Origin: Sedimentisphaerales bacterium
Lineage (GTDB): Bacteria; Planctomycetota; Phycisphaerae; Sedimentisphaerales; SM23-30
DNA length: 64,000 bases
Assembly (NCBI GenBank): GCA_016928435.1
Contig: JAFGKT010000064.1
Location: forward strand, 2,753 to 66,752
Direction of reading: 5' to 3'
The notes below the pieces were generated by a model that made no database searches, was not told where the DNA came from, and worked only from the letters and a program-made list of their open reading frames with translations. This document shows, one piece after another, positions 1 to 64,000 of the stretch; positions within the stretch are counted from its first letter, which is position 1; the number at the start of each line of letters is the position of its first letter. A program made the position numbers and the translations under genes.

Positions 1-2909
1 AAAGTAAGGGGAAGGTGGCGGAGTTATTGGGGGCGTTTTTAGAGCAGGAAGGGGAGCGGATAACGGCGGCGCGGATATTGGCGGAACGGATGGCAGCAAT
101 AGCACGGCTGCTGCGGGGAATGATAGAAACTACGTTTGAGGCGGAAGGTGAGAAGGGGTCTTTGCATGGGCAGTTGGAAGCGTTTAGGAAGGTGCTGCTG
201 CATGACTTGGAGGAGAAGGAATTCGCGGATATGTACGCGCAGACAATATGTTATGGACTGTTCGCAGCGCGTTGCCATATTAATGATATGAGTTTGATGG
301 GGAAAGATGAACACGCGGTTTTTCATGGGCGGGACGGCAAGCGGGAAGAATTTACACGAGAGCACGCGGGGTATTTGCTGCCTAAGACGAATCCGTTTTT
401 GCAGAAGTTGTTCCATCATATCGCGGGGCCTGACTTGCCGAGTGAGATAGCTTGGCTGGTGGATGATTTGGTGGCGGTGTTGCAACGGGCGGCGATGGAT
501 AAGGTATTGAAGGGGTTCGCAAAGGAAAGTAAGCGAAAGGATCCGGTGATCCATTTTTATGAAACGTTTTTGGCAGAGTATGACCGGAAGTTGCGGGAGA
601 GCCGGGGGGTTTATTATACGCCGGAGCCGGTGGTGGGGTATATTGTGCGGAGTGTGGATTATATTTTGCGGACGCGGTTTGGATTGAAGAAGGGTTTGGC
701 GGATGAGAGTAAGGTGCGGCTGAAGGTGGAGCGGGACAAGAAACAGGGCAAGGGCAAGACGGTTGACTGGAAGGAAATACATAAGCTGTTGATACTGGAT
801 CCGGCGACGGGGACAGGGACGTTTTTGCATGAGGTGGTGGAACAGATACACAAGAAGTTTGCACGGAACAAGGGGGTTTGGAATGGGTATGTGCGGGATC
901 ATTTATTGCCGCGAGTTTATGGGTTTGAGCTGATGATGGCACCGTACGCGATGGCGCATATGAAGATGGGGTTGCAGTTGGCGGAGAGTGGGTATGACTT
1001 TGGCAGTGATGAACGGCTGCGGATATTTTTGACGAATACGTTGGAAGAAGCGGGGGAGGTGTCGGATAGCTTGTTCGCCCATTTTCTTACGGAAGAAGCA
1101 CGAAAGGCAAATGAGGTAAAGAGAGATTTACCGGTGATGGTGGTATTGGGTAATCCGCCTTACTCAGGACTTTCGGCAAATATGAATGAATGGACAGAAA
1201 CACTGTTGAAACAGAAGTTGCCGGGGGAGAACGGGGCACAGAGTTACTATGAAGTAGATGGACAGCCATTGGGGGAAAAGAAAGTATGGCTCCAAGATGA
1301 TTATGTGAAGTTCATCCGGTTTGGGCAGTGGCGAATTGAGCAGACGGGAAGCGGAGTGATGGCATTCATCACGAATCATGGTTATCTAGATAATCCTACA
1401 TTCCGAGGGATGCGACAAAGTTTACTGCAAACGTTTGATGAAATCTACATTGTGGACTTGCATGGAAACAACAAAAAAAAGGAAACGTGTCCTGATGGAT
1501 CGGCCGACAAAAACGTATTTGATATTCAACAGGGTGTGGCCATTGGGATATTTATAAAGAACGGTGCAAAGGGCAAGAATGGTATAGTGTACCATACGGA
1601 TTCATATGGAACACGTGAAACAAAATACGAATGGCTTGCCAGTAATGATATGGAGAAAACACAATGGACATGTTTGAGCCCAAATTCGCCATATTATTTC
1701 TTCGTTCCGAAGGATGAAAAAGTAAGAGGGGAATATGAAAGGTATTCAAAGATTGTTGATATTATGCCGGTGAATTCATCGGGAATAGTGACCGCACGAG
1801 ACAGTTTTGTCGTGGAATTTGATGAGAATGTTCTAGTAGAACGGATAGGTGAATTTCGTATCCCAGAGCTCAGTGATGGTGATATACGAAATAGGTATTT
1901 TCAGGGCAAGGGGTCAGCGAAGTATTTGCCGGGTGATACACGGAGTTGGAAGATTGCTGAAGTGCGGAAGAAGGTTGCGTCAGATCCGGATTGGAAAATC
2001 AGAGCAAGAGATTTGCTTTATCGACCATTTGACACGCGAAAAGTGTACTATACCGAGTGGATGGTTGACTGGCCAAGAACAGAGATTATGGGGCATATGT
2101 TGGCTCGTGAGAATCTGGGATTAGGCACTACGCGTTCGATTGAAATAGGGAGGGGATGGGAGCATGTTTTCTGTACGAAGAATATGATTCAACATCATAC
2201 TGTCTCTCTGAAAGAAGTAAATTATCTTTTTCCTCTTTACCTTTACCCCAGTGAAGCGAATCAGGATTTATTTGATGCTGAGGATGGTGGCGAAGGTGAA
2301 GGGGGAAGAAAAGCGAATTTGAATGAGGATTATGTAGCGGAGTTAGCGGGCAAGGTTAAGATGGAGTATGTGGGGGACGGCAGAGGCGATTTGAAGGGGA
2401 GTTTTGGTCCTGAGGACGTATTGGCTTATATATATGGTGTGTTTCACAGTATGGCTTATCGGGCGCGGTACGCGGAGTTTTTGAAGATTGATTTTCCTCG
2501 GGTTCCTTGGCCTAGCGGCAAGGTTATGTTTCGGAAGTTTGCGGAGGCGGGTCATGAGTTGATGGGATTGCATTTGTTGGAGGCGGCGGTGTTGGAGGAT
2601 GAGGGGCGTCGGCCGCGGTTTGATGTGGAAGGTGATATGGAGGTGGCGAAGGGTTATCCGAAGTATGTGGCGAAGGCAGGGGAAGCGGGGAAGGTTTATA
2701 TAAACGGAGAGCAGTATTTTGAGGGGGTAGAGAAGGCGGTTTGGGAGTTTCAGGTTGGGGGTTATCAGGTATGTGAGAAGTGGTTGAAGGATAGGCGGGG
2801 GCGAAAGTTGAGTTATGATGATATCGATCATTATCAGAAGGTGGCGGCGGCGCTGGGTGAGACGGTGCGGATAATGGGTCAGCGGTTTATGGATGAGCCT
2901 TGGGAGTGA
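1..2909 (+). CDS. N6-adenine DNA methyltransferase module of a type ISP / type IIG-like restriction-modification enzyme (5' end probably outside window)
   Basis: Track ORF 15..2909 stays open in frame back to base 3. AdoMet motif I LLILDPATGTGTF (786-824). Motif IV NPPY (1152-1163). C-terminal block IDFPRVPWP ... GGYQVCEKWLKDRRGRKLSYDDIDHY, which I recognise from type ISP/IIG enzymes. Confidence 0.8.
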   Translation, partial: SKGKVAELLGAFLEQEGERITAARILAERMAAIARLLRGMIETTFEAEGEKGSLHGQLEAFRKVLLHDLEEKEFADMYAQTICYGLFAARCHINDMSLMGKDEHAVFHGRDGKREEFTREHAGYLLPKTNPFLQKLFHHIAGPDLPSEIAWLVDDLVAVLQRAAMDKVLKGFAKESKRKDPVIHFYETFLAEYDRKLRESRGVYYTPEPVVGYIVRSVDYILRTRFGLKKGLADESKVRLKVERDKKQGKGKTVDWKEIHKLLILDPATGTGTFLHEVVEQIHKKFARNKGVWNGYVRDHLLPRVYGFELMMAPYAMAHMKMGLQLAESGYDFGSDERLRIFLTNTLEEAGEVSDSLFAHFLTEEARKANEVKRDLPVMVVLGNPPYSGLSANMNEWTETLLKQKLPGENGAQSYYEVDGQPLGEKKVWLQDDYVKFIRFGQWRIEQTGSGVMAFITNHGYLDNPTFRGMRQSLLQTFDEIYIVDLHGNNKKKETCPDGSADKNVFDIQQGVAIGIFIKNGAKGKNGIVYHTDSYGTRETKYEWLASNDMEKTQWTCLSPNSPYYFFVPKDEKVRGEYERYSKIVDIMPVNSSGIVTARDSFVVEFDENVLVERIGEFRIPELSDGDIRNRYFQGKGSAKYLPGDTRSWKIAEVRKKVASDPDWKIRARDLLYRPFDTRKVYYTEWMVDWPRTEIMGHMLARENLGLGTTRSIEIGRGWEHVFCTKNMIQHHTVSLKEVNYLFPLYLYPSEANQDLFDAEDGGEGEGGRKANLNEDYVAELAGKVKMEYVGDGRGDLKGSFGPEDVLAYIYGVFHSMAYRARYAEFLKIDFPRVPWPSGKVMFRKFAEAGHELMGLHLLEAAVLEDEGRRPRFDVEGDMEVAKGYPKYVAKAGEAGKVYINGEQYFEGVEKAVWEFQVGGYQVCEKWLKDRRGRKLSYDDIDHYQKVAAALGETVRIMGQRFMDEPWE

Positions 2910-3072
2910 TGGTTGTTGATGTTCGAACCTCCGAGTGAGTGACTCGGGGGCTAACTGGGTGTTGTGCCATAGTATCATCTTGACCTAATGGCAGATGAGT
3001 TGTTAGAATAATCATGCGGATTGGCTGTAGGGGGGTATGCATTGCGATTTTTGGTATTTTAGAAGTTAGGAT

Positions 3073-4092
3073 TTGGATTTGGCGACATTGAAAGATATTG
3101 CGGAGGCGTTGAATTTGTCGCGGCAGACGGTGTCGCAGATATTGCGGAATCCGAGCCACAATTCTTATTCGGCGGAGACACGTAAAAAGGTTTTGAATGT
3201 TGCCAAGGAGTTGAATTATGTGCCGAATATTTTGGCGCGCGGGTTGGCGCAGGGCAAGACGCATGTTTTGAGTATGGTTGTGCCTTGGAATACTCCGGAA
3301 CTGATGGACACGGCTCAGCGGTCGGCGAAGCAGTTTGGTTATGGTATGATGGTGCAGTTTACGCCGACGCCTGATGTTGAATCGGAAGTTAAGGAGTTGA
3401 TGATCGCGGCGGAACGTCGGGTGGATGGAATCATCTGGATGCCGGTGGTTACTGAGCCGAACCCGACGCGGAGCAAAGTACTGGCGCAAATCCAGGGGAT
3501 GGGCTTGCGAATTGTTTTATTAGAAACATGGGCGCCGGAATTAGCGGAGGCTGATACGGTGCGTTTTGACTATAGCAGCGGAGCTAGGCAGGCGGTTGAA
3601 CACCTTAAGGGACAAGGTTATGAGTTAGTTGTGGCTGTGAGTCATACGAAACACGATCCGCATGATGATCGTGATGAAAGTTTTTTGCAGGCTTGCCGAG
3701 ACTGTGGAGTTGAAGGGCGGTTAGTTTGTGCTGAACCTATGCAATGCACCCCGGATGTTATTGTTCCGATTCTCGATGATGCTCGGTGTCCGGTGGCTTT
3801 TTACTGCGATACTGATTTGTTTGCCCTGGATGTGCTGATGATAGTCAAGGGACAGGGTAAAATTTTGCCGGAGGATGTCGGGGTTGTCGCGGTGGGTGAT
3901 CTGATGATCGGTAATAGGTACCGTACGGGAGAATTGGCGCATCCGAAACTGACTGCTGTGCCGCGTCCCTTTGGCGCGATGGCGGAGCGGGCAATCGATT
4001 TGCTGGTGCGAAAGAAGTCGGATGATGGGCCGCAACATGTGACGATTCCGATGTCTTTGACTGAACGGGATTCGACCAGGCGACGGGGATGA
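3073..4092 (+). CDS. LacI family transcriptional regulator
   Basis: N-terminal HTH ATLKDIAEALNLSRQTVSQILRN followed by a periplasmic-binding-protein-like ligand domain. TTG start per track. Confidence 0.85.
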   Translation: MDLATLKDIAEALNLSRQTVSQILRNPSHNSYSAETRKKVLNVAKELNYVPNILARGLAQGKTHVLSMVVPWNTPELMDTAQRSAKQFGYGMMVQFTPTPDVESEVKELMIAAERRVDGIIWMPVVTEPNPTRSKVLAQIQGMGLRIVLLETWAPELAEADTVRFDYSSGARQAVEHLKGQGYELVVAVSHTKHDPHDDRDESFLQACRDCGVEGRLVCAEPMQCTPDVIVPILDDARCPVAFYCDTDLFALDVLMIVKGQGKILPEDVGVVAVGDLMIGNRYRTGELAHPKLTAVPRPFGAMAERAIDLLVRKKSDDGPQHVTIPMSLTERDSTRRRG

Positions 4093-4227
4093 CGGGACGG
4101 GGCGTTTGGATGGTAGGGGTTTGTTTGGGTTTTTGGTGGACATGGGGGTGGTTTGGGTTTACAAATGGAGGATAGTTGGGCGGGGATGGTGCAGGTTTGC
4201 GAGTAGTGCTGAGATGGGGTATGGCGG

Positions 4228-4716
4228 ATGAAGGTATTAGGTGTTGATCCGGGATTGCGGACGAGCGGCTACGCGGTGGTGGAGTCGCGTGGGCGTGGTT
4301 TGACGATTTTGGACGCTGGGGTTTTTCGGGCGGATGTGAAGTTGGCTTTGGCGGCGCGGTTGGGGCAGTTGTATGATGATGTTTCTCGGTTGTTGGATGA
4401 GCATAGGCCGGGCGTGATGGCGGTGGAGGAGTTGTATGCTCATTACAAGCATCCGCGGACGGCGATACTGATGGGTCATGCTCGCGGGGTGTTTTTGCTG
4501 GCGGCGCATGAGCGGGAAGTGCCGGTTTATGGTTTCGCGGCAACACGGATCAAGAAGAGTTTGACGGGCAATGGTCGGGCGAGTAAGGAACAGATGCAGC
4601 GGGCGGTGCAGTTGCAGTTGGGGTTGGCGGCGGTGCCGAGGCCGGCTGATGTGGCCGATGCGCTGGCGATAGCGATGTGCTGTTTGAATGAAAGACGCTT
4701 GGAAAGTTTGGCGTGA
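4228..4716 (+). CDS. ruvC: Crossover junction endodeoxyribonuclease RuvC
   Basis: MKVLGVDPGLRTSGYAVVE N-terminus, about 160 aa, directly upstream of ruvA-ruvB. Confidence 0.93.
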   Translation: MKVLGVDPGLRTSGYAVVESRGRGLTILDAGVFRADVKLALAARLGQLYDDVSRLLDEHRPGVMAVEELYAHYKHPRTAILMGHARGVFLLAAHEREVPVYGFAATRIKKSLTGNGRASKEQMQRAVQLQLGLAAVPRPADVADALAIAMCCLNERRLESLA

Positions 4717-4741
4717 CGGTGAAGATTAACAGCAGGAGAGT

Positions 4742-5374
4742 ATGCTTAAGATGATAGCGCGGATAATTGGGATATTGGAAGAGCTGGATACCGATAGCAA
4801 TGTGGCGTTGGTGGAGGTGGGGCAGTTGGGTTATGAGGTGATGGTGCCGGGCTATGCGGTGAGTGATTTGTCGGCGCGGGTGGGGCGCGAGGTAGTGCTG
4901 TATTGTTTGGAATATTATGAGGCGAGCGGCGGGATTGGGGGGAATTTGATACCGCGGATAATAGGGTTTCCGCAGGCGCAGGACAAACAGTTTTTTCAGC
5001 GGTTTATTAAGGTTAAGGGGATTGGGGTGCGTAAGGCGTTACGGGCGTTGTCACGACCGATCGGGGAGATCGCGGTCGAGATAGAAACCGGGGACACCAA
5101 GATGCTGGCTACGCTGCCTGAGATTGGCAAGCGCACGGCGGAGCAGATTGTGGCCGAGCTTAAGGGCAAGGTGGAGTTGTTCGCGTTGTCGGGCAAACAT
5201 TTGGTGGCGGAGCATAAGCCGTTGAGCGATGCGGCTCGGGAAGCGCTGGTAATTCTGCTTCAGTTAGGCGAGAAGGAAGTCGAAGCCGAAGCATTGATTC
5301 AGCAGGTGTTGGAGGATAAACCTGAGATAACTACGGACGCGTTGGTGCAGGCGGTGTATCGCTTAAAAGGTTAA
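4742..5374 (+). CDS. ruvA: Holliday junction branch migration complex subunit RuvA
   Basis: MIARIIG..., HhH region KVKGIGVRKALRAL / LPEIGKRTAEQIV, 3-domain size. Alternative ATG at 4751. Confidence 0.9.
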   Translation: MLKMIARIIGILEELDTDSNVALVEVGQLGYEVMVPGYAVSDLSARVGREVVLYCLEYYEASGGIGGNLIPRIIGFPQAQDKQFFQRFIKVKGIGVRKALRALSRPIGEIAVEIETGDTKMLATLPEIGKRTAEQIVAELKGKVELFALSGKHLVAEHKPLSDAAREALVILLQLGEKEVEAEALIQQVLEDKPEITTDALVQAVYRLKG

Positions 5375-5416
5375 GCGCTTCAGGACAGATTAGCGCCTTG
5401 AGATATAAGGAACGAT

Positions 5417-6454
5417 ATGGCGATAGAACGGATAATTGACGGCGGGTCGCGGGGCGGTGATGAGGATCATTATGATTTGGCGTTGCGGCCTCAGTCGTTG
5501 GATGAATGTATTGGTCAGGAGAAGCTGTTGGCGAAGATAAAGATTGCGCTGACGGCGGCGAAGCAGCGTAATGAGCCGGTTGAGCATATATTGCTGCATG
5601 GCCCGCCGGGGTTGGGCAAGACTACGCTGGCGCATGTGATCGCGCATGAGATGGGGGCGCATTTGAAGACCAGCAGCGGGCCGGCGCTGGTGCGTACGGG
5701 GGACTTGATGGGGATACTGACGAATTTGCAGCACGGGGATGTTCTGTTTATCGATGAGATTCATCGGTTGCCGACGGTTGTGGAGGAGTTTATTTATCCA
5801 GCGATGGAAGACTTCAAGGTGGACTTTACGGTCGATAGCGGCATGCATGCGAAAACGATTAATATTCCGTTGCAGCCTTTTACGTTGATTGGGGCGACGA
5901 CGCGGGCGGGGCTGATTTCGTCGCCGTTGCGGGCGCGGTTTGGGATACAGCATCATTTGGAGTTTTGGTCGTTGGAGAATTTGCAGCAGTGTTTGCAGCG
6001 TTCGGCGCGGATGCTGGGGGTGGAGTGTAAGGAAGAGGCGTTGGAGGTGATTAGCAGTTGCTGCCGGGGTACGCCTCGGATTGCGAACCGTTTGCTGCGG
6101 CGGGTGCGCGATTACGCCCAGGTGCGCGGAGATGGCAAGGTGACAACGGAGTTGGCGCGAGCGGCGCTGCGGATGGAAGAGATTGATGAATTGGGGTTGG
6201 ATCGGTTGGATAGGGCGTTTTTGGAGAGTTTGATTACGACGTATAAAGGCGGCCCGGCAGGTATAGAGGCGCTCGCGGCAACGCTGGGTCAGGAGCGCGA
6301 TACGCTTGAAGATGTGGTGGAGCCGTATTTACTGCAGATTGGTTTTGTGGCGCGGACACGACAAGGGCGGGTAGCTACGGACGCGGCATATGGGCATTTG
6401 GGAATTAAGCCCAGTGGTCGCAAGGTGGTGGATGATGAGGGGTTGTTTGATTAG
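5417..6454 (+). CDS. ruvB: Holliday junction DNA helicase RuvB
   Basis: AAA+ Walker A GPPGLGKTTLA, Walker [26 protein letters not shown] winged-helix motif. Confidence 0.96.
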   Translation: MAIERIIDGGSRGGDEDHYDLALRPQSLDECIGQEKLLAKIKIALTAAKQRNEPVEHILLHGPPGLGKTTLAHVIAHEMGAHLKTSSGPALVRTGDLMGILTNLQHGDVLFIDEIHRLPTVVEEFIYPAMEDFKVDFTVDSGMHAKTINIPLQPFTLIGATTRAGLISSPLRARFGIQHHLEFWSLENLQQCLQRSARMLGVECKEEALEVISSCCRGTPRIANRLLRRVRDYAQVRGDGKVTTELARAALRMEEIDELGLDRLDRAFLESLITTYKGGPAGIEALAATLGQERDTLEDVVEPYLLQIGFVARTRQGRVATDAAYGHLGIKPSGRKVVDDEGLFD

Positions 6455-6551
6455 AGGGGGGTTGAGAAATCCTAACGGACAGTGGAAGATAGGTGGTTTT
6501 GATTATGATTGCAGGCTCCTCACGCATGTCATGATCAAGAGGAGGTGAATT

Positions 6552-6803
6552 GTGAAATATGTATTTGCCGTGTTTGGAGTCTTGGTGATATTATGCACTT
6601 CATTCTTTTGTGGAATAGCGTTGGGGGATTACATTCACCCATTTATGCTAATTTGTGTTATATTCGCGATAGACGCGATATGTTTTAGTACAGAAAAGTT
6701 GCGCAGCCTTCTTAATCTTGTAGCTGTGGTTGTTCTTTCATTAGCGTTTATATGTGGTTATTGCCTTGGCTATGTTGCGCCTGGCATTGGCTTTCATCCA
6801 TAG
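6552..6803 (+). CDS. Hypothetical small membrane protein (3 predicted TM segments)
   Basis: GTG-start ORF in an AT-rich islet. Hydrophobic segments are present but no recognisable family. Confidence 0.35.
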   Translation: MKYVFAVFGVLVILCTSFFCGIALGDYIHPFMLICVIFAIDAICFSTEKLRSLLNLVAVVVLSLAFICGYCLGYVAPGIGFHP

Positions 6804-7035
6804 AAGGTTAGTAATTGACCACGAGGCTTGTGTTTTTGTTATATAGAATATCTAGTCACTCAACTGGGCATAGAGAGTTCGCAAGATACATTGTCTTGTC
6901 AGATTGATTCCTAGGGTCGTTTTGAAGAACTGGAGTCCAGAGGGTTTGTACATTAGCATATTGGTTGATTGAAGGCAGTGAGTTTTGACGACCCCCTGAC
7001 AGGTCAGGGGGCTAACTCTGCGGATGATTGTGAGA

Positions 7036-8412
7036 TTAGTGAGCGACGGGGGTGCCGAGGACGGATTTGAGGTCGTCGAGTTTTTGGTCGAGGGTGTCGG
7101 GGGTTTTGGCTTCGACGTTTAGGCGCAGGAGCGGTTCGGTGTTGGAGGGGCGGACGTTGAACCACCAGTCTTGATATTGGACGGTAACGCCGTCTAGGTG
7201 ATCGATTTGGGCGTCGCTGTATTTTTGGGCGAGTTGGTCCATTGCTGCTTGTTTGTCTTCGACTTCGAAGTTCATTTCGCCTGATGATGAATAGCGGCGG
7301 AGGGGTTTGAGGATTTCGCTCATGGGTTTGTCATTCATGGAGAGGACGTTGATGAGATGGGATAGGGTTATCATGCCGGAGTCTGCGAAGTAGTTATCGC
7401 GATAGTAGAAGTGGCCGGACAGTTCACCGCCGAATACTGCTTTGGTGTCTTTAAGGGTTTTTTTCATGAACGCGTGGCCGACCCGGTCGCGACGGGGGAT
7501 GCCTCCGTGGTTAGCTACTTCTTCTTTGACGACCCAACTGGAACGCAGATCGTAAACGATGGTTGAGCCGGGATTTTTTTCGAGGAAGTAATTTGCGAAC
7601 ATCGCGGTGAGGATATCGCAGCCGACGGTTTGGCCGGTCTCGTCGATAACGATAAGGCGGTCGGCGTCACCATCGAAGCAAATACCGACGTCAGCTTTTT
7701 TGTCGATAACGGTTTGTTTTAGTTCGGCGAGATTAGATTCGACTAGGGGATTGGGGTCGTGTTTGAAAGTGCCATCGTGGGTGAAGTTTAGCGTAGTGAG
7801 ATCGAGGTTGAGGTCGCCGAATATTGCGGGTACTGATTTACCGGCCATGCCGTTGGAGGCATCGATGACAATTTTAAGTTTTTTGTAGTTGGGCTGGAGG
7901 AAGTTTAGAACGTGGCGGCGATATGGATCGGTGAGGTCTTGCTGGGTTACGGATCCGTTGCCGGCCGCGGCTTTGTGGCGCAGGGCCAGGGCGATATGTT
8001 GGATTTCCTTTAGGCCGGTATCTGCGCCGACGGGTCGGGCGTTTTGGCCTGAAATTTTGCAGCCGTTATATTGAGCGGGGTTGTGGCTGGCGGTGATTTG
8101 AACGCCGCCGCATGTCTGGAGGTGGTTGATAGCGAAGTAGATTTGAGGAGTGTCTATCATACCGATATCGATGACGTTGGCGCCGGAAGCGTTCATGCCG
8201 GCAATGAGCGCTTCAGCCAGGGCAGGGCTATGAGATCGCATATCACGACCGACGACAAGAGACTGGGCGTTGCTTTGACCTCGCTGAATGCCCTGAAGTA
8301 GGGAGCGGAGGAACTGAGCGGTGGCGTGGCCGATTTTCCAGGCGGCGTCTTCGTCGATCTGTTCAGGGTATAGGCCACGAATGTCATAAGCTTTGAAGAT
8401 TTTTGAGTCCAT
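7036..8412 (-). CDS. Phosphomannomutase/phosphoglucomutase (alpha-D-phosphohexomutase family)
   Basis: Active-site loop TASHNPAQYNG, metal loop FDGDADR, sugar loop GGELSGH. Confidence 0.92.
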   Translation of the reverse strand: MDSKIFKAYDIRGLYPEQIDEDAAWKIGHATAQFLRSLLQGIQRGQSNAQSLVVGRDMRSHSPALAEALIAGMNASGANVIDIGMIDTPQIYFAINHLQTCGGVQITASHNPAQYNGCKISGQNARPVGADTGLKEIQHIALALRHKAAAGNGSVTQQDLTDPYRRHVLNFLQPNYKKLKIVIDASNGMAGKSVPAIFGDLNLDLTTLNFTHDGTFKHDPNPLVESNLAELKQTVIDKKADVGICFDGDADRLIVIDETGQTVGCDILTAMFANYFLEKNPGSTIVYDLRSSWVVKEEVANHGGIPRRDRVGHAFMKKTLKDTKAVFGGELSGHFYYRDNYFADSGMITLSHLINVLSMNDKPMSEILKPLRRYSSSGEMNFEVEDKQAAMDQLAQKYSDAQIDHLDGVTVQYQDWWFNVRPSNTEPLLRLNVEAKTPDTLDQKLDDLKSVLGTPVAH

Positions 8413-8485
8413 GTTTGTGTCCTTGGTTAGTCCTATAGGGCTTGGTTACTTCAGGGATGGCTTGGGCGCCTTCGTTGGAATGACG

Positions 8486-8806
8486 CTAACGGAATAAATT
8501 GTCGTCGGGGTTATCGGAGTTCTCATCGATGTCGTCATCGTCATTGTTTTGATATTTCCAACTATCGGCATCATCAATGTCGTCCATTTCATGCTGCATA
8601 AATTTAAACATTTTTTCCTGCATAGGCGCGAGCTTGCGATACCAGTTGAGGGTGGCTTGGTAGCCTTGTACGAGGGCATCGAGACGGAGGAGTTGCCATT
8701 TTTGGAGGCATTCGGGTTCTTTGACGGTAGTGAAGGGGTTGCATTTGAGGGTAATGCGGCCGTTGGGTTCTTGGATGAAGAATTCGCAATCTTGGCATTG
8801 GATCAT
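8486..8806 (-). CDS. Hypothetical Cys-containing protein with acidic C-terminal tail
   Basis: The internal ATG at 8806 is preceded by AAGGA (reverse strand reads AAGGAAAATTACC-ATG). The track start at 8860 lacks an RBS. No family recognised. Confidence 0.5.
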   Translation of the reverse strand: MIQCQDCEFFIQEPNGRITLKCNPFTTVKEPECLQKWQLLRLDALVQGYQATLNWYRKLAPMQEKMFKFMQHEMDDIDDADSWKYQNNDDDDIDENSDNPDDNLFR

Positions 8807-9006
8807 GGTAATTTTCCTTAGAACCCCGTTAGGCCCAGCGCGATATTGGTCTGGCATCACATGTTTTTAGGTTCGTTTGGGTTATTAATAAGAGGTTGTA
8901 TGCTAAAGCAAAACGGGGGAGTAATCAAGAGCGGGCTGGGCGGGGGCGGTGATGTTTTGCATTGAGGCGCTATGGGATACTCTGTTTTAGGGCGCGATGG
9001 CAGATA

Positions 9007-9038
9007 CAAAAAAAAGAGGCAGGTTTTGGGCCTGCCTC
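9007..9038 (-). terminator. Rho-independent terminator downstream of flgM
   Basis: Stem GAGGCAGG (9016-9023) / CCTGCCTC (9031-9038). On the minus strand it is followed by a T8-9 run (plus-strand A run 9007-9015). Confidence 0.6.
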
Positions 9039-9255
9039 AATAAAGGAGTATGCTGTTAATCTAGGAGAATTTCGCCGGTGTCAGAAATCTTTACCACAGG
9101 CCATATTAAGCCAAAAACGGTGTTAATAGTGGTGGCAGCGGAGTTTTGACGCCGGCGTCAGGGTCTTGATTTTTTGAAAAGCGTTAGCGGTTGTATTGGT
9201 TTTAGAGCTATTATAAGGCTCTTTTAAGATTATTTTTGGAGTTAATTAAAATACT

Positions 9256-9546
9256 CTAGAGTTCTTCTTCGAGCATATTGTCGATAGCTTGGGAGAGTGC
9301 GGAATCCATATCGTAGTTGCCGTCCGCGAGTGCTTGGCGGATTTGTTCGACCTTTTCAAACCTGATATCGGGCATCTGCGCGATTTGGCTGAGATATCGG
9401 GCGATCGAAGAAATTTCGACTTGATCTGCTTTCTCACCAGGTTGCGAAGCTGGGGATGCCTGGGGCGCGGCGTCAGAGGATGCCGGCTTGGGGGCATTTA
9501 TAGACCCTAGCTTGGGATAGGAGTTTATGCCATTAATGTTGTTCAT
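9256..9546 (-). CDS. flgM: Anti-sigma-28 factor FlgM
   Basis: About 96 aa. C-terminal KVEQIRQALADGNYDMDSALSQAIDNMLEE matches the FlgM sigma-28-binding helices. ATG at 9546 is preceded by GGAAAGGAAAAA. Confidence 0.7.
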   Translation of the reverse strand: MNNINGINSYPKLGSINAPKPASSDAAPQASPASQPGEKADQVEISSIARYLSQIAQMPDIRFEKVEQIRQALADGNYDMDSALSQAIDNMLEEEL

Positions 9547-10176
9547 AACGCTGTTTTTCCTTTCCAACAGTCACATACGTTTACTCTGCTTTACATTACC
9601 CCGGACGGCCTTAAACTGAAGGACATGAGCAATGAAGTAAGGTGTTTTGGATCAGGCATGTTCATGCTGTGGATTTTTTGCTCAAGTCGGTTCAGCCTTC
9701 TGCATTGGCTATCCAGGGAATATCATCGACTGTTTTTAACAGAATCTTGAGAAAAATAAGATTGGTTGAAAGTGGGGTTTCAGGGTTGATATGGTGGTTT
9801 CTGGGGTGGTTATAGGAACTTAATGTCCGGGCCTGAGGGTGTTTGGATAAGGGGGTTGCGACACCTCCTATATTCTCCATGTTGCCTGTATTGCCAGCGA
9901 TTGAGTCCGATAAGTGTTGGATTTGATGGGATTTGGATTTATTGGTTGGTTTTGTGGTTTTTGCGTTATGCTTATCGGTGGTTGGGACGGTGATGTAGGC
10001 GATTGCGTAGTAAGCTGGGGGCGTCTATAATTGATTGTGATATTTCTAAGGATTTTTACACAATTTGAGTGAAACGCGGGCGAAAAGCTCTGAATAGCGG
10101 CCGATTTTTCCGGTTAGATATCGGATTTCTGGGTCTATTTGGATGTTCCGCTGGTGCTATCAAGAGAGAAAGTTTT

Positions 10177-11187
10177 ATGAGCAAGCGTGACTACTATGAG
10201 GTTTTGGGGGTCAGCCGTGACGCCTCGCCGGAGGAGATCAAGAAGAGCTATAGGAAGTTGGCACGGAAGTATCATCCGGATGTAGCAGGGAAAGATCCCA
10301 AGGCGGCGGCTCAATTCAAGGAAGTTAAGGACGCGTATGATGTGTTGAAGGACAAGAAGTCGCGTGCTTCTTATGATCGGTTCGGCCATGCAGCGGAGCA
10401 TATGGGGGGTTGGTCCGGCGGCGGCGGAGAAGGAGGAGGCGGTTTTGGTGGTCAAGGTTTCGATTTTTCGGATATTTTTGGCGGCATGAGGGGTGGTCGC
10501 GGCGGTCGGCGGAGTAATGTCAAGATTAACCTGGGCGATTTGTTTGGCGGCATGGGCGGCGGTGGTGATGAAGATGAGGTTTTCGAGCGTTTGCGCGCGC
10601 AAGGCGGCGGGGCTCGAAGGCGTGGTGAAGATCTAGAACATAAAGTGCGCATTGGTTTTGAAGAAGCGATTCATGGTTCTACGCGTGATGTGGTTTTGAC
10701 CATGCCTCAAGCGGACGGCAGTCGTAAGCAAGAACATTTGAGTGTTAAGATTCCAGCGGGAGTGGATACCGGGAGCAAGATTCGGGTTCGGGGCAAGGGT
10801 CAGCCGGGTATGGGCGGAGACAATGGTGATTTGATCATCAAGGTTGTGGTAGGTGAGCATCCGTATTTTAGGCGGGACGGAGATCGGATAGATTTGGATG
10901 TTCCGGTGACTTTAGCGGAAGCGACGCTGGGCGCTAAGGTGGACGTTCCGACATTGACGGGGATGACGACGGTTACGATACCGCCTGGCAGCAGCGGCGG
11001 AAGCAAATTGCGGTTGAAGGGCAAAGGTGTGAAAGACAACAAGACGGGCAAGACGGGTGATATGTATTTGACGTTGAAGGTGGTATTACCACGAGATTTG
11101 GATGCTGAGTCGCGGAAGTTGGTGAAGCAATTTACGGATTTGAATCCTCAGCCGGACGTGCGTGATGGTTGGAAGCGTTCACAGTAA
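10177..11187 (+). CDS. DnaJ-class co-chaperone lacking the zinc finger (CbpA-like)
   Basis: J domain with HPD (RKYHPDVAG), Gly-rich linker and two C-terminal beta domains, but no CxxCxGxG repeats. ATG at 10177 gives [12 protein letters not shown]. The last four codons and the stop lie inside repeat copy A. Confidence 0.85.
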
Positions 11188-11422
11188 AGAGAACCACTAA
11201 TTGACACGAATAGTCACGAATATAGCTGCCATGGGCAGGGAGAAAGCACGAGGCAATAGTCTTGGGTGCAGTGTAGGCGAAAAGGTCAGGGATGTTTAAC
11301 ATCGCGAAAAGACGCGAAACATACGAAAGATAAGCACGAATTGATACGAATGGGCACGAATAAAGCAGCAGGTTGTGAGCGGCTATTGGTATTGATGTAG
11401 GTGCGAGAGCGTGAACGGTTAC
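11173..11422. mobile_element. MITE-like repeat, copy A (no intact target-site duplication seen)
   Basis: Aligns with 16975-17225 and 29075-29300. Left end AAGCGTTCACAG, right end GTGAACGGTTAC (inverted CGTTCAC/GTGAACG). Subterminal CACGAAT/CACTAAT heptamers. Confidence 0.6.
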
Positions 11423-11920
11423 GGAGTTAATTTTCAGGTTAGTTTTGGTATTGATTGTATAAGGGGTTTATTGTTGCGTTGGTGGCTATTGGTGATATTG
11501 CTGTTGGGGATAGCGGGGTGGGCGGCGGCGGATGGCCAGGTAGAAACTGGGGACACACAATCAGTAGTGGAGACCTACGGGTCGGCGGAAATAGAGAGGG
11601 TGGAGGGTTTTGAATTGGGAGGCGAAGTTGTCGCTGACGCATGCACGGTGTTGGATGAAGGTTCGCAGGTTGACGAAGACGCATCGATGGAGGAGAAGCG
11701 AGGGCGGTATAAACTGGCGTTGATGGTAATGCTGTTTGGGATCGCTGGATTGTTTTTGATGTTTTTTCTGGTTACGCTGTTACGGATAAGCAGGTTTCAC
11801 AGGCGGCGTTTGGGTTTGGGGGCTAAGCGAGAGAAGACGCAGTATATTGATGCTTGGAGCAAATATCGCATAAAAGATGGTATGTTGGATGACGACAAGG
11901 GGGAAGATGATGACGGATGA
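11411..11920 (+). CDS. Hypothetical membrane protein (start uncertain)
   Basis: N-terminal hydrophobic LLRWWLLVILLLGIAGWAAA, second TM LALMVMLFGIAGLFLMFFLV, acidic tail. The track GTG start lies inside the repeat terminus, so the real start is probably downstream. The 3' end overlaps the rnpA start. Confidence 0.4.
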   Translation: MNGYGVNFQVSFGIDCIRGLLLRWWLLVILLLGIAGWAAADGQVETGDTQSVVETYGSAEIERVEGFELGGEVVADACTVLDEGSQVDEDASMEEKRGRYKLALMVMLFGIAGLFLMFFLVTLLRISRFHRRRLGLGAKREKTQYIDAWSKYRIKDGMLDDDKGEDDDG

Positions 11921-12290
11921 ACGGCAGCGTTACAGGTTGGGTGCGAAGCAGCGGTTGAAGAAGGGTTGGCAGTTTCGGACGGTATTCGATGACAAGGTGA
12001 GTGTTGCTGACGGTCGGTTGGTGATTTACGGTCGGTTGAACACGGTTGGTTGGTCGCGGGTTGGTTTGAGTGTTGGTCGCAAGTTAGGCGGCGCGGTGGT
12101 TCGGAATCGCTATAAGCGCGCATTGCGTGAGGCGTTTCGTTTGTCGCAGCATGATCTGCCTATGGGGGTGGATTATGTATTGATACCACGAAAGGTGGAT
12201 ATTTGTTCGGTGGAAGATTATAAACGGTCGTTATTGAGTTTGGGCGAACGTTTGGGGTCACTTTTGTCGCGGCGTGAAGCAAGAGGCTGA
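11907..12290 (+). CDS. rnpA: Ribonuclease P protein component
   Basis: RNR motif [15 protein letters not shown], about 125 aa, followed by yidD. ATG 11907/11910 follows AAGGGGG. Confidence 0.85.
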
Positions 12291-12292
12291 AG

Positions 12293-12505
12293 ATGGTGTG
12301 GCTGTTGCAAAAATTGATACGTTTTTATCAGTTGGCGATATCACCTTGGTTGCCTAATGCTTGTCGTTTCACGCCGAGCTGTAGTGCTTACGCAATGGAG
12401 GCACTGGCGCGACATGGGGTGTTGCGTGGTATGGGGTTGACTTTGTGGCGGATTATGCGTTGTCATCCATGGAGCAAGGGCGGCTATGATCCGGTGCCTG
12501 ACTAA
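12293..12505 (+). CDS. yidD: Membrane protein insertion efficiency factor YidD
   Basis: [15 protein letters not shown] ... [14 protein letters not shown] signature. Confidence 0.93.
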
Positions 12506-12659
12506 GCAGGGTTGGTCTGTCGGAGAAGTGTGATCCATCGATTTAGTTGTGTTTTGGGAAAAGACTATTCAAGTGGGTCGGTATCGGTTATACTTCTGTT
12601 TTGCCTGTCGTTTCTTTATCTTTATTTGTTCACCTGTATTGTGACAGCGGGGTACTTCG

Positions 12660-14069
12660 ATGGTAAAACCTGAAAAAGAATTGCGTGATCGTCATGATCT
12701 GCTGGACCAAATAGAGCATTTGATCGAAGCGGAAGACATGGACGCTTTGCGCACGCTGTTGACGAGTTCGCGTAATAGCGATGTCGCTGAGGTTATGGAG
12801 GTTCTGGACGAGGTTGCACGGCAGGTTTTGTTTGATGTTTTGGATCCGGAGGAAGCGGGGGATATTCTGGACCGAGTAAACGAAGCGACCCGAAGCGCGG
12901 TAGTTGAGGATTTGAGCAGTGAGGAACTAACGGGGATTTTGGCGACGCTGCCTCCGGATGAAGCTGCGGACGTTATAGGTGAGCTGAGCGAGGAACAAAG
13001 CGAAGAAGTTCTTGATAGTATTCAGCGGGCGGGTTTGGACGAAGTCGCGAAGCTGCTGTTGTATGAAGAAGACACGGCCGGCGGTATCATGACGACGCAG
13101 ATGGTGGCTGTGAAGGAGACTGATACAGTTGCCGACGCCATTACGCAGATACGTGAATCAAATCCGAAAGATGAGTTTTATGTGGTATTTGTGGTTGATG
13201 ATAAAGGCATTCTAAAAGGGACACTGGGGATTCATGAGTTACTGCGTCAAGGCCCGAATACAGTGGTGTCTAAGGTGATGGAAGCTGATCCATTCCAGGT
13301 AAAAGTGGATGCGGACCAAGAAGAGATCGCGAATTTATTCCGCAAGAATGATTTGTTGGTTGTGGGTGTGGTGAACACCGATGGGGTATTGGTTGGGCGG
13401 ATTACGGTTGATGATGTTGTTGACGTAATGGAAGAGGAAGCGGAAGAAGACGCGTTGGTGATGGCTGGGACTCACCCCGCGGAATTGGAGACTCGCGGTT
13501 TGTTTCGGGCGGCACGTGTGCGTTTACCTTGGCTGTTGACTTGTATGGTGGGTTCGATGTTTTCGGGTGTGGTTTTGATTTCGTTGTTCCAGTCGAACTT
13601 TCAGCCGGCCCAGTGGTTCAGTATCTTCATGTTTTTTCCGGCAATAGTAGCGATGGGTGGAAACAGCGGGTTACAGACCTCGACCATTGTAGTTCGCGGT
13701 TTAGCGACTGGGGATTTGGTTCGGATATCGTTTGGTCAGGTTTTTATGCGTGAAAGCCGGATCGCGTTGATCGTTGCCTGCGTTTGCGGCTTGATGGCAG
13801 GTTTGGTTTCGGGGATTAGCCTGCATTTTTGGCCGCCGATGAATTTTTCGATAGCTGAGGCACCGGTTTTGGGGCTGTCGATAGCGTCGGCGATGTTCTT
13901 AGGGATTATGCTGTCGACGACCTTGGGGTTTATACTGCCTTTTCTTTTTCGGCGGATCGGGATTGACCCTGCGGTAAGCAGCGGTCCTTTGGTCACGACA
14001 ATGAACGACGCTTTGGGATGTCTGGTATATTTGAGTTTATCTTGGTTTTTGTTGAGACTGTTCACATGA
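12660..14069 (+). CDS. mgtE: Magnesium transporter MgtE
   Basis: Acidic MgtE N-domain, tandem CBS region, TM domain with AMGGNSGLQTSTIVVRG. Confidence 0.93.
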   Translation: MVKPEKELRDRHDLLDQIEHLIEAEDMDALRTLLTSSRNSDVAEVMEVLDEVARQVLFDVLDPEEAGDILDRVNEATRSAVVEDLSSEELTGILATLPPDEAADVIGELSEEQSEEVLDSIQRAGLDEVAKLLLYEEDTAGGIMTTQMVAVKETDTVADAITQIRESNPKDEFYVVFVVDDKGILKGTLGIHELLRQGPNTVVSKVMEADPFQVKVDADQEEIANLFRKNDLLVVGVVNTDGVLVGRITVDDVVDVMEEEAEEDALVMAGTHPAELETRGLFRAARVRLPWLLTCMVGSMFSGVVLISLFQSNFQPAQWFSIFMFFPAIVAMGGNSGLQTSTIVVRGLATGDLVRISFGQVFMRESRIALIVACVCGLMAGLVSGISLHFWPPMNFSIAEAPVLGLSIASAMFLGIMLSTTLGFILPFLFRRIGIDPAVSSGPLVTTMNDALGCLVYLSLSWFLLRLFT

Positions 14070-14215
14070 TGTGGGGCGGGGGTGGCATGTGTGCGTAACA
14101 GCTTGTTAATGCTTGGTTTAGGTTTCAATTCCGAATAAGGTTAAGCTGATTGAGATGGTTTTGCGATAGAATTTGTGGTTCATGAATATTTAACAAAAGA
14201 TTGTGAGAAAAGGGT

Positions 14216-14243
14216 TTGACAGTTTTTGGTCGGCTGTTATACT
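14216..14243 (+). promoter_or_regulatory. Candidate sigma-70 type promoter for rplM-rpsI
   Basis: TTGACA (14216-14221), 16-nt spacer, TATACT (14238-14243), about 100 nt upstream of the rplM ATG. Confidence 0.4.
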
Positions 14244-14343
14244 GTATGGCTTGCAACTAGGGGCGGGGCTAAGGTTGCGCGGTTGGGTTGGCGTTGATGT
14301 CAACCCGGAAGAATATAGTTAAATAGGTTGAAAGAATAAGAAG

Positions 14344-14790
14344 ATGCAGGCTCGACATCAGAAGACAACTCTGGCCCAAAACGATGTGGATAATAAGCAA
14401 TGGTATGTTGCGGACGCAGACGGCGCGATTTTAGGCCGTCTGGCTGTCAAGATCGCGATGATCCTGATGGGCAAACATCGTCCGGAATATACTGCTCACG
14501 TTGACACGGGTGATTTTGTAGTAGTTTTGAACGCTGAGAAGGTGAAGGTTACGGGCCGTAAGGCTGAGACCCGCACTTATGATTACTACACGTATCACAT
14601 GGGGGGGCACCGTTCGGTGAGTTATAATGATATGCTGAAGAACAAGCCGGAGAAGGTAATCAGCGAAGCGGTTCGGCGTATGCTGCCTAAGACGAAATTG
14701 GGCAGGCAGATGTTGAGCAAGCTGAAGGTTTACCGTGGTGGTGAGCATCCCCATTCGGCTCAGCAACCTACGGCTTTGGAGTTGAATTAG
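14344..14790 (+). CDS. rplM: 50S ribosomal protein L13
   Basis: KQWYVADADGAILGRLA ... KLKVYRGGEHPH, conserved L13 sequence. Confidence 0.97.
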   Translation: MQARHQKTTLAQNDVDNKQWYVADADGAILGRLAVKIAMILMGKHRPEYTAHVDTGDFVVVLNAEKVKVTGRKAETRTYDYYTYHMGGHRSVSYNDMLKNKPEKVISEAVRRMLPKTKLGRQMLSKLKVYRGGEHPHSAQQPTALELN

Positions 14791-14857
14791 TAAATTTAGT
14801 TTTTTTCGATATTGGTAATATAAGGCATTTTGCCAGTGTAGTTTTGAGGAATAAGCA

Positions 14858-15385
14858 GTGGTAGAACAGCAAAACGAAGGCGTACCGTTGATTGATCCTA
14901 GTATTGTTGGTTCGGTTGAGCCGACAGGTGGTTCAGTCAGTGAAGGCAGTTTGGACAATCAAAGGCGTCAGCAGCCGACCGCGGCGCAATTGAAGCCGGG
15001 ACAATATTGCTGGGGTACCGGCCGTAGGAAGTGTTCGATTGCTCGGGTTCGGGTTCGTCCGGGCGAAGGCAACATTGTTATAAACGGCAAGGCTATGGAA
15101 GCGTATTTTCCGACGGTCGCCACGCAAAACGCGGTTAAAGCTCCATTGGAAGTCACTGATTGTGCCGGTCGTTTTGACGTATTTGTGAATGTAACGGGCG
15201 GCGGTCCTACGGGGCAGTCCGGTGCGGTATTATTGGGATTGGCGCGAGCTTTGGCTGCGGCTGATCCGGATACTTTCGCGTCCTTGCGTGACGCGGGCTA
15301 TCTGACTCGTGACTCACGTATGGTAGAACGCAAGAAATACGGTCAGAAGGGCGCTCGCAAGCGTTTCCAGTTCTCGAAGCGTTAA
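14858..15385 (+). CDS. rpsI: 30S ribosomal protein S9 (with N-terminal extension)
   Basis: C-terminal [19 protein letters not shown] ... [25 protein letters not shown]. About 45 aa of extra N-terminus; GTG start. Confidence 0.95.
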
Positions 15386-15415
15386 TTTACCAGTTTTATG
15401 CTGGATGCGATATAC

Positions 15416-15452
15416 GGGCTGCTGTTTCGTTTGGAACGGCAGCCTTTTTTTT
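15416..15452 (+). terminator. Rho-independent terminator of rplM-rpsI
   Basis: Stem GGCTGC (15417-15422) / GCAGCC (15439-15444) followed by T8 (15445-15452). Confidence 0.75.
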
Positions 15453-15552
15453 GGGTGGATTTTGGCTGAGCGGTTGGTGGTTGACAGTTTTTGTGGTAGG
15501 ATACGATTGGCTTTTGGCTCAGGGAAAAGTCTAGTGATAGGGATTGTCGCGC

Positions 15553-16965
15553 ATGCATACGCTATTTTTATGTTGGCGATACTTACGGAAGCGTCGGATA
15601 GTTTGGTTTCCGATTGTTGCGGTGATGCTTTGTGTGGCGTTATTGATAGTGGTTACGAGTTTGTTTGACGGTTTTGTGGCGAAGTATTTGGAGTCTCAAC
15701 AGCGATTTTTTGGGGAGATCACTCTGACGCCGCCACGTGCGATGACGGGTTATGTGGACTTGGCGGACCGTTTGAGTGCATTGCCGGAGGTAGCGGTAGC
15801 CACACCGGTGGCGCGTACGGGTGGGTTGTTGTATTTAGGTCGAGGTGATGTTCGTGGGGTACAGCTTTTAGGGATTGATTTGGCGGCGCGCTGTCAGGAT
15901 GAAGAATTCGCGGCGGGTTTGGTCTTGCAGAAAGACGCATCGGAGCCGAGTTTTGCGCTGCCTGAGGCGGTGCGGGAGCGTGCGCGATCTTGGCTGGAAC
16001 GCAAGTTGCGGCGTGAAGTTGCGGATGATGACTTACCTACGGGTGCGATCTTGGGCATTGGGGTTTTGGTTGAGCCGGACGATTTGACGGATGCGTATGA
16101 TGTTGAGGAGATTCGTGATTTGCTGGCGGATCGTTCGACGGGTATGAGTATAACCGCTGGTCGGATAGTCGATGGTGCAGACGGTCGCAGCGCGGTTCGC
16201 CGGACGGGTGTATGTTGGCCGGTGGATGTGGTGGAAACAGGATTAGATGAAGCTGACACAAGTCATGTATATTTACCCTTTGACTACGTGGCGGATTTAA
16301 TAGGGACAAGTGAATGGGGAAAGCCATCCTGTATTGCTCAGATACATATAACCTTAGCGGAGGGTTATTCTCGGGGTGAGGTAATACAAAAGGTTCGCGC
16401 GGCATGGCAGATTTTTGCGCGAGAAAACTTGGGTTGGGATACAATTTGGGCGAATATGGTGGTGATAGAATCACAGGATGAGAGCCGTTGGGCGAAATTG
16501 TTAACGTATGAAATCCAGAAGCAATTAAGAGTTATGCAAATGATTTTGGGTTTGATTTGTTTAGTTGTTATTGTGTTGGTGTTTGTGGTGCTGTTTATGA
16601 TAGTTTTGCAGCGGCGGCGTGATATAGGGATTGTGCGCAGTGTTGGTTCATCGCGTTGGGGAGTGGCGATGGTTTTTATCGGTTATGGCGGCGCGATAGG
16701 TTTGGTTGGCGCGGTTTTGGGATTGATCTTAGGAGCATGGGCAACTAAGAATATTACGATGTTAGAAGGTGTATTGACACGCATTTTGGGTTTCAAGGTT
16801 TGGCGCAGCGGTGTTTATATGCTCCGTGAGATACCGAATGAAATATCCTGGGGTGCGGTATGGTGGATTATGTTGGCGGGTGTTTTGGCGGCGGTGGTTG
16901 GCGCGTTACTGCCGGCGGTGAAAGCGGCACGGATGCAGCCGGCTTCGGCTTTGCGTTACGAATAA
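15553..16965 (+). CDS. ABC transporter permease, FtsX/MacB (LolC/E-like) family
   Basis: N-terminal LCWRYLRKRR TM1, large periplasmic loop, C-terminal 3-TM FtsX domain ending AARMQPASALRYE. ATG at 15553 (track TTG 15544). Confidence 0.85.
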   Translation: MHTLFLCWRYLRKRRIVWFPIVAVMLCVALLIVVTSLFDGFVAKYLESQQRFFGEITLTPPRAMTGYVDLADRLSALPEVAVATPVARTGGLLYLGRGDVRGVQLLGIDLAARCQDEEFAAGLVLQKDASEPSFALPEAVRERARSWLERKLRREVADDDLPTGAILGIGVLVEPDDLTDAYDVEEIRDLLADRSTGMSITAGRIVDGADGRSAVRRTGVCWPVDVVETGLDEADTSHVYLPFDYVADLIGTSEWGKPSCIAQIHITLAEGYSRGEVIQKVRAAWQIFARENLGWDTIWANMVVIESQDESRWAKLLTYEIQKQLRVMQMILGLICLVVIVLVFVVLFMIVLQRRRDIGIVRSVGSSRWGVAMVFIGYGGAIGLVGAVLGLILGAWATKNITMLEGVLTRILGFKVWRSGVYMLREIPNEISWGAVWWIMLAGVLAAVVGALLPAVKAARMQPASALRYE

Positions 16966-16974
16966 TGTGTTATG

Positions 16975-17225
16975 GTAACCGTTCACTGTAAAATGAACCA
17001 CGAATAGACACTACTATTCACTAATTAAGATTTAGCTGCCAGGGGCGAAAGCGAAGGAATAGTTGGTTAGTTGGGAGTATAATTGGAAAAGAAGGTCAGG
17101 AAATTATAAGTTGCGGATGACACGGATGATTGCGGATTCTTTTGTTTGGGATCGTAAATTTACGAATGGACACGAATAAATAGATTGAGTTGGTTGATTT
17201 GTGGGTGCGATCGCATGAACGGTTA
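16975..17225. mobile_element. MITE-like repeat, copy B, flanked by 9-bp direct repeat TGTGTTATG
   Basis: TSD at 16966-16974 and 17226-17234. Termini TAACCGTTCA / TGAACGGTTA are inverted (10/10). Lies between the stop of permease 1 and the ATG of permease 2. Confidence 0.75.
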
Positions 17226-17231
17226 TGTGTT

Positions 17232-18587
17232 ATGTATAAATTATTATTAATCTGGCGATACTTTGTAGCTAAGCGAGTGGCGCTGTTGGCGGTAGCGGCA
17301 GTGGCGCTGGTGGTGATGTTGGTGCTGGTTGTGTTGAGCGTCATGTCGGGGTTGTTGGAGAATACGCGCAGCCGAAATCATCGTTGGACGGGTGATGTGG
17401 TGCTATCGCGGGCGTCGCTGGTTGGTTTTCCTTTTTATGATGAGTTCATTGCTGAGTTGGAGGGGCATGCGGAGGTTGCTAGGGCAACGCCTGTAGTTAA
17501 GACGTATGGATTGATAGAACAGCGTAACACAACGATCGAGTTGTATGGGTTGCGCATGGATGAGTTTTGCAGGGTTACCGGTTTTCGGGAAACTCTGCAT
17601 AGATTCAAGGATCGGCCGTCCGTGAGCTTTATGCTTGAATCGGAATTGTATGTGACGTTAAGCGAAGAAGCTCGAGGGCGGGGTTGCATTGTGGGTCATT
17701 ATATGCTGGATGATGATATAGGAGATTCAGAACGTGAACTGATGGCGCATTATCCGTTGGGTTGGAACATGACGGTTTTTGGTTTAAGCAGTCAAGGAGT
17801 GCTGTTAGGTTCGGATATGGGTTCGAGTCAGCGGTTTTGGTATGTTGATGATTCGGACAGTGGTTTGCCTCGCGTGGACGGGGTGGCGGTGTATGTGGAC
17901 TTTGATGAATTGCAGCAGTTATGTTTTATGAATGGTGTGGATGGTGAGCCGGCGCGGGCGAATGAGATTCGGGTGTGTTTGGCGGATGGGGTGGACGCGG
18001 TTGAAGGGGAAGCAGTGGTGCAAAGGGTGTGGGGAGATTTTGTGGTGGGCAAGCGCGAATTGGGGCAGGCGCGTTTGTTGGAAGATGTAAGAGTGCAAAG
18101 TTGGCAAGAGTTTCGGCGCAGTTACATAGCGCCAGCGGAAAAAGAGCGGAATTTGATGGTGGTGGTGTTTTGTATGATCGGGGTGGTGGCGGTGTTTGTG
18201 GTGTTCGCGATATTTTACATGATTGTGATGGAAAAGGTGAAAGATTTGGGGGTGATCAAAAGCGTGGGTGCTTCGGGTTGGAGTTTGGGACAGGTGTTTT
18301 TAGGCTATGGAATATTGGTTGGGTTAGTTGGAGCGTTGATTGGTTCGAGCTTTGGAGTGTTGATTGTACGGAACAGCAATGAAATCGAAGCGGTTTTGCA
18401 TCGGTGGTTTGGGTTTCAATTATGGAACCCAGCAGTGTACGCGATTGATAAGATACCGGATGTAGTATATTACGGTCAGGCATTGGTGATAGGATTAGCG
18501 GCGATTGGGGCGTCGGTTTTGGGAGCGATAATACCGGCTTGGCGAGCAGCGCGTTTGGAAGTGGTGGAGTCGCTACGAGTAGAATAA
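17232..18587 (+). CDS. ABC transporter permease, FtsX/MacB (LolC/E-like) family
   Basis: MYKLLLIWRYFVAKR TM1, periplasmic loop, FtsX C-terminal domain ending AARLEVVESLRVE. ATG at 17232; the track start 17190 lies inside the repeat. Confidence 0.85.
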   Translation: MYKLLLIWRYFVAKRVALLAVAAVALVVMLVLVVLSVMSGLLENTRSRNHRWTGDVVLSRASLVGFPFYDEFIAELEGHAEVARATPVVKTYGLIEQRNTTIELYGLRMDEFCRVTGFRETLHRFKDRPSVSFMLESELYVTLSEEARGRGCIVGHYMLDDDIGDSERELMAHYPLGWNMTVFGLSSQGVLLGSDMGSSQRFWYVDDSDSGLPRVDGVAVYVDFDELQQLCFMNGVDGEPARANEIRVCLADGVDAVEGEAVVQRVWGDFVVGKRELGQARLLEDVRVQSWQEFRRSYIAPAEKERNLMVVVFCMIGVVAVFVVFAIFYMIVMEKVKDLGVIKSVGASGWSLGQVFLGYGILVGLVGALIGSSFGVLIVRNSNEIEAVLHRWFGFQLWNPAVYAIDKIPDVVYYGQALVIGLAAIGASVLGAIIPAWRAARLEVVESLRVE

Positions 18588-18753
18588 GGTGCGAACCGCA
18601 CTGGTAGATTGACCGACGAGACTCGGTTTGGTGATGACGCTTCCGCTGGGCGCTGCCATATTGAGTATCTAGGTTTTGGTACGCGGTTCTATACAAGGTG
18701 CGAACCGCCCTGATAATGAGCATGAAAAAACCTTAAATTGACGGCGAGGTTGT

Positions 18754-19452
18754 ATGTCAGACAAAAGTGATATAATTATCAAAGCGCAAGGCATTCACAA
18801 AAGCTATACGTTGGACAAACGTAAGCAGGTGGTTTTGCATGGTGTGGATTTGGAAGTTGGGCGGGGTGAGTTTTTGGCGGTAATGGGCAGCAGCGGCAGT
18901 GGTAAGAGTACGCTTTTGCACATATTGGGGTTGCTGGATAAGCCGGACCAGGGGCGGGTGGATTTTGAAGATCGATCGGTTTTTGATTTGAGCGGTTTTC
19001 GGCAGGATCGGATACGCAATAGGGAGATTGGTTTTGTCTTTCAGTTTTATCATTTGCTGCCTGAGTTGAATGTGTTGGAGAATGTGTTGTTGCCGATGAT
19101 GGTTCGGTCGTCGTTGCTATCGTGGTTTGGCACGAGACGACAGGCGAAGCGGCGGGCTCGGGAATTGGTTGAGGAGGTAGGTTTGGGGTCGCAGACAAAG
19201 CAGCGTCCGGCGACTTTGAGCGGGGGTGAGCGTCAGCGGGTGGCGTTGGCTCGGGCGCTGATGGCGGACCCGAAATTATTATTAGCGGATGAGCCGACAG
19301 GAAATCTTGACTCTGCGTCAGGAAAAGCTATTCTAGAGTTATTAGGCCGACGGAACAAGGCCGGCCAGACGATAGTCATGGTGACGCACGACCATTCGGT
19401 TGCGGCTTTGGCTGAGCGAAAACTGGTTCTCCAGGATGGGGTTTTGAGCTAA
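18754..19452 (+). CDS. ABC transporter ATP-binding protein (LolD/MacB-type)
   Basis: Walker A GSSGSGKST, signature LSGGERQR, Walker B LLLADEPTGNLD. Confidence 0.92.
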   Translation: MSDKSDIIIKAQGIHKSYTLDKRKQVVLHGVDLEVGRGEFLAVMGSSGSGKSTLLHILGLLDKPDQGRVDFEDRSVFDLSGFRQDRIRNREIGFVFQFYHLLPELNVLENVLLPMMVRSSLLSWFGTRRQAKRRARELVEEVGLGSQTKQRPATLSGGERQRVALARALMADPKLLLADEPTGNLDSASGKAILELLGRRNKAGQTIVMVTHDHSVAALAERKLVLQDGVLS

Positions 19453-19527
19453 AAACACAGAAAATGTTGTTTCTGTGGCCGAATGTTGGAATTTAGGAAA
19501 TATAGGCATTATAGAAAAGGTTATCGT

Positions 19528-20385
19528 ATGGGTTTGAAGATATGGCTAAACGACAAGTTGGTTGATGAGGCTGATGCGAAAGTTTCGGTTTTTGATCATG
19601 GTTTGCTCTATGGCGACGGTGTTTTTGAGGGGATTCGCGTTTATAGCGGCAAGGTTTTTGAACTGAAGGCTCACATTGACCGGCTTTATGAGTCAGCGTC
19701 GGCGATCCGGTTGAAGATGCCGGTTGATCGGGAGACGATGACTGATTATCTGCTGCAGACGGTGGCGGCGAACAATCTGGATGACGGTTATGTTCGGTTG
19801 GTGGTGACTCGCGGGGTTGGGACGCTGGGTCTGAATCCGCTGGTTTGCGAGAAGGGGCAGATTATAATTATTGCCGCGACGATCCAATTGTATCCGCGGG
19901 AAATATACGAGAATGGTCTGAAGGTTATCAGTGCCAACACGATGCGGAATCATCCTTTGGCGGTTAGTCCACAGATCAAGAGTCTGAACTATCTGAACAA
20001 CATATTGGCTAAGCTGGAAGCCTTGGATCGCGACATGTTGGAAGCAATCATGTACAACCACATGGGGTATGTGGCTGAGGCTACTGGTGACAATGTTTTT
20101 GTTGTGAGAGCCGGTAAGGTTTATTCGCCTCCTATCTCTGCAGGTTCGCTGGAGGGGATTACTCGCGCGGTGGTGATTAAGTTGGCGCGTGAGTTGGGTT
20201 ATGATGTTCTGGAGCAGAATTTGACTCGCTACGATCTTTATGTGGCTGACGAGATATTTTTGACGGGTACTGCGGCGGAAGTTATCGGGGTGGTTGAGAT
20301 TGACGGTCGCACGATTGGAATGGGTAAGCCTGGTCCGATTACGCGCGAATTGCTGGCTAAGTTTGAGGCTTATGTTCGACAATAG
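19528..20385 (+). CDS. ilvE: Branched-chain amino acid aminotransferase (class IV)
   Basis: GLLYGDGVFEGIR, VRLVVTRG, EATGDNVFVV, LEGITR motifs. ATG at 19528 follows GAAAAGG. Confidence 0.88.
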   Translation: MGLKIWLNDKLVDEADAKVSVFDHGLLYGDGVFEGIRVYSGKVFELKAHIDRLYESASAIRLKMPVDRETMTDYLLQTVAANNLDDGYVRLVVTRGVGTLGLNPLVCEKGQIIIIAATIQLYPREIYENGLKVISANTMRNHPLAVSPQIKSLNYLNNILAKLEALDRDMLEAIMYNHMGYVAEATGDNVFVVRAGKVYSPPISAGSLEGITRAVVIKLARELGYDVLEQNLTRYDLYVADEIFLTGTAAEVIGVVEIDGRTIGMGKPGPITRELLAKFEAYVRQ

Positions 20386-20487
20386 AGCATAAGTAAGCGT
20401 TCACAGACAGTCAGCATGGGCTGATGATCCCATCCTATGGGACTATGTTCGGCCATAGAATTTGAGTCGCAGGGATCGGATTAGGAT

Positions 20488-21186
20488 ATGAGTCAAGTTA
20501 GAGCATTGCTTTTTGATTTCGGCGGGACGTTGGACAACGACGGAGAGCATTGGTTTGCGCGGCTGTATCGTTTGATGACAAAGCAAGGGTGTGGTTTGGA
20601 TTGGGAAGTGTTCGCGGAACATGCGGACTTGGTGGCGCGGAGTTTGGAGAATTTCGCAGATACGGCGACGTTGCTGATGGGGGATTTGGTGCAGCGGATT
20701 TGTGAACAATTGCATGAGCGTTTGTTGGCGGTGGAAGGCAATGGCGGTGTTGGTTGGCAGCCGACAGAGATTGCTGGGTTGTTTATGGCTGAGTCTGAGC
20801 AGTATCTATCGCGTAACAAAGATGTGTTGCGAGATTTGGGGAAGCGGTATCGTTTGGGCTGTATCAGTAACAATTGGGGCAATACCGCGGGTTGGTGCGC
20901 GGAATTTGGTTTGGATAAATATTTTGAGACGATGATTGATTCTACGGTGGTTGGCGCTGCCAAGCCGGACCGGAAGATATTTGACGCGGCGTTAACAGAT
21001 ATGGGTTTGGCTGCGGACGATTGCGCATACGTCGGCGATTGGTTTGGAGCGGACATGGTAGGCGGGCGCGGCGTGGGGATGAAGACGGTTTGGCTGGATG
21101 ACGGCGCGAAAAACTGCCCGGATGAATCGATGGTGGACTATCGGATCAAGAGTTTGTTGGATTTGGCGGCGTTGGAGTGGGGGTAA
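20488..21186 (+). CDS. HAD family hydrolase
   Basis: Motif I LLFDFGGTL, motif III/IV KPDRKIF ... YVGDWFGADMVG. Confidence 0.8.
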   Translation: MSQVRALLFDFGGTLDNDGEHWFARLYRLMTKQGCGLDWEVFAEHADLVARSLENFADTATLLMGDLVQRICEQLHERLLAVEGNGGVGWQPTEIAGLFMAESEQYLSRNKDVLRDLGKRYRLGCISNNWGNTAGWCAEFGLDKYFETMIDSTVVGAAKPDRKIFDAALTDMGLAADDCAYVGDWFGADMVGGRGVGMKTVWLDDGAKNCPDESMVDYRIKSLLDLAALEWG

Positions 21187-21197
21187 AAAGCGGGGAT

Positions 21198-21214
21198 GGT
21201 GGGCATGGCCCACC
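21198..21214. terminator. Hairpin between convergent genes (possible bidirectional terminator)
   Basis: GGTGGGC-ATG-GCCCACC perfect 7-bp stem. Flanking U-runs are weak. Confidence 0.35.
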
Positions 21215-21220
21215 CTACTT

Positions 21221-22747
21221 TTAGAGTGAGACGGTTTCGGGGACCGGTTTTTGTGGGGTGGTTTTTTCTTTGTCGCCGGCGCGGCGTGCGAAGCGTTGCT
21301 GTTGGCGTTCTTTGACGAATTCGCAGAACTGCTGATTATCTTTGCTCCATTTTTTCATGATGGTTTTGACTGCGCGTAAACCGATAATGACTTCGTTAAT
21401 TTTGTCCCAAAGTGTAATAGGTCTTTTGAGCAGCAGTTTGAGGGTTAGAGGGTCCCATCCGCCTCCACGGTAGAATTTTTTGTGGGCTTGAAATACGACG
21501 TTTTGGAAGTCTTCGATTTCCATACGACCATGGGTGTAAGTGACGTGACAGGCATCATACCAGTCCCAGTCGTTGGGGAAGTCGTTGAGCAATAGATGTG
21601 GTTTCATCTCGTCGAACATTTCTGTGCCGGGGTAAGGTGTCAGGACGGTGATTTGCAGAGTTTGGATGTTGCAGTTTTTGGCGAACTTGACGATGTTCTC
21701 AGCGGTTTGTGCGTCTTGTTGCGGGCCCATGACAAACATCGCATGTATCCAGAAGTTGTATTCATGGAGGATTTTGGTGTCTTCTTGGAGACGGCTGACG
21801 AGGGTGTTTTCTCCTTGGTAGCCTTTGTGCCATTGTTTTGCGGTTTCATCATCGATGGTTTCGTAGCCGACATATAGCCCGGTGCATCCGGCATCTTGGA
21901 GAGCTTGGAGGAGTTCGTTATCTCGCTCATTGCGTTTGCTGTTGGTCCAATGGAGATCGACGCGGACTTGGATATTGAACATCAGGTTCATTGGCGTGAT
22001 ACGTTGGCATAGTTCTTTGGCCCAGCTTCGGCTTGCGGTGAAATTGTCATCGTAGAAGAACATATATCGGAAGCCACGTGAGGCATAGACTTTGAGGTCT
22101 TCGTGTACTTTTTCGACGGACTGGCGTCGGACTTTTCGGCCGAACATTTGTGTGACCGTGCAATAAGTGCAAGCGTGAGGGCAACCGCGAGATGCCATGA
22201 CGGGCAATTCATATAGTTCGCGTTTGCGGCAACTCTTAACGAGTTTGTCAAATTCGTGTACGAGAAAATGGTTTAGGGTTGGTATGGCGTCGAGGTCTTG
22301 AGGAGGTTCGGGTTGGACGATGCCGGGCTCGACTTGGCCGGCGGCGATATCTACAATAATGTTTTCGGCTTCACCTCGTACAACGATGTCGGCGTGTTCG
22401 ATCGCTTCATCAGGGCAGAAGGTGGCGTGTACACCGCCGATAACGACGGTTACGTTGGGCATGGCTTGTTTGATTTGATCGGCGAGTTCATAACCGCGTC
22501 GGGCGGTTGAGGTCATGATGCTGATGCCGATGACATCGGCGGTTTCGAGGTCTTGCCATATCTGAGGATCAGATTGGAGCGGGCCTGAGATGTTTTCGTT
22601 ATAGATTAGGACGTCGCAGTTTTGCTGTTCGAGAATGGTTGCCAAGGTAATCGGGCCGAGCAGAGGCCAACGAGTGATCCAAGCGTTGAGCGGACGTTCG
22701 GGACGACCTTGAGGTTCAACGAAGCGGACCTTTCTGTTACTGAGCAT
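21221..22747 (-). CDS. B12-binding domain-containing radical SAM protein
   Basis: N-terminal cobalamin-binding Rossmann region (IGISIMTSTARRGYELADQIK ... VVIGGVHATF). Radical SAM cluster motif CPHACTYC. Confidence 0.85.
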   Translation of the reverse strand: MLSNRKVRFVEPQGRPERPLNAWITRWPLLGPITLATILEQQNCDVLIYNENISGPLQSDPQIWQDLETADVIGISIMTSTARRGYELADQIKQAMPNVTVVIGGVHATFCPDEAIEHADIVVRGEAENIIVDIAAGQVEPGIVQPEPPQDLDAIPTLNHFLVHEFDKLVKSCRKRELYELPVMASRGCPHACTYCTVTQMFGRKVRRQSVEKVHEDLKVYASRGFRYMFFYDDNFTASRSWAKELCQRITPMNLMFNIQVRVDLHWTNSKRNERDNELLQALQDAGCTGLYVGYETIDDETAKQWHKGYQGENTLVSRLQEDTKILHEYNFWIHAMFVMGPQQDAQTAENIVKFAKNCNIQTLQITVLTPYPGTEMFDEMKPHLLLNDFPNDWDWYDACHVTYTHGRMEIEDFQNVVFQAHKKFYRGGGWDPLTLKLLLKRPITLWDKINEVIIGLRAVKTIMKKWSKDNQQFCEFVKERQQQRFARRAGDKEKTTPQKPVPETVSL

Positions 22748-23061
22748 GCGATGTTTCCTTTTGTCGGAGTTGATTCGAGGCGAAATTTATTCTTTTCTTA
22801 TCCTGTTGGGGTAAATAGAAAGATTTACCAATCTCTTGTGAAACGTTAATCATGGAAATAGCGTATTGTACTAGAAGACAGCGGGTTTAGAAACGCAAAA
22901 ACGACGTGGAATTTGGTGGTTGGCAAAGTTTGGTATAGGGGTTATATTGGGCGGCACATTGTGGTTAAGAGATTTGACGGGCGCCGGGTTTTTTTGTGTA
23001 AGTGATTTTATCGCAAGCGTTTACGTTGAGTAGTTCATAAGGTTATGTTCTAGGTCTATGG

Positions 23062-23090
23062 CCATCCCAACCTTAGGGGATGGTTTTTTT
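23062..23090 (+). terminator. Intrinsic terminator hairpin 22 nt upstream of the isochorismatase-operon start (candidate attenuator)
   Basis: Stem CCATCCC (23062-23068) / GGGATGG (23077-23083) followed by T7 (23084-23090). Confidence 0.6.
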
Positions 23091-23112
23091 GTGGACATAG
23101 AGCAAGGCCTTT

Positions 23113-23778
23113 ATGAAGCGTAAGTATTTTGATATTAATGATTTAACGAAGCAAGGGCCGGTTTTGCGCGGTGAAGCGGGGGCGACGGGGGGCAGATTTC
23201 GTTTTGATTTGGGTCGAGCAGGTCTATTGTTGTTGGACATGCAGAGGTATTTTTTGGATCGGGAGGGGCACGCATGGATTCCGAGCGGGGAAGTGATTTT
23301 GCCCGGGTTAGTGCGGTTGGCGGAAGTGTTTGGGCGGGCGGGTCGGCCGGTGGTTTTGACGCGGCATTTGAACAATGAGGCGGACGCGGGGATGATGGGA
23401 TGTTGGTGGCGCGGATTGATTGAGCGAGAGCGGCCGGACAGTGAAGTAGTGGGGCAGTTGGCGGATTACGCGGCTCGCGGGGAGGCGCGATTGCTGGAGA
23501 AGGAACAGTATGACGCGTTTTATGAGACGGATTTGGAGCAGTGGCTGCGGGCGCAGGGTGTGGAGCAGATTGTGATCGGGGGCGTGATGGCGAATTTGTG
23601 TTGTGAGACGACGGCGCGAAGCGGTTTTGTGCGGGGGTTCGAGGTGTTCTTTTTGGTAGATGGCACAGCGGCGTACAATCGGGAATTGCATTTAGCGACA
23701 TTGCGGAATATTGGTTTTGGTTTTGGGGAGTTGGTGACGGTGGCTGAGGTGGCGGCGATGATGGGGGATGATAGATGA
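23113..23778 (+). CDS. Isochorismatase-family (cysteine) hydrolase
   Basis: Catalytic-triad context LLLLDMQ, KEQYDAF, VMANLCCETTARS. Confidence 0.85.
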   Translation: MKRKYFDINDLTKQGPVLRGEAGATGGRFRFDLGRAGLLLLDMQRYFLDREGHAWIPSGEVILPGLVRLAEVFGRAGRPVVLTRHLNNEADAGMMGCWWRGLIERERPDSEVVGQLADYAARGEARLLEKEQYDAFYETDLEQWLRAQGVEQIVIGGVMANLCCETTARSGFVRGFEVFFLVDGTAAYNRELHLATLRNIGFGFGELVTVAEVAAMMGDDR

Positions 23779-24665
23779 TGTGTAAAGATGTGGTGATAGT
23801 AGGCGCGGGAGCCGCGGGCTTGGCGGCTGGCTTGCAGTTAAAGCGGTATGGTCGAGATGTGATGGTGTTGGAGGCGGCGCACATCGGAGGGTTGTTGCAC
23901 AACGCGAACTTGGTGGAGAATTATCTAGGGACAGGCAAGGCGGTTGGTGGGGTGGAACTGGCTGAGCGGATGGCGAGGCAAGCGGATGAGGTTGGGTTGG
24001 AGATACGCGGGGAAGAAGTGTTGGAGGTGAAGTTGGGCGATGATGGTTGGCAGGTGTGCAGCGGGGCGGGGGAATATAAAGCGTCGGCGGTGGTGGTAGC
24101 TTCGGGTACGGTGGCTAAGGGGTTGGAAGGGGTGGTGGTTGAAGATGAGGTTAGCGAATGGGTGCGGTATGAGGTGGTGGAATTAGGGGATGTGAGCGGC
24201 GGTCTGATAGCGATTGTGGGGGCGGGTGACGCGGCGTTTGATTATGCGTTGAACTTGGCGGGGCGGGACAATCGCGTGGTGATTATGAATCGAGGCAGTG
24301 AAGTGCGGGCGTTGAGGTTGTTAGTGGAGAGAGTAGGGGAGGATGAGCGAATTGAATATCGGGAAGGGGCAGCGGTAAAGGCGGTGCGAGTTGGGAAAGC
24401 GAAGCATGTATTGGTGGAGTGGGAGTGCGGTAGCGAAGTGGGCAGGGAAGAATTTGATTATGTTTTGGGTGCGATTGGTCGGGAAGCACGATTGGAATTT
24501 TTGGCAGAACGGTGGCATAGTGCGGGCATAGACGACGAAACGGCGGGTTTGTTTATGGCGGGGGATGTAGTGAATGGGCGTTATCGTCAGGCAGCGATAG
24601 CGGTGGGGGATGGTTTGCGAACAGCGATGAAGGTGCAAGAGTTTTTGCAGGAAAGACGAATATGA
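23775..24665 (+). CDS. NAD(P)/FAD-dependent oxidoreductase (thioredoxin-reductase-like fold, no CxxC)
   Basis: GxGxxG VVIVGAGAAGLAAG and a second dinucleotide motif AIVGAGDAAFDYA. The start overlaps the upstream stop by 4 nt. Confidence 0.8.
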   Translation: MMCKDVVIVGAGAAGLAAGLQLKRYGRDVMVLEAAHIGGLLHNANLVENYLGTGKAVGGVELAERMARQADEVGLEIRGEEVLEVKLGDDGWQVCSGAGEYKASAVVVASGTVAKGLEGVVVEDEVSEWVRYEVVELGDVSGGLIAIVGAGDAAFDYALNLAGRDNRVVIMNRGSEVRALRLLVERVGEDERIEYREGAAVKAVRVGKAKHVLVEWECGSEVGREEFDYVLGAIGREARLEFLAERWHSAGIDDETAGLFMAGDVVNGRYRQAAIAVGDGLRTAMKVQEFLQERRI

Positions 24666-25606
24666 AGATTATTTCTAAGGTAGTCAACGACGCGGTGGCG
24701 TCGGTTTATGTGGCTGAATTTAGCGAAGGTCGCCGGGTGGAGTTTGTAGAGTCGGTGCAGCCGCCTTTGTCTCGTGACAAGAAGTGGGTGGTGATTGTAT
24801 CGACGTTGTTTGGTTGCCCGGTGGGTTGTAAGATGTGCGACGCGGGGGGCGGTTACGCGGGTCAGTGCAGCGCGGATGAGATGCTGGCGCAGATTGATTA
24901 TTTGATTGGTACACGTTTTCCGAATGGGAAGGTGGAGACGGAGAAGTTTAAGGTGCAATTCGCGCGGATGGGTGAGCCGGCGTTTAATGGGGACGTGTTG
25001 GCGGTTTTGGAGCAGTTGCCTGGCCGATACGGGGTGGATGGTTTGATACCGTCGGTTTCGACGATTGGGCCTAGCGGGCGGGAGGCGTTTTTTGAAAAGC
25101 TGTTGGCGATCAAACAAGAGTTGTATGGGGGCGGGTATTTTCAGATGCAGTTTTCGCTGCACAGTACGGATGAAGCGAAGCGGGATTGGCTGATACCGGT
25201 ACGCAAATGGAGTTTTGAGCGGATCGCGGAATACGGTGAAGCGTTTTGGGAACCGGGCGATAGGAAGGTGACGTTGAATTTCGCGTTGGGTAAGGATGTG
25301 CCTTTGGAGGCGGGGGTGTTGAAGCGTTATTTTGATCCGCGGAAGTTTGTGGTTAAGATTACGCCTTTGAATCCGACGTATAACGCGGCTGCGAATGATT
25401 TGGTTTCGCATATTGATCCAGATGCAGATTGCAGGGATGACGCGGTGTTGCAGGATTTACGGCAAGCGGGGTACGATGTGATTTTGAGTATCGGTGAGGT
25501 GGAGGAGAATAAGATCGGCAGTAATTGCGGGCAGTATTTGGCGCGGTATATGGAAGCGGATCGGGCGGTTGAAGGAGGTTATAGTTATCCGGTGGAGCAG
25601 ATGTGA
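24662..25606 (+). CDS. Radical SAM protein, RlmN/Cfr-like core
   Basis: CX3CX2C = CPVGCKMC. MGEPAFN, SVSTIG, QFSLHS and TPLNPT blocks parallel RlmN. C-terminal NCGQY resembles the RlmN AACGQL. The start overlaps the upstream stop by 4 nt. Confidence 0.75.
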   Translation: MKIISKVVNDAVASVYVAEFSEGRRVEFVESVQPPLSRDKKWVVIVSTLFGCPVGCKMCDAGGGYAGQCSADEMLAQIDYLIGTRFPNGKVETEKFKVQFARMGEPAFNGDVLAVLEQLPGRYGVDGLIPSVSTIGPSGREAFFEKLLAIKQELYGGGYFQMQFSLHSTDEAKRDWLIPVRKWSFERIAEYGEAFWEPGDRKVTLNFALGKDVPLEAGVLKRYFDPRKFVVKITPLNPTYNAAANDLVSHIDPDADCRDDAVLQDLRQAGYDVILSIGEVEENKIGSNCGQYLARYMEADRAVEGGYSYPVEQM

Positions 25607-25614
25607 GAGTCGGC

Positions 25615-26187
25615 TTAATCGTTGTGTTTTTGGCGTAGTCGGTTGCTTAGGCGGAGCATGATTTGGACGCGTTCGGTTTCGTTGAGCCAATCTTGGGTGA
25701 CGGCGGCGATTTCTTCGGCTGGGGGCAGGAACAAACCGGTGGAGCAGGCGCTGCCTAGCTGCTGCTGGGCGAGGGCGCGGTAACGGTTGAGAGTGCGGTC
25801 GCCATACGCGGCGCAGAAGGCGAAGTCTTCAGCGAGGAAAAGGGCGACGGGTACTCGGGTGCCGGCGCAGATTGTTATTTGGTCGCGAAGTTGGGGTGCG
25901 GAATCGCGGTCGATGAATCGGAGGTTAATTTGGGGACAGGCGTTGGCGATTTGGGCGATGATGGGGCCTTGAGCTACGCAGTCGCCGCAACCTAGGGTGC
26001 TGGAGACGAGGATGTTCATTTGGCGTGTGAAGGTATCTAGGAGTTGTTTTTGCTGGTTGGTGAGTTGGACGGCGTTGTAGGATGTGGTCCAGTTTTGTTT
26101 TTGTTGGTCGCTGCCGGTAGCGATGTATTGTTCGTAGGGCAGAGCTTGTTGGAAGAACTGTTCTAGTTGGTCGGTGGTAAGAGGCAT
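25615..26187 (-). CDS. Thioredoxin-like family protein
   Basis: CGDC redox motif in LGCGDCVAQGP; about 190 aa; last gene of the minus-strand operon. Confidence 0.6.
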   Translation of the reverse strand: MPLTTDQLEQFFQQALPYEQYIATGSDQQKQNWTTSYNAVQLTNQQKQLLDTFTRQMNILVSSTLGCGDCVAQGPIIAQIANACPQINLRFIDRDSAPQLRDQITICAGTRVPVALFLAEDFAFCAAYGDRTLNRYRALAQQQLGSACSTGLFLPPAEEIAAVTQDWLNETERVQIMLRLSNRLRQKHND

Positions 26188-26212
26188 AAGATTATCCTGC
26201 TTGGTCTGGCGG

Positions 26213-27358
26213 TTAAGATTGCGCGGGACGGGAGCGGACGAGTTTGAGCATGACGATGATGGTGATGAGGCAGATAACAGCTAGGATGGCAAAAGCGATG
26301 ATAGCGGAATTATGATTTTGTACTTGCCAACCGGTGGTGGAGTTTGGGTTGTAGATATCTAGATTGCCTGCGATGTCGCGAGAGAGATAATAAGTGCGTA
26401 TGTGTTGACGTACGATTAGATTTCCGGCGAGGCTGAGGGCGGTCAGAATGGTGGTGATGGCCAGGGAGAAGCGGCCGGCGGCTTTGAATGCGGCGACGAT
26501 GCCGGTCAGTAGAGCTAGGCCGATCAGAAACAGAGAAGCGTACCAAATTATGGATATGGAATTTGAGGTATGAAGGAGTTGGGATTGCAGGGGCTTCGGT
26601 AAGGTTTGGAGATACCAGATGGTAAAGGCGATTTGCAGAGGGAGGCCAAGGAAGAAGTATTGCAGGCCGATGCGCGTGGCGTGGCGGTTGATGTTAGTTT
26701 GAGTGAGTTGGGAATCAGGGGCGGGTTTGGATCGGCTTAGCCAAGCCCAGGCTAGTCCGCCCAAGGTGATAATGATGGCGAGATTATGCAGCAATCTTGG
26801 GCCTACGATGGGGTCGGGAACGTGCAGGGCGGAGGTGTGGCGATGAAACTCGATCCAGTGTTCCGGTTGGATGGTGAGTACGGAATTATTGGTCATGATG
26901 TAAAGGATGGCGATGAATGCCAGGGGCATGAGCAATGTGCAAATGAAACCGATTAGGCTTTGCTTGAGGCGAGCGAGATAGGTGCTGATGAATCCGATGA
27001 GCAGCAGGGCGAGTACGGCTAGCCAAAACGGGGCGATGAAGATAGAAGCGGTATAGAACCACGGTCCGTACAGGCATTGGGTAAAAAGCAATGGCGCGAC
27101 GCCGAAGTTGATGGCCAAGGAAATACACAACGGCAAGGAACGGAGCGCGCGGCTGTTTATTTGTCGGTCGATTTCGGAGCGATTACGCAGAAGCAAGCAG
27201 CGCAATAGGAGGATGCAAGATATTCCGACAACGGCGCTGACGAAGATTAGGTGAATCCAGAAGGTTATGGTGGAGAGAGTTACCAGCAGCCACGCAGGAG
27301 CGGGCAGAGCGAGATGTTGGTAGGCTGGGATGTGAGGGGCGGCGGCAGCAGCTATCAT
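26213..27358 (-). CDS. Polytopic membrane protein (possible partner subunit of the bd-like oxidoreductase)
   Basis: About 9-10 hydrophobic segments. Its start overlaps the upstream gene stop by 4 nt (27355-27358). No family motif recognised. Confidence 0.6.
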   Translation of the reverse strand: MIAAAAAPHIPAYQHLALPAPAWLLVTLSTITFWIHLIFVSAVVGISCILLLRCLLLRNRSEIDRQINSRALRSLPLCISLAINFGVAPLLFTQCLYGPWFYTASIFIAPFWLAVLALLLIGFISTYLARLKQSLIGFICTLLMPLAFIAILYIMTNNSVLTIQPEHWIEFHRHTSALHVPDPIVGPRLLHNLAIIITLGGLAWAWLSRSKPAPDSQLTQTNINRHATRIGLQYFFLGLPLQIAFTIWYLQTLPKPLQSQLLHTSNSISIIWYASLFLIGLALLTGIVAAFKAAGRFSLAITTILTALSLAGNLIVRQHIRTYYLSRDIAGNLDIYNPNSTTGWQVQNHNSAIIAFAILAVICLITIIVMLKLVRSRPAQS

Positions 27359-28998
27359 GGCAACGGCTCCCAGTTATCTTTTGCGGTGATGGGTAAGAGG
27401 TTGACACGGTTGGCTTGGTCGTCGAGTGTTTCATGGCAGCGTGAGCATTGGCCGTCGAGGGTGTGCATGAAGTAAGCGAGATCGTCACGGTCGTTGGGTG
27501 AGCCGAAGAATGGGGGCATAAAACCGCGGAAGCTTTCGAGGTGTTCGAGCGAACGGGCGAGCATGGTTGGGGTCCAGTTACGGACGAGTGGTTTGATGGC
27601 GTTGTAGCCATCGAAATCGTGGCAGCGGAGGCATTGGGCGTTGTAAATCCATTGGCCGCGGATTGCTTGGCCGGTGCGATGCTGACGAAGCAGGTTGGCG
27701 AATATCAAGGGGTCTTGAGTGTAGAACTCGGCCTCGCTAATGGTGAACTCAGCGAGATGGGCGCCTTGACGATCGAGAGGCAGTTGCGCGACGGTCAGGC
27801 CCAGCTCCAGGGCGATAGCTTGCGGATCGGTGACGATGGGGATGTTTACATCGATGGGGTTTATGGCCCAGGGATGGAATCGCAGTACGGTGTCGTTGGG
27901 GACGGGGCCGGTATAGGGCAGATCGCGGAGTTGGGCGATGGTGGCTTCACGACGTATGGGTTGCTGGGCGGTGAGAGTGTCGCGTATGGCAGGTGCTTGG
28001 GATTTGAGTATGCCGTTGCTGTAAACGTGATTCCAGATGAGGTAAGGTTTGCGCATTCCTTCGCGAACGAATTCGGATGCGCCGGTGGCGATAAATGCCA
28101 AGATTAGCAGCAGCAACGCGGTGCCAAGTGTTACGGAATGTTTGCGGACAATAATGAAGGTGTAGCTATAGAAAGCGATGAGGGTGAAACCTACCAGAGC
28201 GAAGGCGAAGAGCAGTCCCATTACGACGGAGCCGCCGGTAAGATAGGATAACGACAAAGGCGGGCAGCGGAAAAAGTACCATACGGCGGCGGGTATAGCC
28301 AGGACAAGCGGCAGAAGGGCTTTGCCAGCCAGTTGGGTTAGGCGATCACGTTCGGCGGGGGTGTATTTACGGGAAGCGTTGATAAGAACCAAGGCAAAAA
28401 GTGCGCCGAGAGTGAGAGCGCTGATGGTGCGAAGGATAAGCGAAGGCCAATAGGCTGGGTTGAACAATCCGGGCCAGAAAGAGAATGTGAAAGGGGTGGT
28501 GGATGAATCGAAGATGTGGCCAGGGGTTATCATGAAAGTCAATATGCCGTTGATTACCACCAGCGAGAGGAAAGCGGACACGGCGTACACCCAGCCGATG
28601 AAACAATGAGCTCGGGGCGAAATGGTTTTCCAAGTGTAGTAATAGAGATATCCGGAAATGATTTCGACGGTGAACAAGAGCCATTCGAGGGCCCAGGCCC
28701 AGAGGAACAGGTGGATGAGTATGGAGGTGGTTTCGGGACTGACGATAGAGATGGAAAACCAGATGCCTACGCCGGTGACTACACCGCCGATCAGAGGAAG
28801 CAATATGATTAGTTTGCTGTTATCGCGGAGAAATTTTTGGATAGCGGTGTCGTTGTGTCTGAGGGCGTGGGTTTCGGCGATGGCGTTGAACAGTCCGGCC
28901 CCCACAGCGAAGTGCGCTATGAACACATGGACGATGGCGATCGAGGCGATGACCATCGCGCCTCCGAAATAAGGCAGATACCAAATAGGATAATCCAT
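27355..28998 (-). CDS. Cytochrome bd-type (CydA-like) membrane subunit fused to a C-terminal dihaem cytochrome c domain
   Basis: The N-terminus (IAIVHVFIAHFAVGAGLF ... WAWALEWLLFTVE) resembles CydA helices. Two CxxCH motifs: CLRCH (27619-27633) and CSRCH (27433-27447). Confidence 0.7.
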   Translation of the reverse strand: MDYPIWYLPYFGGAMVIASIAIVHVFIAHFAVGAGLFNAIAETHALRHNDTAIQKFLRDNSKLIILLPLIGGVVTGVGIWFSISIVSPETTSILIHLFLWAWALEWLLFTVEIISGYLYYYTWKTISPRAHCFIGWVYAVSAFLSLVVINGILTFMITPGHIFDSSTTPFTFSFWPGLFNPAYWPSLILRTISALTLGALFALVLINASRKYTPAERDRLTQLAGKALLPLVLAIPAAVWYFFRCPPLSLSYLTGGSVVMGLLFAFALVGFTLIAFYSYTFIIVRKHSVTLGTALLLLILAFIATGASEFVREGMRKPYLIWNHVYSNGILKSQAPAIRDTLTAQQPIRREATIAQLRDLPYTGPVPNDTVLRFHPWAINPIDVNIPIVTDPQAIALELGLTVAQLPLDRQGAHLAEFTISEAEFYTQDPLIFANLLRQHRTGQAIRGQWIYNAQCLRCHDFDGYNAIKPLVRNWTPTMLARSLEHLESFRGFMPPFFGSPNDRDDLAYFMHTLDGQCSRCHETLDDQANRVNLLPITAKDNWEPLP

Positions 28999-29074
28999 AA
29001 CAGCGTTCCTCAGAAGCGTTTATAAATCGCCTCATAGGATGCCGGAAAACAGGGCGGTTGTCAAGGGTTTAGAT

Positions 29075-29300
29075 AAGCGTTCACAGCAAAGAGAACCACT
29101 AATTGACACTAATATTCACTAATATAGCTGCCAGGGGCATGATAACGGCAAAAGTGGTTAGTCGGTGAGCATAAGGAAACAGATAGCTCAGAGAATAATT
29201 AACCACAAAAGAACGCGAAAGATAAACACAAATAGCTAAGAATAGGCACGAATAAAGGCATTATTGATTCATTAGCGGTTGCTAGAGCGTGAACGGTACT
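29075..29300. mobile_element. MITE-like repeat, copy C, flanked by 9-bp direct repeat GGTTTAGAT
   Basis: TSD at 29066-29074 and 29301-29309. Ends AAGCGTTCAC / GTGAACGGTACT. Three CACTAAT heptamers near the left end. Confidence 0.75.
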
Positions 29301-29561
29301 GGTTTAGATTTCTTTAAGGGGACAGGGGTTTGCTGGTCGGCATAATCGATACATTCGTTACATTACTCAAGGTCGGGCAGGTGAGTTCAGGGAAAATGGT
29401 TGAGATTTTTGAAGTCGCGTTGCCGGGAGGGTATTTGAATATTATGTTTAAGGCAGTTAGTGAGGCATTTGAGTTGATTGAGTCATGGTGGGGTGACTTT
29501 GGTTTAGGGCAGGGAGGCCTAGATTTGTCCTATTATTTTGGACAGCGAAGGATCCAGGGTT

Positions 29562-29816
29562 ATGAAAGGCAGACGAAGAAACAGTTTATTTAAGATATTA
29601 TTGGGTTTTATGGCAGGGGTTATTGTCGCGTTGTGTTTGCTGGTGCCGGGCAAGGTTGGACCGACGGTTCTGGTTTGCGGCGATGAACGGGCGCAATGTG
29701 ACCAACTGGATCGCGTAGGGGCACAGATAGAAAGCCTGAGCGATCGGGCAGTGGGATATGTTGGTGACGCCGGCTCTTACGTGCGAGAGCGTATATCGAA
29801 TTGGTCCGGAGAGTAG
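29562..29816 (+). CDS. Hypothetical small membrane-anchored protein
   Basis: MKGRRRNSLFKILLGFMAGVIVALCLL signal-anchor. Followed by its own terminator at 29860-29894. Confidence 0.45.
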   Translation: MKGRRRNSLFKILLGFMAGVIVALCLLVPGKVGPTVLVCGDERAQCDQLDRVGAQIESLSDRAVGYVGDAGSYVRERISNWSGE

Positions 29817-29859
29817 TATTACTCTGGACGATTCGTTGGTAAATATTACACCTTTTTCG

Positions 29860-29894
29860 AGCCCGCTTGTTTTTGGATGAGCGGGCTTTCTTTA
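29860..29894 (+). terminator. Rho-independent terminator
   Basis: Stem AGCCCGCT (29860-29867) / AGCGGGCT (29880-29887) followed by a TTTCTTT run. Confidence 0.6.
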
Positions 29895-30073
29895 TGCGCT
29901 GGTATGGTGGAGTGAGCGGATTTGTTTGGTTGGTGTTTGAGCAGCCTTTAGCTGTGCGAAAGGGTGCCACCCGGAAAGGTGTTTGGGTTTGGGGGGTTGA
30001 CAAAAATAGCCGAAGCGTTTAGATTGGCATTGGTAGCGAGGATATTTAGCAGTTTTTTGCCGACTTGGAGGCT

Positions 30074-30673
30074 ATGATGGATATAAAGAGCCGGGGTGTG
30101 CAAACGCGCGAGGCGATTTTGAAAGTATCAGCCCAGTCGTTCACTATACATGGTTATCGTGACACGAGTCTGAGTGATATTCTAAGTGCGGTGGCGATTA
30201 GCAAGGGGGCTTTTTATCATCACTTCAAAAGCAAGGAAGAAATGGCGCTGGCGGTTCTGGATGAGGTTCGTGATGATTTTGCCTCGATATTTGAGGAGGC
30301 CACCGCGAATTTAGCTTCGTCCGATGAGCATTTGCGGGCTGTGCTGCGTAAGTTAGCGGATTTGCACAATGGTGGGCAATGGACTAAGGGGGTGTTGCTG
30401 GCGCGTCTGGTTCAAGAAACTTCAGCCGAAGAAGGGTTATTAGCGGATCGTGTTCGGGAGGTGGTGGCGTGGTTGTTGGGTGTTTTGGATTCATTGGTGA
30501 AGGCGGCACAAGACGGTGGGAAGGTACGTAATGATTTGCCGAGCGATGCGGCGGCAAGTTTGATATTATCGACTTGGTTCGGCGCCGCGGGGTTGAACGG
30601 ATTGCAGCACGAAGCCTTTTCTTTGGAGGTGGTGTTTGGTGCAATTATGGCCTTGCTGAATATAGATGGATGA
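30074..30673 (+). CDS. TetR/AcrR family transcriptional regulator
   Basis: HTH TSLSDILSAVAISKGAFYHHFKSKEE. A candidate promoter TTGACA-16-TTAGAT lies at 29997-30024. Confidence 0.88.
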   Translation: MMDIKSRGVQTREAILKVSAQSFTIHGYRDTSLSDILSAVAISKGAFYHHFKSKEEMALAVLDEVRDDFASIFEEATANLASSDEHLRAVLRKLADLHNGGQWTKGVLLARLVQETSAEEGLLADRVREVVAWLLGVLDSLVKAAQDGGKVRNDLPSDAAASLILSTWFGAAGLNGLQHEAFSLEVVFGAIMALLNIDG

Positions 30674-31456
30674 TATGGTGAAGTGCAGCAACTGTGAAGA
30701 TGAATCTGTTCGAGCTCGGGATCGAATGGCTGAAGAATTTGTGCGGGCTGGTTTGCGTCCGGGCGGGGTGGCTTTGGTGCATTCGTCTTTGCGATCTTTG
30801 GGGCTGGTACCGGGCGGCGCGGATACGGTTATAGAAGCATTAAGGACGGCTTTGGGCAGTGGGGGCACGTTGTTGATGCCGGCTTTGAGTCATGAATTCG
30901 TCAATTATGAGCAACGGATATTTGATGTTTTGCGCACACCTTCTTGTGTTGGGGCGCTGACGGAGGTTTTTCGCTGCCGGTCAGGGGTGCTGCGTAGTTT
31001 GCATCCAACGCATTCGGTTTGCGGGATTGGTCCGGCAGCGCAAAGAATACTAAGTGAACATCATTTGGATAGCACGCCGTGCGGTGAGCGGTCACCTTTT
31101 AGGCGTTTACGAGATATTGACGGACAGATTGTTTTTATTGGCTGCGGCACGCGCTGTAACACGTCGATGCATGGCGTGGAGGAATTGGTAGAACCGCCTT
31201 ATTGTTTGGCGCGGCAGTTAGTTATACGTTAATAACCAGGGACGGACAAGAAATCGACGTTCGTTGTCGGCGTCATAGTTTTCGGGGTTGGTTGCAACGT
31301 TATGATCGGGTTGTCAAATTATTGAAGGCTGGGGAGTATCACAAAGGCCAAGTGATGAATGCCGAGGTGGAGATAATGGATGCGTCGGCGGTTTGGGAGC
31401 GGGGATTGTCGGCATTGAAGCGTAATGCTTTCGCGTTGGTTGATCCAGTGCGTTAA
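30666..31456 (+). pseudogene. AAC(3)-family aminoglycoside N-acetyltransferase, interrupted by a 1-nt frameshift near 31200-31204
   Basis: Track ORFs 30666..31232 and 31202..31456 carry the N- and C-terminal halves of one AAC(3)-like protein (VALVHSSLRSLG ... GTLLMPALS ... HGVEELVEPPY | LFGAAVSYTL ... QRYDRV). The joint reads CCTTATTGTTTGG. The likely true start is ATG 30726. Confidence 0.7.
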
Positions 31457-31474
31457 GGTCAGCGGCATTGGTGT

Positions 31475-32866
31475 TCAAGATACAATTTCTTGGGCGGCGG
31501 GGTCAACTTCGAGTTGGAAGTGTTTCATTTTTTTGTATAGGGTGGTGCGGTTGATGCCGAGCATTTCGGCGGTCATTTGGCGATTCCAATTGTTTTGCTG
31601 GAGCGCGGCTTTGATGATTTTACGTTCAGGTTCTTCGAGGGCTTCGCGCAAGGTCATTGGTTTGAAAATATCGTCGCTTTGCTGTTTAGAGAATTCGACG
31701 ATATGAGGGGTAAGGTCTTCAGGCTGGATGATTGCATGCTTGCTGAGCAAGACGGCGCGTTCGACGACGTTTTCGAGTTCGCGCACATTGCCGGGCCAAT
31801 TGTAGGCTTCCAAGTATTTGATAGTTTCGTGGGCGAATCCGGTTTTTTCTTTTTCGTGATGGGCGCACATTTTTACGAGGAATCTTTCAGCCAATAGCGG
31901 TATATCGGTTCTGCGCTGGGCCAATGAAGGTAATTCAATGTTGACTACATTGATGCGATAAAATAAGTCTTGGCGGAAGTTGCCGGCTTGGACTTCACCG
32001 GCTAGGTCGGCGTTGGTTGCCAGCAGTACACGCACATCCACGGTACGAGTTTCATTGCTTCCTACAGGTTCAAACTGCTTTTCTTGGAGAACTCTTAGGA
32101 GTTTGACTTGGAGACTGGGCGAAGCGGAGTTGATTTCGTCAAGAAAGAGGGTTCCCTCGTTTGCAGCTAGGAATTTACCTTCTTTGTCGGCGACGGCACC
32201 GGTGAATGAGCCTTTGGTATGGCCGAACAATTCGCTTTCTAACAGTGTTTCCGGCAGAGCGCCGCAACTCATTTCGATAAAGGGTTTGTCCATGCGATTG
32301 GAACGATGGTGGATGGACCGGGCGATTAGACTTTTACCGGTTCCGCTTTGGCCGGATATTAACACGGTTGCTTTGCTGTCAGCCACGGCTTCGATGAGGT
32401 CAAAGATCTTGAGCATTTTATAATCTTGGCCGACGATGTTTTCCAAGCCGAAACGGTTTTTGAGTTGGTCGCGCAAGTTGCGATTTTCCTGGAGGAGCAT
32501 TTGCTGATCTAAGGCTCGCTTGACAATCATTCGGATTTCATCATCGACGATGGGCTTGGTAAGATAGTCGTAGGCGCCCATTTTGATGGCTTCGACGGCG
32601 GACTCGATGGTGCCGTAGCCGGTGATAACGATAGTGACAATTTCGGGATAGCGTTTGCGAATAACGCGCAGCAGTTCAAAACCATCCACCTCGGGCATGT
32701 TGACGTCGGTTATGACCAGGTTGAACTTTTGTTTCTCCAGTTGTTTGAGTGCCGCGGTGAATCCATCGGCCCCGACGGCGTTAAATCCCTCGAGCTTGAG
32801 AAACTCACAGAGAGAATCTTGAATGATTTGGTCGTCGTCAACAACAAGGATATTCTTATTAGCCAT
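31475..32866 (-). CDS. Sigma-54-dependent response regulator (NtrC family enhancer-binding protein)
   Basis: Receiver domain (ITDVNMPEVDG), AAA+ Walker A GQSGTGKS, sigma-54 contact loop GSFTGA, C-terminal Fis-type HTH MLGINRTTLYKKMK. Confidence 0.93.
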   Translation of the reverse strand: MANKNILVVDDDQIIQDSLCEFLKLEGFNAVGADGFTAALKQLEKQKFNLVITDVNMPEVDGFELLRVIRKRYPEIVTIVITGYGTIESAVEAIKMGAYDYLTKPIVDDEIRMIVKRALDQQMLLQENRNLRDQLKNRFGLENIVGQDYKMLKIFDLIEAVADSKATVLISGQSGTGKSLIARSIHHRSNRMDKPFIEMSCGALPETLLESELFGHTKGSFTGAVADKEGKFLAANEGTLFLDEINSASPSLQVKLLRVLQEKQFEPVGSNETRTVDVRVLLATNADLAGEVQAGNFRQDLFYRINVVNIELPSLAQRRTDIPLLAERFLVKMCAHHEKEKTGFAHETIKYLEAYNWPGNVRELENVVERAVLLSKHAIIQPEDLTPHIVEFSKQQSDDIFKPMTLREALEEPERKIIKAALQQNNWNRQMTAEMLGINRTTLYKKMKHFQLEVDPAAQEIVS

Positions 32867-32921
32867 ATTCGTTTTGATCCTGTTTGCGTTACTTTTTACT
32901 TAAGATGTTTTCGGAAGGCAA

Positions 32922-34082
32922 TTATTCGGTCCGGAAGCTGGTGCATAGCAACGGTATGGTAACGGTAAACTTCGCGCCGCCTTGTGGATGATTTTGGGCG
33001 GTTATTTGTCCATTGTATTTTTCGATGATATCTTTGCAGATCGCCAGTCCCAGGCCGGTTCCTTTGCCGGGCGCTTTGGTGGTAAAGAAGGGTTCAAAGA
33101 GCTTTTCCCGGACTTCATCGTTGAGTCCCATTCCGGTATCGCAGAAATCGATCACTGCATCATTGCTGGTACATAGGGTAGTTATGGTGAGTTGGCGTTG
33201 TTGAGTGGGCGGGCAATGCTCGACCATGGCGTCGATGGCATTCTTTATTAGGTTGCAGAAGACTTGGAACATATTTCCGGAGCGGATATTGGGCATAGCT
33301 GAGGCATAGTTGCGAATGATTTCGACGTTGTTATTGACGGCTTGGGCTTCGAGGGTTTTGACGGCTTCTTCGACGATCTTGTTTATGTCGGCTTCGGCGG
33401 CGGCGGAATAGGTGCTGCGGGAGAATTCCAGCAGTTCGCCGATGATGTGTACCATTCTTTGCAGGCCGACGCGTGATTGCTTAAGGTAGCGGTCAATTTG
33501 CTCGAGTTGCTGTTGGTCGGCGATTCTAATGGCCAGATTGATGTATCGCAAGATGCCGTCCAAAGGGTTGTTGAGTTCGTGGGCGACTCGGGCGGCGAGT
33601 TTGCCTACGCTGGCTAATCGCTCAGCGTCAGCCAAGTCAGTTTGCATGGTGACGCCGGCGGTAATATCCTGAAAAGCCAAAGCTCCCCGCGCAACGTCGT
33701 TTTTGAGCTGCTGTTCCAGCGGAGTGCAGATCATACGCAATATTCTGGTTCGTTTGGAATTGCTGTAGCGGATTTCATCGTAGCTTTTAGACTTGTCTTG
33801 GTCGAGGGTGTCTTCCAATAGGGATTGCCAATCGGTTGCTTCGTCGCTTGTGGAACATGATTGTAATATTTCGAGGATATTCTCACATGGGCCGAACATT
33901 TCTTGGGCGGCTGGGTTGGTGGTGATGGTGTCGAAGTTTCGGTCAAAGGTGATGACCGCCAGGGGCAAATGCGCGATGATTTGCTCAGCGATAGTGGGGT
34001 TGGCGGGAAGCCCAGCGGTGGATTGGTGTTGTGGTTTCTCAGGCATATGTGAGTATTGTGTCCTGCAAAGTGTTGATTGCAT
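32922..34082 (-). CDS. Sensor histidine kinase (PAS-HisKA-HATPase, apparently cytoplasmic)
   Basis: H-box [10 protein letters not shown]-box [10 protein letters not shown]-boxes DTGMGL and GTGLGLAI. No obvious TM segments. Alternative ATG at 34046. Confidence 0.9.
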
Positions 34083-34543
34083 TCATCACGCAAAGCGGCA
34101 TGCGGTGTTTGATCAAGGGTGCTAATCCAGCTATTATCATTGGTATCACCGTAGCGGTCTCAAGTCAAGCAAGAGAGTAGTATTTTCTCAACATCGACAA
34201 ATAAACATGCTGTCTAAACGCAACATGGAGAATTTAGGAATATAATTTTTGCTTATGGCGGCGATTAGCAGATTTTCGGTCTTTTCAGCATCTTGGCGGG
34301 GGATTATTGGCGAATAAAGAGGGTGATTTTTGGGGGCAGTACAGAATCTGGTGGGTGAAGGCAAAAATGAGAGATAATTTTTTTGTACTTAAGGTCTGTC
34401 CTATTTGCGGTTTACGACATTAGGCCAATTGTAGATGGCGACGTAGCGTTTTTTTTTCTTGGAAAGTTGAGGTTATCGGGCTATTATTATTCATAGATGA
34501 CAGAGGCAGCGCCACTGTTATCGAGAGAGAGAGACAATGGGGA

Positions 34544-34573
34544 GAGAGCTAGGGCTAACCTGGCTCTTTTTTT
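34544..34573 (+). terminator. Orphan terminator-like hairpin in a gene-free region
   Basis: GAGAGCTAGG (34544-34553) / CCTGGCTCTT (34559-34568), 8/10 pairs, loop GCTAA, then a T run to 34573. No ORF of 60 aa or more lies upstream on this strand. Confidence 0.4.
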
Positions 34574-34687
34574 ATGCGCGGAGATAATGGAGCGGCCCGG
34601 GGGTATTTTTGTGTAAGTGTTTTATTGGTTGGGTTTTGCGCTGGTTGGCGGAGTGGGTGTTGATTGGTTTGTAAGCGTTGGCAGGAA

Positions 34688-34740
34688 AGGGAACCGCGTG
34701 GGTAACTTTGAACATCTTGTTCAAAATTACCCACCCTACC
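34688..34740. repeat. Palindromic repeat element, copy 1 (37-nt hairpin core)
   Basis: GGGAACCGCGTGGGTAACTTTGAACA-TCT-TGTTCAAAATTACCCACCCTACC. Arms pair 16/17. Second copy at 35852-35902. Confidence 0.7.
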
Positions 34741-34888
34741 AAAGGCTAAGTGGTTTGGTTTTGAGGATTGACGCCGGCGGGGGTAAACTATATAAAGTCT
34801 TCTATGTGGCTCATTTAGATGCGTTTGCTGGTGCTGTTTGCTGGAGCGACATAATTGGAATAGGATTCGTTTTGTAATTGGAGGTGTG

Positions 34889-35761
34889 ATGTTTATTGAT
34901 ATTCACGCTCATTCTTATCGGGATCCGGCCCCTCGTTCGGCGGGCCAGACAGTGACGATCACGCCTGATGTTTTGCTGGGACTGTACGATAAGTATGAGA
35001 TCGATCGGGGGGTGTTGTTGCCCTTGGTGAATCCGGAGGTTTATCTGCCGCAATCGACAGAGGAGATTTTGGCGATAGTGGCTGAATATGGAGAGCGGCT
35101 GATACCATTTTGTAATGTTGATCCGCGGGCGATTACGAATTCAGCGGATGCGCCGTTGGGTGATGTTTTGCGTTATTATAAGGATAGGGGCTGCAAGGGG
35201 ATCGGCGAGGTGATGCCGAACTTGCCTTTTACCGATCCGTTGGTTCAGAATTTGTTTAAGCATGTGGAAGAGGTGGGGATGCCTTTGATCTTTGATATTT
35301 CTGATCGGATCGGGGGCGATTATGGATTGTATGATGATGTGGGTCTGCCTCAATTAGAGCGGTGTTTGCAGCGTTTTGGCAAATTGAAGATATTGGGGCA
35401 TGGGCCTGCTTTTTGGTCGGAGATTGGGCAATTGGAGACGCCCACGGACCGAGCGGGCTATCCGAAGTATCCGATCAAGGAAGAAGGGGTAGTGCCGAAG
35501 TTGCTGCGGCGGTACGAAAATATGTACGGCGATCTCTCGGCTGGGAGCGGCTTTGGCGCTTTGGCACGCGACCGGAAGTTCGCGGTGGAGTTTCTCAATG
35601 AATTTCAGGATAAGTTGTTGTTTGGGACGGATCTTTGCGTGGCTGAGGGCAAAGTGCCGTTAGCGGGATTCCTGAAGGAATTGAAGGCTGAGGGGAAACT
35701 GAGCGCTGAGGCGTTTGAAAAGATCGCTTGGCGTAACGCTGCGGAGATGTTGGATTTATAG
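34889..35761 (+). CDS. Amidohydrolase-family metal-dependent hydrolase (TIM barrel)
   Basis: N-terminal MFIDIHAHSY (HxH metal motif). ATG at 34889 follows GGAGGTGTG. Confidence 0.75.
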   Translation: MFIDIHAHSYRDPAPRSAGQTVTITPDVLLGLYDKYEIDRGVLLPLVNPEVYLPQSTEEILAIVAEYGERLIPFCNVDPRAITNSADAPLGDVLRYYKDRGCKGIGEVMPNLPFTDPLVQNLFKHVEEVGMPLIFDISDRIGGDYGLYDDVGLPQLERCLQRFGKLKILGHGPAFWSEIGQLETPTDRAGYPKYPIKEEGVVPKLLRRYENMYGDLSAGSGFGALARDRKFAVEFLNEFQDKLLFGTDLCVAEGKVPLAGFLKELKAEGKLSAEAFEKIAWRNAAEMLDL

Positions 35762-35851
35762 GGTGCGAATCGCACAGATAGATTTATTGACGATCGACGG
35801 TTGGGCTATGGTGTTTCTGCTGGTTGTTGCAACAGTTGGGGCGATTGATCA

Positions 35852-35902
35852 GGGAACCGCGTGGGTAACATTGAACAAGATGTTCAAAATTACACACCCT
35901 AC
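35852..35902. repeat. Palindromic repeat element, copy 2
   Basis: GGGAACCGCGTGGGTAACATTGAACA-AGA-TGTTCAAAATTACACACCCTACC. Same orientation as copy 1, but the 3-nt loop is complemented (TCT versus AGA). Confidence 0.7.
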
Positions 35903-36314
35903 CGGTTTGATTGGGGGGTGGGAATAAGTTTTTTTGGCCCGGTTTTATATTATCGGACGTTGGGGGTGGTGTAATCGTTACAGAGTGACTTGGACTGGTT
36001 TTAGGGGGCGTGCGGATGGGATAAGATGCGGGGTTAATTTGCATCTCGGGGGTTTATATTTTAGATTACAGATGAGAGATATACCTACTTAGGTATGGTT
36101 TCTTTGGCATGCCCTTACGGAGGCATTTCGACGCTGGGCAGAATCTACGTCGAATGTTGCTGATCCCCTAGAAGAAATACAGTAGAAGCGGCGCGCGCTT
36201 AGCGCCGTCGGCGGACGGTCTCTATCGCATGGATTGATGGTTGGTTTTGGATCCCGACTATTGACTTAGTGCATATAGAGATGGGATTCGTCATTAGAAA
36301 TACATAGCGCCCTA

Positions 36315-36365
36315 AGGAGGCACAGTTGTAATCGTTGCGCGGTTATGGCTGTGCCTCCTTTTTTG
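36315..36365 (+). terminator. Rho-independent terminator upstream of fliC (orphan)
   Basis: Stem AGGAGGCACAG (36315-36325) / CTGTGCCTCCT (36349-36359) followed by T6. No ORF of 60 aa or more lies upstream on this strand. Confidence 0.65.
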
Positions 36366-36452
36366 CGCGCCTGTTGCGCGTGAGTTGGCGGGTGCTATGT
36401 GAACAAGGCAGTCTAGATTTCAAAGTAAATCTCGATCGTAGGAGCGCACAAA

Positions 36453-37865
36453 ATGTTAACTCTAAACAATCCCAGTATGTACAGCTTGCTGAGCAATCTT
36501 TCGAAAACCAGTTCGGCTTTGTCGATTTCCAATATTCGTTTGAGCAGCGGCTTGCGTGTTAATAGTGCCGCGGATGATCCATCGGGTATAATCGCGGCGG
36601 CACGCTACGCATCACATTTAGAGACAATTGACGCCACAATAAGTAACGCTAATCGCATTAGCAGTATAGCCTCCACGGCTGACGGTGCCCTATCGGAAAT
36701 AGGTTCTTTGTTGGCAAGCATTGAAGCGAATGTTATCGCGGCTTCGGGTGACTCGGCAACTTCGGCGGAAATCGCGGCGTACCAGGAGAACATTGATTTA
36801 GCTGTCGATGCGATTGATCGCTTGGTGGACACGACAAGTTTTGACGGACAGCGTTTGCTGGATGGTACTTTGGCTTATAACACCACAGGGGTGGACACAG
36901 ATGATATCGGCAGTTTGAGTATTCGCTCAGCGAATACCAGCAGCGGTTCGATTTCAGTGGAAGTCAGCGCGACAGGCGGCAGTCAGGCTTCGATTACGTT
37001 TGACGCTGTGACTATCGCAGTTGATACGACGATGACGATAACCGGTCCGGACGGCAGCGCGACGGTTGAGTTTACGGCAGGCGATACTAAATCCGACATT
37101 CAAACGGCGATAAACGCGGTGACTGCTGAGACAGGGGTGACGGTGGAATATGCCGGGGGGGCGGCTGATTTGTATCTTAAAACTGAAGACTACGGCTCGG
37201 ATATGACCATAACGCTGAATGTTACCGAAGGAGCGTTTGCGACGGTGGGCGGTGTTACCACAGCCAGCGGTGATGACGGAACAACCACCGTTAACGGTAC
37301 AGCGGTGACACGAGGCAGCGACCATCAGTATTACTATAATAGTTCCGGTATGAGTATGCAGTTTTCTTTGACGGATTCGTTCTTTCAAAGCGGCGGCAAT
37401 ACGACCTTCAGTGTTAGCGGCGATGGTTCGGGTTGGGCTTTGGATACGACAGCTTCAGGGCAACTTAACTTTGGTATTGATTCGTTGGATCCGACCTCAT
37501 TGGGCACCAGCTCATTGGGATATCTCAGTTCATTAAAGAGCGGCGGCGCCAACGCCATGAGTACGGGTAACTTCAGTGCGGCTGAGGATATCGCGGAATA
37601 CGGAATTAGTAGAGTATCGACCGAGCGTGCGCGTATCGGAGCTTTACAGAGTTATACCATTGGCAGTACGATCAATTCACTTACCGATACCAAAGAAGCT
37701 ACAACTACCGCGCTGAGTAATATTATGGACCTGGACTATGCGACGGAAACCGCCAACAATAATCGTCTGCAAATGATGATGGAAGTGGGAGCGTCGATTT
37801 TGGCGTCAATGAGCCAGTTGCAGGGTAATTCGGTATTGACGTTATTGGGTGGTATCTCCCGGTAG
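36453..37865 (+). CDS. fliC: Flagellin
   Basis: Conserved N-terminal D0/D1 (LSSGLRVNSAADDPSGIIAA) and C-terminal (ETANNNRLQMMMEVGASILASMSQLQGNSVLTLL) regions with a variable T/S/G-rich centre. Confidence 0.92.
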   Translation: MLTLNNPSMYSLLSNLSKTSSALSISNIRLSSGLRVNSAADDPSGIIAAARYASHLETIDATISNANRISSIASTADGALSEIGSLLASIEANVIAASGDSATSAEIAAYQENIDLAVDAIDRLVDTTSFDGQRLLDGTLAYNTTGVDTDDIGSLSIRSANTSSGSISVEVSATGGSQASITFDAVTIAVDTTMTITGPDGSATVEFTAGDTKSDIQTAINAVTAETGVTVEYAGGAADLYLKTEDYGSDMTITLNVTEGAFATVGGVTTASGDDGTTTVNGTAVTRGSDHQYYYNSSGMSMQFSLTDSFFQSGGNTTFSVSGDGSGWALDTTASGQLNFGIDSLDPTSLGTSSLGYLSSLKSGGANAMSTGNFSAAEDIAEYGISRVSTERARIGALQSYTIGSTINSLTDTKEATTTALSNIMDLDYATETANNNRLQMMMEVGASILASMSQLQGNSVLTLLGGISR

Positions 37866-38237
37866 TTGCGTTTGTGGGGTAGGTAGACTCCGATTTTGGG
37901 TGTCCCTATTTTATTGGTGGATTGTTACGGAGCAATACAAACAGGGACGGATAGGGATTGGTGATTAGTTCCACCAGGGTGGAATCCCCGCGCTTACGCT
38001 TGGGGCTCTGATTGGCGTGAGGCGGTGGGGGCAGGGGGTGTGTATGGTGGGTGAGGGGATATTTTAGTATGAGAATTTTTGAGTTAAAAACTTGCTGTTG
38101 GGCAATACAAGTGTATATAGTAAATATTGTGCGGCATCGTATGCGGCATAAACCATACTGTTAGGGTATGATTGGTGTTAATTCTTGGGCTGTCGGGCTG
38201 TTGGAGTTATGGCGGCATATTCGAGATGAGGTTGGCT

Positions 38238-40085
38238 ATGGCGACGTATGAAGTGGTGTTTGAGCCGGATGGGGTGAAAGCCAGGGTGGCGGCGGGGGTT
38301 ACGATTATGGATGCCGCCAATAGCGTGGGGATCATTTTGGACGCGGTTTGCGGCGGGGCGGGGACATGCAATAAATGTTTGGTTGAAGTGGATGGTATGG
38401 GCCGCAAGGTGCGCGCGTGCCAAACCAAGGTTGATTGTGACATGGTGGTCACAATTCCTGAAGGTTCGCGTTTCTTCGAGCAGAAGATATTGCAGGAAGG
38501 CATAGCCGCGGACAGCAAGCTCGATCCGCTTATCTGCAAACATCATGTGATTTTGAGCCCGCCGGAATTAGCTGACTTGCGCAGCGATGCGCAACGTTTG
38601 ATCGACGCGGTTGACGTGGACGCCAAGGATCGACACCAATGTTGTCGGTGCCACGATCATGCGGGTACGGCTTCGGGCAGTACAACATTGGCGACAGGAT
38701 TATTGAAGTCTCTGCCGGCGTTATTTCGAGCCCATAATTTCGCGATCACAGCGACTTGCTGCAGCGGTCGAATTTTCGCCTTGGAACCGGGCGATACTAC
38801 GTCAACGCTTTTTGGCGCGGCAGTGGATGTGGGTACTACTACGGTGGTGCTGCAGTTAGCGGATTTGAACAGCGGCGCGGTAGTGGCACGGGCCTCGGCA
38901 GCGAATCCTCAGGTGGCGTTTGGTGACGATGTTATAAGTCGGATCGATTACACACGCGAAAACGCTGATGGTTTGGGGGTGTTGCAGAGGCGGATAATTG
39001 ATTGTGTGAATAAGTTAGTGGCCGAGGTATGCGAAAAGTCTTTGGTGAAACCTTGGCAAATATATGAAATGACGATCGCTGGGAACGCGACGATGCAGCA
39101 TTTGTTCTTGGGTATTCCCGTTGAACAGATTGCTCAGGCGCCTTATGTGGGTGTGTTTTCCAGCGGAGTTAATGTGCCGGCTGATACTTTGGGTTTGAAC
39201 ATTCATCCGCAAGGCAATGTTTATGTTATGCCCAGTGTCGCGGCGCATGTGGGCGGCGATACGGTGGCGGTTGCTTTGGCGACGGCGATGAAGCACAGTG
39301 ATAAAATAAACTTAGCGGTTGATATCGGCACTAATGGTGAGTTGGTTTTGGGCAATAAGGATAGGCTCTTGGCGTGCAGTACCGCGGCGGGTCCGGCGTT
39401 TGAAGGCGCGCGGATTCAGCATGGTATGCGCGGTGCAAGCGGTGCCATCGAACGGGTTCATATAAATGACGATGTTGTCATTGGGGTGATCGGCGGGGGT
39501 AAGCCTAGTGGTATCTGCGGCAGTGGTTTGATCGACGCGATTGCGGAGTTGATTAAATCTCAGGTTATTGATGTTACGGGCCGACTTTTGGAGCCGAATG
39601 ATTTGCCTAGTTCGGTACCGGCGGCGGTGAAAGATCGCGTGATTGTTGGCGAAGACGGCAAGACGGCGTTTGTGTTAGCGCGGGCGGCGGAGACGCAGCA
39701 AGGCCATGATATTATCTTGACGCAAAGAGATATCCGGGAAGCGCAGTTAGGCAAAGCCGCGATTCAAGCGGGGATCGTTACGCTGATGAACGAGTTTGGT
39801 GTGCAATTAGAAGATATTGACAGGTTGTATTTAGCGGGTGCGTTTGGTAATTATATTCGGGCGGAGAGTGCGTGTGCGATTGGATTGTTGCCTGAAAAGA
39901 TGCCTCTAGATCGGATCCAGTTTGTTGGTAATGCCGCGGGTGCCGGCGCCAAGGAAGTTTTGCTCAACCGTCAAGCTCGTATGCACGCGGAGGAATTGGG
40001 GGCGCAGATTGAGTACGTGGAATTGGCCGGCCGAGCGGACTTTCAGAATGTTTTTAGCGAATGCATGATGTTTGGTGAGTTTTGA
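38238..40085 (+). CDS. 2Fe-2S ferredoxin domain + ASKHA ATPase protein (DUF4445 / RACo-like corrinoid activation family)
   Basis: N-terminal plant-type ferredoxin CGGAGTCNKCLV ... ACQ, then an ASKHA fold with AVDVGTTTVV and VDIGTNGELVLG. ATG at 38238 follows GAGG. Confidence 0.8.
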   Translation: MATYEVVFEPDGVKARVAAGVTIMDAANSVGIILDAVCGGAGTCNKCLVEVDGMGRKVRACQTKVDCDMVVTIPEGSRFFEQKILQEGIAADSKLDPLICKHHVILSPPELADLRSDAQRLIDAVDVDAKDRHQCCRCHDHAGTASGSTTLATGLLKSLPALFRAHNFAITATCCSGRIFALEPGDTTSTLFGAAVDVGTTTVVLQLADLNSGAVVARASAANPQVAFGDDVISRIDYTRENADGLGVLQRRIIDCVNKLVAEVCEKSLVKPWQIYEMTIAGNATMQHLFLGIPVEQIAQAPYVGVFSSGVNVPADTLGLNIHPQGNVYVMPSVAAHVGGDTVAVALATAMKHSDKINLAVDIGTNGELVLGNKDRLLACSTAAGPAFEGARIQHGMRGASGAIERVHINDDVVIGVIGGGKPSGICGSGLIDAIAELIKSQVIDVTGRLLEPNDLPSSVPAAVKDRVIVGEDGKTAFVLARAAETQQGHDIILTQRDIREAQLGKAAIQAGIVTLMNEFGVQLEDIDRLYLAGAFGNYIRAESACAIGLLPEKMPLDRIQFVGNAAGAGAKEVLLNRQARMHAEELGAQIEYVELAGRADFQNVFSECMMFGEF

Positions 40086-40142
40086 GTAAGGGGTGCTTGA
40101 GGAGGCGTAGTTGCGGTAGTGGGGGCGATGTAGGACTCGATT

Positions 40143-40673
40143 ATGCTAGAGTTTATTACCGACAGGCAAATATATGACCAGGTGATTGTGGAGCGGTTGC
40201 CCGCGGCGAAGGAGTTTGTTTGGCTGGCGACGGCGGATTTGAAGGACCTTTATGTGGATAAGCCCAAACGACGGAACATGGTGCCGTTGTTGGAGGTGTT
40301 GTCGGATTTGATCGATAACCATGTGGCGATTCGTTTGCTGCACGCCAAGGAGCCGGGCCCGGCGTTTAGGCGCGATTTCGATCGGTATCCCAGTTTGCTC
40401 ACGGGTTTGGAGCGGATACTATGTCCGCGGGTGCATTTTAAGTCGGTTATTGTGGATGGGCGTTTCGCGTATTCGGGCAGCGCGAACTTGACCGGCGCGG
40501 GGATGGGGGCCAAGAATGCCAATCGGCGGAATTTCGAGGCCGGGTTCATCACTACCGACCTCGAATTGATCGAGCCAATTATGGAACAGTTCGATTCTGT
40601 TTGGCGAGGCGAACATTGTCCTGGTTGCCGGCGCAAAGAGTTTTGTGCTGACTACAAAGACATGAACGGTTAA
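40143..40673 (+). CDS. Phospholipase D-family (Nuc-like) single-HKD protein
   Basis: HKD motif HFKSVIVDGRFAYSGSANLT (HxK-x4-D-x6-GSxN), 176 aa, C-terminal CPGC...C cluster. Confidence 0.8.
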   Translation: MLEFITDRQIYDQVIVERLPAAKEFVWLATADLKDLYVDKPKRRNMVPLLEVLSDLIDNHVAIRLLHAKEPGPAFRRDFDRYPSLLTGLERILCPRVHFKSVIVDGRFAYSGSANLTGAGMGAKNANRRNFEAGFITTDLELIEPIMEQFDSVWRGEHCPGCRRKEFCADYKDMNG

Positions 40674-40680
40674 CTCGTTT

Positions 40681-43266
40681 TTACTTATCGAAGGTGAAGC
40701 TGTGTGCTTGGGCGTCGATTTTTACGGTGTCGCCGTCGGTGTATTGGCCGGCCAGGATTTTTTGGGCGAGGGGGTTTTCCAATTTTTGCTGAATGGTGCG
40801 TTTTAATGGCCGGGCGCCATAGGAGACGTCGTAGCCTTCTTCGAGGAGCATGTCTTTAGCGGCATCGGATATTTGCAGTTGCAGGTGTTTTTGTGCCATT
40901 CGTTTTTGCAGATAGCCCAGTTGTATGTCCACGATTTTGCGCAGTTGTTCTTGGCCGAGCGGATGGAAGACGATGGTTTCGTCCACACGGTTAAGGAACT
41001 CCGGGCGGAAGAATTGTTTGAGTACATCTTTGACATGGGCTTCGATTTCCCAGTCGGCTCCTTTTTCTTCGCGGAGTTTTTGGATTTGGGCGCCGGCGAT
41101 ATTGCTGGTCATGATGATAAGGGTGTTTTTGAAGTCGACGGTTCGGCCGTGGCCGTCGGTCAATCGGCCGTCGTCCAGCACTTGCAGCAAAACATTAAAT
41201 ACATCGCGATGGGCTTTTTCAATTTCGTCGAGTAAGATTACGCTATATGGTTTGCGTCTGATAGCTTCGGTGAGTCGGCCGCCTTCTTCGTAGCCGATGT
41301 ATCCGGGAGGCGCGCCAATCAACCGGGCGACGCTGTGTGGTTCCATGAACTCACTCATGTCGATACGCACCATGGCGTTTTCGTCGTTAAATAAGAATTC
41401 CGCCAGGGCACGGCTGAGTTCGGTTTTGCCTACGCCGGTCGGGCCTAAGAAGATGAAGCTGCCCATCGGTCGATTAGGATCGCCCAGTCCGGCCCGAGCG
41501 CGACGTATAGCATTGCTTACGGCTTGGACGGCTTCTTCTTGGCCGACGACTCGCTTGGATATCTCCGTTTCCATGTGCAGCAGTTTTTCCATTTCACCGG
41601 TGAGTAGTTTGCTAACCGGTATGCCGGTCCATTTAGCGACGACATGGGCGATTTCATCTGGGGTGACTTCTTCTTTGACCAGGCTGTTGCCGTTATGTTG
41701 CTGAGCGGCTTTTTCTTGAGCTTGTTCAAGATTTTTTTGTAACTCCGCGATTGTGCCATAACGCAACCTCGCTGCGGTTTCCAAGTCGCCGCGGCGCTGG
41801 GCTTCTTCTAGTTCGCGTTGAGCTGTGTCAATTTGTTCTTGGATGTTCTTAGCTTCTTTGAGCAGACCGGTTTCGGCTTCCCAACGGGCCGTCAAGGCGT
41901 GGTCCTGTTCTTCCAGGTCAGCTAACTGTTCTTGCAGTTTTGCCAACCTTTGTTTGGATGCTTTGTCAGTTTCTTTTTTGAGTGCTTCGCGTTCGATTTG
42001 CAGTTGCATTATTCGACGGCGCAGCTCATCGAGTTCACTGGGCAGCGAATCGTTTTCGATGCGCAAACGCGAGGCGGCTTCGTCGATGAGGTCGATAGCT
42101 TTGTCAGGCATGAATCGGTCAGCGATATAGCGATTGCTCAGGGTTGCCGCGGCGACCAAGGCGCTGTCGGTGATACGCACACCGTGATGAATGTCGTAGC
42201 GTTGTTTTAATCCGCGTAATATCGCGATGGTGTCTTCGACGGAAGGTTCATCAATAAGAATCGGTTGGAAGCGTCGTTCCAGGGCGGCGTCTTTTTCGAT
42301 GTATTTACGATATTCGTCCAGAGTGGTGGCGCCGATACATCGCAGTTGTCCGCGCGCCAGGGCGGGCTTGAGCAGGTTGCCCGCATCGACGGCGCCTTCG
42401 GCTTTGCCGGTACCGACTACCAAGTGCAGTTCGTCAACAAATAGAATGATCTGGCCATCGGAATCGGTGACTTCTTTAAGCACAGCTTTGAGACGGTCTT
42501 CGAATTCGCCGCGAAACTTTGCGCCCGCAATCAAAGCGCCCATATCCAAACCGATAACCCGTTTGTCTTTTAAGCCCGCGGGCACATCGCCGTTAACAAT
42601 ACGTTGGGCGAGACCTTCGACGATAGCGGTTTTACCTACACCTGGTTCACCGATCAGGACAGGGTTGTTTTTGGTACGCCGGCCTAGCACCTGCATGCAA
42701 CGGCGGATTTCCTCATCGCGACCGATGACCGGGTCGAGTTTGCCTTTGCGGGCTAGTTCGATCAGATCGATGCCGTACTTTTCCAGGGTTTGATATTTGT
42801 TTTCGGGATTGGCATCAGTCACTTTTTGTCCGCCGCGAATTTCCTGCAAAGCCGCGAGTACCTCATTGCGATTGACAGCGTTGACTTCAAGCAGTTCCTT
42901 GGCAGGACTGGGTACTTCCAGCAACGCCAACAGAATATGCTCGGTGCTGAGATATTCATCTTTGAGGGTGTCCGCTTCTTTGTTGGCTTGGATCATTACC
43001 TTCTGCAGGGCTGCGTCGCCGGTCAGTTGGCCTGCCCCGCTGACTTGGGGTAAGCGATCCAATTCGTCTTTGGTCATACTGATAATTTGGTCAACATTAC
43101 AGCCGGTTTTGTTCAGTATGGCGGGGACTATACCGCCTTGGGCGTCTTGGAAAAGTCCAGCCAAGACGTGAAGCGGGGTGAGATTGGCGTGGCCGGAGTT
43201 CGTGGCGATTTCCTGGGCGGTGGCCAAGGCTTGCTGAGCTTTGATTGTCATTTTTTCAAATCGCAT
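40681..43266 (-). CDS. clpB: ATP-dependent chaperone ClpB
   Basis: Clp N-domain, NBD1 GEPGVGKT, long middle coiled coil, NBD2 GPTGVGKT, 861 aa. Confidence 0.97.
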
Positions 43267-43391
43267 AATTTATTCCTTTTATATGCTGCTGTCCGTTAGT
43301 GGTTTAGCTGTCGCCGGTGGTGTTATGCAGTTTGGGCCCTTTCGCGTTGGCTGTAACAGGCAATATATTCCACCATACTCAAAGTCTTGTT

Positions 43392-43407
43392 CGCAAATAC
43401 CGTGCCA
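43392..43407 (-). promoter_or_regulatory. Sigma-54 (-24/-12) promoter candidate for clpB
   Basis: The minus strand reads TGGCACGGTATTTGCG, matching TGGCACG-N4-TTGC with exact GG/GC spacing. It lies about 125 nt upstream of the clpB ATG. Confidence 0.65.
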
Positions 43408-43494
43408 TAAAGCGGATGTTTTGTTTAAGTATTTGTGGTAAAAGGCTTTATATTGCAATGGTTTTTGGAGAAGATTTGACGGAGTTTAAAAGTC

Positions 43495-43597
43495 TGCCAT
43501 TGTGGCATGAAATAGGTCCAGTTTGCGGCTGTGGCAGTTGGACTTTATACAGCCTGTCAGGTTGGCACGGACATCTGCCAACATTGCCACAGTGGCA
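43495..43597. promoter_or_regulatory. Cluster of TGCCA/TGGCA palindromes (candidate enhancer-binding-protein sites)
   Basis: TGCCA-TTG-TGGCA (43495-43507), TTGGCA-N8-TGCCAA (43562-43581), TGCCA-CAG-TGGCA (43585-43597). All lie midway between the two sigma-54 promoter candidates. Confidence 0.45.
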
Positions 43598-43697
43598 GGC
43601 TATCCCTGAGGGCGGATGGGTGAGACGATAATTGTCAATAGCGTAAAATGTTTTACAGCAATAGTTTACGATCTAGTACGAAGGTTTGTAGTTTTTC

Positions 43698-43713
43698 TGG
43701 CATTGTCTTTGCT
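43698..43713 (+). promoter_or_regulatory. Sigma-54 (-24/-12) promoter candidate for groEL-groES-groEL
   Basis: TGGCATTGTCTTTGCT matches TGGCAY-N5-TTGCW with exact spacing. It lies about 115 nt upstream of the groEL ATG. Confidence 0.6.
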
Positions 43714-43804
43714 TTGTGTGACGACATAGAGTCGGAGTCTAGCCTGACTCCGTGGCAAAGAATAAATCGGTAGTGACAATTTGAGTTACTTTTAAATCCG
43801 CTAG

Positions 43805-45526
<1,722 letters not shown>

Positions 45527-45627
45527 TAGTTCTTGCCTTAGCGGCCCCTGAGTAAATACCAACTGTAATATAGTTAAGTAGAAGTTTTTACATAAAACCA
45601 GATTTTTAATCATAGGAGTTTAGAAGT

Positions 45628-45918
45628 ATGAAGGTTAAGCCATTAGATGATAGAGTGTTGGTAAAGCAGTGTGATGCCGAGACTAAAACGGCCGGCGGTA
45701 TTGTTCTGCCTGATTCTGCCCAAGAGAAGCCTCAACGCGGCATCGTGCAACAATGCGGCCCGGGCAAAATGCTCGACAGCGGCGAACGTGGCGGCATGAG
45801 TGTCAAAAGTGGCGACGAAGTCTTCTACGGCAAATATGCCGGTACGGAAGTCCAAATCGATCAAGAGACCTACGTTATTCTGCGGGAAAGCGACATTTTG
45901 GCGATCCTGACCAAGTAA
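45628..45918 (+). CDS. groS: Co-chaperonin GroES
   Basis: MKVKPLDDRVLVK ... GDEVFYGKYAGTEV, 96 aa. Confidence 0.96.
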   Translation: MKVKPLDDRVLVKQCDAETKTAGGIVLPDSAQEKPQRGIVQQCGPGKMLDSGERGGMSVKSGDEVFYGKYAGTEVQIDQETYVILRESDILAILTK

Positions 45919-46036
45919 CGGTTATTATCGCAATTAAAGCAAAAACTCTTAAGCCGGTTTGTCGGCGGGGTACAAGATGTGCTGACGTGAAAACGTGACG
46001 CGGATTTGACCCTCAGAGATAGAATGGAGTTATATA

Positions 46037-47647
46037 ATGGCCAAGCAAATGATGTTTGATGATGCCGCCCGAAAAGAAATTCAGGACGGCCTGATGCGGC
46101 TGGCTTCAGCGGTGAAGGTTACGATGGGGCCGACGGGTCGTAACGTGATCCTGCAGAAAAGTTTCGGTTCGCCCCGTGTCACCAAAGATGGTGTTAGTGT
46201 TTCCAAAGAAATCGAACTGCCCGAGCCTTTTGCCAACATGGGCGCGAAAATGGTGAATCAAGTAGCCAGCAAGACCAGTGATGTGGCCGGTGACGGCACA
46301 ACCACGGCTACGGTTCTTGCCGAAGCGATCTACACCGAAGGGCTCAAATATGTTGCCGCGGGTGTAAATCCCATGTCGCTGCAGCGCGGTATTAACAAAG
46401 CTGTCGCGGTGGCGGTAGAGTCAATCGCCAAGCAGAGCAAAAAGGTTAAAGGCAGCGACGATATCGCCAAGGTCGGTGCTATAAGCGCCAATAACGATCC
46501 GCAGATCGGCAAGCTTTTGGCTGAAGCCATGGACAAAGTCGGCAAGCAGGGCGTTATCGAAGTCGAAGAAGGTAAAGGTATCGAGACTGAACTGGAAGTT
46601 GTCGAAGGTATGCAGTTCGACAAAGGTTTTCTGTCGCCTTACTTTATAACCAAGGCCAGCAGTATGGAAGCCGTTCTGGAAGATTGCTATATTCTCATTC
46701 ACGAGAAGAAGATCAGCAATCTGCGGGAGTTGGTTCCGTTGCTGGAAAAAATCGCCGGCTCCGGCAAGCCGTTGTTGATGATTGCTGAGGATGTTGAAGG
46801 CGAAGCCCTGGCGGCTTTGGTTATCAACAAGCTGCGCGGCGTGCTGCACGTTTGTGCGGTTAAAGCTCCCGGCTTTGGTGATCGTCGCAAAGCCATGCTG
46901 GGTGATATCGCGGCGTTAACCGGCGGGCAAATGATCAGCGAAGATCTGGGCTTGAAACTGGAAAACATCGAAATGTCCCAATTGGGCCAAGCTCGTCGTG
47001 TTGTTATCACCAAAGAGAACACCACGATTGTCGATGGTGCCGGTGCCAAGAAAGATATCAAAGCCCGCATCAATCAAATCGAAAGTCAAATTGAAAAAAC
47101 CACCAGCGATTATGATCGTGAGAAACTACAAGAGCGTCTCGCCAAGTTAACCGGCGGCGTTGCTGTTGTAAGAGCCGGTGCTCCAACCGAAACCGCGATG
47201 AAGGAACGCAAGGATCTGTTGGAAGACGCTCTGCATGCAACCCGGGCCGCGACCGAAGAAGGTGTAGTACCTGGCGGCGGCGTGGCGTTGCTGCGGGCGA
47301 TTAAGACGGTTCAGCAGGCGCAAAAGGATATCGTCAACGACGAGAAATTCGGTTTCGAGATCATCGCCAAAGTACTAAAGGCCCCGGCGCGTCAGATTGT
47401 CGAGAATAGTGGTGCCGACGCGGCCATGGTGATTTCAGAGCTGATGGAGAAAACCGGCTCGGCTGGGTATAATGCCGCCAAGGGTGAGTTTGTTGACATG
47501 CTAGAAGCTGGTATTATCGACCCTGCCAAGGTTACCCGCGCTGCTTTGCAGAACGCCGGCAGCGTCGCTGGGCTTATGTTAACAACCAAGGTTCTGATTA
47601 CCGATCTCAAAGATGATGAAGAACCTGTGCAGGGCGCGATTAGCTAA
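46037..47647 (+). CDS. groL: Chaperonin GroEL (copy 2, acidic tail, no GGM repeats)
   Basis: [34 protein letters not shown]. Ends [14 protein letters not shown]. Confidence 0.97.
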
Positions 47648-47942
47648 CATCTAAGTGGAATGTCCGGATGATATTTTCCGGGTTCTGTTTAGATACTGAT
47701 CGTTGCTTGTTGATGAAGTAATTTGACAGCCGTGGTCACGATGTTGGCTCTGTATGATTGCTCGCAAAATGCTATATGATCTAGAATAGCGTTAGCGGGA
47801 CTAAATCAAACAGGCAAGACATCGTGGCCGACGGTGGTTTTTGTTTCGAGAACAATTCTCGATATGCAAACTGAGGCTATGCGACGGCGCAATTTGCCGT
47901 TTTTGGGTCATTGGCCCATAGCTGTTGTTTTGGATGGGCTTT

Positions 47943-49097
47943 ATGGCAGCAACCAAACGCGACTACTATGAAGTGTTGGGCGTTAAACGCGATTCCAGCC
48001 CGGAAGACATCAAACGCGCCTATCGGCGTTTGGCGATGAAATATCATCCGGATCGCAACCCAGACCAGCCCGAATGTGAGCAGAAGTTCAAAGAATGCGC
48101 TGAAGCCTACGAAGTACTCAGCGACTCGCAAAAACGACAGCAGTATGATCGTTTCGGCCATGAAGGACTGCGCGGCAGCGGAATGCACGACTTCTCGCAT
48201 ATGCGCTCCGATGATATCTTCAGCATGTTCGATGATATCCTGGGTGGTGTTTTTGGCGGTGGTCGTCGGCGCGGTGGTCGATCGGGCAACCGTGCGGCTC
48301 GCGGTTATGATATCGAAACCCAAGTCACCATCAGCATGCAAGAAGTACTCAGCGGCGTAGAAAAGCTGCTGGAGTTCAAGCGACGTGATCTTTGCCCGCA
48401 ATGCAAAGGCAGCGGCGCCGAGCCTGGTCATGATCGTGAACCTTGTGCCCAGTGTGGCGGTCAAGGCCAAGTAGCCCAATCAGGTATGGGCGGACTGTTT
48501 CGTATGGTTACCACTTGTCCGCGTTGTAAAGGCGCAGGCAGTGTAGTAACTCATCCGTGCAAAGCATGTCATGGTCAAGGAATGGTCGAGAAAGAGCGTA
48601 AGCTGACTCTCAAGATTCCCGCCGGCATTAGTGACGGACAAGCAGTTCGGGTTACCGGTGAAGGCGAACCCGGCCAGCACGGCGGTCCATCGGGTGATTT
48701 GTATTGCTATGTTAGAGTGAAGGGGCACGATTTTTTGCATCGCGAAGGCGATGACTTGGTAGTGCGTTTGCCGATAAGTTTCAGCCAAGCGGCATTAGGC
48801 GCTACCGTTGAAGTACCTTCTTTGTCCGGTCGGCGCGAAATAGAAATACATCCGGGTACGCAGCATGGCGCGGTGATCGAAGTCAAAGGCCAAGGTTTAC
48901 CCAATATTCGTAGCGGCCGGCGCGGTTCGCTGCTGGTGCAGGTTTTGATCGAGATTCCTAAGAAGCTCAACAAAGAACAGAAGAAGCTGTTGCGGCAATT
49001 TGCCGAGACCGAAGATAAAACTGTATTGCCGGAAAGCAAAGGGTTTTTTGATAAACTCAAAGATTACTTTGCCGGCGAAAGTCACAATTCCAACTAA
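47943..49097 (+). CDS. dnaJ: Molecular chaperone DnaJ (type I, with zinc finger)
   Basis: J domain HPD (KYHPDRNP), G-rich linker, four CxxCxGxG repeats ([32 protein letters not shown]). Confidence 0.96.
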
Positions 49098-49123
49098 ATG
49101 CTTTACGCTGTAAATGAGTTATT

Positions 49124-49744
49124 ATGAGTAGCAAAAAGGATAAAAAAGCGGGTAAGTCAATTCCGATTGAATCTGCGGAAGAATCTATTGATTCAGCTCA
49201 GCCCACAGAGGGTCAGCCGGAATCGCAATCTCCGGAAGTTGTCGAAGAACCAGCGGCTGAGCCTTCGTTAGAACAACAGTATGAGCAGTTGAAAGCGAGA
49301 TATCAACGCCTGGGTGCCGACTACGCCAACTACCAGAAACGCAGTCAGCGCCAGATTGAACAGGCGTCTCAGTTCGCCCAGGAAAGTGTTGTTCGGGCCA
49401 TTTTGCCGGTTCTGGATAATTTTGATCATACTTTGGTTCAGGGCAGCGAGGATATGAATCCCGCGGCAATTCTGCAAGGGGTCCAAATTGTTTACGATCA
49501 TCTGACCAAGACTCTCAGCGGTTTTGGTATGGAGCGGGTGGCAGTCAAAGTGGGTACTGATTTTGACCCCACCATTCACGAAGCGGTTCTACATGAAGAA
49601 AGCGCTGAATTGGAGCCTAACCAAGTTGTCCGCGAGTTAGCTGCCGGTTACACAATGAACGAACGTACGATTCGTCCAGCCAAAGTTTCCGTTGCCAAGG
49701 CGCCCAGTGAACCGCAGACCGAAGAAGAAACGACGGAAGAATAA
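49124..49744 (+). CDS. grpE: Nucleotide exchange factor GrpE
   Basis: Coiled-coil region followed by the GrpE beta domain (VVRELAAGYTMNERTIRPAKVSV). Follows dnaJ. Confidence 0.9.
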   Translation: MSSKKDKKAGKSIPIESAEESIDSAQPTEGQPESQSPEVVEEPAAEPSLEQQYEQLKARYQRLGADYANYQKRSQRQIEQASQFAQESVVRAILPVLDNFDHTLVQGSEDMNPAAILQGVQIVYDHLTKTLSGFGMERVAVKVGTDFDPTIHEAVLHEESAELEPNQVVRELAAGYTMNERTIRPAKVSVAKAPSEPQTEEETTEE

Positions 49745-49968
49745 TTACTAACTGCCCATATAGGTTTTGTCAACTTTCGCAGTTTTGAACGTCAAAATAT
49801 GCACTCAGAAGTGCCTTTCTATCGCATACGTATTTTTGTTCGTCTTCGAGCATGCTTTCGAAAGCGACAAAAAACAATCAGATCCCTTCAAAAGGTACTT
49901 CCGCTATGAAACCCGACAATGTAAATCAAGAAAAAGTGCGAAGTCGCACGTTTTTATGTGAGTAAAAA

Positions 49969-50325
49969 ATGCCGACCTACGAATACAAATGCGAAGCTTG
50001 CGGTCACGATTTCGAGCAGTTCCAATCTATCACTGCTGATCCGATTCGCAAATGTCCAGCTTGCGGCAAAAACAAAGTCAAAAGACTGATCGGAATGGGA
50101 GCCGGGCTGATATTCAAAGGCTCGGGGTTCTATCAAACGGATTACCGCAGCGAAGGCTATCACAAAGCCGCCAATGCCGATAAGAGTTCCGCTTCCAGCA
50201 GCAGTGCCAAGAGCACCGATAGCGGTTCCAGTAAGAATAGCGATTCTAGTTCCAGCGGTTCGAGTTCTTCTTCAGGCGGCAGCGGCGGTTCTGGTTCGGC
50301 CGGCCAATCTAAGAGCGATTCATAG
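49969..50325 (+). CDS. FmdB-family zinc-ribbon protein with Ser-rich tail
   Basis: MPTYEYKCEACGHDFE ... KCPACG signature. The C-terminal half is an S/G low-complexity region. Confidence 0.85.
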   Translation: MPTYEYKCEACGHDFEQFQSITADPIRKCPACGKNKVKRLIGMGAGLIFKGSGFYQTDYRSEGYHKAANADKSSASSSSAKSTDSGSSKNSDSSSSGSSSSSGGSGGSGSAGQSKSDS

Positions 50326-50388
50326 GTTGATTGTGAATCGGCGCGATTTGCGTTTTGGTGTTTGCTGTTTTTTTAGGTGCGCATCTCT

Positions 50389-50574
50389 ATGGCTCAATTT
50401 CGCTGTCCTATTTGTCGTAAAGTCTTCTCAGATGTCGCTGGCTCGGATGTGTCTTTTTTGCCTTTTTGCAGCGAGCGTTGCCAATTAATAGATTTGGGAA
50501 ACTGGTGCGACGGCCGCTATAGCATTCCCGTGGAAGAAGATTCTGATTCCACGATCCCGCCTTTGGATGATTAA
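50389..50574 (+). CDS. yacG: DNA gyrase inhibitor YacG (zinc-binding)
   Basis: CPICRK ... PFCSERCQLIDLGNW motif, about 60 aa. Confidence 0.8.
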   Translation: MAQFRCPICRKVFSDVAGSDVSFLPFCSERCQLIDLGNWCDGRYSIPVEEDSDSTIPPLDD

Positions 50575-50715
50575 TCAGTCGTCGGTTTCCCAGACCGCCG
50601 ATTCATCCGGGGCAACATTTCTTTGCTTTTATCTGAATTAGCTGTTAATCTGACATGGGCATGTTCGTGAACATTGCCTGGCAAGTATGTGATTTTCTTT
50701 GGAGCCGGCTGATCC

Positions 50716-51555
50716 ATGGCTGAGATACCGCGCAATTCCGCTGACCTTACAAGTCAATCAAACTCTCCTGACGCGGCTTTAGACAACACAACCGAGCTTT
50801 ATAGTTCAGATAAGTATATCACCCACTATCCGACACTTTTTACTGAGCATTCCGCGTGGAAGATGACCAAGCTGTGTCCGCCTCTGGATATTTGGCACAA
50901 GCAGCTTGCTACGAGTACACAGCAAGTAGGATTGCTCGATGTTGGGGGCGGTGCCGGTCTAATTCTAAAAGCCACCGCTGAGCATATCCAAAAAGCGTAT
51001 GGTTGTCAGGTACGCAAATACGCTTTGGATTTGAGCCCAGCCATGCTGGAAACCCAGCGACAAAATAACCCCGATCTAATTGAAGCTCTCCAGCAAGATA
51101 TTACCGCTACTGGTTTTCCTGACAAAACCTTTGATCTGACTTTAATGATCGATGTTTTGGAGCATGTGCCGGACCCCGAGGCGGTTTTGCGGGAGCTGAA
51201 GCGCATTTCGCATTATGTACTTTTGAAGGTTCCGCTGGAGGATCATTTGGTCAATCGTCTTTCGGATTTCCTTAACCGGGGACAGACGCGCCGAAGCCAC
51301 CGTGAAATTTTGGGCCATGTCAACTTTTACACAGCGTCTTCACTTCGCCGTCAATTAACCGGTCATCTGGGCCGAGTTTTGCATTTTGATTATACCAATG
51401 CCTTTGAGTTCACGCTCCGTAGCGAACCGACGCAGCCCAAAGCCGTTTTGCGTCTGGTCAACCGGTTGTGTCGCGGTTTGTATCGTTTTTCACCTCGTGT
51501 CGCATCCGGGGTGTTCACGGATTTTGCCGTGGTTCTGGTTTGCTGTAATCCTTAA
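50716..51555 (+). CDS. Class I SAM-dependent methyltransferase
   Basis: Motif I LLDVGGGAGL and post-I acidic loop. The substrate is not inferable. Confidence 0.8.
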   Translation: MAEIPRNSADLTSQSNSPDAALDNTTELYSSDKYITHYPTLFTEHSAWKMTKLCPPLDIWHKQLATSTQQVGLLDVGGGAGLILKATAEHIQKAYGCQVRKYALDLSPAMLETQRQNNPDLIEALQQDITATGFPDKTFDLTLMIDVLEHVPDPEAVLRELKRISHYVLLKVPLEDHLVNRLSDFLNRGQTRRSHREILGHVNFYTASSLRRQLTGHLGRVLHFDYTNAFEFTLRSEPTQPKAVLRLVNRLCRGLYRFSPRVASGVFTDFAVVLVCCNP

Positions 51556-51691
51556 AGCCTCAGCAGTCAGAGCTTTACGGATAGGGGGTTTTTGCTTGAG
51601 TTACGCCGATATTGCCGATAATATTGTTGGTGTTACCAATTTGAAGCGTTTTTCAACACGGATGATCCATTTGTAGGAGGCCAGGAAGGCC

Positions 51692-53575
51692 GTGAAAAAA
51701 CAAGATAGTACCGGGCAATTGGGTTTTGCCTTTGAATCTGAGCAGGAGTCTGTCGCTACCATCGTGAAACCGACCAAGAAGAAGAAAAAGACCACAGCGA
51801 AAAAAACCGCAACCGATAAAGGCAAAACCGATAAACTTGTCTTGCCCAGCAAAACCAAGCCGGCAAAAAAAGAAAAAGAAGATCCGATTATCAAGAAGCG
51901 CAAGCAGAAAGATATAGTTCGGAAAAAAATAGAGCAAATTTCGGAAGACAAGATTGAAGCCCAAGCTCAATTAATGGCTTCCAAGCAGCGTGATATAAGC
52001 GTCAGTGAGTTTTTTGCCAAGAATCGTCATCTCTTAGGTTTTGACAATCCCCGTAAAGCCCTGTTGACCGCGGTCAAAGAAGCGGTGGACAATTCTCTGG
52101 ATGCTTGCGAAGAAGCTCAGATTCTCCCGGTCATTGAAGTGGGTATTACCCAGACTGCTGACGACCGTTTCAGAATATGGATCCAGGATAACGGTCCGGG
52201 TATCGTCAAACAGCAGATTCCTAATATTTTCGGCCGATTGCTTTACGGCAGTAAGTTCCATACCTTGCGTATGGCGCGGGGTCAACAAGGCATAGGCATA
52301 TCCGCGGCCGGCATGTACGGTTTGCTCACCACCGGTAAGAGTGTAAAAATCACCAGCCGGACCGGCCCGCGCAGCCAAGCCCACTATTACGAACTGCAAA
52401 TCAATACCCAAAAGAATCGTCCGGAGATCATCGAAGACCGTGTGACTGACTGGGAGGCTTCCAGCGGCACACGGGTAGAAATTGAAATGGAGGCTCGCTA
52501 CCAGCGCGGTCGACAAAGCGTCGATGAATACCTTGCCCAAACCGCTATCGCCAATCCACATGCGGAATTTCGTTACGTTCAACCCGATGGCCAGGTGTTG
52601 ATCTACGAACGCTCGGTACCGGATGTTGTCGAAGTACCTAAAGCCGTCAAGCCTCATCCTTATGGCGTGGAACTGGGCGTACTAATGAAGATGGCCAAAG
52701 ACACCCCCGAGAAAACCATGACATCGTTTCTTAGCGAAGAGTTTTCGCGGGTTAGTTCCAAGGTTTCCCAAGAGATTCTCGACAAAGCCAAAATCTCCGC
52801 GCGTAAAAACCCATCGACCATAAACCATGCCGAGGCGGAAAAGCTCTATCGGGCTATCAACGACACTAAAATAATGGCGCCTAGTACCCGTTGTGTGGTT
52901 CCCATAGGTGAAGACGCTTTGCTCAAGGGGCTGCAGCAGGTGGTTGAAGCGAGCTTTTACACGGTTTGTACTCGTCCGCCGGCGGTTTATCGCGGTAACC
53001 CTTTCCAGATCGAAGCCGGTTTAGCCTACGGGGGCAAACAACAAAATGATATCGAAGAAGAAGACTTCGAGCTTGGCAAAAACGGCAATGGCAACGGCAA
53101 TGGTAATGGCAATCAAGAACAAATGCGCGTGTTGCGTTTCGCTAATCGCGTGCCGTTGCTTTATCAGCAGTCAGCCTGTGGTATTTTCAAAGCTGTCACC
53201 CAGATGAATTGGCGTTTGTATGGTCTGTCGCAGAGCCGCGGTTCGCTACCGGCAGGTCCCGTTACCGTTATGGTGCATATAGCGTCCGTATGGGTGCCGT
53301 TTACCTCCGAAAGCAAAGAAGCTGTCGCTCATTATCAGGAAATTCTCAAAGAAGTGAAACTCGCTCTGGGTGAATGCGGTCGGCGGTTGGGTACGTACCT
53401 GCGCGGCCAAAAACGCCGGCGCGACGAATCGCTCAAACGCAGCTATATCGAAAAATATCTCCCAGCTATCGGCGAGGCGCTGCGTGATATCCTGTCGCTC
53501 AAAGACCAACAAGTTGACACCATGTTGGAGCATTTGGAGTATGTCTTGGAACACAGCCGCAGCACCAAGATATGA
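51692..53575 (+). CDS. top6B: DNA topoisomerase VI subunit B (GHKL ATPase) with Lys-rich N-terminal extension
   Basis: Bergerat fold: N-box KEAVDNSLDA, G1 QDNGPGI, G2 GQQGIGISAAG. Transducer motif WVPFTSESKEAVA. GTG start at 51692 follows AGGAAGG; an alternative ATG at 51974 would remove the K-rich region. Confidence 0.85.
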   Translation: MKKQDSTGQLGFAFESEQESVATIVKPTKKKKKTTAKKTATDKGKTDKLVLPSKTKPAKKEKEDPIIKKRKQKDIVRKKIEQISEDKIEAQAQLMASKQRDISVSEFFAKNRHLLGFDNPRKALLTAVKEAVDNSLDACEEAQILPVIEVGITQTADDRFRIWIQDNGPGIVKQQIPNIFGRLLYGSKFHTLRMARGQQGIGISAAGMYGLLTTGKSVKITSRTGPRSQAHYYELQINTQKNRPEIIEDRVTDWEASSGTRVEIEMEARYQRGRQSVDEYLAQTAIANPHAEFRYVQPDGQVLIYERSVPDVVEVPKAVKPHPYGVELGVLMKMAKDTPEKTMTSFLSEEFSRVSSKVSQEILDKAKISARKNPSTINHAEAEKLYRAINDTKIMAPSTRCVVPIGEDALLKGLQQVVEASFYTVCTRPPAVYRGNPFQIEAGLAYGGKQQNDIEEEDFELGKNGNGNGNGNGNQEQMRVLRFANRVPLLYQQSACGIFKAVTQMNWRLYGLSQSRGSLPAGPVTVMVHIASVWVPFTSESKEAVAHYQEILKEVKLALGECGRRLGTYLRGQKRRRDESLKRSYIEKYLPAIGEALRDILSLKDQQVDTMLEHLEYVLEHSRSTKI

Positions 53576-53611
53576 CCAGCCTGAATATCGCTGCTATGGG
53601 AGAGTCAGCCA

Positions 53612-54448
53612 ATGAGTTATCTTGAAGCGATTCTGTTGGGCATTGTTCAAGGCCTAACCGAATTTCTCCCAGTCTCCAGTTCCGGCCATCTTGTGATCCT
53701 CCAGCACTGGTTCAAACACAACCCCGATGACCCAGCTATGATACTTTTCGATCTGGCGCTGCATCTGGGTACCGTGGTCGCGATACTTTTCTATTATCGC
53801 CACAGCATAAAGAAGTATTTTCAGCACCTATTCACCAGCCTTGCCGACCTGAACCACCCCGGCAAGCTCTATCATCAATCCGCGAGTATTCGTTTTACTC
53901 TCTTAGCGGGCATTGCGATTGTGGTGACGGGTCTTTTCTATGCTCTGTTCAAAGATATCGTCGAAAAAGGTTTCGAAAAGGCCTGGATTGTGGCGGTGTG
54001 TTGGCTCATCACCGCGGCGGTGTTGTTGCTGACTGACCAGCGCAAACACGCCCGGCGGAGTCTTAGGCAGTTTGGTATCATCGCGGCGGTGTTGGTGGGG
54101 TTGGCCCAAGGAGCGGCATTGTTTCCAGGTATTTCACGCAGCGGATCGACTATTTGTGTGGCGGTTCTGCTGGGTTTGCATCGGCGCTGGGCTGGGGAGT
54201 TCAGTTTTCTTATCGGCGTCCCGGCGATTCTGGGTGCCGCCCTGCTGAAAGGCAAAGAATTCTTCGAGCTTGACCATTCCGCCTTGGACTGGGGACCCTT
54301 ATTGGCGGGTTCTGTCATCAGCGCGGTGGTGGGGTTGGCGGCCTTATCGCTGTTGATATGGGCTCTGCGTAGGGCGAAACTAAAATATTTTGCAGCGTAT
54401 TGTGCTGTAATTGCAGTAGTTACGTTAATCGTGCTGGCTGTGCATTAG
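53612..54448 (+). CDS. uppP: Undecaprenyl-diphosphate phosphatase
   Basis: GIVQGLTEFLPVSSSGHL and PGISRSGSTI motifs; 8 TM. Confidence 0.95.
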   Translation: MSYLEAILLGIVQGLTEFLPVSSSGHLVILQHWFKHNPDDPAMILFDLALHLGTVVAILFYYRHSIKKYFQHLFTSLADLNHPGKLYHQSASIRFTLLAGIAIVVTGLFYALFKDIVEKGFEKAWIVAVCWLITAAVLLLTDQRKHARRSLRQFGIIAAVLVGLAQGAALFPGISRSGSTICVAVLLGLHRRWAGEFSFLIGVPAILGAALLKGKEFFELDHSALDWGPLLAGSVISAVVGLAALSLLIWALRRAKLKYFAAYCAVIAVVTLIVLAVH

Positions 54449-54615
54449 CCGTGAGATTATTCTTTTCTGGCTTGATTGTCCGCTGACAGAGCAAATACGA
54501 CCCACCCCTGGGTAGAGATTTTCGTTGCCCTAGAGGCCCTGCTAGGCGTATAATCATCTGTGTGTATAATGAATTGTGATCGGTGTAATCACTTGGCAGT
54601 TAAGGAATTAACTAG

Positions 54616-55368
54616 ATGGCAACATCCTTCGCGTCGTTTTGCGACGATTTCTACATCAACATGAACCTCAACACCGAGTTGGAATTGCCTACCGAGCGCG
54701 ATACGGTCCTCCATTTCTTTGAGCGTATCCAAAGGCAGTTCCCTACAATGAGCAACTTCTACCAGCGTGAGACCGGCGAGTTTTGTCTGGATGAAGATCG
54801 CGAGTTGGGTAGTTATCGGTGGGTTTCTATTGAGGCTGATCGGATTTGCAGCGGCCATGTCAACCCCGAAAGCATCGAACAGGCCGACGAACAGCATCGT
54901 CTGATTCTCGAACTGGCCCCTTTTGCGCTAGGGGTCAGCCATCTCGATGTGGATTCCCTGGACGTTTTGTTCGGAATGGACTTCGACTATCAAGGCAACC
55001 ATGACGAAATCTTGGCTGAAGCCCTGTTCCGCGATAGTCCTTTCGCTACCTTTATGGACATACCCGGTGCTAAGCCCCTTAGTTTTGACCCCGCCATTAT
55101 GGTAAGCCTTACTGAGAATTGCCGACGCCAAGCCCGAATCTCTTTTGAATCGCGTACCGGGGCCTATCAATTACGCAGCGGCAAATTCAAAGAAGAAGAC
55201 CAACTCAGTCTCTATCTTTGCGTGCGCCAATATCCCGAGCCTCTTACTCGTTTCGCGGCCATTGATTCCTATAATGAGCAACGCGATCTTTGTATCGAGC
55301 TGATGAGCGATCGGGTAATCCCCGCATTTGTCACTCCTATCCAGGGCGTGATCCGTCAACGTCAATAA
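54616..55368 (+). CDS. Hypothetical protein
   Basis: 250-aa ORF whose codon style matches its neighbours. A candidate promoter TTGCCC-18-TATAAT lies at about 54524-54553. No family recognised. Confidence 0.6.
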   Translation: MATSFASFCDDFYINMNLNTELELPTERDTVLHFFERIQRQFPTMSNFYQRETGEFCLDEDRELGSYRWVSIEADRICSGHVNPESIEQADEQHRLILELAPFALGVSHLDVDSLDVLFGMDFDYQGNHDEILAEALFRDSPFATFMDIPGAKPLSFDPAIMVSLTENCRRQARISFESRTGAYQLRSGKFKEEDQLSLYLCVRQYPEPLTRFAAIDSYNEQRDLCIELMSDRVIPAFVTPIQGVIRQRQ

Positions 55369-55454
55369 TCCAAAATAGCCTTATTTTCACGCCGACGTCA
55401 TCACTTCTGTTTCAATTATCACCGTTTTTTCTGTCGCGTGCTTTCCCTATGCGC

Positions 55455-55494
55455 AAAAAAAACGCAAGCTCAGCCGCAAAAAGGACCGAGCTTG
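55455..55494 (-). terminator. Rho-independent terminator on the minus strand (orphan)
   Basis: Stem CAAGCTC (55465-55471) / GAGCTTG (55488-55494). On the minus strand the hairpin is followed by CG + T8 (plus-strand A8 at 55455-55462). Confidence 0.5.
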
Positions 55495-56144
55495 CCTGTT
55501 TTGGTTAGCCGCTGTTATCCTGGAAGCTTTTTTCTTCCTCAGCGCCCAACAGCTAAATGCTGTATTAAAAGGCTGTGCTAAAACACAGTCTTGAGGTGCC
55601 CATTGGATGGGCAAAAAACTATGTGATTGTATGCGGTCCTACTCCAATGGCGGACCACGAAAAATGCGATTTCAACGATAGGCGACTCCTTTCGCAATTA
55701 AGTCCAAGGGTGACCCAAAACACGGTGCAAATGCATTTGCTTAACACCATTATTCTAACACACACTAAGCCAAAAAGCAAGCAATCTGCGAACTTTGTGG
55801 ATTTAATAAAATCTTGTCAGCAAAGAAGTTCCGATAACTATCGGCAAGCTGTTTTCAGTTGTGTTTGACAAGCAAATATGGTAGGCCCGTAAGGCGGTCC
55901 TGTCTTATTCCCTGCTTTATTTTCGCCATTCAATTTGGCCAAACAATTCTCTGAAAACCCGGTCTGATTCGCTGATTTTATGAGGTTGTATTCCCATCGG
56001 TTTTGCGTCTATTACCCAGCTTTGTCCGGCTGGGCAAATTGCCCTGATCCTCCTGATAGTACTTGCAATTGACCGCGGATCATGGCATCATTGCACTTTT
56101 GGATTAGGTCTATATAAATGTCATTTGATTTCGAGGAATCAAAA

Positions 56145-57032
56145 ATGAGTATTGTTGCCACCGGAAGTAAAGTTAGTCGGCAAAATGCCTGGATCATATT
56201 GATCATGTGTGTGGCCTTTGGCCTGTATTTTGCCTATGACGGCTATATGAGCGAAGACTATCAACGCCGTCATGTCGAGTGGCCCGTCAAGCCCGGTGAT
56301 TTCAATGATCCGGTCGCCTTTGCTGTGGATTTGAGGCTCGGCACCACTCCGGAAGCGCAGCATCTGTTCAGCCAACTTTCTGAGCCCAGCCAAAGTCTTC
56401 TGTTGTCTATGAATCCCGCCGCCGCCCGTGGTTCGGAAGAATTCGCGCAACAGCTCGCCGACGAACTCAATATGCTTATGAATCGTGACAATCTATTCCG
56501 GGACAGTCCTATTCCGCAAGATCAACTCAGTGATGAGACCAAAGAATTGATGAGTCGCGGCACAATGCCGGTAGAAGACATAATAATCTTGAACCATATG
56601 ATACTCATCGATAGTTTTCCGAATCATATAAAACCCAGTACTTGGCACGATGGCCAAGCAACGGCCAACTTGAAGTTCAATCGCTACTATGGTCCCGCGG
56701 TATGTGCCTTGGTGGCGTTGTATTTCCTGGCTGTTATCGTCCGGATTCCTTCATATCGTATCGAAGCCGATGAGACCGGGTTGAAATTCCACTCCGGCCT
56801 AAAGGTACCCTACAGCGCCATCCAGCAAATCGACAACCGGTTGTTCGAGAAAAAAGGTCGTTTCACTATAACCTATGACGATAAAGGTGCCGGCAAAACT
56901 TTGACACTCTCGCGCACTCAATATGACAACCTTGGTGTCATTCTCGCTGAAATAATCAAGCAGACCGGTGCCGCGCCGTCTTCAGAGCCGGCAGCCGAGG
57001 ATACCGCCACGCCTGACGACAGCCAAGCGTAG
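56145..57032 (+). CDS. Hypothetical membrane protein
   Basis: ATG at 56145 is preceded by GAGGAA. There is an N-terminal TM (AWIILIMCVAFGLYFAY) and a second TM (GPAVCALVALYFLAVIV). No family recognised. Confidence 0.6.
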   Translation: MSIVATGSKVSRQNAWIILIMCVAFGLYFAYDGYMSEDYQRRHVEWPVKPGDFNDPVAFAVDLRLGTTPEAQHLFSQLSEPSQSLLLSMNPAAARGSEEFAQQLADELNMLMNRDNLFRDSPIPQDQLSDETKELMSRGTMPVEDIIILNHMILIDSFPNHIKPSTWHDGQATANLKFNRYYGPAVCALVALYFLAVIVRIPSYRIEADETGLKFHSGLKVPYSAIQQIDNRLFEKKGRFTITYDDKGAGKTLTLSRTQYDNLGVILAEIIKQTGAAPSSEPAAEDTATPDDSQA

Positions 57033-57050
57033 TGGCATAAGTCTGGTTCT

Positions 57051-59225
57051 ATGACTTCCTCCAATCAACCGTCTATTGACCCAACGACTGAAATACGTTT
57101 CTTGCGCGGCGTCGGTCCTCGCCGGGCGGAGCTGTTCGCCCAACTGGGGGTTCATACCGTAGCGGATTTGCTGGAATACTATCCGCGCGATTATCAATTC
57201 ATGCCGCCGCTTTGCCTTATCTCCGAGTTAGCGCCGGATTTGAACGTTGCTGTTGCCGGGCGTATCGATTCTTTGAATTTCAATCGTCGCAGCCGACCGC
57301 CTCGCTTCGAGGTGCGGTTGGAGGACAATACCGGCAGTTGCCGACTAGTGTGGTTTCACGGCGCGTATCTCAAGGACAAATTCATCCCCGGCGATACCAT
57401 TGCCGCTTGGGGTAAGGTCAGCCGTTATCACGAAACCCTGCAAATAATCAATCCCAAGTGGACTCGCGTCGAAGATGCCGACGACTTACTTAGCCGTCAG
57501 GATACCGCTCGCGCGGTTTACCCTGCCACTGCGGATTTATCATCCAGCCAAATCGGCGGTGTGATTCGCAATTCAATTGACGCGATAACCGCCGGCGTGC
57601 CCGAACGCTACCCGGACGCATTCATCAAAGCCAAAAAGTTCCCCTCTCGCGCCGATGCCTTACGTTGGATCCATTGCCCGAGCGACGAAGATCAAATTAA
57701 TGCCGCCCGTCGTCGATTGGTGTATGATGAGCTTTTTCTGATGGAACTGGGCATCGCTCTACGCCGTGAAGCGGTGCGTATCATACAGCCTGCCTATCCT
57801 GTCGCGGTCGATGAGCGTTTGGACAAGCGAATTCGTCGGCTTTTCCCTTTCTTACTCACCGACGCGCAAAACCGGGTAATCGACGAAATCGCTGCGGACA
57901 TGGCTCGTTCTGAACCGATGAACCGTTTACTTCAGGGCGATGTCGGCTCGGGCAAGACTGTGGTAGCTTTGTACGCCACGCTTGCCGCCATCGGCAATCA
58001 ACGCCAAGTCGCCATAATGACCCCTACCGAAATCCTCGCTGAACAGCACTTTCTCAGCGTCGAACGTTATTTGCGTAATAGCCGGGTCCGTCGGGTGCTG
58101 CTGACCGGAGGATTGACGGGCAAAAAACGCGCCGAACTGATGAGTCAAATCGACCAAGGCGAAATCGATCTTGTAGTCGGCACCCAGGCTTTGCTGCAAA
58201 AAGACGTCACGTTCAACAATCTTGGTTTGGTGGTGATCGATGAACAGCACAAGTTCGGCGTACGTCAGCGCCAACGTATTCGCGGCAAAGACGTAGCGCC
58301 CCATTATCTGGTTATGACCGCTACGCCGATCCCTCGCACCTTAGCTATGACAGTATTCGGCGATTTGGAGGTTTCGGTGATTGACCAATTACCGCCGGGC
58401 CGACGCAGTATCGAAACCCGCTACGTTGCCCCTGAGCAAAAGCAAAAGGCCTTTGATTTTATCCGCCAAAAGGTCAAGCAAGGCCAGCAGGTCTATTTTG
58501 TCTATCCCCGTGTCCAGGATGCCGCCGCTGATGCCGAAGCTGATCTCGATGCCGACGCTGAGCTGTTTGACGCTTACGATCTGCCCCCGGCCGTCGATAA
58601 ACAAACTTACGCCAAAACCCTCAAGGCCGCGATTGTCGAACACAAAGTTTTGCAGAACGAAGTTTTTCCCGAGTTTACCGTAGGTCTAATCCATGGCCAA
58701 ATGGACCATACCGACAAGCAACACGCCATGGATGATTTCCGCAATCACAAAATCGATATTTTGGTCGCCACCGTGGTAATCGAAGTCGGCGTCGATGTCC
58801 CTAACGCTACCATCATGGTGATCGAACACGCGGAGTATTTTGGCTTGGCCCAGTTGCACCAATTGCGTGGACGTATCGGACGGGGTGATAAACAATCTTA
58901 TTGCCTGCTATTCGGCGAGCCCCGCAACGAAATCGCCCAACAGCGTCTCGATACCATGGTACAAACCTGCGATGGTTTTCGCATTGCCGAGCAGGACTTA
59001 CGTCTCCGCGGCCCGGGGCAATTCTTCGGTGCCGCCCAGCACGGTCTGCCGGAACTCAAAATCGCTGATCTGCTCAGAGATACCGACCTGCTCCGCATGG
59101 CCCGCCGCGACGCTTTCGACTTAGCCCGCCAAGACCCCCATCTCCGTCAGGCGCATAATCAGGTGTTGCGTAAGGATCTGCTCAAGAGATTTGGCCCAGG
59201 ACTGCCCCTGGTGGATGTCGGCTGA
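57051..59225 (+). CDS. recG: ATP-dependent DNA helicase RecG
   Basis: Wedge-domain N-terminus. Helicase motifs [38 protein letters not shown]. Confidence 0.96.
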
Positions 59226-59552
59226 AGCCTGCCCGGGCCTAAAACTTGCTCGTAGAGTCCCTTCCTTTTATACGCGTAAATGGTATTGTAGGCTTCACTT
59301 AAAACTTGGTGAAGTATTACCCGCCCGGCAGACTCTCTCCACAGCAACCCAATAACGTCCCAACCACGGCATCTTGTCCCAATTAACCCAACAAAAAAAC
59401 GCCTTAATTTAAGTTCACCCAAAAAACATGACGAAACCACCCTGTAGCAATCAACATCTGATAGTTTGAAGCCTAGCAAAAAGTATAAAAAAGCTGAGAT
59501 TTTGCTGGAAATTCTACAGTGTATTTTGCTAAGCTCAAATATTGATATCTTA

Positions 59553-59777
59553 CTATGACAGGGATCTTCCTGCCACAGTGAAGAACAATATAGTCGTTTT
59601 GGTATCAGTATGAGTTTGGGTATAGTGCCTTAACCGGTTTTGACGTTTGGCTCCATAGGTCAATGCGTTGCCATACTTAAATTCACAACACAGCTTGATC
59701 GCTGGCTGGATGTTGTAATCATGGCCGCTGCTGAAGCCATGGCTCAGTTTCGAGCGCTGCCTAATACAGACGCTCAC
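59553..59777 (-). pseudogene. Possible degraded IS5-family transposase fragment
   Basis: The track ORF translation GHDYNIQPAIKLCCEFKYGNALTYGAKRQNR ... ILFF loosely parallels the D(R/K)GYD ... IRxL ... KG ... IPPKRNR ... ERFF C-terminal region of IS5/IS427-type transposases. It lies in an AT-rich, gene-free stretch. Confidence 0.25.
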
Positions 59778-59951
59778 CGTGGGGGTCTTCTTCGTGATGA
59801 CTCATCGGGGATTTACTGCGCGCCGGCGTCCGCAATCATAGCTGGAGAGTTATAAAAAGAGTCCGGACAGTTACACCTCGGCCCGCAGGGGTCGCGCTGC
59901 ACCAAGGCTTAGAAACAGCATATTGGTGCAGCGGCAGGATAAACTAAACAA

Positions 59952-62279
59952 ATGTCTGTTGCCCCTTCGCAGTTGCTTAATCGTCAGATACCGGAAGAAC
60001 TGGCGGTAATGTTGCGTCGCCGCGGCGTAGAGCCCAGCCAGGCCTGGCTCTGCGTGGAAACCGATTTGAACCTCGCAGGCCAATTCGAGCGAGTCTTTCT
60101 CTTGGTTTTTGAACGGCGGCTTATTGTGGCCGGCATGGCTTGGGGCGATCAATCACGACTTATTCGTATCGATCTGCCTCGCGATAACATCACTCAGGTG
60201 CGTACACGCGGCGGGGTGGGCGGCGGTTTTCTCGAAGCTGTCGTTAGTGGTATTGCCGTTGACTTTATGACCTTTAGCAACGGCTTAGCGGACACTTTCG
60301 CCAAAGTCGCTCGTAAACTAAACGACTGGTGCGAAAACAAACCTGTCAGCGTCGGTATCGAAGACGATTACAATCCCCGCAAGTGCCCAGTTTGCGGCAT
60401 GACCCTGCAGTTTCCCGGCGATGTCTGCCGACGCTGTGCCAAACAAGGAGCAGTACTTTGGCGCGTGATAAAGCTAATGAAGCCCTATTCTGCCAAAGCC
60501 ACCTTGATGATGCTCTTTGTGCTGTTCGGCATCGCTTTGAGCTTAGTGCCCCCCAAGCTCACTCAATATCTTATTGATAAAGTACTCACTCCCGTATTGA
60601 GCGATGATGGCGCCGCCCGCTCCGACGCCATCAAATGGCTTATTATGCTGGTCGCTGCTCTGCTTGGCGTATATGTGCTGGGTATGGTCGTAACAATGAT
60701 TCGCGGCTTGCTCTCAAGTTTCGTGGGTACCCAGATATCCTTCGATATGCGCGCTCGTGTTTTCGATCACATCACCAAGCTCGGCATCTCCTATCACGAC
60801 CGTTACAGCCCGGGCCAACTTATGACCCGAATCTCCGGTGACACCGCCGCCCTACGCGGATTCGTCGATCAACTTACCTCAGGCTTCTTGGCTCAACTCA
60901 TTACCGTAGTCGCCGTCGGTGTCATTATGTTCTCTCTAAGCTGGAAACTCACTCTTTACACCCTGGCGCCGGCACCTTTGGTTATTGCCTCGGCGGTCTT
61001 TTTCTACGCTCGCGTACGCCCGCGCTACAGTCGTATTTGGGATGCGCAAAGCAAATTGTCCGGCGTACTCAGCACCATTCTTTCCGGTATTCGTGTAGTC
61101 AAAGCGTTCGGCCAAGAACTCCACGAACGCAATCGCTTCACCGGTTCCAGCGAGCATCTGCAAAATAGCGAACGTAATGTCGAATATGCTGTGTGGAAAT
61201 TTACCCCCGCCATGGGACTGCTCTTCCAATTGGGCAGTATCATCGTATGGTTTGTCGGCGGAAAAGACGTACTCGACAGCCAACTCACTCTCGGTGAGCT
61301 TATCGCCTTTTTGGGTTACTTGGGAATGTTCTACGCTCCGTTGGGCACGCTCACCCAACTAACCACTTGGCTCACCAGTTTCCTCACCGCCGCTCAACGT
61401 ACATTCGAAATCCTCGATACCCGCCCCGATGTCGATAGCTCCGAAAACGCTAAAAGTGTCGAAGCCCAAGGTGCCATCACCTTCAAAAACGTTACCTTTG
61501 GCTATAATCGTCACGAGCCTATTCTCCGCGACGTCTCTTTCAAAATCAAGCCTGGTGAACACATCGGGATTGTCGGCAAAAGCGGCTGCGGCAAAACCAC
61601 GCTCGTCAATCTCATCAGTCGTTTCTACGACACCGACCGCGGCCAAGTGTTGATCGACGGTGAAGAAATCCGCAACCTCAACGTCGATGATCTCCGCCGC
61701 AGCATCGGTGTGGTCCTACAAGAGCCGTTCTTATTCCGAGGCACTATTTCCGCCAACATCACCTACGGTCAACACAATGCCACCCCCGAGCAAATCATTA
61801 CCTCCGCCAAAGCCGCTAATGCCCACGACTTTATCGCTCGTCTGCCCCTGGGCTACGACACCTATATCGGCGAACGTGGGGCGGGCCTATCCGGCGGCGA
61901 ACGCCAGCGAATCTCCATTGCCCGGGCTCTATTGTTTGACCCCAAAGTCCTAATCCTTGACGAAGCAACCAGTAATGTCGATACCGAAAGCGAAAAACTT
62001 ATTCAAGACGCCCTTGTGCGAATAACTTCCGGCCGCACCACCATCGCCATCGCCCACAGGCTAAGTACCCTCAAAAACTGCGATCGAATCTTCGTTATGG
62101 ACCGCGGCTCCATCATCGAACACGGTTCCCATGAAGAGCTTATGGAGCAAAAAGGTTTGTATTATCGCCTCGTCAAAATCCAAACCGAACTGTCCAGCGA
62201 ACCCAGCATCGACGTACTCACCGCCGAGGACGAGGAAGAAAAAGAAAAAAACGCTAAAAAACGGAAAACAAAATCGTAA
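59952..62279 (+). CDS. ABC transporter ATP-binding/permease (exporter type) with ~170-aa N-terminal extension containing a zinc ribbon
   Basis: Extension with CPVCG ... CRRC, then a 6-TM exporter domain. NBD with Walker A GKSGCGKTT, signature LSGGERQR, Walker B LILDEATS. Confidence 0.9.
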   Translation: MSVAPSQLLNRQIPEELAVMLRRRGVEPSQAWLCVETDLNLAGQFERVFLLVFERRLIVAGMAWGDQSRLIRIDLPRDNITQVRTRGGVGGGFLEAVVSGIAVDFMTFSNGLADTFAKVARKLNDWCENKPVSVGIEDDYNPRKCPVCGMTLQFPGDVCRRCAKQGAVLWRVIKLMKPYSAKATLMMLFVLFGIALSLVPPKLTQYLIDKVLTPVLSDDGAARSDAIKWLIMLVAALLGVYVLGMVVTMIRGLLSSFVGTQISFDMRARVFDHITKLGISYHDRYSPGQLMTRISGDTAALRGFVDQLTSGFLAQLITVVAVGVIMFSLSWKLTLYTLAPAPLVIASAVFFYARVRPRYSRIWDAQSKLSGVLSTILSGIRVVKAFGQELHERNRFTGSSEHLQNSERNVEYAVWKFTPAMGLLFQLGSIIVWFVGGKDVLDSQLTLGELIAFLGYLGMFYAPLGTLTQLTTWLTSFLTAAQRTFEILDTRPDVDSSENAKSVEAQGAITFKNVTFGYNRHEPILRDVSFKIKPGEHIGIVGKSGCGKTTLVNLISRFYDTDRGQVLIDGEEIRNLNVDDLRRSIGVVLQEPFLFRGTISANITYGQHNATPEQIITSAKAANAHDFIARLPLGYDTYIGERGAGLSGGERQRISIARALLFDPKVLILDEATSNVDTESEKLIQDALVRITSGRTTIAIAHRLSTLKNCDRIFVMDRGSIIEHGSHEELMEQKGLYYRLVKIQTELSSEPSIDVLTAEDEEEKEKNAKKRKTKS

Positions 62280-62385
62280 TGTGCCTATAATACAAAATGT
62301 GGCTGCAACGATTAATTGTCACTGAACGACATAAACTACCATGTACAAATTACGGAGCAGAAAAGCCAAATAGGGAGTTTCAGTT

Positions 62386-62937
62386 ATGACTCACACTATC
62401 CAAGAGCCGGAGACGTTACCCATTGACCCCACGCAAATCCGCTTTCTAACTCCGGATATGTGTCAGATACACTTAGGCGCCCACGACGCCCTCCACGTCA
62501 CCGTCAAAAACGAACGCATCTACGGCGGCGTCTATGCTACGCGTATTTTTCCGGTTGGTCATCCTGGCAAGTTTATCTCCTTGATTTACATTGGTCCCGA
62601 CGGCAAAGAAACCGAGGTCGGTATTATCCGCGAACTGGAGGAATTCCCCGAAAAGGCTGTGCAATTGATTCAAGAATCCCTCCAACGCCGTTACCTGGTC
62701 CGCAACATCAGCAAGATTAACAAGGTCGGCCTAAAGTACGGCTTTATCGCCTTCGAAGTCGTAACCGATAAAGGCCCCTCCGAGTTTTTCATGTATTGGC
62801 AGCATGACAAAGCCCACGATTACGGAGTCAATGGCAAGGTGCTGCTCGATGTGGACGACAATCGCTATATGATTGCCGATATCGACCAACTGAGTGCCCG
62901 CGAAAAAGCTGATTTCCAACGTTTCATCTACTGGTGA
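62386..62937 (+). CDS. DUF1854-like protein (ABC-transporter-associated)
   Basis: About 180 aa directly downstream of the ABC exporter, ending ADFQRFIYW. The family assignment is from memory of DUF1854 sequences and is not verified. Confidence 0.55.
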   Translation: MTHTIQEPETLPIDPTQIRFLTPDMCQIHLGAHDALHVTVKNERIYGGVYATRIFPVGHPGKFISLIYIGPDGKETEVGIIRELEEFPEKAVQLIQESLQRRYLVRNISKINKVGLKYGFIAFEVVTDKGPSEFFMYWQHDKAHDYGVNGKVLLDVDDNRYMIADIDQLSAREKADFQRFIYW

Positions 62938-63578
62938 TTGTCGCGGATCAACTCCACAAACCGGCAATAGCATAAAAGTGTCCGTCTAAACTCTTTTCCG
63001 CGTTTTTCCAGCAATAAAAGCTGCTGCGACCCGCTGGAACCTATCGGCGCCACCATCTTACCACCTTCAGCCAGTTGTTGCTCCCAGCGTTTGGGTATGC
63101 TTTCCGCCGCCGCCGTCGCTATAATCCGATCGAAAACCATCTCAACCGGCCAACCCCGACTGCCGTCGCCAATCAAATACTCAACATTATCGATCCCCAA
63201 AGCCTCTAAGTTTCTCCGCCCCTGCTTGGCCAAACTCGCTATGCGCTCAATCGTATAAACTTTCCCCGCCAACCCAGCCAGAATCGCTGTTTGATAGCCG
63301 CAGCCGGTCCCAATTTCCAGTACCTTATGGTCGCTCCTCACGTCCAGCTTCTCGCTCATCAACGCCACGATATACGGTTGAGAAATAGTCTGGCCCTCTT
63401 CCAACAACACCGGATTGTCATCGTAGGCGTAACTACGCCGATCCTGTGGAATGAACAACTCTCGCGGCAGACGCCCCATCACCTCCAACACTCTCTCATC
63501 GGCTATCCCCCGACCCCGCAATTGCCTATCCACCATCAAGCGCCGTTGCGTTGCCCATTGCTCCGCTTGGTTCGACAT
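62928..63578 (-). CDS. pcm: Protein-L-isoaspartate O-methyltransferase
   Basis: TISQPYIVALM and VLEIGTGCGYQTAILA motifs. ATG at 63578 gives about 217 aa (the track start 63740 adds an unlikely extension). The 3' end overlaps the convergent DUF1854 gene by 10 nt. Confidence 0.92.
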   Translation of the reverse strand: MSNQAEQWATQRRLMVDRQLRGRGIADERVLEVMGRLPRELFIPQDRRSYAYDDNPVLLEEGQTISQPYIVALMSEKLDVRSDHKVLEIGTGCGYQTAILAGLAGKVYTIERIASLAKQGRRNLEALGIDNVEYLIGDGSRGWPVEMVFDRIIATAAAESIPKRWEQQLAEGGKMVAPIGSSGSQQLLLLEKRGKEFRRTLLCYCRFVELIRDNHQ

Positions 63579-63675
63579 TGCGCCCGTCTTCCTGCTTTGA
63601 TCCCCCGGTTTTTCGCAATTGCTTTCCTCCCCCAGCGACATCCCAAATTCGTCAACGGCGCGATTATTCCCCTGG

Positions 63676-64000
63676 TTACCGTCCGTCATCTTCCAAAGTC
63701 TCGCTCGTGTTCTCGGCATTCTCATCCAAGGCATCATCATTCGGTTCCGGCGCCGCTATCGAAAGAGGCTTCATGATGCCGTTAAGACCATGCCCGCTCC
63801 GCGGCTTTGGCAACTGACCACCTTCGACCTGAAAATCCGCCAACCGATTGGCGCCCGCTTGAGCCCCGAACTTCAATGTCCCAATATCAATAATCCCGCT
63901 ACCGTTATTATGTTCTGCCTGCGCAGTGCTGGGCGATGCTGACTGTTCGGTTTCCACCGGCCCGCAACTGCCACCGCCATCCCCTGTTAACGACTTATAC
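63676..64000 (-). CDS. Hypothetical protein, C-terminal part (ORF open to the right window edge)
   Basis: The reading frame of track ORF 63676..63957 continues without a stop to base 64000. It uses G-ending codons, like pcm. No family recognised. Confidence 0.35.
   Translation of the reverse strand, partial: YKSLTGDGGGSCGPVETEQSASPSTAQAEHNNGSGIIDIGTLKFGAQAGANRLADFQVEGGQLPKPRSGHGLNGIMKPLSIAAPEPNDDALDENAENTSETLEDDGR

Follow-up and report, generated by a model that had tools for sequence, protein, structure and literature searches.

Predicted divergent sigma-54 promoters and putative enhancer sites between clpB and a groEL cluster in a Sedimentisphaerales bacterium

Sigma-54 and heat-shock control in described systems

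In several bacteria, single chaperone or stress genes have -24/-12 promoters at which a bacterial enhancer-binding protein (bEBP) acts. The groESL3 genes of Bradyrhizobium japonicum are NifA/sigma-54-dependent, and ibpB and pspA of E. coli have sigma-54 promoters. These cases resemble the locus described here in promoter type and in the proposed use of a bEBP. They are, however, accessory paralogues or promoters in hosts whose core regulon is under sigma-32 or CIRCE, whereas in the present DNA the element stands before the main chaperone genes. The HrcA/CIRCE and sigma-32 systems act on the same targets (groESL, dnaK-dnaJ-grpE, and clpB), but through a repressor operator (HrcA) or an alternative sigma-70-family factor (sigma-32), while the control predicted here is positive and exerted from a distance. 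The sites of NtrC at glnAp2 read TGCACCA-N3-TGGTGCA. Like the sites described below, they are dyad-symmetric, multiple, placed ~100–140 bp upstream of the -24/-12 promoter with helical-turn spacing, and share a central CCA-N3-TGG. They differ in the outer bases of the half-site (CTG here, TGCA at glnAp2) and in the regulon, which consists of chaperones here and serves nitrogen assimilation there.

In Myxococcus xanthus, the HsfB/HsfA phosphorelay activates the heat-shock gene lonD (Ueki and Inouye, 2002, as cited in PMC9109919). HsfA, a bEBP of the NtrC-like response-regulator type, acts directly on a heat-shock gene, as the activator proposed here would. Pairs of a histidine kinase (HK) and a bEBP abut the motif at two metagenome loci (L082 and L141); the likeness is drawn independently of orthology or motif. 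The genes placed under HsfA in the cited account are lonD, secondary-metabolite genes, and pilY1, and not the core dnaK, groESL, and clpB. Within the Planctomycetota, the homologous operon and clpB of Rhodopirellula baltica are heat-induced (PMC2754498). The same microarray study reported induced chaperones with unchanged expression of rpoH, rpoE, and rpoN, and suggested “a significantly different response cascade.” More recently, a PSSM survey (PLoS One, 2025; PMC12316311) has predicted sigma-54 promoters at chaperone genes of Planctomycetota and Bacteroidota, with enrichment for GroEL, GroES, GrpE, DnaJ, DnaK, IbpA, and Clp-type ATPases and “a smaller presence in Phycisphaerae.” The phylum, gene set, and promoter class are the same as here, but the survey is a COG-enrichment statistic without an enhancer motif, activator, locus architecture, or discussion of sigma-32/HrcA replacement. 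A sequence-only reading of the present DNA had called a sigma-54-dependent core heat-shock regulon poorly described. That description no longer suits the chaperone promoters, which this survey had already predicted, and it holds for the enhancer and activator, which the survey does not name. What the present analysis contributes beyond the survey is the conserved site motif C-TG(C/T)CA-N3-TGGCA-G, the divergent arrangement of clpB and groEL1, and a Phycisphaerae signal that is strong rather than small. The enhancer motif and the architecture appear to be undescribed.

The clpB/groEL1 spacer and its predicted elements

The window, the whole stretch of 64 kb that was analyzed, contains a 562-bp spacer between the divergent genes clpB and groEL1. 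Two outward-facing sigma-54-type promoters lie in this spacer with three palindromes between them. We consider it likely, at a probability of roughly 0.8, that the two sigma-54 promoters and three bEBP sites drive clpB and the groEL1 cluster. The features are as follows.

40681–43266, minus strand: clpB, 861-aa disaggregase (Pfam: Clp_N, AAA, AAA_lid_9, AAA_2, ClpB_D2-small)
43392–43407, minus strand: PclpB, predicted sigma-54 promoter of clpB, TGGCACGGTATTTGCG, 11/12 against the consensus
43494–43508, unstranded: site A, putative enhancer, CTGCCATTGTGGCAT, with the core TGCCATTGTGGCA at 43495–43507
43554–43568, unstranded: site B, putative enhancer, CTGTCAGGTTGGCAC, an imperfect palindrome of the form TGTCA-N3-TGGCA
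43584–43598, unstranded: site C, putative enhancer, TTGCCACAGTGGCAG, with the core TGCCACAGTGGCA at 43585–43597
43698–43713, plus strand: PgroEL1, predicted sigma-54 promoter of groEL1, TGGCATTGTCTTTGCT, 10/12 against the consensus
43829–45526, plus strand: groEL1 (Pfam)
45628–45918, plus strand: groES (Pfam)
46037–47647, plus strand: groEL2 (Pfam)
47925–49097, plus strand: dnaJ (Pfam)
49124–49744, plus strand: grpE (Pfam)
43829–49744, plus strand: cluster groEL1-groES-groEL2-dnaJ-grpE, predicted target of PgroEL1

The ClpB of the window is 100% identical to that of a Sedimentisphaerales MAG at NCBI. An exact-protein look-up with GroEL1 returned no match. The five genes from groEL1 to grpE probably form one operon. 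Their order is kept in loci L002–L007, L010, L104, L106, L109, and L125; the groEL2-dnaJ gap holds weak terminator-like hairpins, and a bidirectional hairpin lies 3′ of grpE (49936–49949).

Re-reading of the sequence bore out both promoter elements where they had been placed, with GG and GC exactly 10 nt apart within TGGCAC-N5-TTGCW. They face outward, and the distance from the motif end to the ATG, put at ~105–125 nt in the sequence-only reading, was measured as 125 nt for clpB and 115 nt for groEL1. The clpB transcript is predicted to start ~12 nt downstream of the GC of PclpB. The pattern TGGCA-N6-TTGC was found three times in the 64 kb (1.03 expected), and two of these matches are the outward-facing ones in the spacer. 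The third (44838–44852, minus strand, inside groEL1) is attributed to chance, the homologous codons of six relatives being without it. With the 12-position consensus and a score of at least 10, PclpB and PgroEL1 were the only intergenic matches in the window.

The pattern TG[CT]CA-N3-TGGCA occurs just three times in the window, each time inside 43495–43597. The -24 elements are 87 nt (clpB) and 190 nt (groEL1) away from site A; sites B and C lie 130 and 100 nt, respectively, from the groEL1 -24 element. The putative enhancer sites are dyad-symmetric, multiple, and 87–190 nt from both -24 elements (66–203 nt in relatives), and the spacing between sites B and C is constant at 30–31 bp. A matrix built from 29 sites reads C-TG(C/t)CA-N3-TGGCA-G. 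All three palindromes originally proposed are present in the DNA, but the middle one had been mis-delineated: TTGGCA-N8-TGCCAA (43562–43581) is unconserved in relatives, and the conserved unit is CTGTCAGGTTGGCAC, which overlaps its left arm.

Other heat-shock signals were also searched for. The absence of CIRCE upstream of the chaperone genes holds for the whole window, where TTAGCACTC-N9-GAGTGCTAA gave no match even with up to three mismatches. The best sigma-32 promoter match in the spacer (CTTGAAA-N13-17-CCCCATNT) has four mismatches, which is the mode of 200 shuffles. Two weak sigma-70 matches were found in the spacer against 1.2 expected, with a consensus that may differ from the planctomycete one. 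The 5′ leaders had no Rfam match at E ≤ 1 and fold no more stably than shuffled sequences (z of -0.13 and +0.21), and an RNA thermometer (ROSE, fourU, and similar) in the leaders was rejected on these two results.

Conservation in relatives and in metagenomes

Orthologous loci across the Phycisphaerae keep both promoters and the palindromes at clpB and groEL, while the surrounding spacer is not kept. Among 11 related groEL1-groES-groEL2 operons, 10 have a GG-N10-GC element 100–190 nt ahead of the groEL1 start codon; the remaining one (L005) has only a degenerate GG-N10-GT with TTGT as its -12. Most related groEL1 operons also have TG(C/T)CA-N3-TGGCA 90–200 nt upstream of the promoter element. 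Counterparts of site C are located 94–118 nt upstream of the -24 in five loci (L004, L006, L007, L015, and L058), and in L006 and L007 TGTCA-N3-TGGCAC is the sole upstream site. One palindrome of L006 overlaps the promoter, and a second site lies 108 nt upstream. A sigma-54 element was found upstream of clpB in all seven further loci (L001 and L201–L206; ClpB identity 69–79%). L001 has a 16-mer identical to PclpB, and the GG-N10-GC elements of L201–L206 all score at least 10/12. The palindrome lies 66–89 nt upstream of the clpB -24 in six of the seven (L001, L201, L202, L203, L205, and L206) and differs in L204. For dnaK, all three loci fetched by protein homology alone carry TGGCACG-N4-TTGCA with CTGCCAAAATGGCAC 92–101 nt upstream. 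Overall, C-TG(C/T)CA-N3-TGGCA-G stands upstream of the -24 element at nearly all examined groEL1, clpB, and dnaK loci.

The divergent clpB/groEL spacers of four genomes (window, L001, L202, and L203) were aligned as A2. The only extended conserved blocks in A2 are the two promoters and the three sites, the remainder being scattered single positions; the two weak sigma-70-like matches are not among these blocks. Site B has 14 consecutive bases that are invariant in all four genomes, and site C is conserved as TTGyCA-N3-TGGCAG. The site next to clpB in L001 is ~250 bp away from the group of sites at groEL. The palindromes had been read as shared by both promoters. Sharing is not required, as each promoter has its own palindrome in non-divergent relatives, but the divergent promoters with upstream palindromic sites in an enhancer-like geometry are supported by the comparative data.

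In metagenomes, a chaperone gene lies immediately downstream of the composite motif in 39 of 74 assessable loci (53%), namely dnaK in 18, groES/EL in 15, and hsp20 in 6. The other 35 loci are non-chaperone and are taken as chance matches, possibly mixed with other sigma-54 promoters. The GroEL and DnaK proteins of the metagenome loci are closest to those of Planctomycetota, Sedimentisphaerales, or Phycisphaerales. Among 80 named GroEL loci of many phyla, the composite was found in seven loci of Planctomycetota, and its sole occurrence outside them is a weak one (GGGCAGG...) in Syntrophorhabdales. Judged by these loci, the composite motif is specific to Planctomycetota. The composite marks a chaperone regulon, since in this lineage it also precedes dnaK, hsp20, and groES-groEL. 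At an Omnitrophota locus (L019), CIRCE abuts a sigma-54-like element.

Proposed activation, candidate activators, and alternative readings

The window also encodes an NtrC-type sigma-54 activator:

32866–31475, minus strand: NtrC-type bEBP with a Sigma54_activat domain and a GSFTGA loop

The presence of this protein with its GSFTGA loop implies that the genome uses sigma-54, although no rpoN was found within the 64-kb window. Planctomycetes do possess a functional rpoN, and that of Planctomyces limnophilus complements a Salmonella rpoN mutant (Leary, 1998, as cited in PMC3343278). The bEBP gene belongs to an HK/NtrC-like pair (34082–31475) located 10 kb from the spacer. NtrC-type bEBP genes also abut the composite motif in eight metagenome loci (L082, L093, L105, L123, L136, L141, L156, and L157), and in L082 and L141 the bEBP gene was confirmed to be preceded by an HK gene. 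The motif-adjacent bEBPs, apart from that of L093, which was excluded because its ORF was mis-called, are 33–47% identical to one another and to the window bEBP, which is the background level of the family. The HK of the window aligns with those of L082 and L141 in the catalytic core alone (28% identity), the sensor domains being unrelated, and the helix-turn-helix sequences of the bEBPs are too generic to pair an activator with the sites. On these grounds the pair was rejected as the cognate regulator, and it is a candidate activator by position only. Some groES-groEL operons include a single-domain receiver (REC) gene; no orthologue of it was found in the window. These REC genes, together with the HK-bEBP pairs of L082 and L141, suggest a phosphorelay comparable to that of HsfB/HsfA, and a receiver protein within the groES-groEL operon suggests a feedback loop of that phosphorelay.

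In the proposed mechanism, sigma-54 RNA polymerase would wait as a closed complex at PclpB and PgroEL1. An ATP-hydrolyzing activator oligomer would bind the palindromes, loop to the polymerase, and open the promoter, turning on clpB and groEL1-groES-groEL2-dnaJ-grpE. The palindromes would then be activator sites rather than operators, with site A serving mainly clpB and sites B and C mainly groEL1. The inducing signal would be heat or proteotoxic stress, and the activator may be an NtrC-family protein under phosphorelay control. In this lineage, an enhancer-dependent switch appears to stand in the place of the sigma-32 or HrcA control of other bacteria. A wider reading is that in Phycisphaerae, and probably in the wider Planctomycetota, the whole core proteostasis regulon (dnaK, groES/EL, clpB, hsp20, dnaJ, and grpE) is mainly or solely under sigma-54 and one dedicated NtrC-family activator acting at C-TG(C/T)CA-N3-TGGCA-G. 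This reading is tentative, and we place it slightly below even odds. Since groEL and dnaK are normally essential, a promoter that opens only with an activator could be their sole control if the activator had some basal activity; otherwise a housekeeping promoter that escaped detection would be required.

Other explanations of the same motifs were weighed. Short degenerate patterns could match by chance in an AT-rich spacer, and three TGGCA-N6-TTGC matches against 1.03 expected per 64 kb are a modest excess. This explanation is effectively refuted by more than 20 independent loci, from three gene families, at which the motifs keep their position and orientation in otherwise unalignable spacers, and by the 53% chaperone association in the metagenome scan; the promoter and palindrome motifs are real and far above chance. 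The palindromes might instead be operators of a dimeric repressor or other factor (HrcA/HspR/CtsR-like), with the sigma-54 activator binding elsewhere or acting from solution. In the classical cases, inverted repeats before chaperone genes are operators of repressors, and the activator of the present sites is so far a postulated one. TGGCA, the core of the -24 element, is also part of the motif, which might therefore make contact with sigma-54 as well. The sites, however, lie 66–200 nt upstream of the -24 element and clear of the promoter (the overlapping palindrome of L006 is accompanied by the more distant site), which is the standard position of enhancers and one from which steric repression is ineffective. 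A repressor is unnecessary at sigma-54 promoters, which stay silent until an activator acts. Together with the bEBP genes that abut the composite in metagenomes and the resemblance of the central CCA-N3-TGG to the NtrC site core, this makes an operator role quite improbable.

A less remote alternative, though still an unlikely one, accepts the sigma-54 promoters as real and makes them auxiliary. Unrecognized housekeeping or ECF-type promoters would then account for basal and heat-shock expression, and sigma-54 with its bEBP would add another signal, for instance the state of the envelope, of nutrients, or of development, much as for the NifA-driven groESL3 of Bradyrhizobium or the sigma-54 ibpB of E. 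coli. It is rare for essential chaperone genes to have an activator-gated promoter as their only one, the 5′ leaders of 105–125 nt are long, and rpoN of R. baltica is not heat-regulated, which is uninformative on activator activity. The two weak sigma-70-like matches of the spacer could be taken as such promoters, but they are at chance level and outside the conserved A2 blocks. In addition, the composite spans the full classical heat-shock set of dnaK, groESL, clpB, hsp20, dnaJ, and grpE, which argues against a merely auxiliary role.

The R. baltica microarray study (PMC2754498) raised the question of how planctomycetes sense and respond to heat. The locus and its enhancer motif provide a testable model, in which sigma-54 acts with one activator that recognizes C-TG(C/T)CA-N3-TGGCA-G. 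The motif can be used for identification of the activator by DNA-affinity capture or one-hybrid methods and for reconstruction of the regulon in any planctomycete genome, and it could yield inducible promoters that are tightly off without induction, for a phylum with few genetic tools. If the whole-regulon reading is true, it would be a third general bacterial heat-shock scheme beside sigma-32 and the HrcA/HspR/CtsR repressors, and rpoN and the activator would be essential in the lineage. The model implies that an enhancer-dependent sigma factor can carry the essential housekeeping expression of chaperones.

The clpB/groEL1 spacer

The spacer between clpB and the plus-strand chaperone cluster holds two predicted sigma-54 promoters and three palindromes, all located exactly where the sequence-only reading had placed them.

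43266..40681, minus strand: clpB, 861 aa
43267-43828: clpB/groEL1 spacer
43407..43392, minus strand: clpB -24/-12 element TGGCACGGTATTTGCG, predicted sigma-54 promoter
43495-43507, 43562-43581, 43585-43597: three palindromes as first listed
43698-43713, plus strand: groEL1 -24/-12 element TGGCATTGTCTTTGCT, predicted sigma-54 promoter
43829-45526, plus strand: groEL1, first gene of the chaperone cluster
45628-45918, plus strand: groES, same cluster
46037-47647, plus strand: groEL2, same cluster
47925-49097, plus strand: dnaJ, same cluster
49124-49744, plus strand: grpE, same cluster

The 64 kb contain three matches to TGGCA-N6-TTGC, where 1.03 would be expected, and two of them lie within this spacer, facing outward. 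When sites are scored against a 12-position consensus with a cut-off of 10, the clpB and groEL1 elements are the sole intergenic matches in the window. The palindrome TG[CT]CA-N3-TGGCA also occurs three times in the window, every one inside 43495-43597. The third exact TGGCA-N6-TTGC match (44838-44852, minus strand) is antisense within groEL1, with a one-mismatch palindrome TGCCTTTGTGGCA (45171-45183) 319 nt upstream; it was rejected as a real promoter and is probably due to chance, because six relatives lack it at the corresponding codons.

Other control signals were also looked for. The reported lack of CIRCE at these chaperone genes extends to the whole window, even with up to three mismatches allowed. 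No sigma-32-type promoter stood above chance, and sigma-70-like matches in the spacer were at chance level and outside the blocks conserved among relatives. Neither 5' leader showed an Rfam family or an unusually stable fold.

Several other genes of the window were annotated, and none of the following three has a sigma-54-like element.

15-2909: Type ISP restriction-modification enzyme (Type_ISP_C, N6_Mtase)
36453-37865: flagellin gene
38172-40085: RACo-like corrinoid activase carrying a 2Fe-2S domain, which fits an anaerobic way of life

The plus-strand gene at 51692-53575 encodes a 627-aa protein with Topo-VIb_trans (E = 1.7e-54) and HATPase_c matches, by which it is classed as a topoisomerase VI B-like subunit. 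Such subunits are uncommon in bacteria, and no gene for an A (Spo11-like) subunit was evident beside it.

Promoters and palindromes in relatives

The sigma-54 reading of both promoters, with palindromic sites at enhancer distance, is supported by conservation in relatives. The window ClpB has 100% identity to an NCBI protein labelled as from a Sedimentisphaerales MAG, and the nearest relatives of the window GroEL1 are from Phycisphaerae and Anaerohalosphaeraceae MAGs, which places the organism in Phycisphaerae (Planctomycetota). Locus L001, fetched by GroEL1 homology, keeps the divergent clpB/groEL1 layout and repeats the window's clpB promoter base for base over all 16 nt (TGGCACGGTATTTGCG); a palindrome lies 88 nt above it, compared with 87 nt in the window. 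Six further clpB loci (L201-L206) were fetched via ClpB homologues of 69-79% identity. In each of the six, a -24/-12 element with a score of 10/12 or higher lies 54-150 nt before the clpB ATG, and five have TG(C/T)CA-N3-TGGCA 66-89 nt above it. L204 has a good sigma-54 element but a different dyad, CTGTCATGTCAAGATGACAG at -160 to -140, in place of TGCCA-N3-TGGCA, perhaps a diverged activator site or one of another kind. L202 (Phycisphaerae SM23_30) and L203 retain the divergent layout, both promoters and the three sites.

A GroEL1 scan with one genome per species gave 80 loci from many phyla. The order groEL1-groES-groEL2(-dnaJ-grpE) was found in nine Phycisphaerae/Planctomycetota loci (L001-L007, L015, L058), as well as in L010, an anammox planctomycete, and L019, a MAG from Omnitrophota. 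The expected conservation of the groEL1 promoter was borne out, with a GG-N10-GC element 100-190 nt before the groEL1 ATG in 10 of these 11 loci. Eight have exact TGG(C/T)A-N6-TTGC, L003 and L010 mismatch it at the first base, and L005 has only the degenerate TGGCGCATGGTTTGTA, a GG-N10-GT variant. A CTGCCA-N3-TGGCAG or CTGTCA-N3-TGGCAC palindrome lies 90-200 nt above the element in nearly all 11. When promoter and palindrome were searched jointly over 1.5 kb upstream of all 80 GroEL loci, with Verrucomicrobiota, Acidobacteriota, Desulfobacterota, Nitrospirota, Bacteroidota and others as negative controls, seven Planctomycetota loci matched, and the sole other match was weak (Syntrophorhabdales, GGGCAGG...).

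Two leaders have features of their own. About -180 to -134 of groEL in L019, a near-perfect CIRCE, TTGGCACTC-N9-GAGTGCTAA, abuts a sigma-54-like GTGGCATACCGCTTGCA ahead of a groEL-groES-groEL operon; this may reflect repressor/sigma-54 hybrid control or an incidental sigma-54-like match. The groEL1 leader of L002 (Anaerohalosphaeraceae chromosome OY775912.1) carries short tandem repeats of GAGTCCT / GAGGCTT units at about -150 to -70, between the sigma-54 element and the ribosome-binding site.

Alignment of the divergent spacers of the window, L001, L202 and L203 gave five extended conserved blocks, outside which the spacer is essentially unalignable. These are the two -24/-12 elements and sites A (TGCCA-N3-TGGCA), B (CTGTCAGGTTGGCA, 14 bases invariant) and C (TTGyCA-N3-TGGCAG), with a constant 30-31 bp, or about three helical turns, from B to C. 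Two of the palindromes first proposed are thereby retained as sites A and C, but the middle one, TTGGCA-N8-TGCCAA, is not conserved, and its left arm falls within site B. The proposal that both promoters share the sites holds only in part: the compact spacer would allow sharing without making it necessary, and in relatives with non-divergent genes each promoter has a proximal site of its own. In L001 the clpB-proximal site is about 250 bp from the groEL site cluster. From this arrangement, the probable target of site A is clpB, and that of sites B and C is groEL1.

A chaperone regulon across the lineage

Metagenome contigs were scanned for the composite TGCCA-N3-TGGCA, 85-115 nt, TGGCAY-N5-TTGC, which gave at least 120 stretches, of which 80 loci were taken. 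Among the matches listed, 73 first downstream ORFs were callable by Pfam.

First downstream ORFs by Pfam, among the matches listed
HSP70: 17
Single-domain Response_reg: 9
HSP20: 5
Cpn10: 3
Cpn60: 2

By tblastn among the matches listed, six receiver ORFs are followed by groES-groEL, and several short mis-called ORFs sit ahead of groEL-groES-groEL-dnaJ-grpE operons. In 39 of the 74 assessable loci among the matches listed, the promoter strand has a chaperone gene no more than 1.5 kb downstream (18 dnaK, 15 groES/EL, 6 hsp20), and the GroELs have Planctomycetota as closest references. All named close homologues of the DnaK group are from Planctomycetota, Sedimentisphaerales or Phycisphaerales.

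Three dnaK loci (L207-L209) chosen by protein homology alone served as a motif-unbiased test. Each carries a perfect TGGCACG-N4-TTGCA, 61-85 nt ahead of the dnaK ATG, and CTGCCAAAATGGCAC 92-101 nt above the -24 element, so the suggestion to look upstream of dnaK proved fruitful. A matrix of 29 sites from homology-fetched loci reads C-TG(C/t)CA-N3-TGGCA-G, of which only flanks and spacer are unbiased because the collection pattern fixed the core. By these motif matches, the composite marks a lineage-wide chaperone regulon that includes the window locus.

In other Planctomycetota (L103, L108, L119, L122, L126 and L143) the composite precedes an operon of a single-domain CheY-like receiver followed by groES-groEL; L028 has this receiver-first arrangement too, with the composite at about -1053 from groEL. 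The window has a second DnaJ-family gene (10069-11187, plus strand; J domain and C-terminal domain, no zinc finger, CbpA-like), which has no sigma-54 element or palindrome upstream and appears to lie outside the regulon.

Candidate activators, proposed mechanism and precedents

The window encodes a possible activator pair.

34082..32922, minus strand: histidine kinase, 386 aa, PAS-like N-terminus
32866..31475, minus strand: NtrC-type response-regulator enhancer-binding protein (bEBP), 463 aa; REC, Sigma54_activat, AAA-lid, Fis-type HTH, GSFTGA loop

The bEBP with its GSFTGA loop points to the use of sigma-54 in this genome. The pair, apparently an operon, lies 10 kb from the chaperone promoters. 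No further candidate for a sigma-54 promoter was seen in the 64 kb, which ties the pair weakly to those two. NtrC-type bEBP genes adjoin the composite in eight metagenome loci among the matches listed. L082 and L141 have the order kinase, bEBP, motif, receiver gene, the receiver being of the family that heads groES-groEL operons elsewhere. Receiver genes in chaperone operons together with kinase-bEBP pairs suggest a phosphorelay feedback loop in the regulon. The motif-adjacent bEBPs are 33-47% identical to each other and to the window bEBP, which is family background; the kinase sensor domains of the window and motif-adjacent pairs are unrelated, and the HTH regions do not discriminate between candidates. 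Classical NtrC sites have a central CCA-N3-TGG, and the palindrome has this core in common with them, which fits an NtrC-family reader.

The locus has two conserved -24/-12 promoters and three conserved dyad sites at enhancer distance. Following the established sigma-54 mechanism, each promoter would be occupied by the holoenzyme as a closed complex, which an oligomeric AAA+ activator at the dyads would contact by DNA looping, and ATP hydrolysis would then open the promoter. The trigger would be heat or proteotoxic stress; in R. baltica the homologous operon (RB8966-RB8974) and clpB are heat-induced (PMC2754498). Planctomyces limnophilus rpoN complements a Salmonella rpoN mutant, as cited from Leary et al. 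(1998) in PMC3343278. Mechanistically, the Myxococcus xanthus HsfB/HsfA phosphorelay described in PMC9109919 comes closest: it switches on lonD, a heat-shock gene, through an NtrC-like bEBP.

A core heat-shock regulon under sigma-54 control had been regarded as unusual and poorly described. Single cases are known, namely B. japonicum groESL3, E. coli ibpB and pspA. Sigma-54 promoters at chaperone genes have also been predicted for the phylum, with no enhancer, activator or architecture given (PMC12316311). Because of this survey and these precedents, the window locus is a well-supported case of an already predicted promoter type. What appears to be new is the enhancer motif, the divergent layout around a shared spacer, and how strong the signal is in Phycisphaerae.

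Follow-up and report, generated by a model that had tools for sequence, protein, structure and literature searches.

The gene studied here encodes a full-length topoisomerase VI B subunit (Topo VI-B) that probably functions with an A subunit (Top6A) encoded at an unlinked locus, and it carries, at the tip of a lysine-rich N-terminal extension, a conserved short motif that is a previously undescribed element of Topo VI-B. It lies in a 64-kb stretch (the window) of a 117.7-kb MAG contig, and this stretch is the scope of the A search for this genome. The enzyme itself is already known, as is the presence of both subunits in the order Sedimentisphaerales, and the identical protein already has an NCBI entry, titled [quoted passage not shown].

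NCBIfam, Pfam, PDB alignments and Foldseek concur on Topo VI-B, the family that the original prediction had read from the motifs; it had staked this reading on HMM scores not favouring another GHKL family such as MutL or an Hsp90-like protein, and they do not. The score was 667.4 bits with NCBIfam model NF003218 (cut-off 274; residues 90–615, model positions 3–505 of 539) and 527.1 bits with TIGR01052 (cut-off 380.7), while Pfam recognized Topo-VIb_trans (PF09239; 1.7e-54, residues 397–579) together with HATPase_c. Alignment to M. mazei 2q2e_B in the PDB gave 483 bits. A Foldseek search with the AF2 model returned M. mazei Topo VI-B as the best match (E 4e-52), and the first 16 matches were all Topo VI-B (E 4e-52 to 6e-32). 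MutL was rejected at 18.8 bits for TIGR00585 (cut-off 180) and at a Foldseek E of ~1e-9 versus 4e-52 for Topo VI-B, a GyrB-type fold by the same Foldseek difference (~1e-9 versus 4e-52), and a histidine kinase by the 19.5 bits of the PhoQ family against a cut-off of 497; family profile scores and the fold search likewise rule out Hsp90. Topo VIII/Mini-A proteins (Takahashi et al. 2019, PMC7671362) are also bacterial type IIB relatives, some of them in Planctomycetes. They are fused B-A polypeptides on mobile elements, whereas the window protein is a B subunit only, encoded among housekeeping genes; it stops after the transducer helices, has no Toprim/5Y-CAP and exceeds the Topo VI-B equivalog threshold. 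The best 120 homologues are 57–80% identical to it, which indicates strong purifying selection on B, and their GC content is very varied (40–65%).

The domain order of M. mazei Topo VI-B (PDB: 2Q2E, 9O0G), namely GHKL ATPase, H2TH and transducer, is retained with 44%–46% identity over about 520 aligned columns; the N, G1 and G2 boxes are conserved, as are the switch-lysine loop and the WKxY-like stretch. M. mazei additionally has a C-terminal Ig-like domain that the window protein lacks, the alignment ending near M. mazei residue 495 of 621, whereas an N-terminal extension of ~85 residues and a loop of ~25 residues (450–474) are present in the window protein and not in M. mazei. The motifs quoted in the original prediction (EAVDNSLDA, DNGPGI, GQQGIGIS and WVPFTSESKEAVA) were all recovered, at residues 130–138, 166–171, 197–204 and 534–546. 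The ATP site of the Bergerat fold is complete, with E130/N134, D166–G170 (DxGxG) and G197–G202 (GxxGxG); the N box aligns to KEAVDNALDA of M. mazei, and E130, D133 and N134 are invariant in an alignment of 40 sequences. An H2TH domain is indicated by continuous alignment to M. mazei residues 212–314, by the helical segment 328–392 of the AF2 model and by a full-length Foldseek alignment of 526 columns. This domain is missing from Topo VIB-like proteins and from GyrB/MutL. W507 and Y510 of the transducer stretch NWRLYG are invariant in the same 40 sequences; for a stretch of the KWKQYG type, a role in DNA sensing was reportedly described by Wendorff and Berger in 2018. The loop WVPFTSESKEAVA has VPFTSESKDAIA as its aligned counterpart in M. 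mazei and IPYKSAGKESIA in S. shibatae, and K542 lies within an invariant SESKEA. In this family, two B subunits dimerize on ATP via the Bergerat fold and capture the T-segment, and the transducer helix and switch lysine pass this on to the A dimer (Toprim/5Y-CAP), by which the G-segment is cleaved. The gene probably codes for the B subunit, the ATP-binding part, of a canonical A2B2 topoisomerase VI belonging to the bacterial clade, with K542 as the switch lysine in the relay to the A dimer. The coordinates of all features are given in Table 1.

Table 1. Features of the top6B locus, with positions in the window
Feature	Position	Strand	Remarks
yacG (PF03884)	50377–50574		1118 bp upstream of the top6B start
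SAM methyltransferase	50716–51555		Flanking gene
Shine-Dalgarno-like AGGAGG	51675–51680	+	11 nt upstream of GTG; consensus resemblance only
top6B coding sequence	51692–53575	+	627 aa; GTG start, TGA stop; ORF list, HMM and fold match
N-terminal extension, residues 1–94	51692–51973	+	Absent from archaeal Topo VI-B
Residues 1–30 of the protein			Beginning MKKQDSTGQLGFAFESEQES
QLGFAF, residues 9–14	51716–51733	+	Conserved short motif; candidate beta-clamp-binding motif
Tip peptide KKQDSTGQLGFAFESE			Putative DnaN-binding peptide
Lys-rich low-complexity linker, residues 25–80	51764–51931	+	39% Lys; predicted disordered
Bergerat-fold N box EAVDNSLDA	52079–52105	+	Catalytic Glu130, Asn134
G1 box DNGPGI	52187–52204	+	D166–I171 invariant in 40-sequence alignment
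G2 box/ATP lid GQQGIGIS	52280–52303	+	G197–S204 invariant in 40-sequence alignment
Variable acidic/Asn-Gly loop, residues 450–474	53039–53113	+	Transducer domain; includes (NG)5N
(NG)5N run NGNGNGNGNGN	53081–53113	+	Residues 464–474
NWRLYG in transducer	53207–53224	+	Counterpart of M. mazei KWKQYG by alignment
Switch-lysine (K542) loop WVPFTSESKEAVA	53291–53329	+	W534–A544 invariant in 40-sequence alignment
uppP/BacA	53612–54448		Flanking gene

The genes around top6B are housekeeping genes according to Pfam scans of 30 large ORFs, and the flanking SAM methyltransferase and uppP are as originally predicted. The distance of about 1.1 kb given for yacG is right as well; the functional link at which it hinted is not conserved, as neither yacG nor the methyltransferase adjoins B in any relative examined. 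The statement that no A subunit lies nearby holds for the whole window: when all six-frame ORFs were scanned with bacterial and archaeal Top6A profile HMMs, no E was better than 0.32, and the Pfam scans of the 30 large ORFs returned no Top6A. Searches by tblastn of the window and the related loci with archaeal Top6A fragments, an approximate query drawn from PDB alignments with a yeast Spo11 sequence, found no match either.

The same arrangement extends to relatives. In 12 related contexts (L002, L003, L004/5, L006, L007/8, L092, L093 and L095–L099, with L001 denoting the window locus), Top6A was again absent up to a distance of 10 kb from B. Unlinked B genes are those of the window and of seven related contexts in its clade, and of five more contexts in a second unlinked clade. 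The window's clade holds 27 sequences from Sedimentisphaerales/Phycisphaerae and is monophyletic in a neighbour-joining tree built without support values. A metagenome scan with the window B, limited to 14 loci because its peptide patterns were too specific, placed A near none of the B genes of at least 53% identity. Outside the clade, the closest B genes (48%–59% identity) precede A on the same strand in 72 of the 80 listed GTDB loci, and B is directly upstream of A, within 300 bp, in 60 of these 80, which belong to sister bacterial clades. The M. mazei B gene is also in an operon with A, beside gyrase genes (PMC2647321). Splitting of the pair is visible from the A side too, since A genes with no B nearby occur in Planctomycetota MAGs (L011, L019, L028, L071).

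Searches for the A gene itself were made beyond the window. A profile search of 50% representatives revealed a distinct bacterial Top6A clade, and a GTDB scan with the bacterial A alignment gave no locus labelled Sedimentisphaerales among the best 80 closest to P0280. Several sequences were considered as the Sedimentisphaerales A and set aside: P0329 is of the Myxococcota type, P0380 sits on a 924-bp contig, and the two with basic N-termini, P0345 and P0314, adjoin B genes of their own. A 189-aa fragment of M. mazei Top6A, a poor query, retrieved only partial archaeal proteins of at most 331 aa.

The original prediction had called this B subunit an orphan. Taken literally, this would mean a B protein that acts with no Top6A at all, for example alone, as a DNA-dependent ATPase or a clamp, or together with a non-homologous nuclease, and both the lack of A around B in the window and the 12 related contexts and the lack of any Sedimentisphaerales A among the matches listed in the Top6A searches speak for it. 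We nevertheless consider it very improbable. In the 40-sequence alignment, conservation is as strong in the transducer, in the loop with the switch lysine and in the long C-terminal helices (549–601 and 605–624 in the AF2 model) as in the ATPase, and in structures 2Q2E and 2ZBK such helices of B are said to touch A. The operons of the sister B genes and the unlinked A genes of Planctomycetota MAGs argue against it as well, and topo VI-A and VI-B are both listed for two species of the order, Anaerohalosphaera lusitana and Sedimentisphaera cyanobacteriorum, in Fig. 6 and Suppl. Table 2 of Allen and Maxwell (2024, PMC11302465). The circumstance that the original prediction itself had named as fatal to an orphan, an A subunit relocated within a lineage that conserves the pair, is essentially what these data describe. 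We therefore favour a separated pair: in the Phycisphaerae/Sedimentisphaerales lineage, the B gene would have parted from the A gene, and A would be encoded elsewhere in the chromosome, which we infer for this genome and which is reported for the order. Separation of A and B across the clade also implies that an operon is not needed for assembly of the heterotetramer.

Two additions appear to distinguish the lineage, a disordered acidic/Asn-Gly loop in the transducer and the N-terminal extension, proposed to consist of ~85 disordered residues with a Lys-rich middle and the tip motif G-Q-L-G-F-A-F-E-S-E. Alignments to family models and PDB entries begin only at residues 90–98. The AF2 model gives residues 1–60 a pLDDT below 50 and connects to the core through a helix at 85–98. 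At least 40 residues precede the conserved core in 118 of 120 homologues, which backs the predicted GTG start and the extension it adds, and the homologues carry 12–38 K+R (median about 26) N-terminal of the SEFFAKNR anchor, although the sequence itself is not conserved. The lysine content had been put at about 40% over some 94 residues, which is too high: residues 1–94 contain 26.6% Lys (25/94), and the higher value applies only to the core at residues 25–80. A ribosome-binding site AGGAAGG is present as described, but it ends 2 nt before the GTG, and the AGGAGG further upstream is better spaced. Promoter and terminator scans were uninformative.

A start at Met95 (ATG 51974), with the A-rich stretch upstream open by chance, would make the extension an annotation artefact. 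Such a start would place the N-terminus where archaeal enzymes begin, A-rich sequence contains few stop codons, and the Shine-Dalgarno-like element nearest the GTG is imperfectly spaced. Against this, the extension is kept in frame in nearly all homologues despite their range of GC content, no in-frame start other than the GTG lies upstream of the conserved Q9 motif, and a conserved peptide motif follows the predicted start by ~10 residues, which a frame open by chance would not keep. An artefact is hence extremely unlikely, and the lysine-rich extension conserved across the clade is, as judged from the homologous sequences, real. The original reading of it as a DNA-binding tail is plausible and incomplete: the Lys-rich middle probably adds non-specific DNA affinity, and the tip also carries the conserved short linear motif.

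Counted as Q[LM]x[LFM]x[FL] or Qxx[LM]F, this motif is present in 75 of 118 homologues, in every case close to the N-terminus (median position, 11); across 500 shuffles the carriers averaged 0.32 and never exceeded 4. It is present in 62 of the 65 sequences of the closest group and in 13 of the 53 more distant Phycisphaerae homologues. Its profile, KK-x3-G-Q-[LM]-[SNTD]-[FL]-x-F-[ED]-x-[ED], covers the window tip, and family variants include QLSLF, QMSLF, QLNLFF, QLSLPF and QMTLF. Sister planctomycete B genes have PTLFD or QxxLF at the equivalent place, many of the sister-clade sequences showing PTLFD with no Gln.

Motifs of this kind are familiar from proteins that bind the beta sliding clamp. 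The clamp-binding consensus is QL(S/D)LF (PMC9690074), and pentapeptide and hexapeptide classes are distinguished in the available part of a preprint (bioRxiv 10.64898/2026.05.27.728225). QLGFAF, with a pLDDT below 50 and predicted to be disordered, lies in a terminal disordered segment as a QL[SD]LF/QLxLxL-type motif should, its resemblance being to a degenerate consensus only. Beta-clamp-binding proteins with QL[SD]LF or QLxLxL include Pol II/IV/V, MutS, Hda and others, and their peptides typically sit at a disordered terminus with flanking acidic residues. Topo VI-B shares with them a Gln-Leu-x-hydrophobic-x-hydrophobic peptide at a disordered terminus, and its variants QLSLF, QMSLF, QLNLF and QLSLPF match known motifs; it differs in that most clade members have Phe in place of the Leu of the classical hexapeptide (QLxFxF). 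On this resemblance we tentatively suggest that the tip motif docks in the beta sliding clamp's hydrophobic cleft, thereby bringing the archaeal-derived enzyme to newly replicated DNA. We know of no type IIB topoisomerase for which clamp binding has been described. The Pfam scans of the 30 large ORFs detected no dnaN within the 64-kb window.

A different reading of the tail has a real, if likewise uncertain, claim: this may be an ordinary Topo VI-B whose tail serves non-specific DNA binding or solubility and whose tip binds a partner other than the clamp (Top6A, an SMC/ParB-type partner and a protease adaptor were considered) or folds back on the enzyme. Planctomycete Topo VI A subunits also have Lys/Arg-rich tails, with no Q-motif, and the basic tail persists in the more distant B proteins of Phycisphaerae, where the motif is often lost or unrecognizable. 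The departures from QL[SD]LF, namely F as the fourth residue and the PTLFD variants, point the same way, and our literature search found no paper connecting Topo VI with a clamp. The strong enrichment of the motif at a fixed position, its exact classical variants within the family, and its setting in a disordered terminus with acidic flanks are harder to reconcile with such a tail. So is its distribution, as the whole extension is missing from Proteobacterial Topo VI-B, that is, from groups able to retain Topo IV according to the available part of PMC11302465.

The presence or absence of Topo IV also bears on what the holoenzyme does. Planctomycete Topo VI, as listed for S. cyanobacteriorum, A. 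lusitana and Pirellula staleyi in PMC11302465, is of the same enzyme family as the window B. Topo VI carriers of the PVC group are given there as having gyrase and lacking Topo IV, and because the listed Planctomycetota show this combination, Topo VI was proposed as their decatenase. Decatenase activity is known from work on M. mazei topo VI (PMC8837201). [quoted passage not shown] Its likely counterpart in function is Topo IV (ParC/ParE), which acts behind the fork as an ATP-dependent decatenase of type II; Topo IV is a type IIA enzyme with a three-gate mechanism and has no homology outside the GHKL/Toprim modules. In E. coli, it is positioned by its partners MukBEF and SeqA (PMC11253446).

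Combining these elements, we advance as a more speculative proposal that planctomycete Topo VI was fitted to the bacterial replisome by a clamp-binding peptide and a basic tether on B, so that an archaeal-type decatenase could be loaded behind the fork in place of Topo IV, with the two genes becoming separated in Sedimentisphaerales/Phycisphaerae and expressed at distinct loci. If true, a type IIB topoisomerase would for the first time be linked to a sliding clamp. Bacterial Topo VI is known and uncharacterized, and Allen and Maxwell (2024, PMC11302465) explicitly raised the question of its role and of the way in which an archaeal enzyme gained by horizontal transfer is fitted into bacterial chromosome replication; the available part of their text gives no account of an N-terminal extension or motif or of an unlinked arrangement (“N-terminal extension” and “operon” have 0 occurrences). 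The conserved candidate docking peptide offers a concrete hypothesis, clamp-mediated recruitment of a decatenase in bacteria with no Topo IV. Should the motif be unrelated to the clamp, the finding is an ordinary, already annotated housekeeping gene.

The second addition was originally described as an (NG)n insertion, with exact coordinates for NGNGNGNGNGN. It is indeed inserted relative to the archaeal enzymes, as the alignment shows nothing equivalent to residues 450–474 in M. mazei and S. shibatae, but it is not isolated, being part of a variable loop of ~25 residues. Across 115 homologues, the stretch between the conserved flanks, which include a conserved ELMRVL, measures 21–45 residues and is rich in D/E/G/N/K, with (NG)≥2 in 14 of them. 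The run is a GGCAAT ×5 tandem repeat at the DNA level, and residues 452–474 have a pLDDT below 50 in the AF2 model. The (NG)5 loop is a slippage-prone, disordered mutational hot spot that needs no specific function. One sister clade carries a different, conserved insert of 38–43 aa at the same site, and others have 12 aa; the longer insert may correspond to the helical bundle adjoining the transducer that PMC11302465, in its available part, describes for Pirellula.

The window ORF is a genuine, intact topoisomerase VI ATPase subunit (Top6B) of a bacterial clade. Both Topo VI-B equivalog models are passed widely (NCBIfam NF003218, 667 bits vs. a cut-off of 274; TIGR01052, 527 bits vs. 381), with the MutL model far under its own cut-off (18.8 bits vs. 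180), and Pfam identifies a GHKL ATPase domain as well as the Topo VI-B transducer (1.7e-54). The closest solved structure relative is M. mazei Topo VI-B (483 bits). An AlphaFold2 model with 40 homologues as input (mean pLDDT 73) matches the Topo VI-B structures of M. mazei and S. shibatae with E values of 4e-52 to 6e-32, whereas its best E value against GyrB, ParE and MutL is only about 1e-9. Invariant across the 40-sequence alignment are the N, G1 and G2 boxes, the W-x-x-Y stretch and the switch-lysine loop. Model scores, fold matches and invariant boxes therefore exclude assignment to another GHKL family and bear out the original prediction, whose ORF, GTG start (627 aa) and quoted motifs were all confirmed. 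An identical protein is already in NCBI, encoded on a 117,680-bp contig, and the best 120 homologues share 57–80% identity; the named ones belong to Sedimentisphaerales (an order within Phycisphaerae, Planctomycetota), Phycisphaerae or Planctomycetota, the exception being the homologue P0073 from a MAG labelled Actinobacteria. Topo VI-B is known already, both as an annotation and as a report for Sedimentisphaerales.

Coordinates of features in the window and at related loci (L handles)
Locus	Feature	Residues	DNA position	Remark
Window	top6B		51692–53575 (+)
Window	EAVDNSLDA	130–138		Top6B motif
Window	DNGPGI	166–171		Top6B motif
Window	GQQGIGIS	197–204		Top6B motif
Window	WVPFTSESKEAVA	534–546		Top6B motif
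Window	NGNGNGNGNGN	464–474	53081–53113	NG run
Window	yacG		50377–50574	Pfam marks, identical Logan contig
Window	SAM methyltransferase		50716–51555	Pfam marks, identical Logan contig
Window	uppP/BacA		53612–54448	Pfam marks, identical Logan contig
L093	uppP		9938–10729	3' of top6B
L092	uppP		13415–14011	3' of top6B
L011	Top6A		~10001–11629	no B in fetched flanks
L019	Top6A		~6373–7518	no B in fetched flanks
L028	Top6A		~5518–6642	no B in fetched flanks
L071	Top6A		~5692–6723	no B in fetched flanks
L083	Top6A		~10001–11089	no B in fetched flanks
L009	Top6B with insert		8080–9684	operonic planctomycete clade
L089	Top6B ORFs, Top6A		115–3144	ENA contig
L006	GyrA/ParC-type gene		2064–4889	916-kb contig
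Window	N6 methylase/Type ISP ORF		15–2909
Window	second dnaJ		10069–11187
Window	cytochrome fusion ORF		27355–28998 (-)
Window	heat-shock cluster		40681–49744
Window	groEL-type chaperonin paralogues		43829–45526, 46037–47647	adjacent
Window	Zn-ribbon protein		49969–50325	PF09723

The absence of a partner subunit (Top6A) nearby, as originally predicted, extends to the whole window: tblastn with archaeal Top6A fragments gave no match, bacterial and archaeal HMMs applied unfiltered to all six-frame ORFs reached a best E value of 0.32, and no Top6A turned up when 30 large ORFs were scanned against Pfam. Top6A was likewise absent within 10 kb of the B gene on two related contigs of 4.59 and 6.15 Mb, in three further related contexts and at seven metagenome loci (B identity 53–75%); the unlinked arrangement is therefore not specific to the window genome. 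A neighbour-joining tree computed from the B core (M. mazei as root, no support values) places the 27 sequences of the window clade in one monophyletic group that is sister to a large bacterial clade, and a second clade of unlinked B genes (L095–L099) forms a deeper branch. The genes of this second clade show 55–59% identity and have their own conserved loop insert (GELGPDPSAEDEENG...VVRRGKVVQE). At another related locus, L006, an unlinked top6B is preceded, at a distance of about 5 kb, by a gene of GyrA/ParC type (941 aa).

An archaeal Top6A profile searched against 50%-identity representatives yielded one isolated Top6A clade (proteins P0280, P0305, P0329, P0360, P0380 and P0389) with its own signature, YRTLKVGSGNAAH. 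When GTDB was scanned with this clade, one genome per species, at least 576 bacterial loci matched. Among the closest 80 of these, from Planctomycetota, Proteobacteria, Acidobacteriota, Myxococcota and others, 72 possess a B gene 48–59% identical to that of the window, always upstream and on the same strand, and the B–A gap is at most 300 bp at 60. Five of the 80 carry A without B inside the fetched DNA (see table), and the pair is therefore split in other lineages too. No Sedimentisphaerales Top6A gene was recovered among the candidates from profile and protein searches; the protein-search matches were Myxococcota-type and other candidates adjoin B genes of their own. In the collection of Allen and Maxwell (2024, PMC11302465), topo VI-A and VI-B come from 17 families of bacteria, Anaerohalosphaeraceae and Sedimentisphaeraceae among them; these authors describe carriers of topo VI other than Pseudomonadota and Terrabacteria as having gyrase and no topo IV. 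With both subunits reported there for the order, the pair is therefore retained at order level and the description of the window gene as an orphan is not supported; we infer that an A gene lies elsewhere in the window's own MAG. A functional Topo VI-B with an unlinked A partner is probably the core explanation of this locus, and the clade-wide unlinking of B from A is lineage-specific variation. Planctomycete A subunits start with a Lys/Arg-rich tail that has no Q-motif. At L089, Top6B is split between ORFs of 261 and 352 aa and immediately precedes a divergent Top6A with a Lys-rich N-terminus (KKQTTLM...); many small ORFs without Pfam matches surround these genes, and this may be a virus or DPANN-like genome.

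Family models and PDB alignments start only at residues 90–98 of the window Top6B, and 118 of the 120 homologues have at least 40 extra residues (DNA 40–65% GC), Lys/Arg-rich and otherwise without conservation. Judged by this sequence comparison, the N-terminal extension is real. At the tip, 75 of the 118 share a motif that reads Q-[LM]-x-[LFM]-x-[FL] or Q-x-x-[LM]-F (median position 11), against a mean of 0.32 and a maximum of 4 matching sequences in 500 shuffles of the same extensions; of the 65 members of the closest group 62 have it, and the other three look like truncated gene calls. The tip profile is KK-x3-G-Q-[LM]-[SNTD]-[FL]-x-F-[ED]-x-[ED], represented in the window by GQLGFAFESE (residues 8–17). 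Since GTG 51692 is the sole in-frame start upstream of the motif, homology settles the predicted start codon. The proposed ribosome-binding site AGGAAGG ends 2 nt 5' of the GTG, and AGGAGG at 51675–51680 is better placed. The Lys content of about 40% over some 94 residues was overstated: residues 1–94 contain 26.6% Lys, and 39% is reached only by residues 25–80. The operonic planctomycete sister clade shows the same layout ahead of the core (PTLFD or QxxLF, acidic residues, Lys-rich stretch), and proteobacterial B genes wholly lack the extension. Residues 1–60 have pLDDT values below 50 in the AlphaFold model. The N-terminal motif and basic tether are lineage-specific variation.

In sequence, the tip motif resembles the bacterial motif for binding the beta sliding clamp (DnaN), with the consensus QL(S/D)LF (PMC9690074) and, according to a preprint, pentapeptide and hexapeptide classes (bioRxiv 10.64898/2026.05.27.728225). 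The likeness extends to the Topo VI-B family variants QLSLF, QMSLF, QLNLFF and QLSLPF; however, Phe replaces Leu in most members, Gln is absent from many sister sequences, and the motif is often missing in distant Phycisphaerae. The resemblance leads us to propose that the N-terminal tail might be a peptide that docks on the clamp, carried by a basic tether that binds DNA, a suggestion we hold tentatively and would lean somewhat against. Partner proteins position Topo IV in E. coli (PMC11253446), and topo VI decatenates preferentially (PMC8837201). No paper joining Topo VI with a clamp-binding motif was found, and the text of PMC11302465 makes no mention of the N-terminal extension. Of the readings that remain, clamp recruitment is the one of most interest, and testing it would be cheap.

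The predicted (NG)n insertion is present but is part of a larger loop, residues 450–474, for which neither M. mazei nor S. shibatae has an equivalent. The DNA of the NG run is a GGCAAT x5 tandem repeat, and this hexanucleotide repeat looks like a product of slippage. The stretch between the conserved elements NPFxIE..YG and RFANRVPL (including the conserved ELMRVL) spans 21–45 residues in 115 homologues and is rich in D, E, G, N and K without conserved sequence; 14 of the 115 contain (NG)2 or longer, the longest being the (NG)5 of the window. The NG-rich loop is predicted to be disordered in the AlphaFold model. At the same site, the operonic planctomycete clade (L009–L045 and similar loci) carries a different conserved insert of 38–43 residues, KPGGVGLEVTDEGRIRKKKK...TEDLV, which may be the "alpha-helical bundle" reported for Pirellula staleyi in PMC11302465; the corresponding length is 12 residues in the types from Acidobacteriota and Myxococcota and roughly 11 in M. 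mazei. By this comparison the site is a permissive surface loop; the NG loop requires no specific role and is lineage-specific variation at a hot-spot.

The flanking SAM methyltransferase and uppP and the upstream yacG were confirmed as predicted. The hinted link to yacG did not hold up: yacG adjoins the B gene in none of the relatives compared, and its proximity is best treated as a coincidence. The methyltransferase also adjoins B in none of them. The sole conserved neighbour found is uppP, located 3' of top6B in the window and two relatives (L093, L092). The remaining window genes are housekeeping (ruvCAB, two dnaJ, two groEL, clpB, grpE, recG, flagellin and others), and the DNA is chromosomal, not a mobile element. 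The heat-shock cluster combines clpB (-) with the two groEL-type paralogues, dnaJ and grpE. Directly upstream of yacG lies the Zn-ribbon protein, whose C-terminal half is Ser/Gly-rich and of low complexity. A large ORF with an N6 methylase domain and a Type ISP restriction-modification C-terminal specificity domain probably continues beyond the window start, and an unusual fusion joins a partial cytochrome bd subunit I match to a C-terminal cbb3-type cytochrome c domain.
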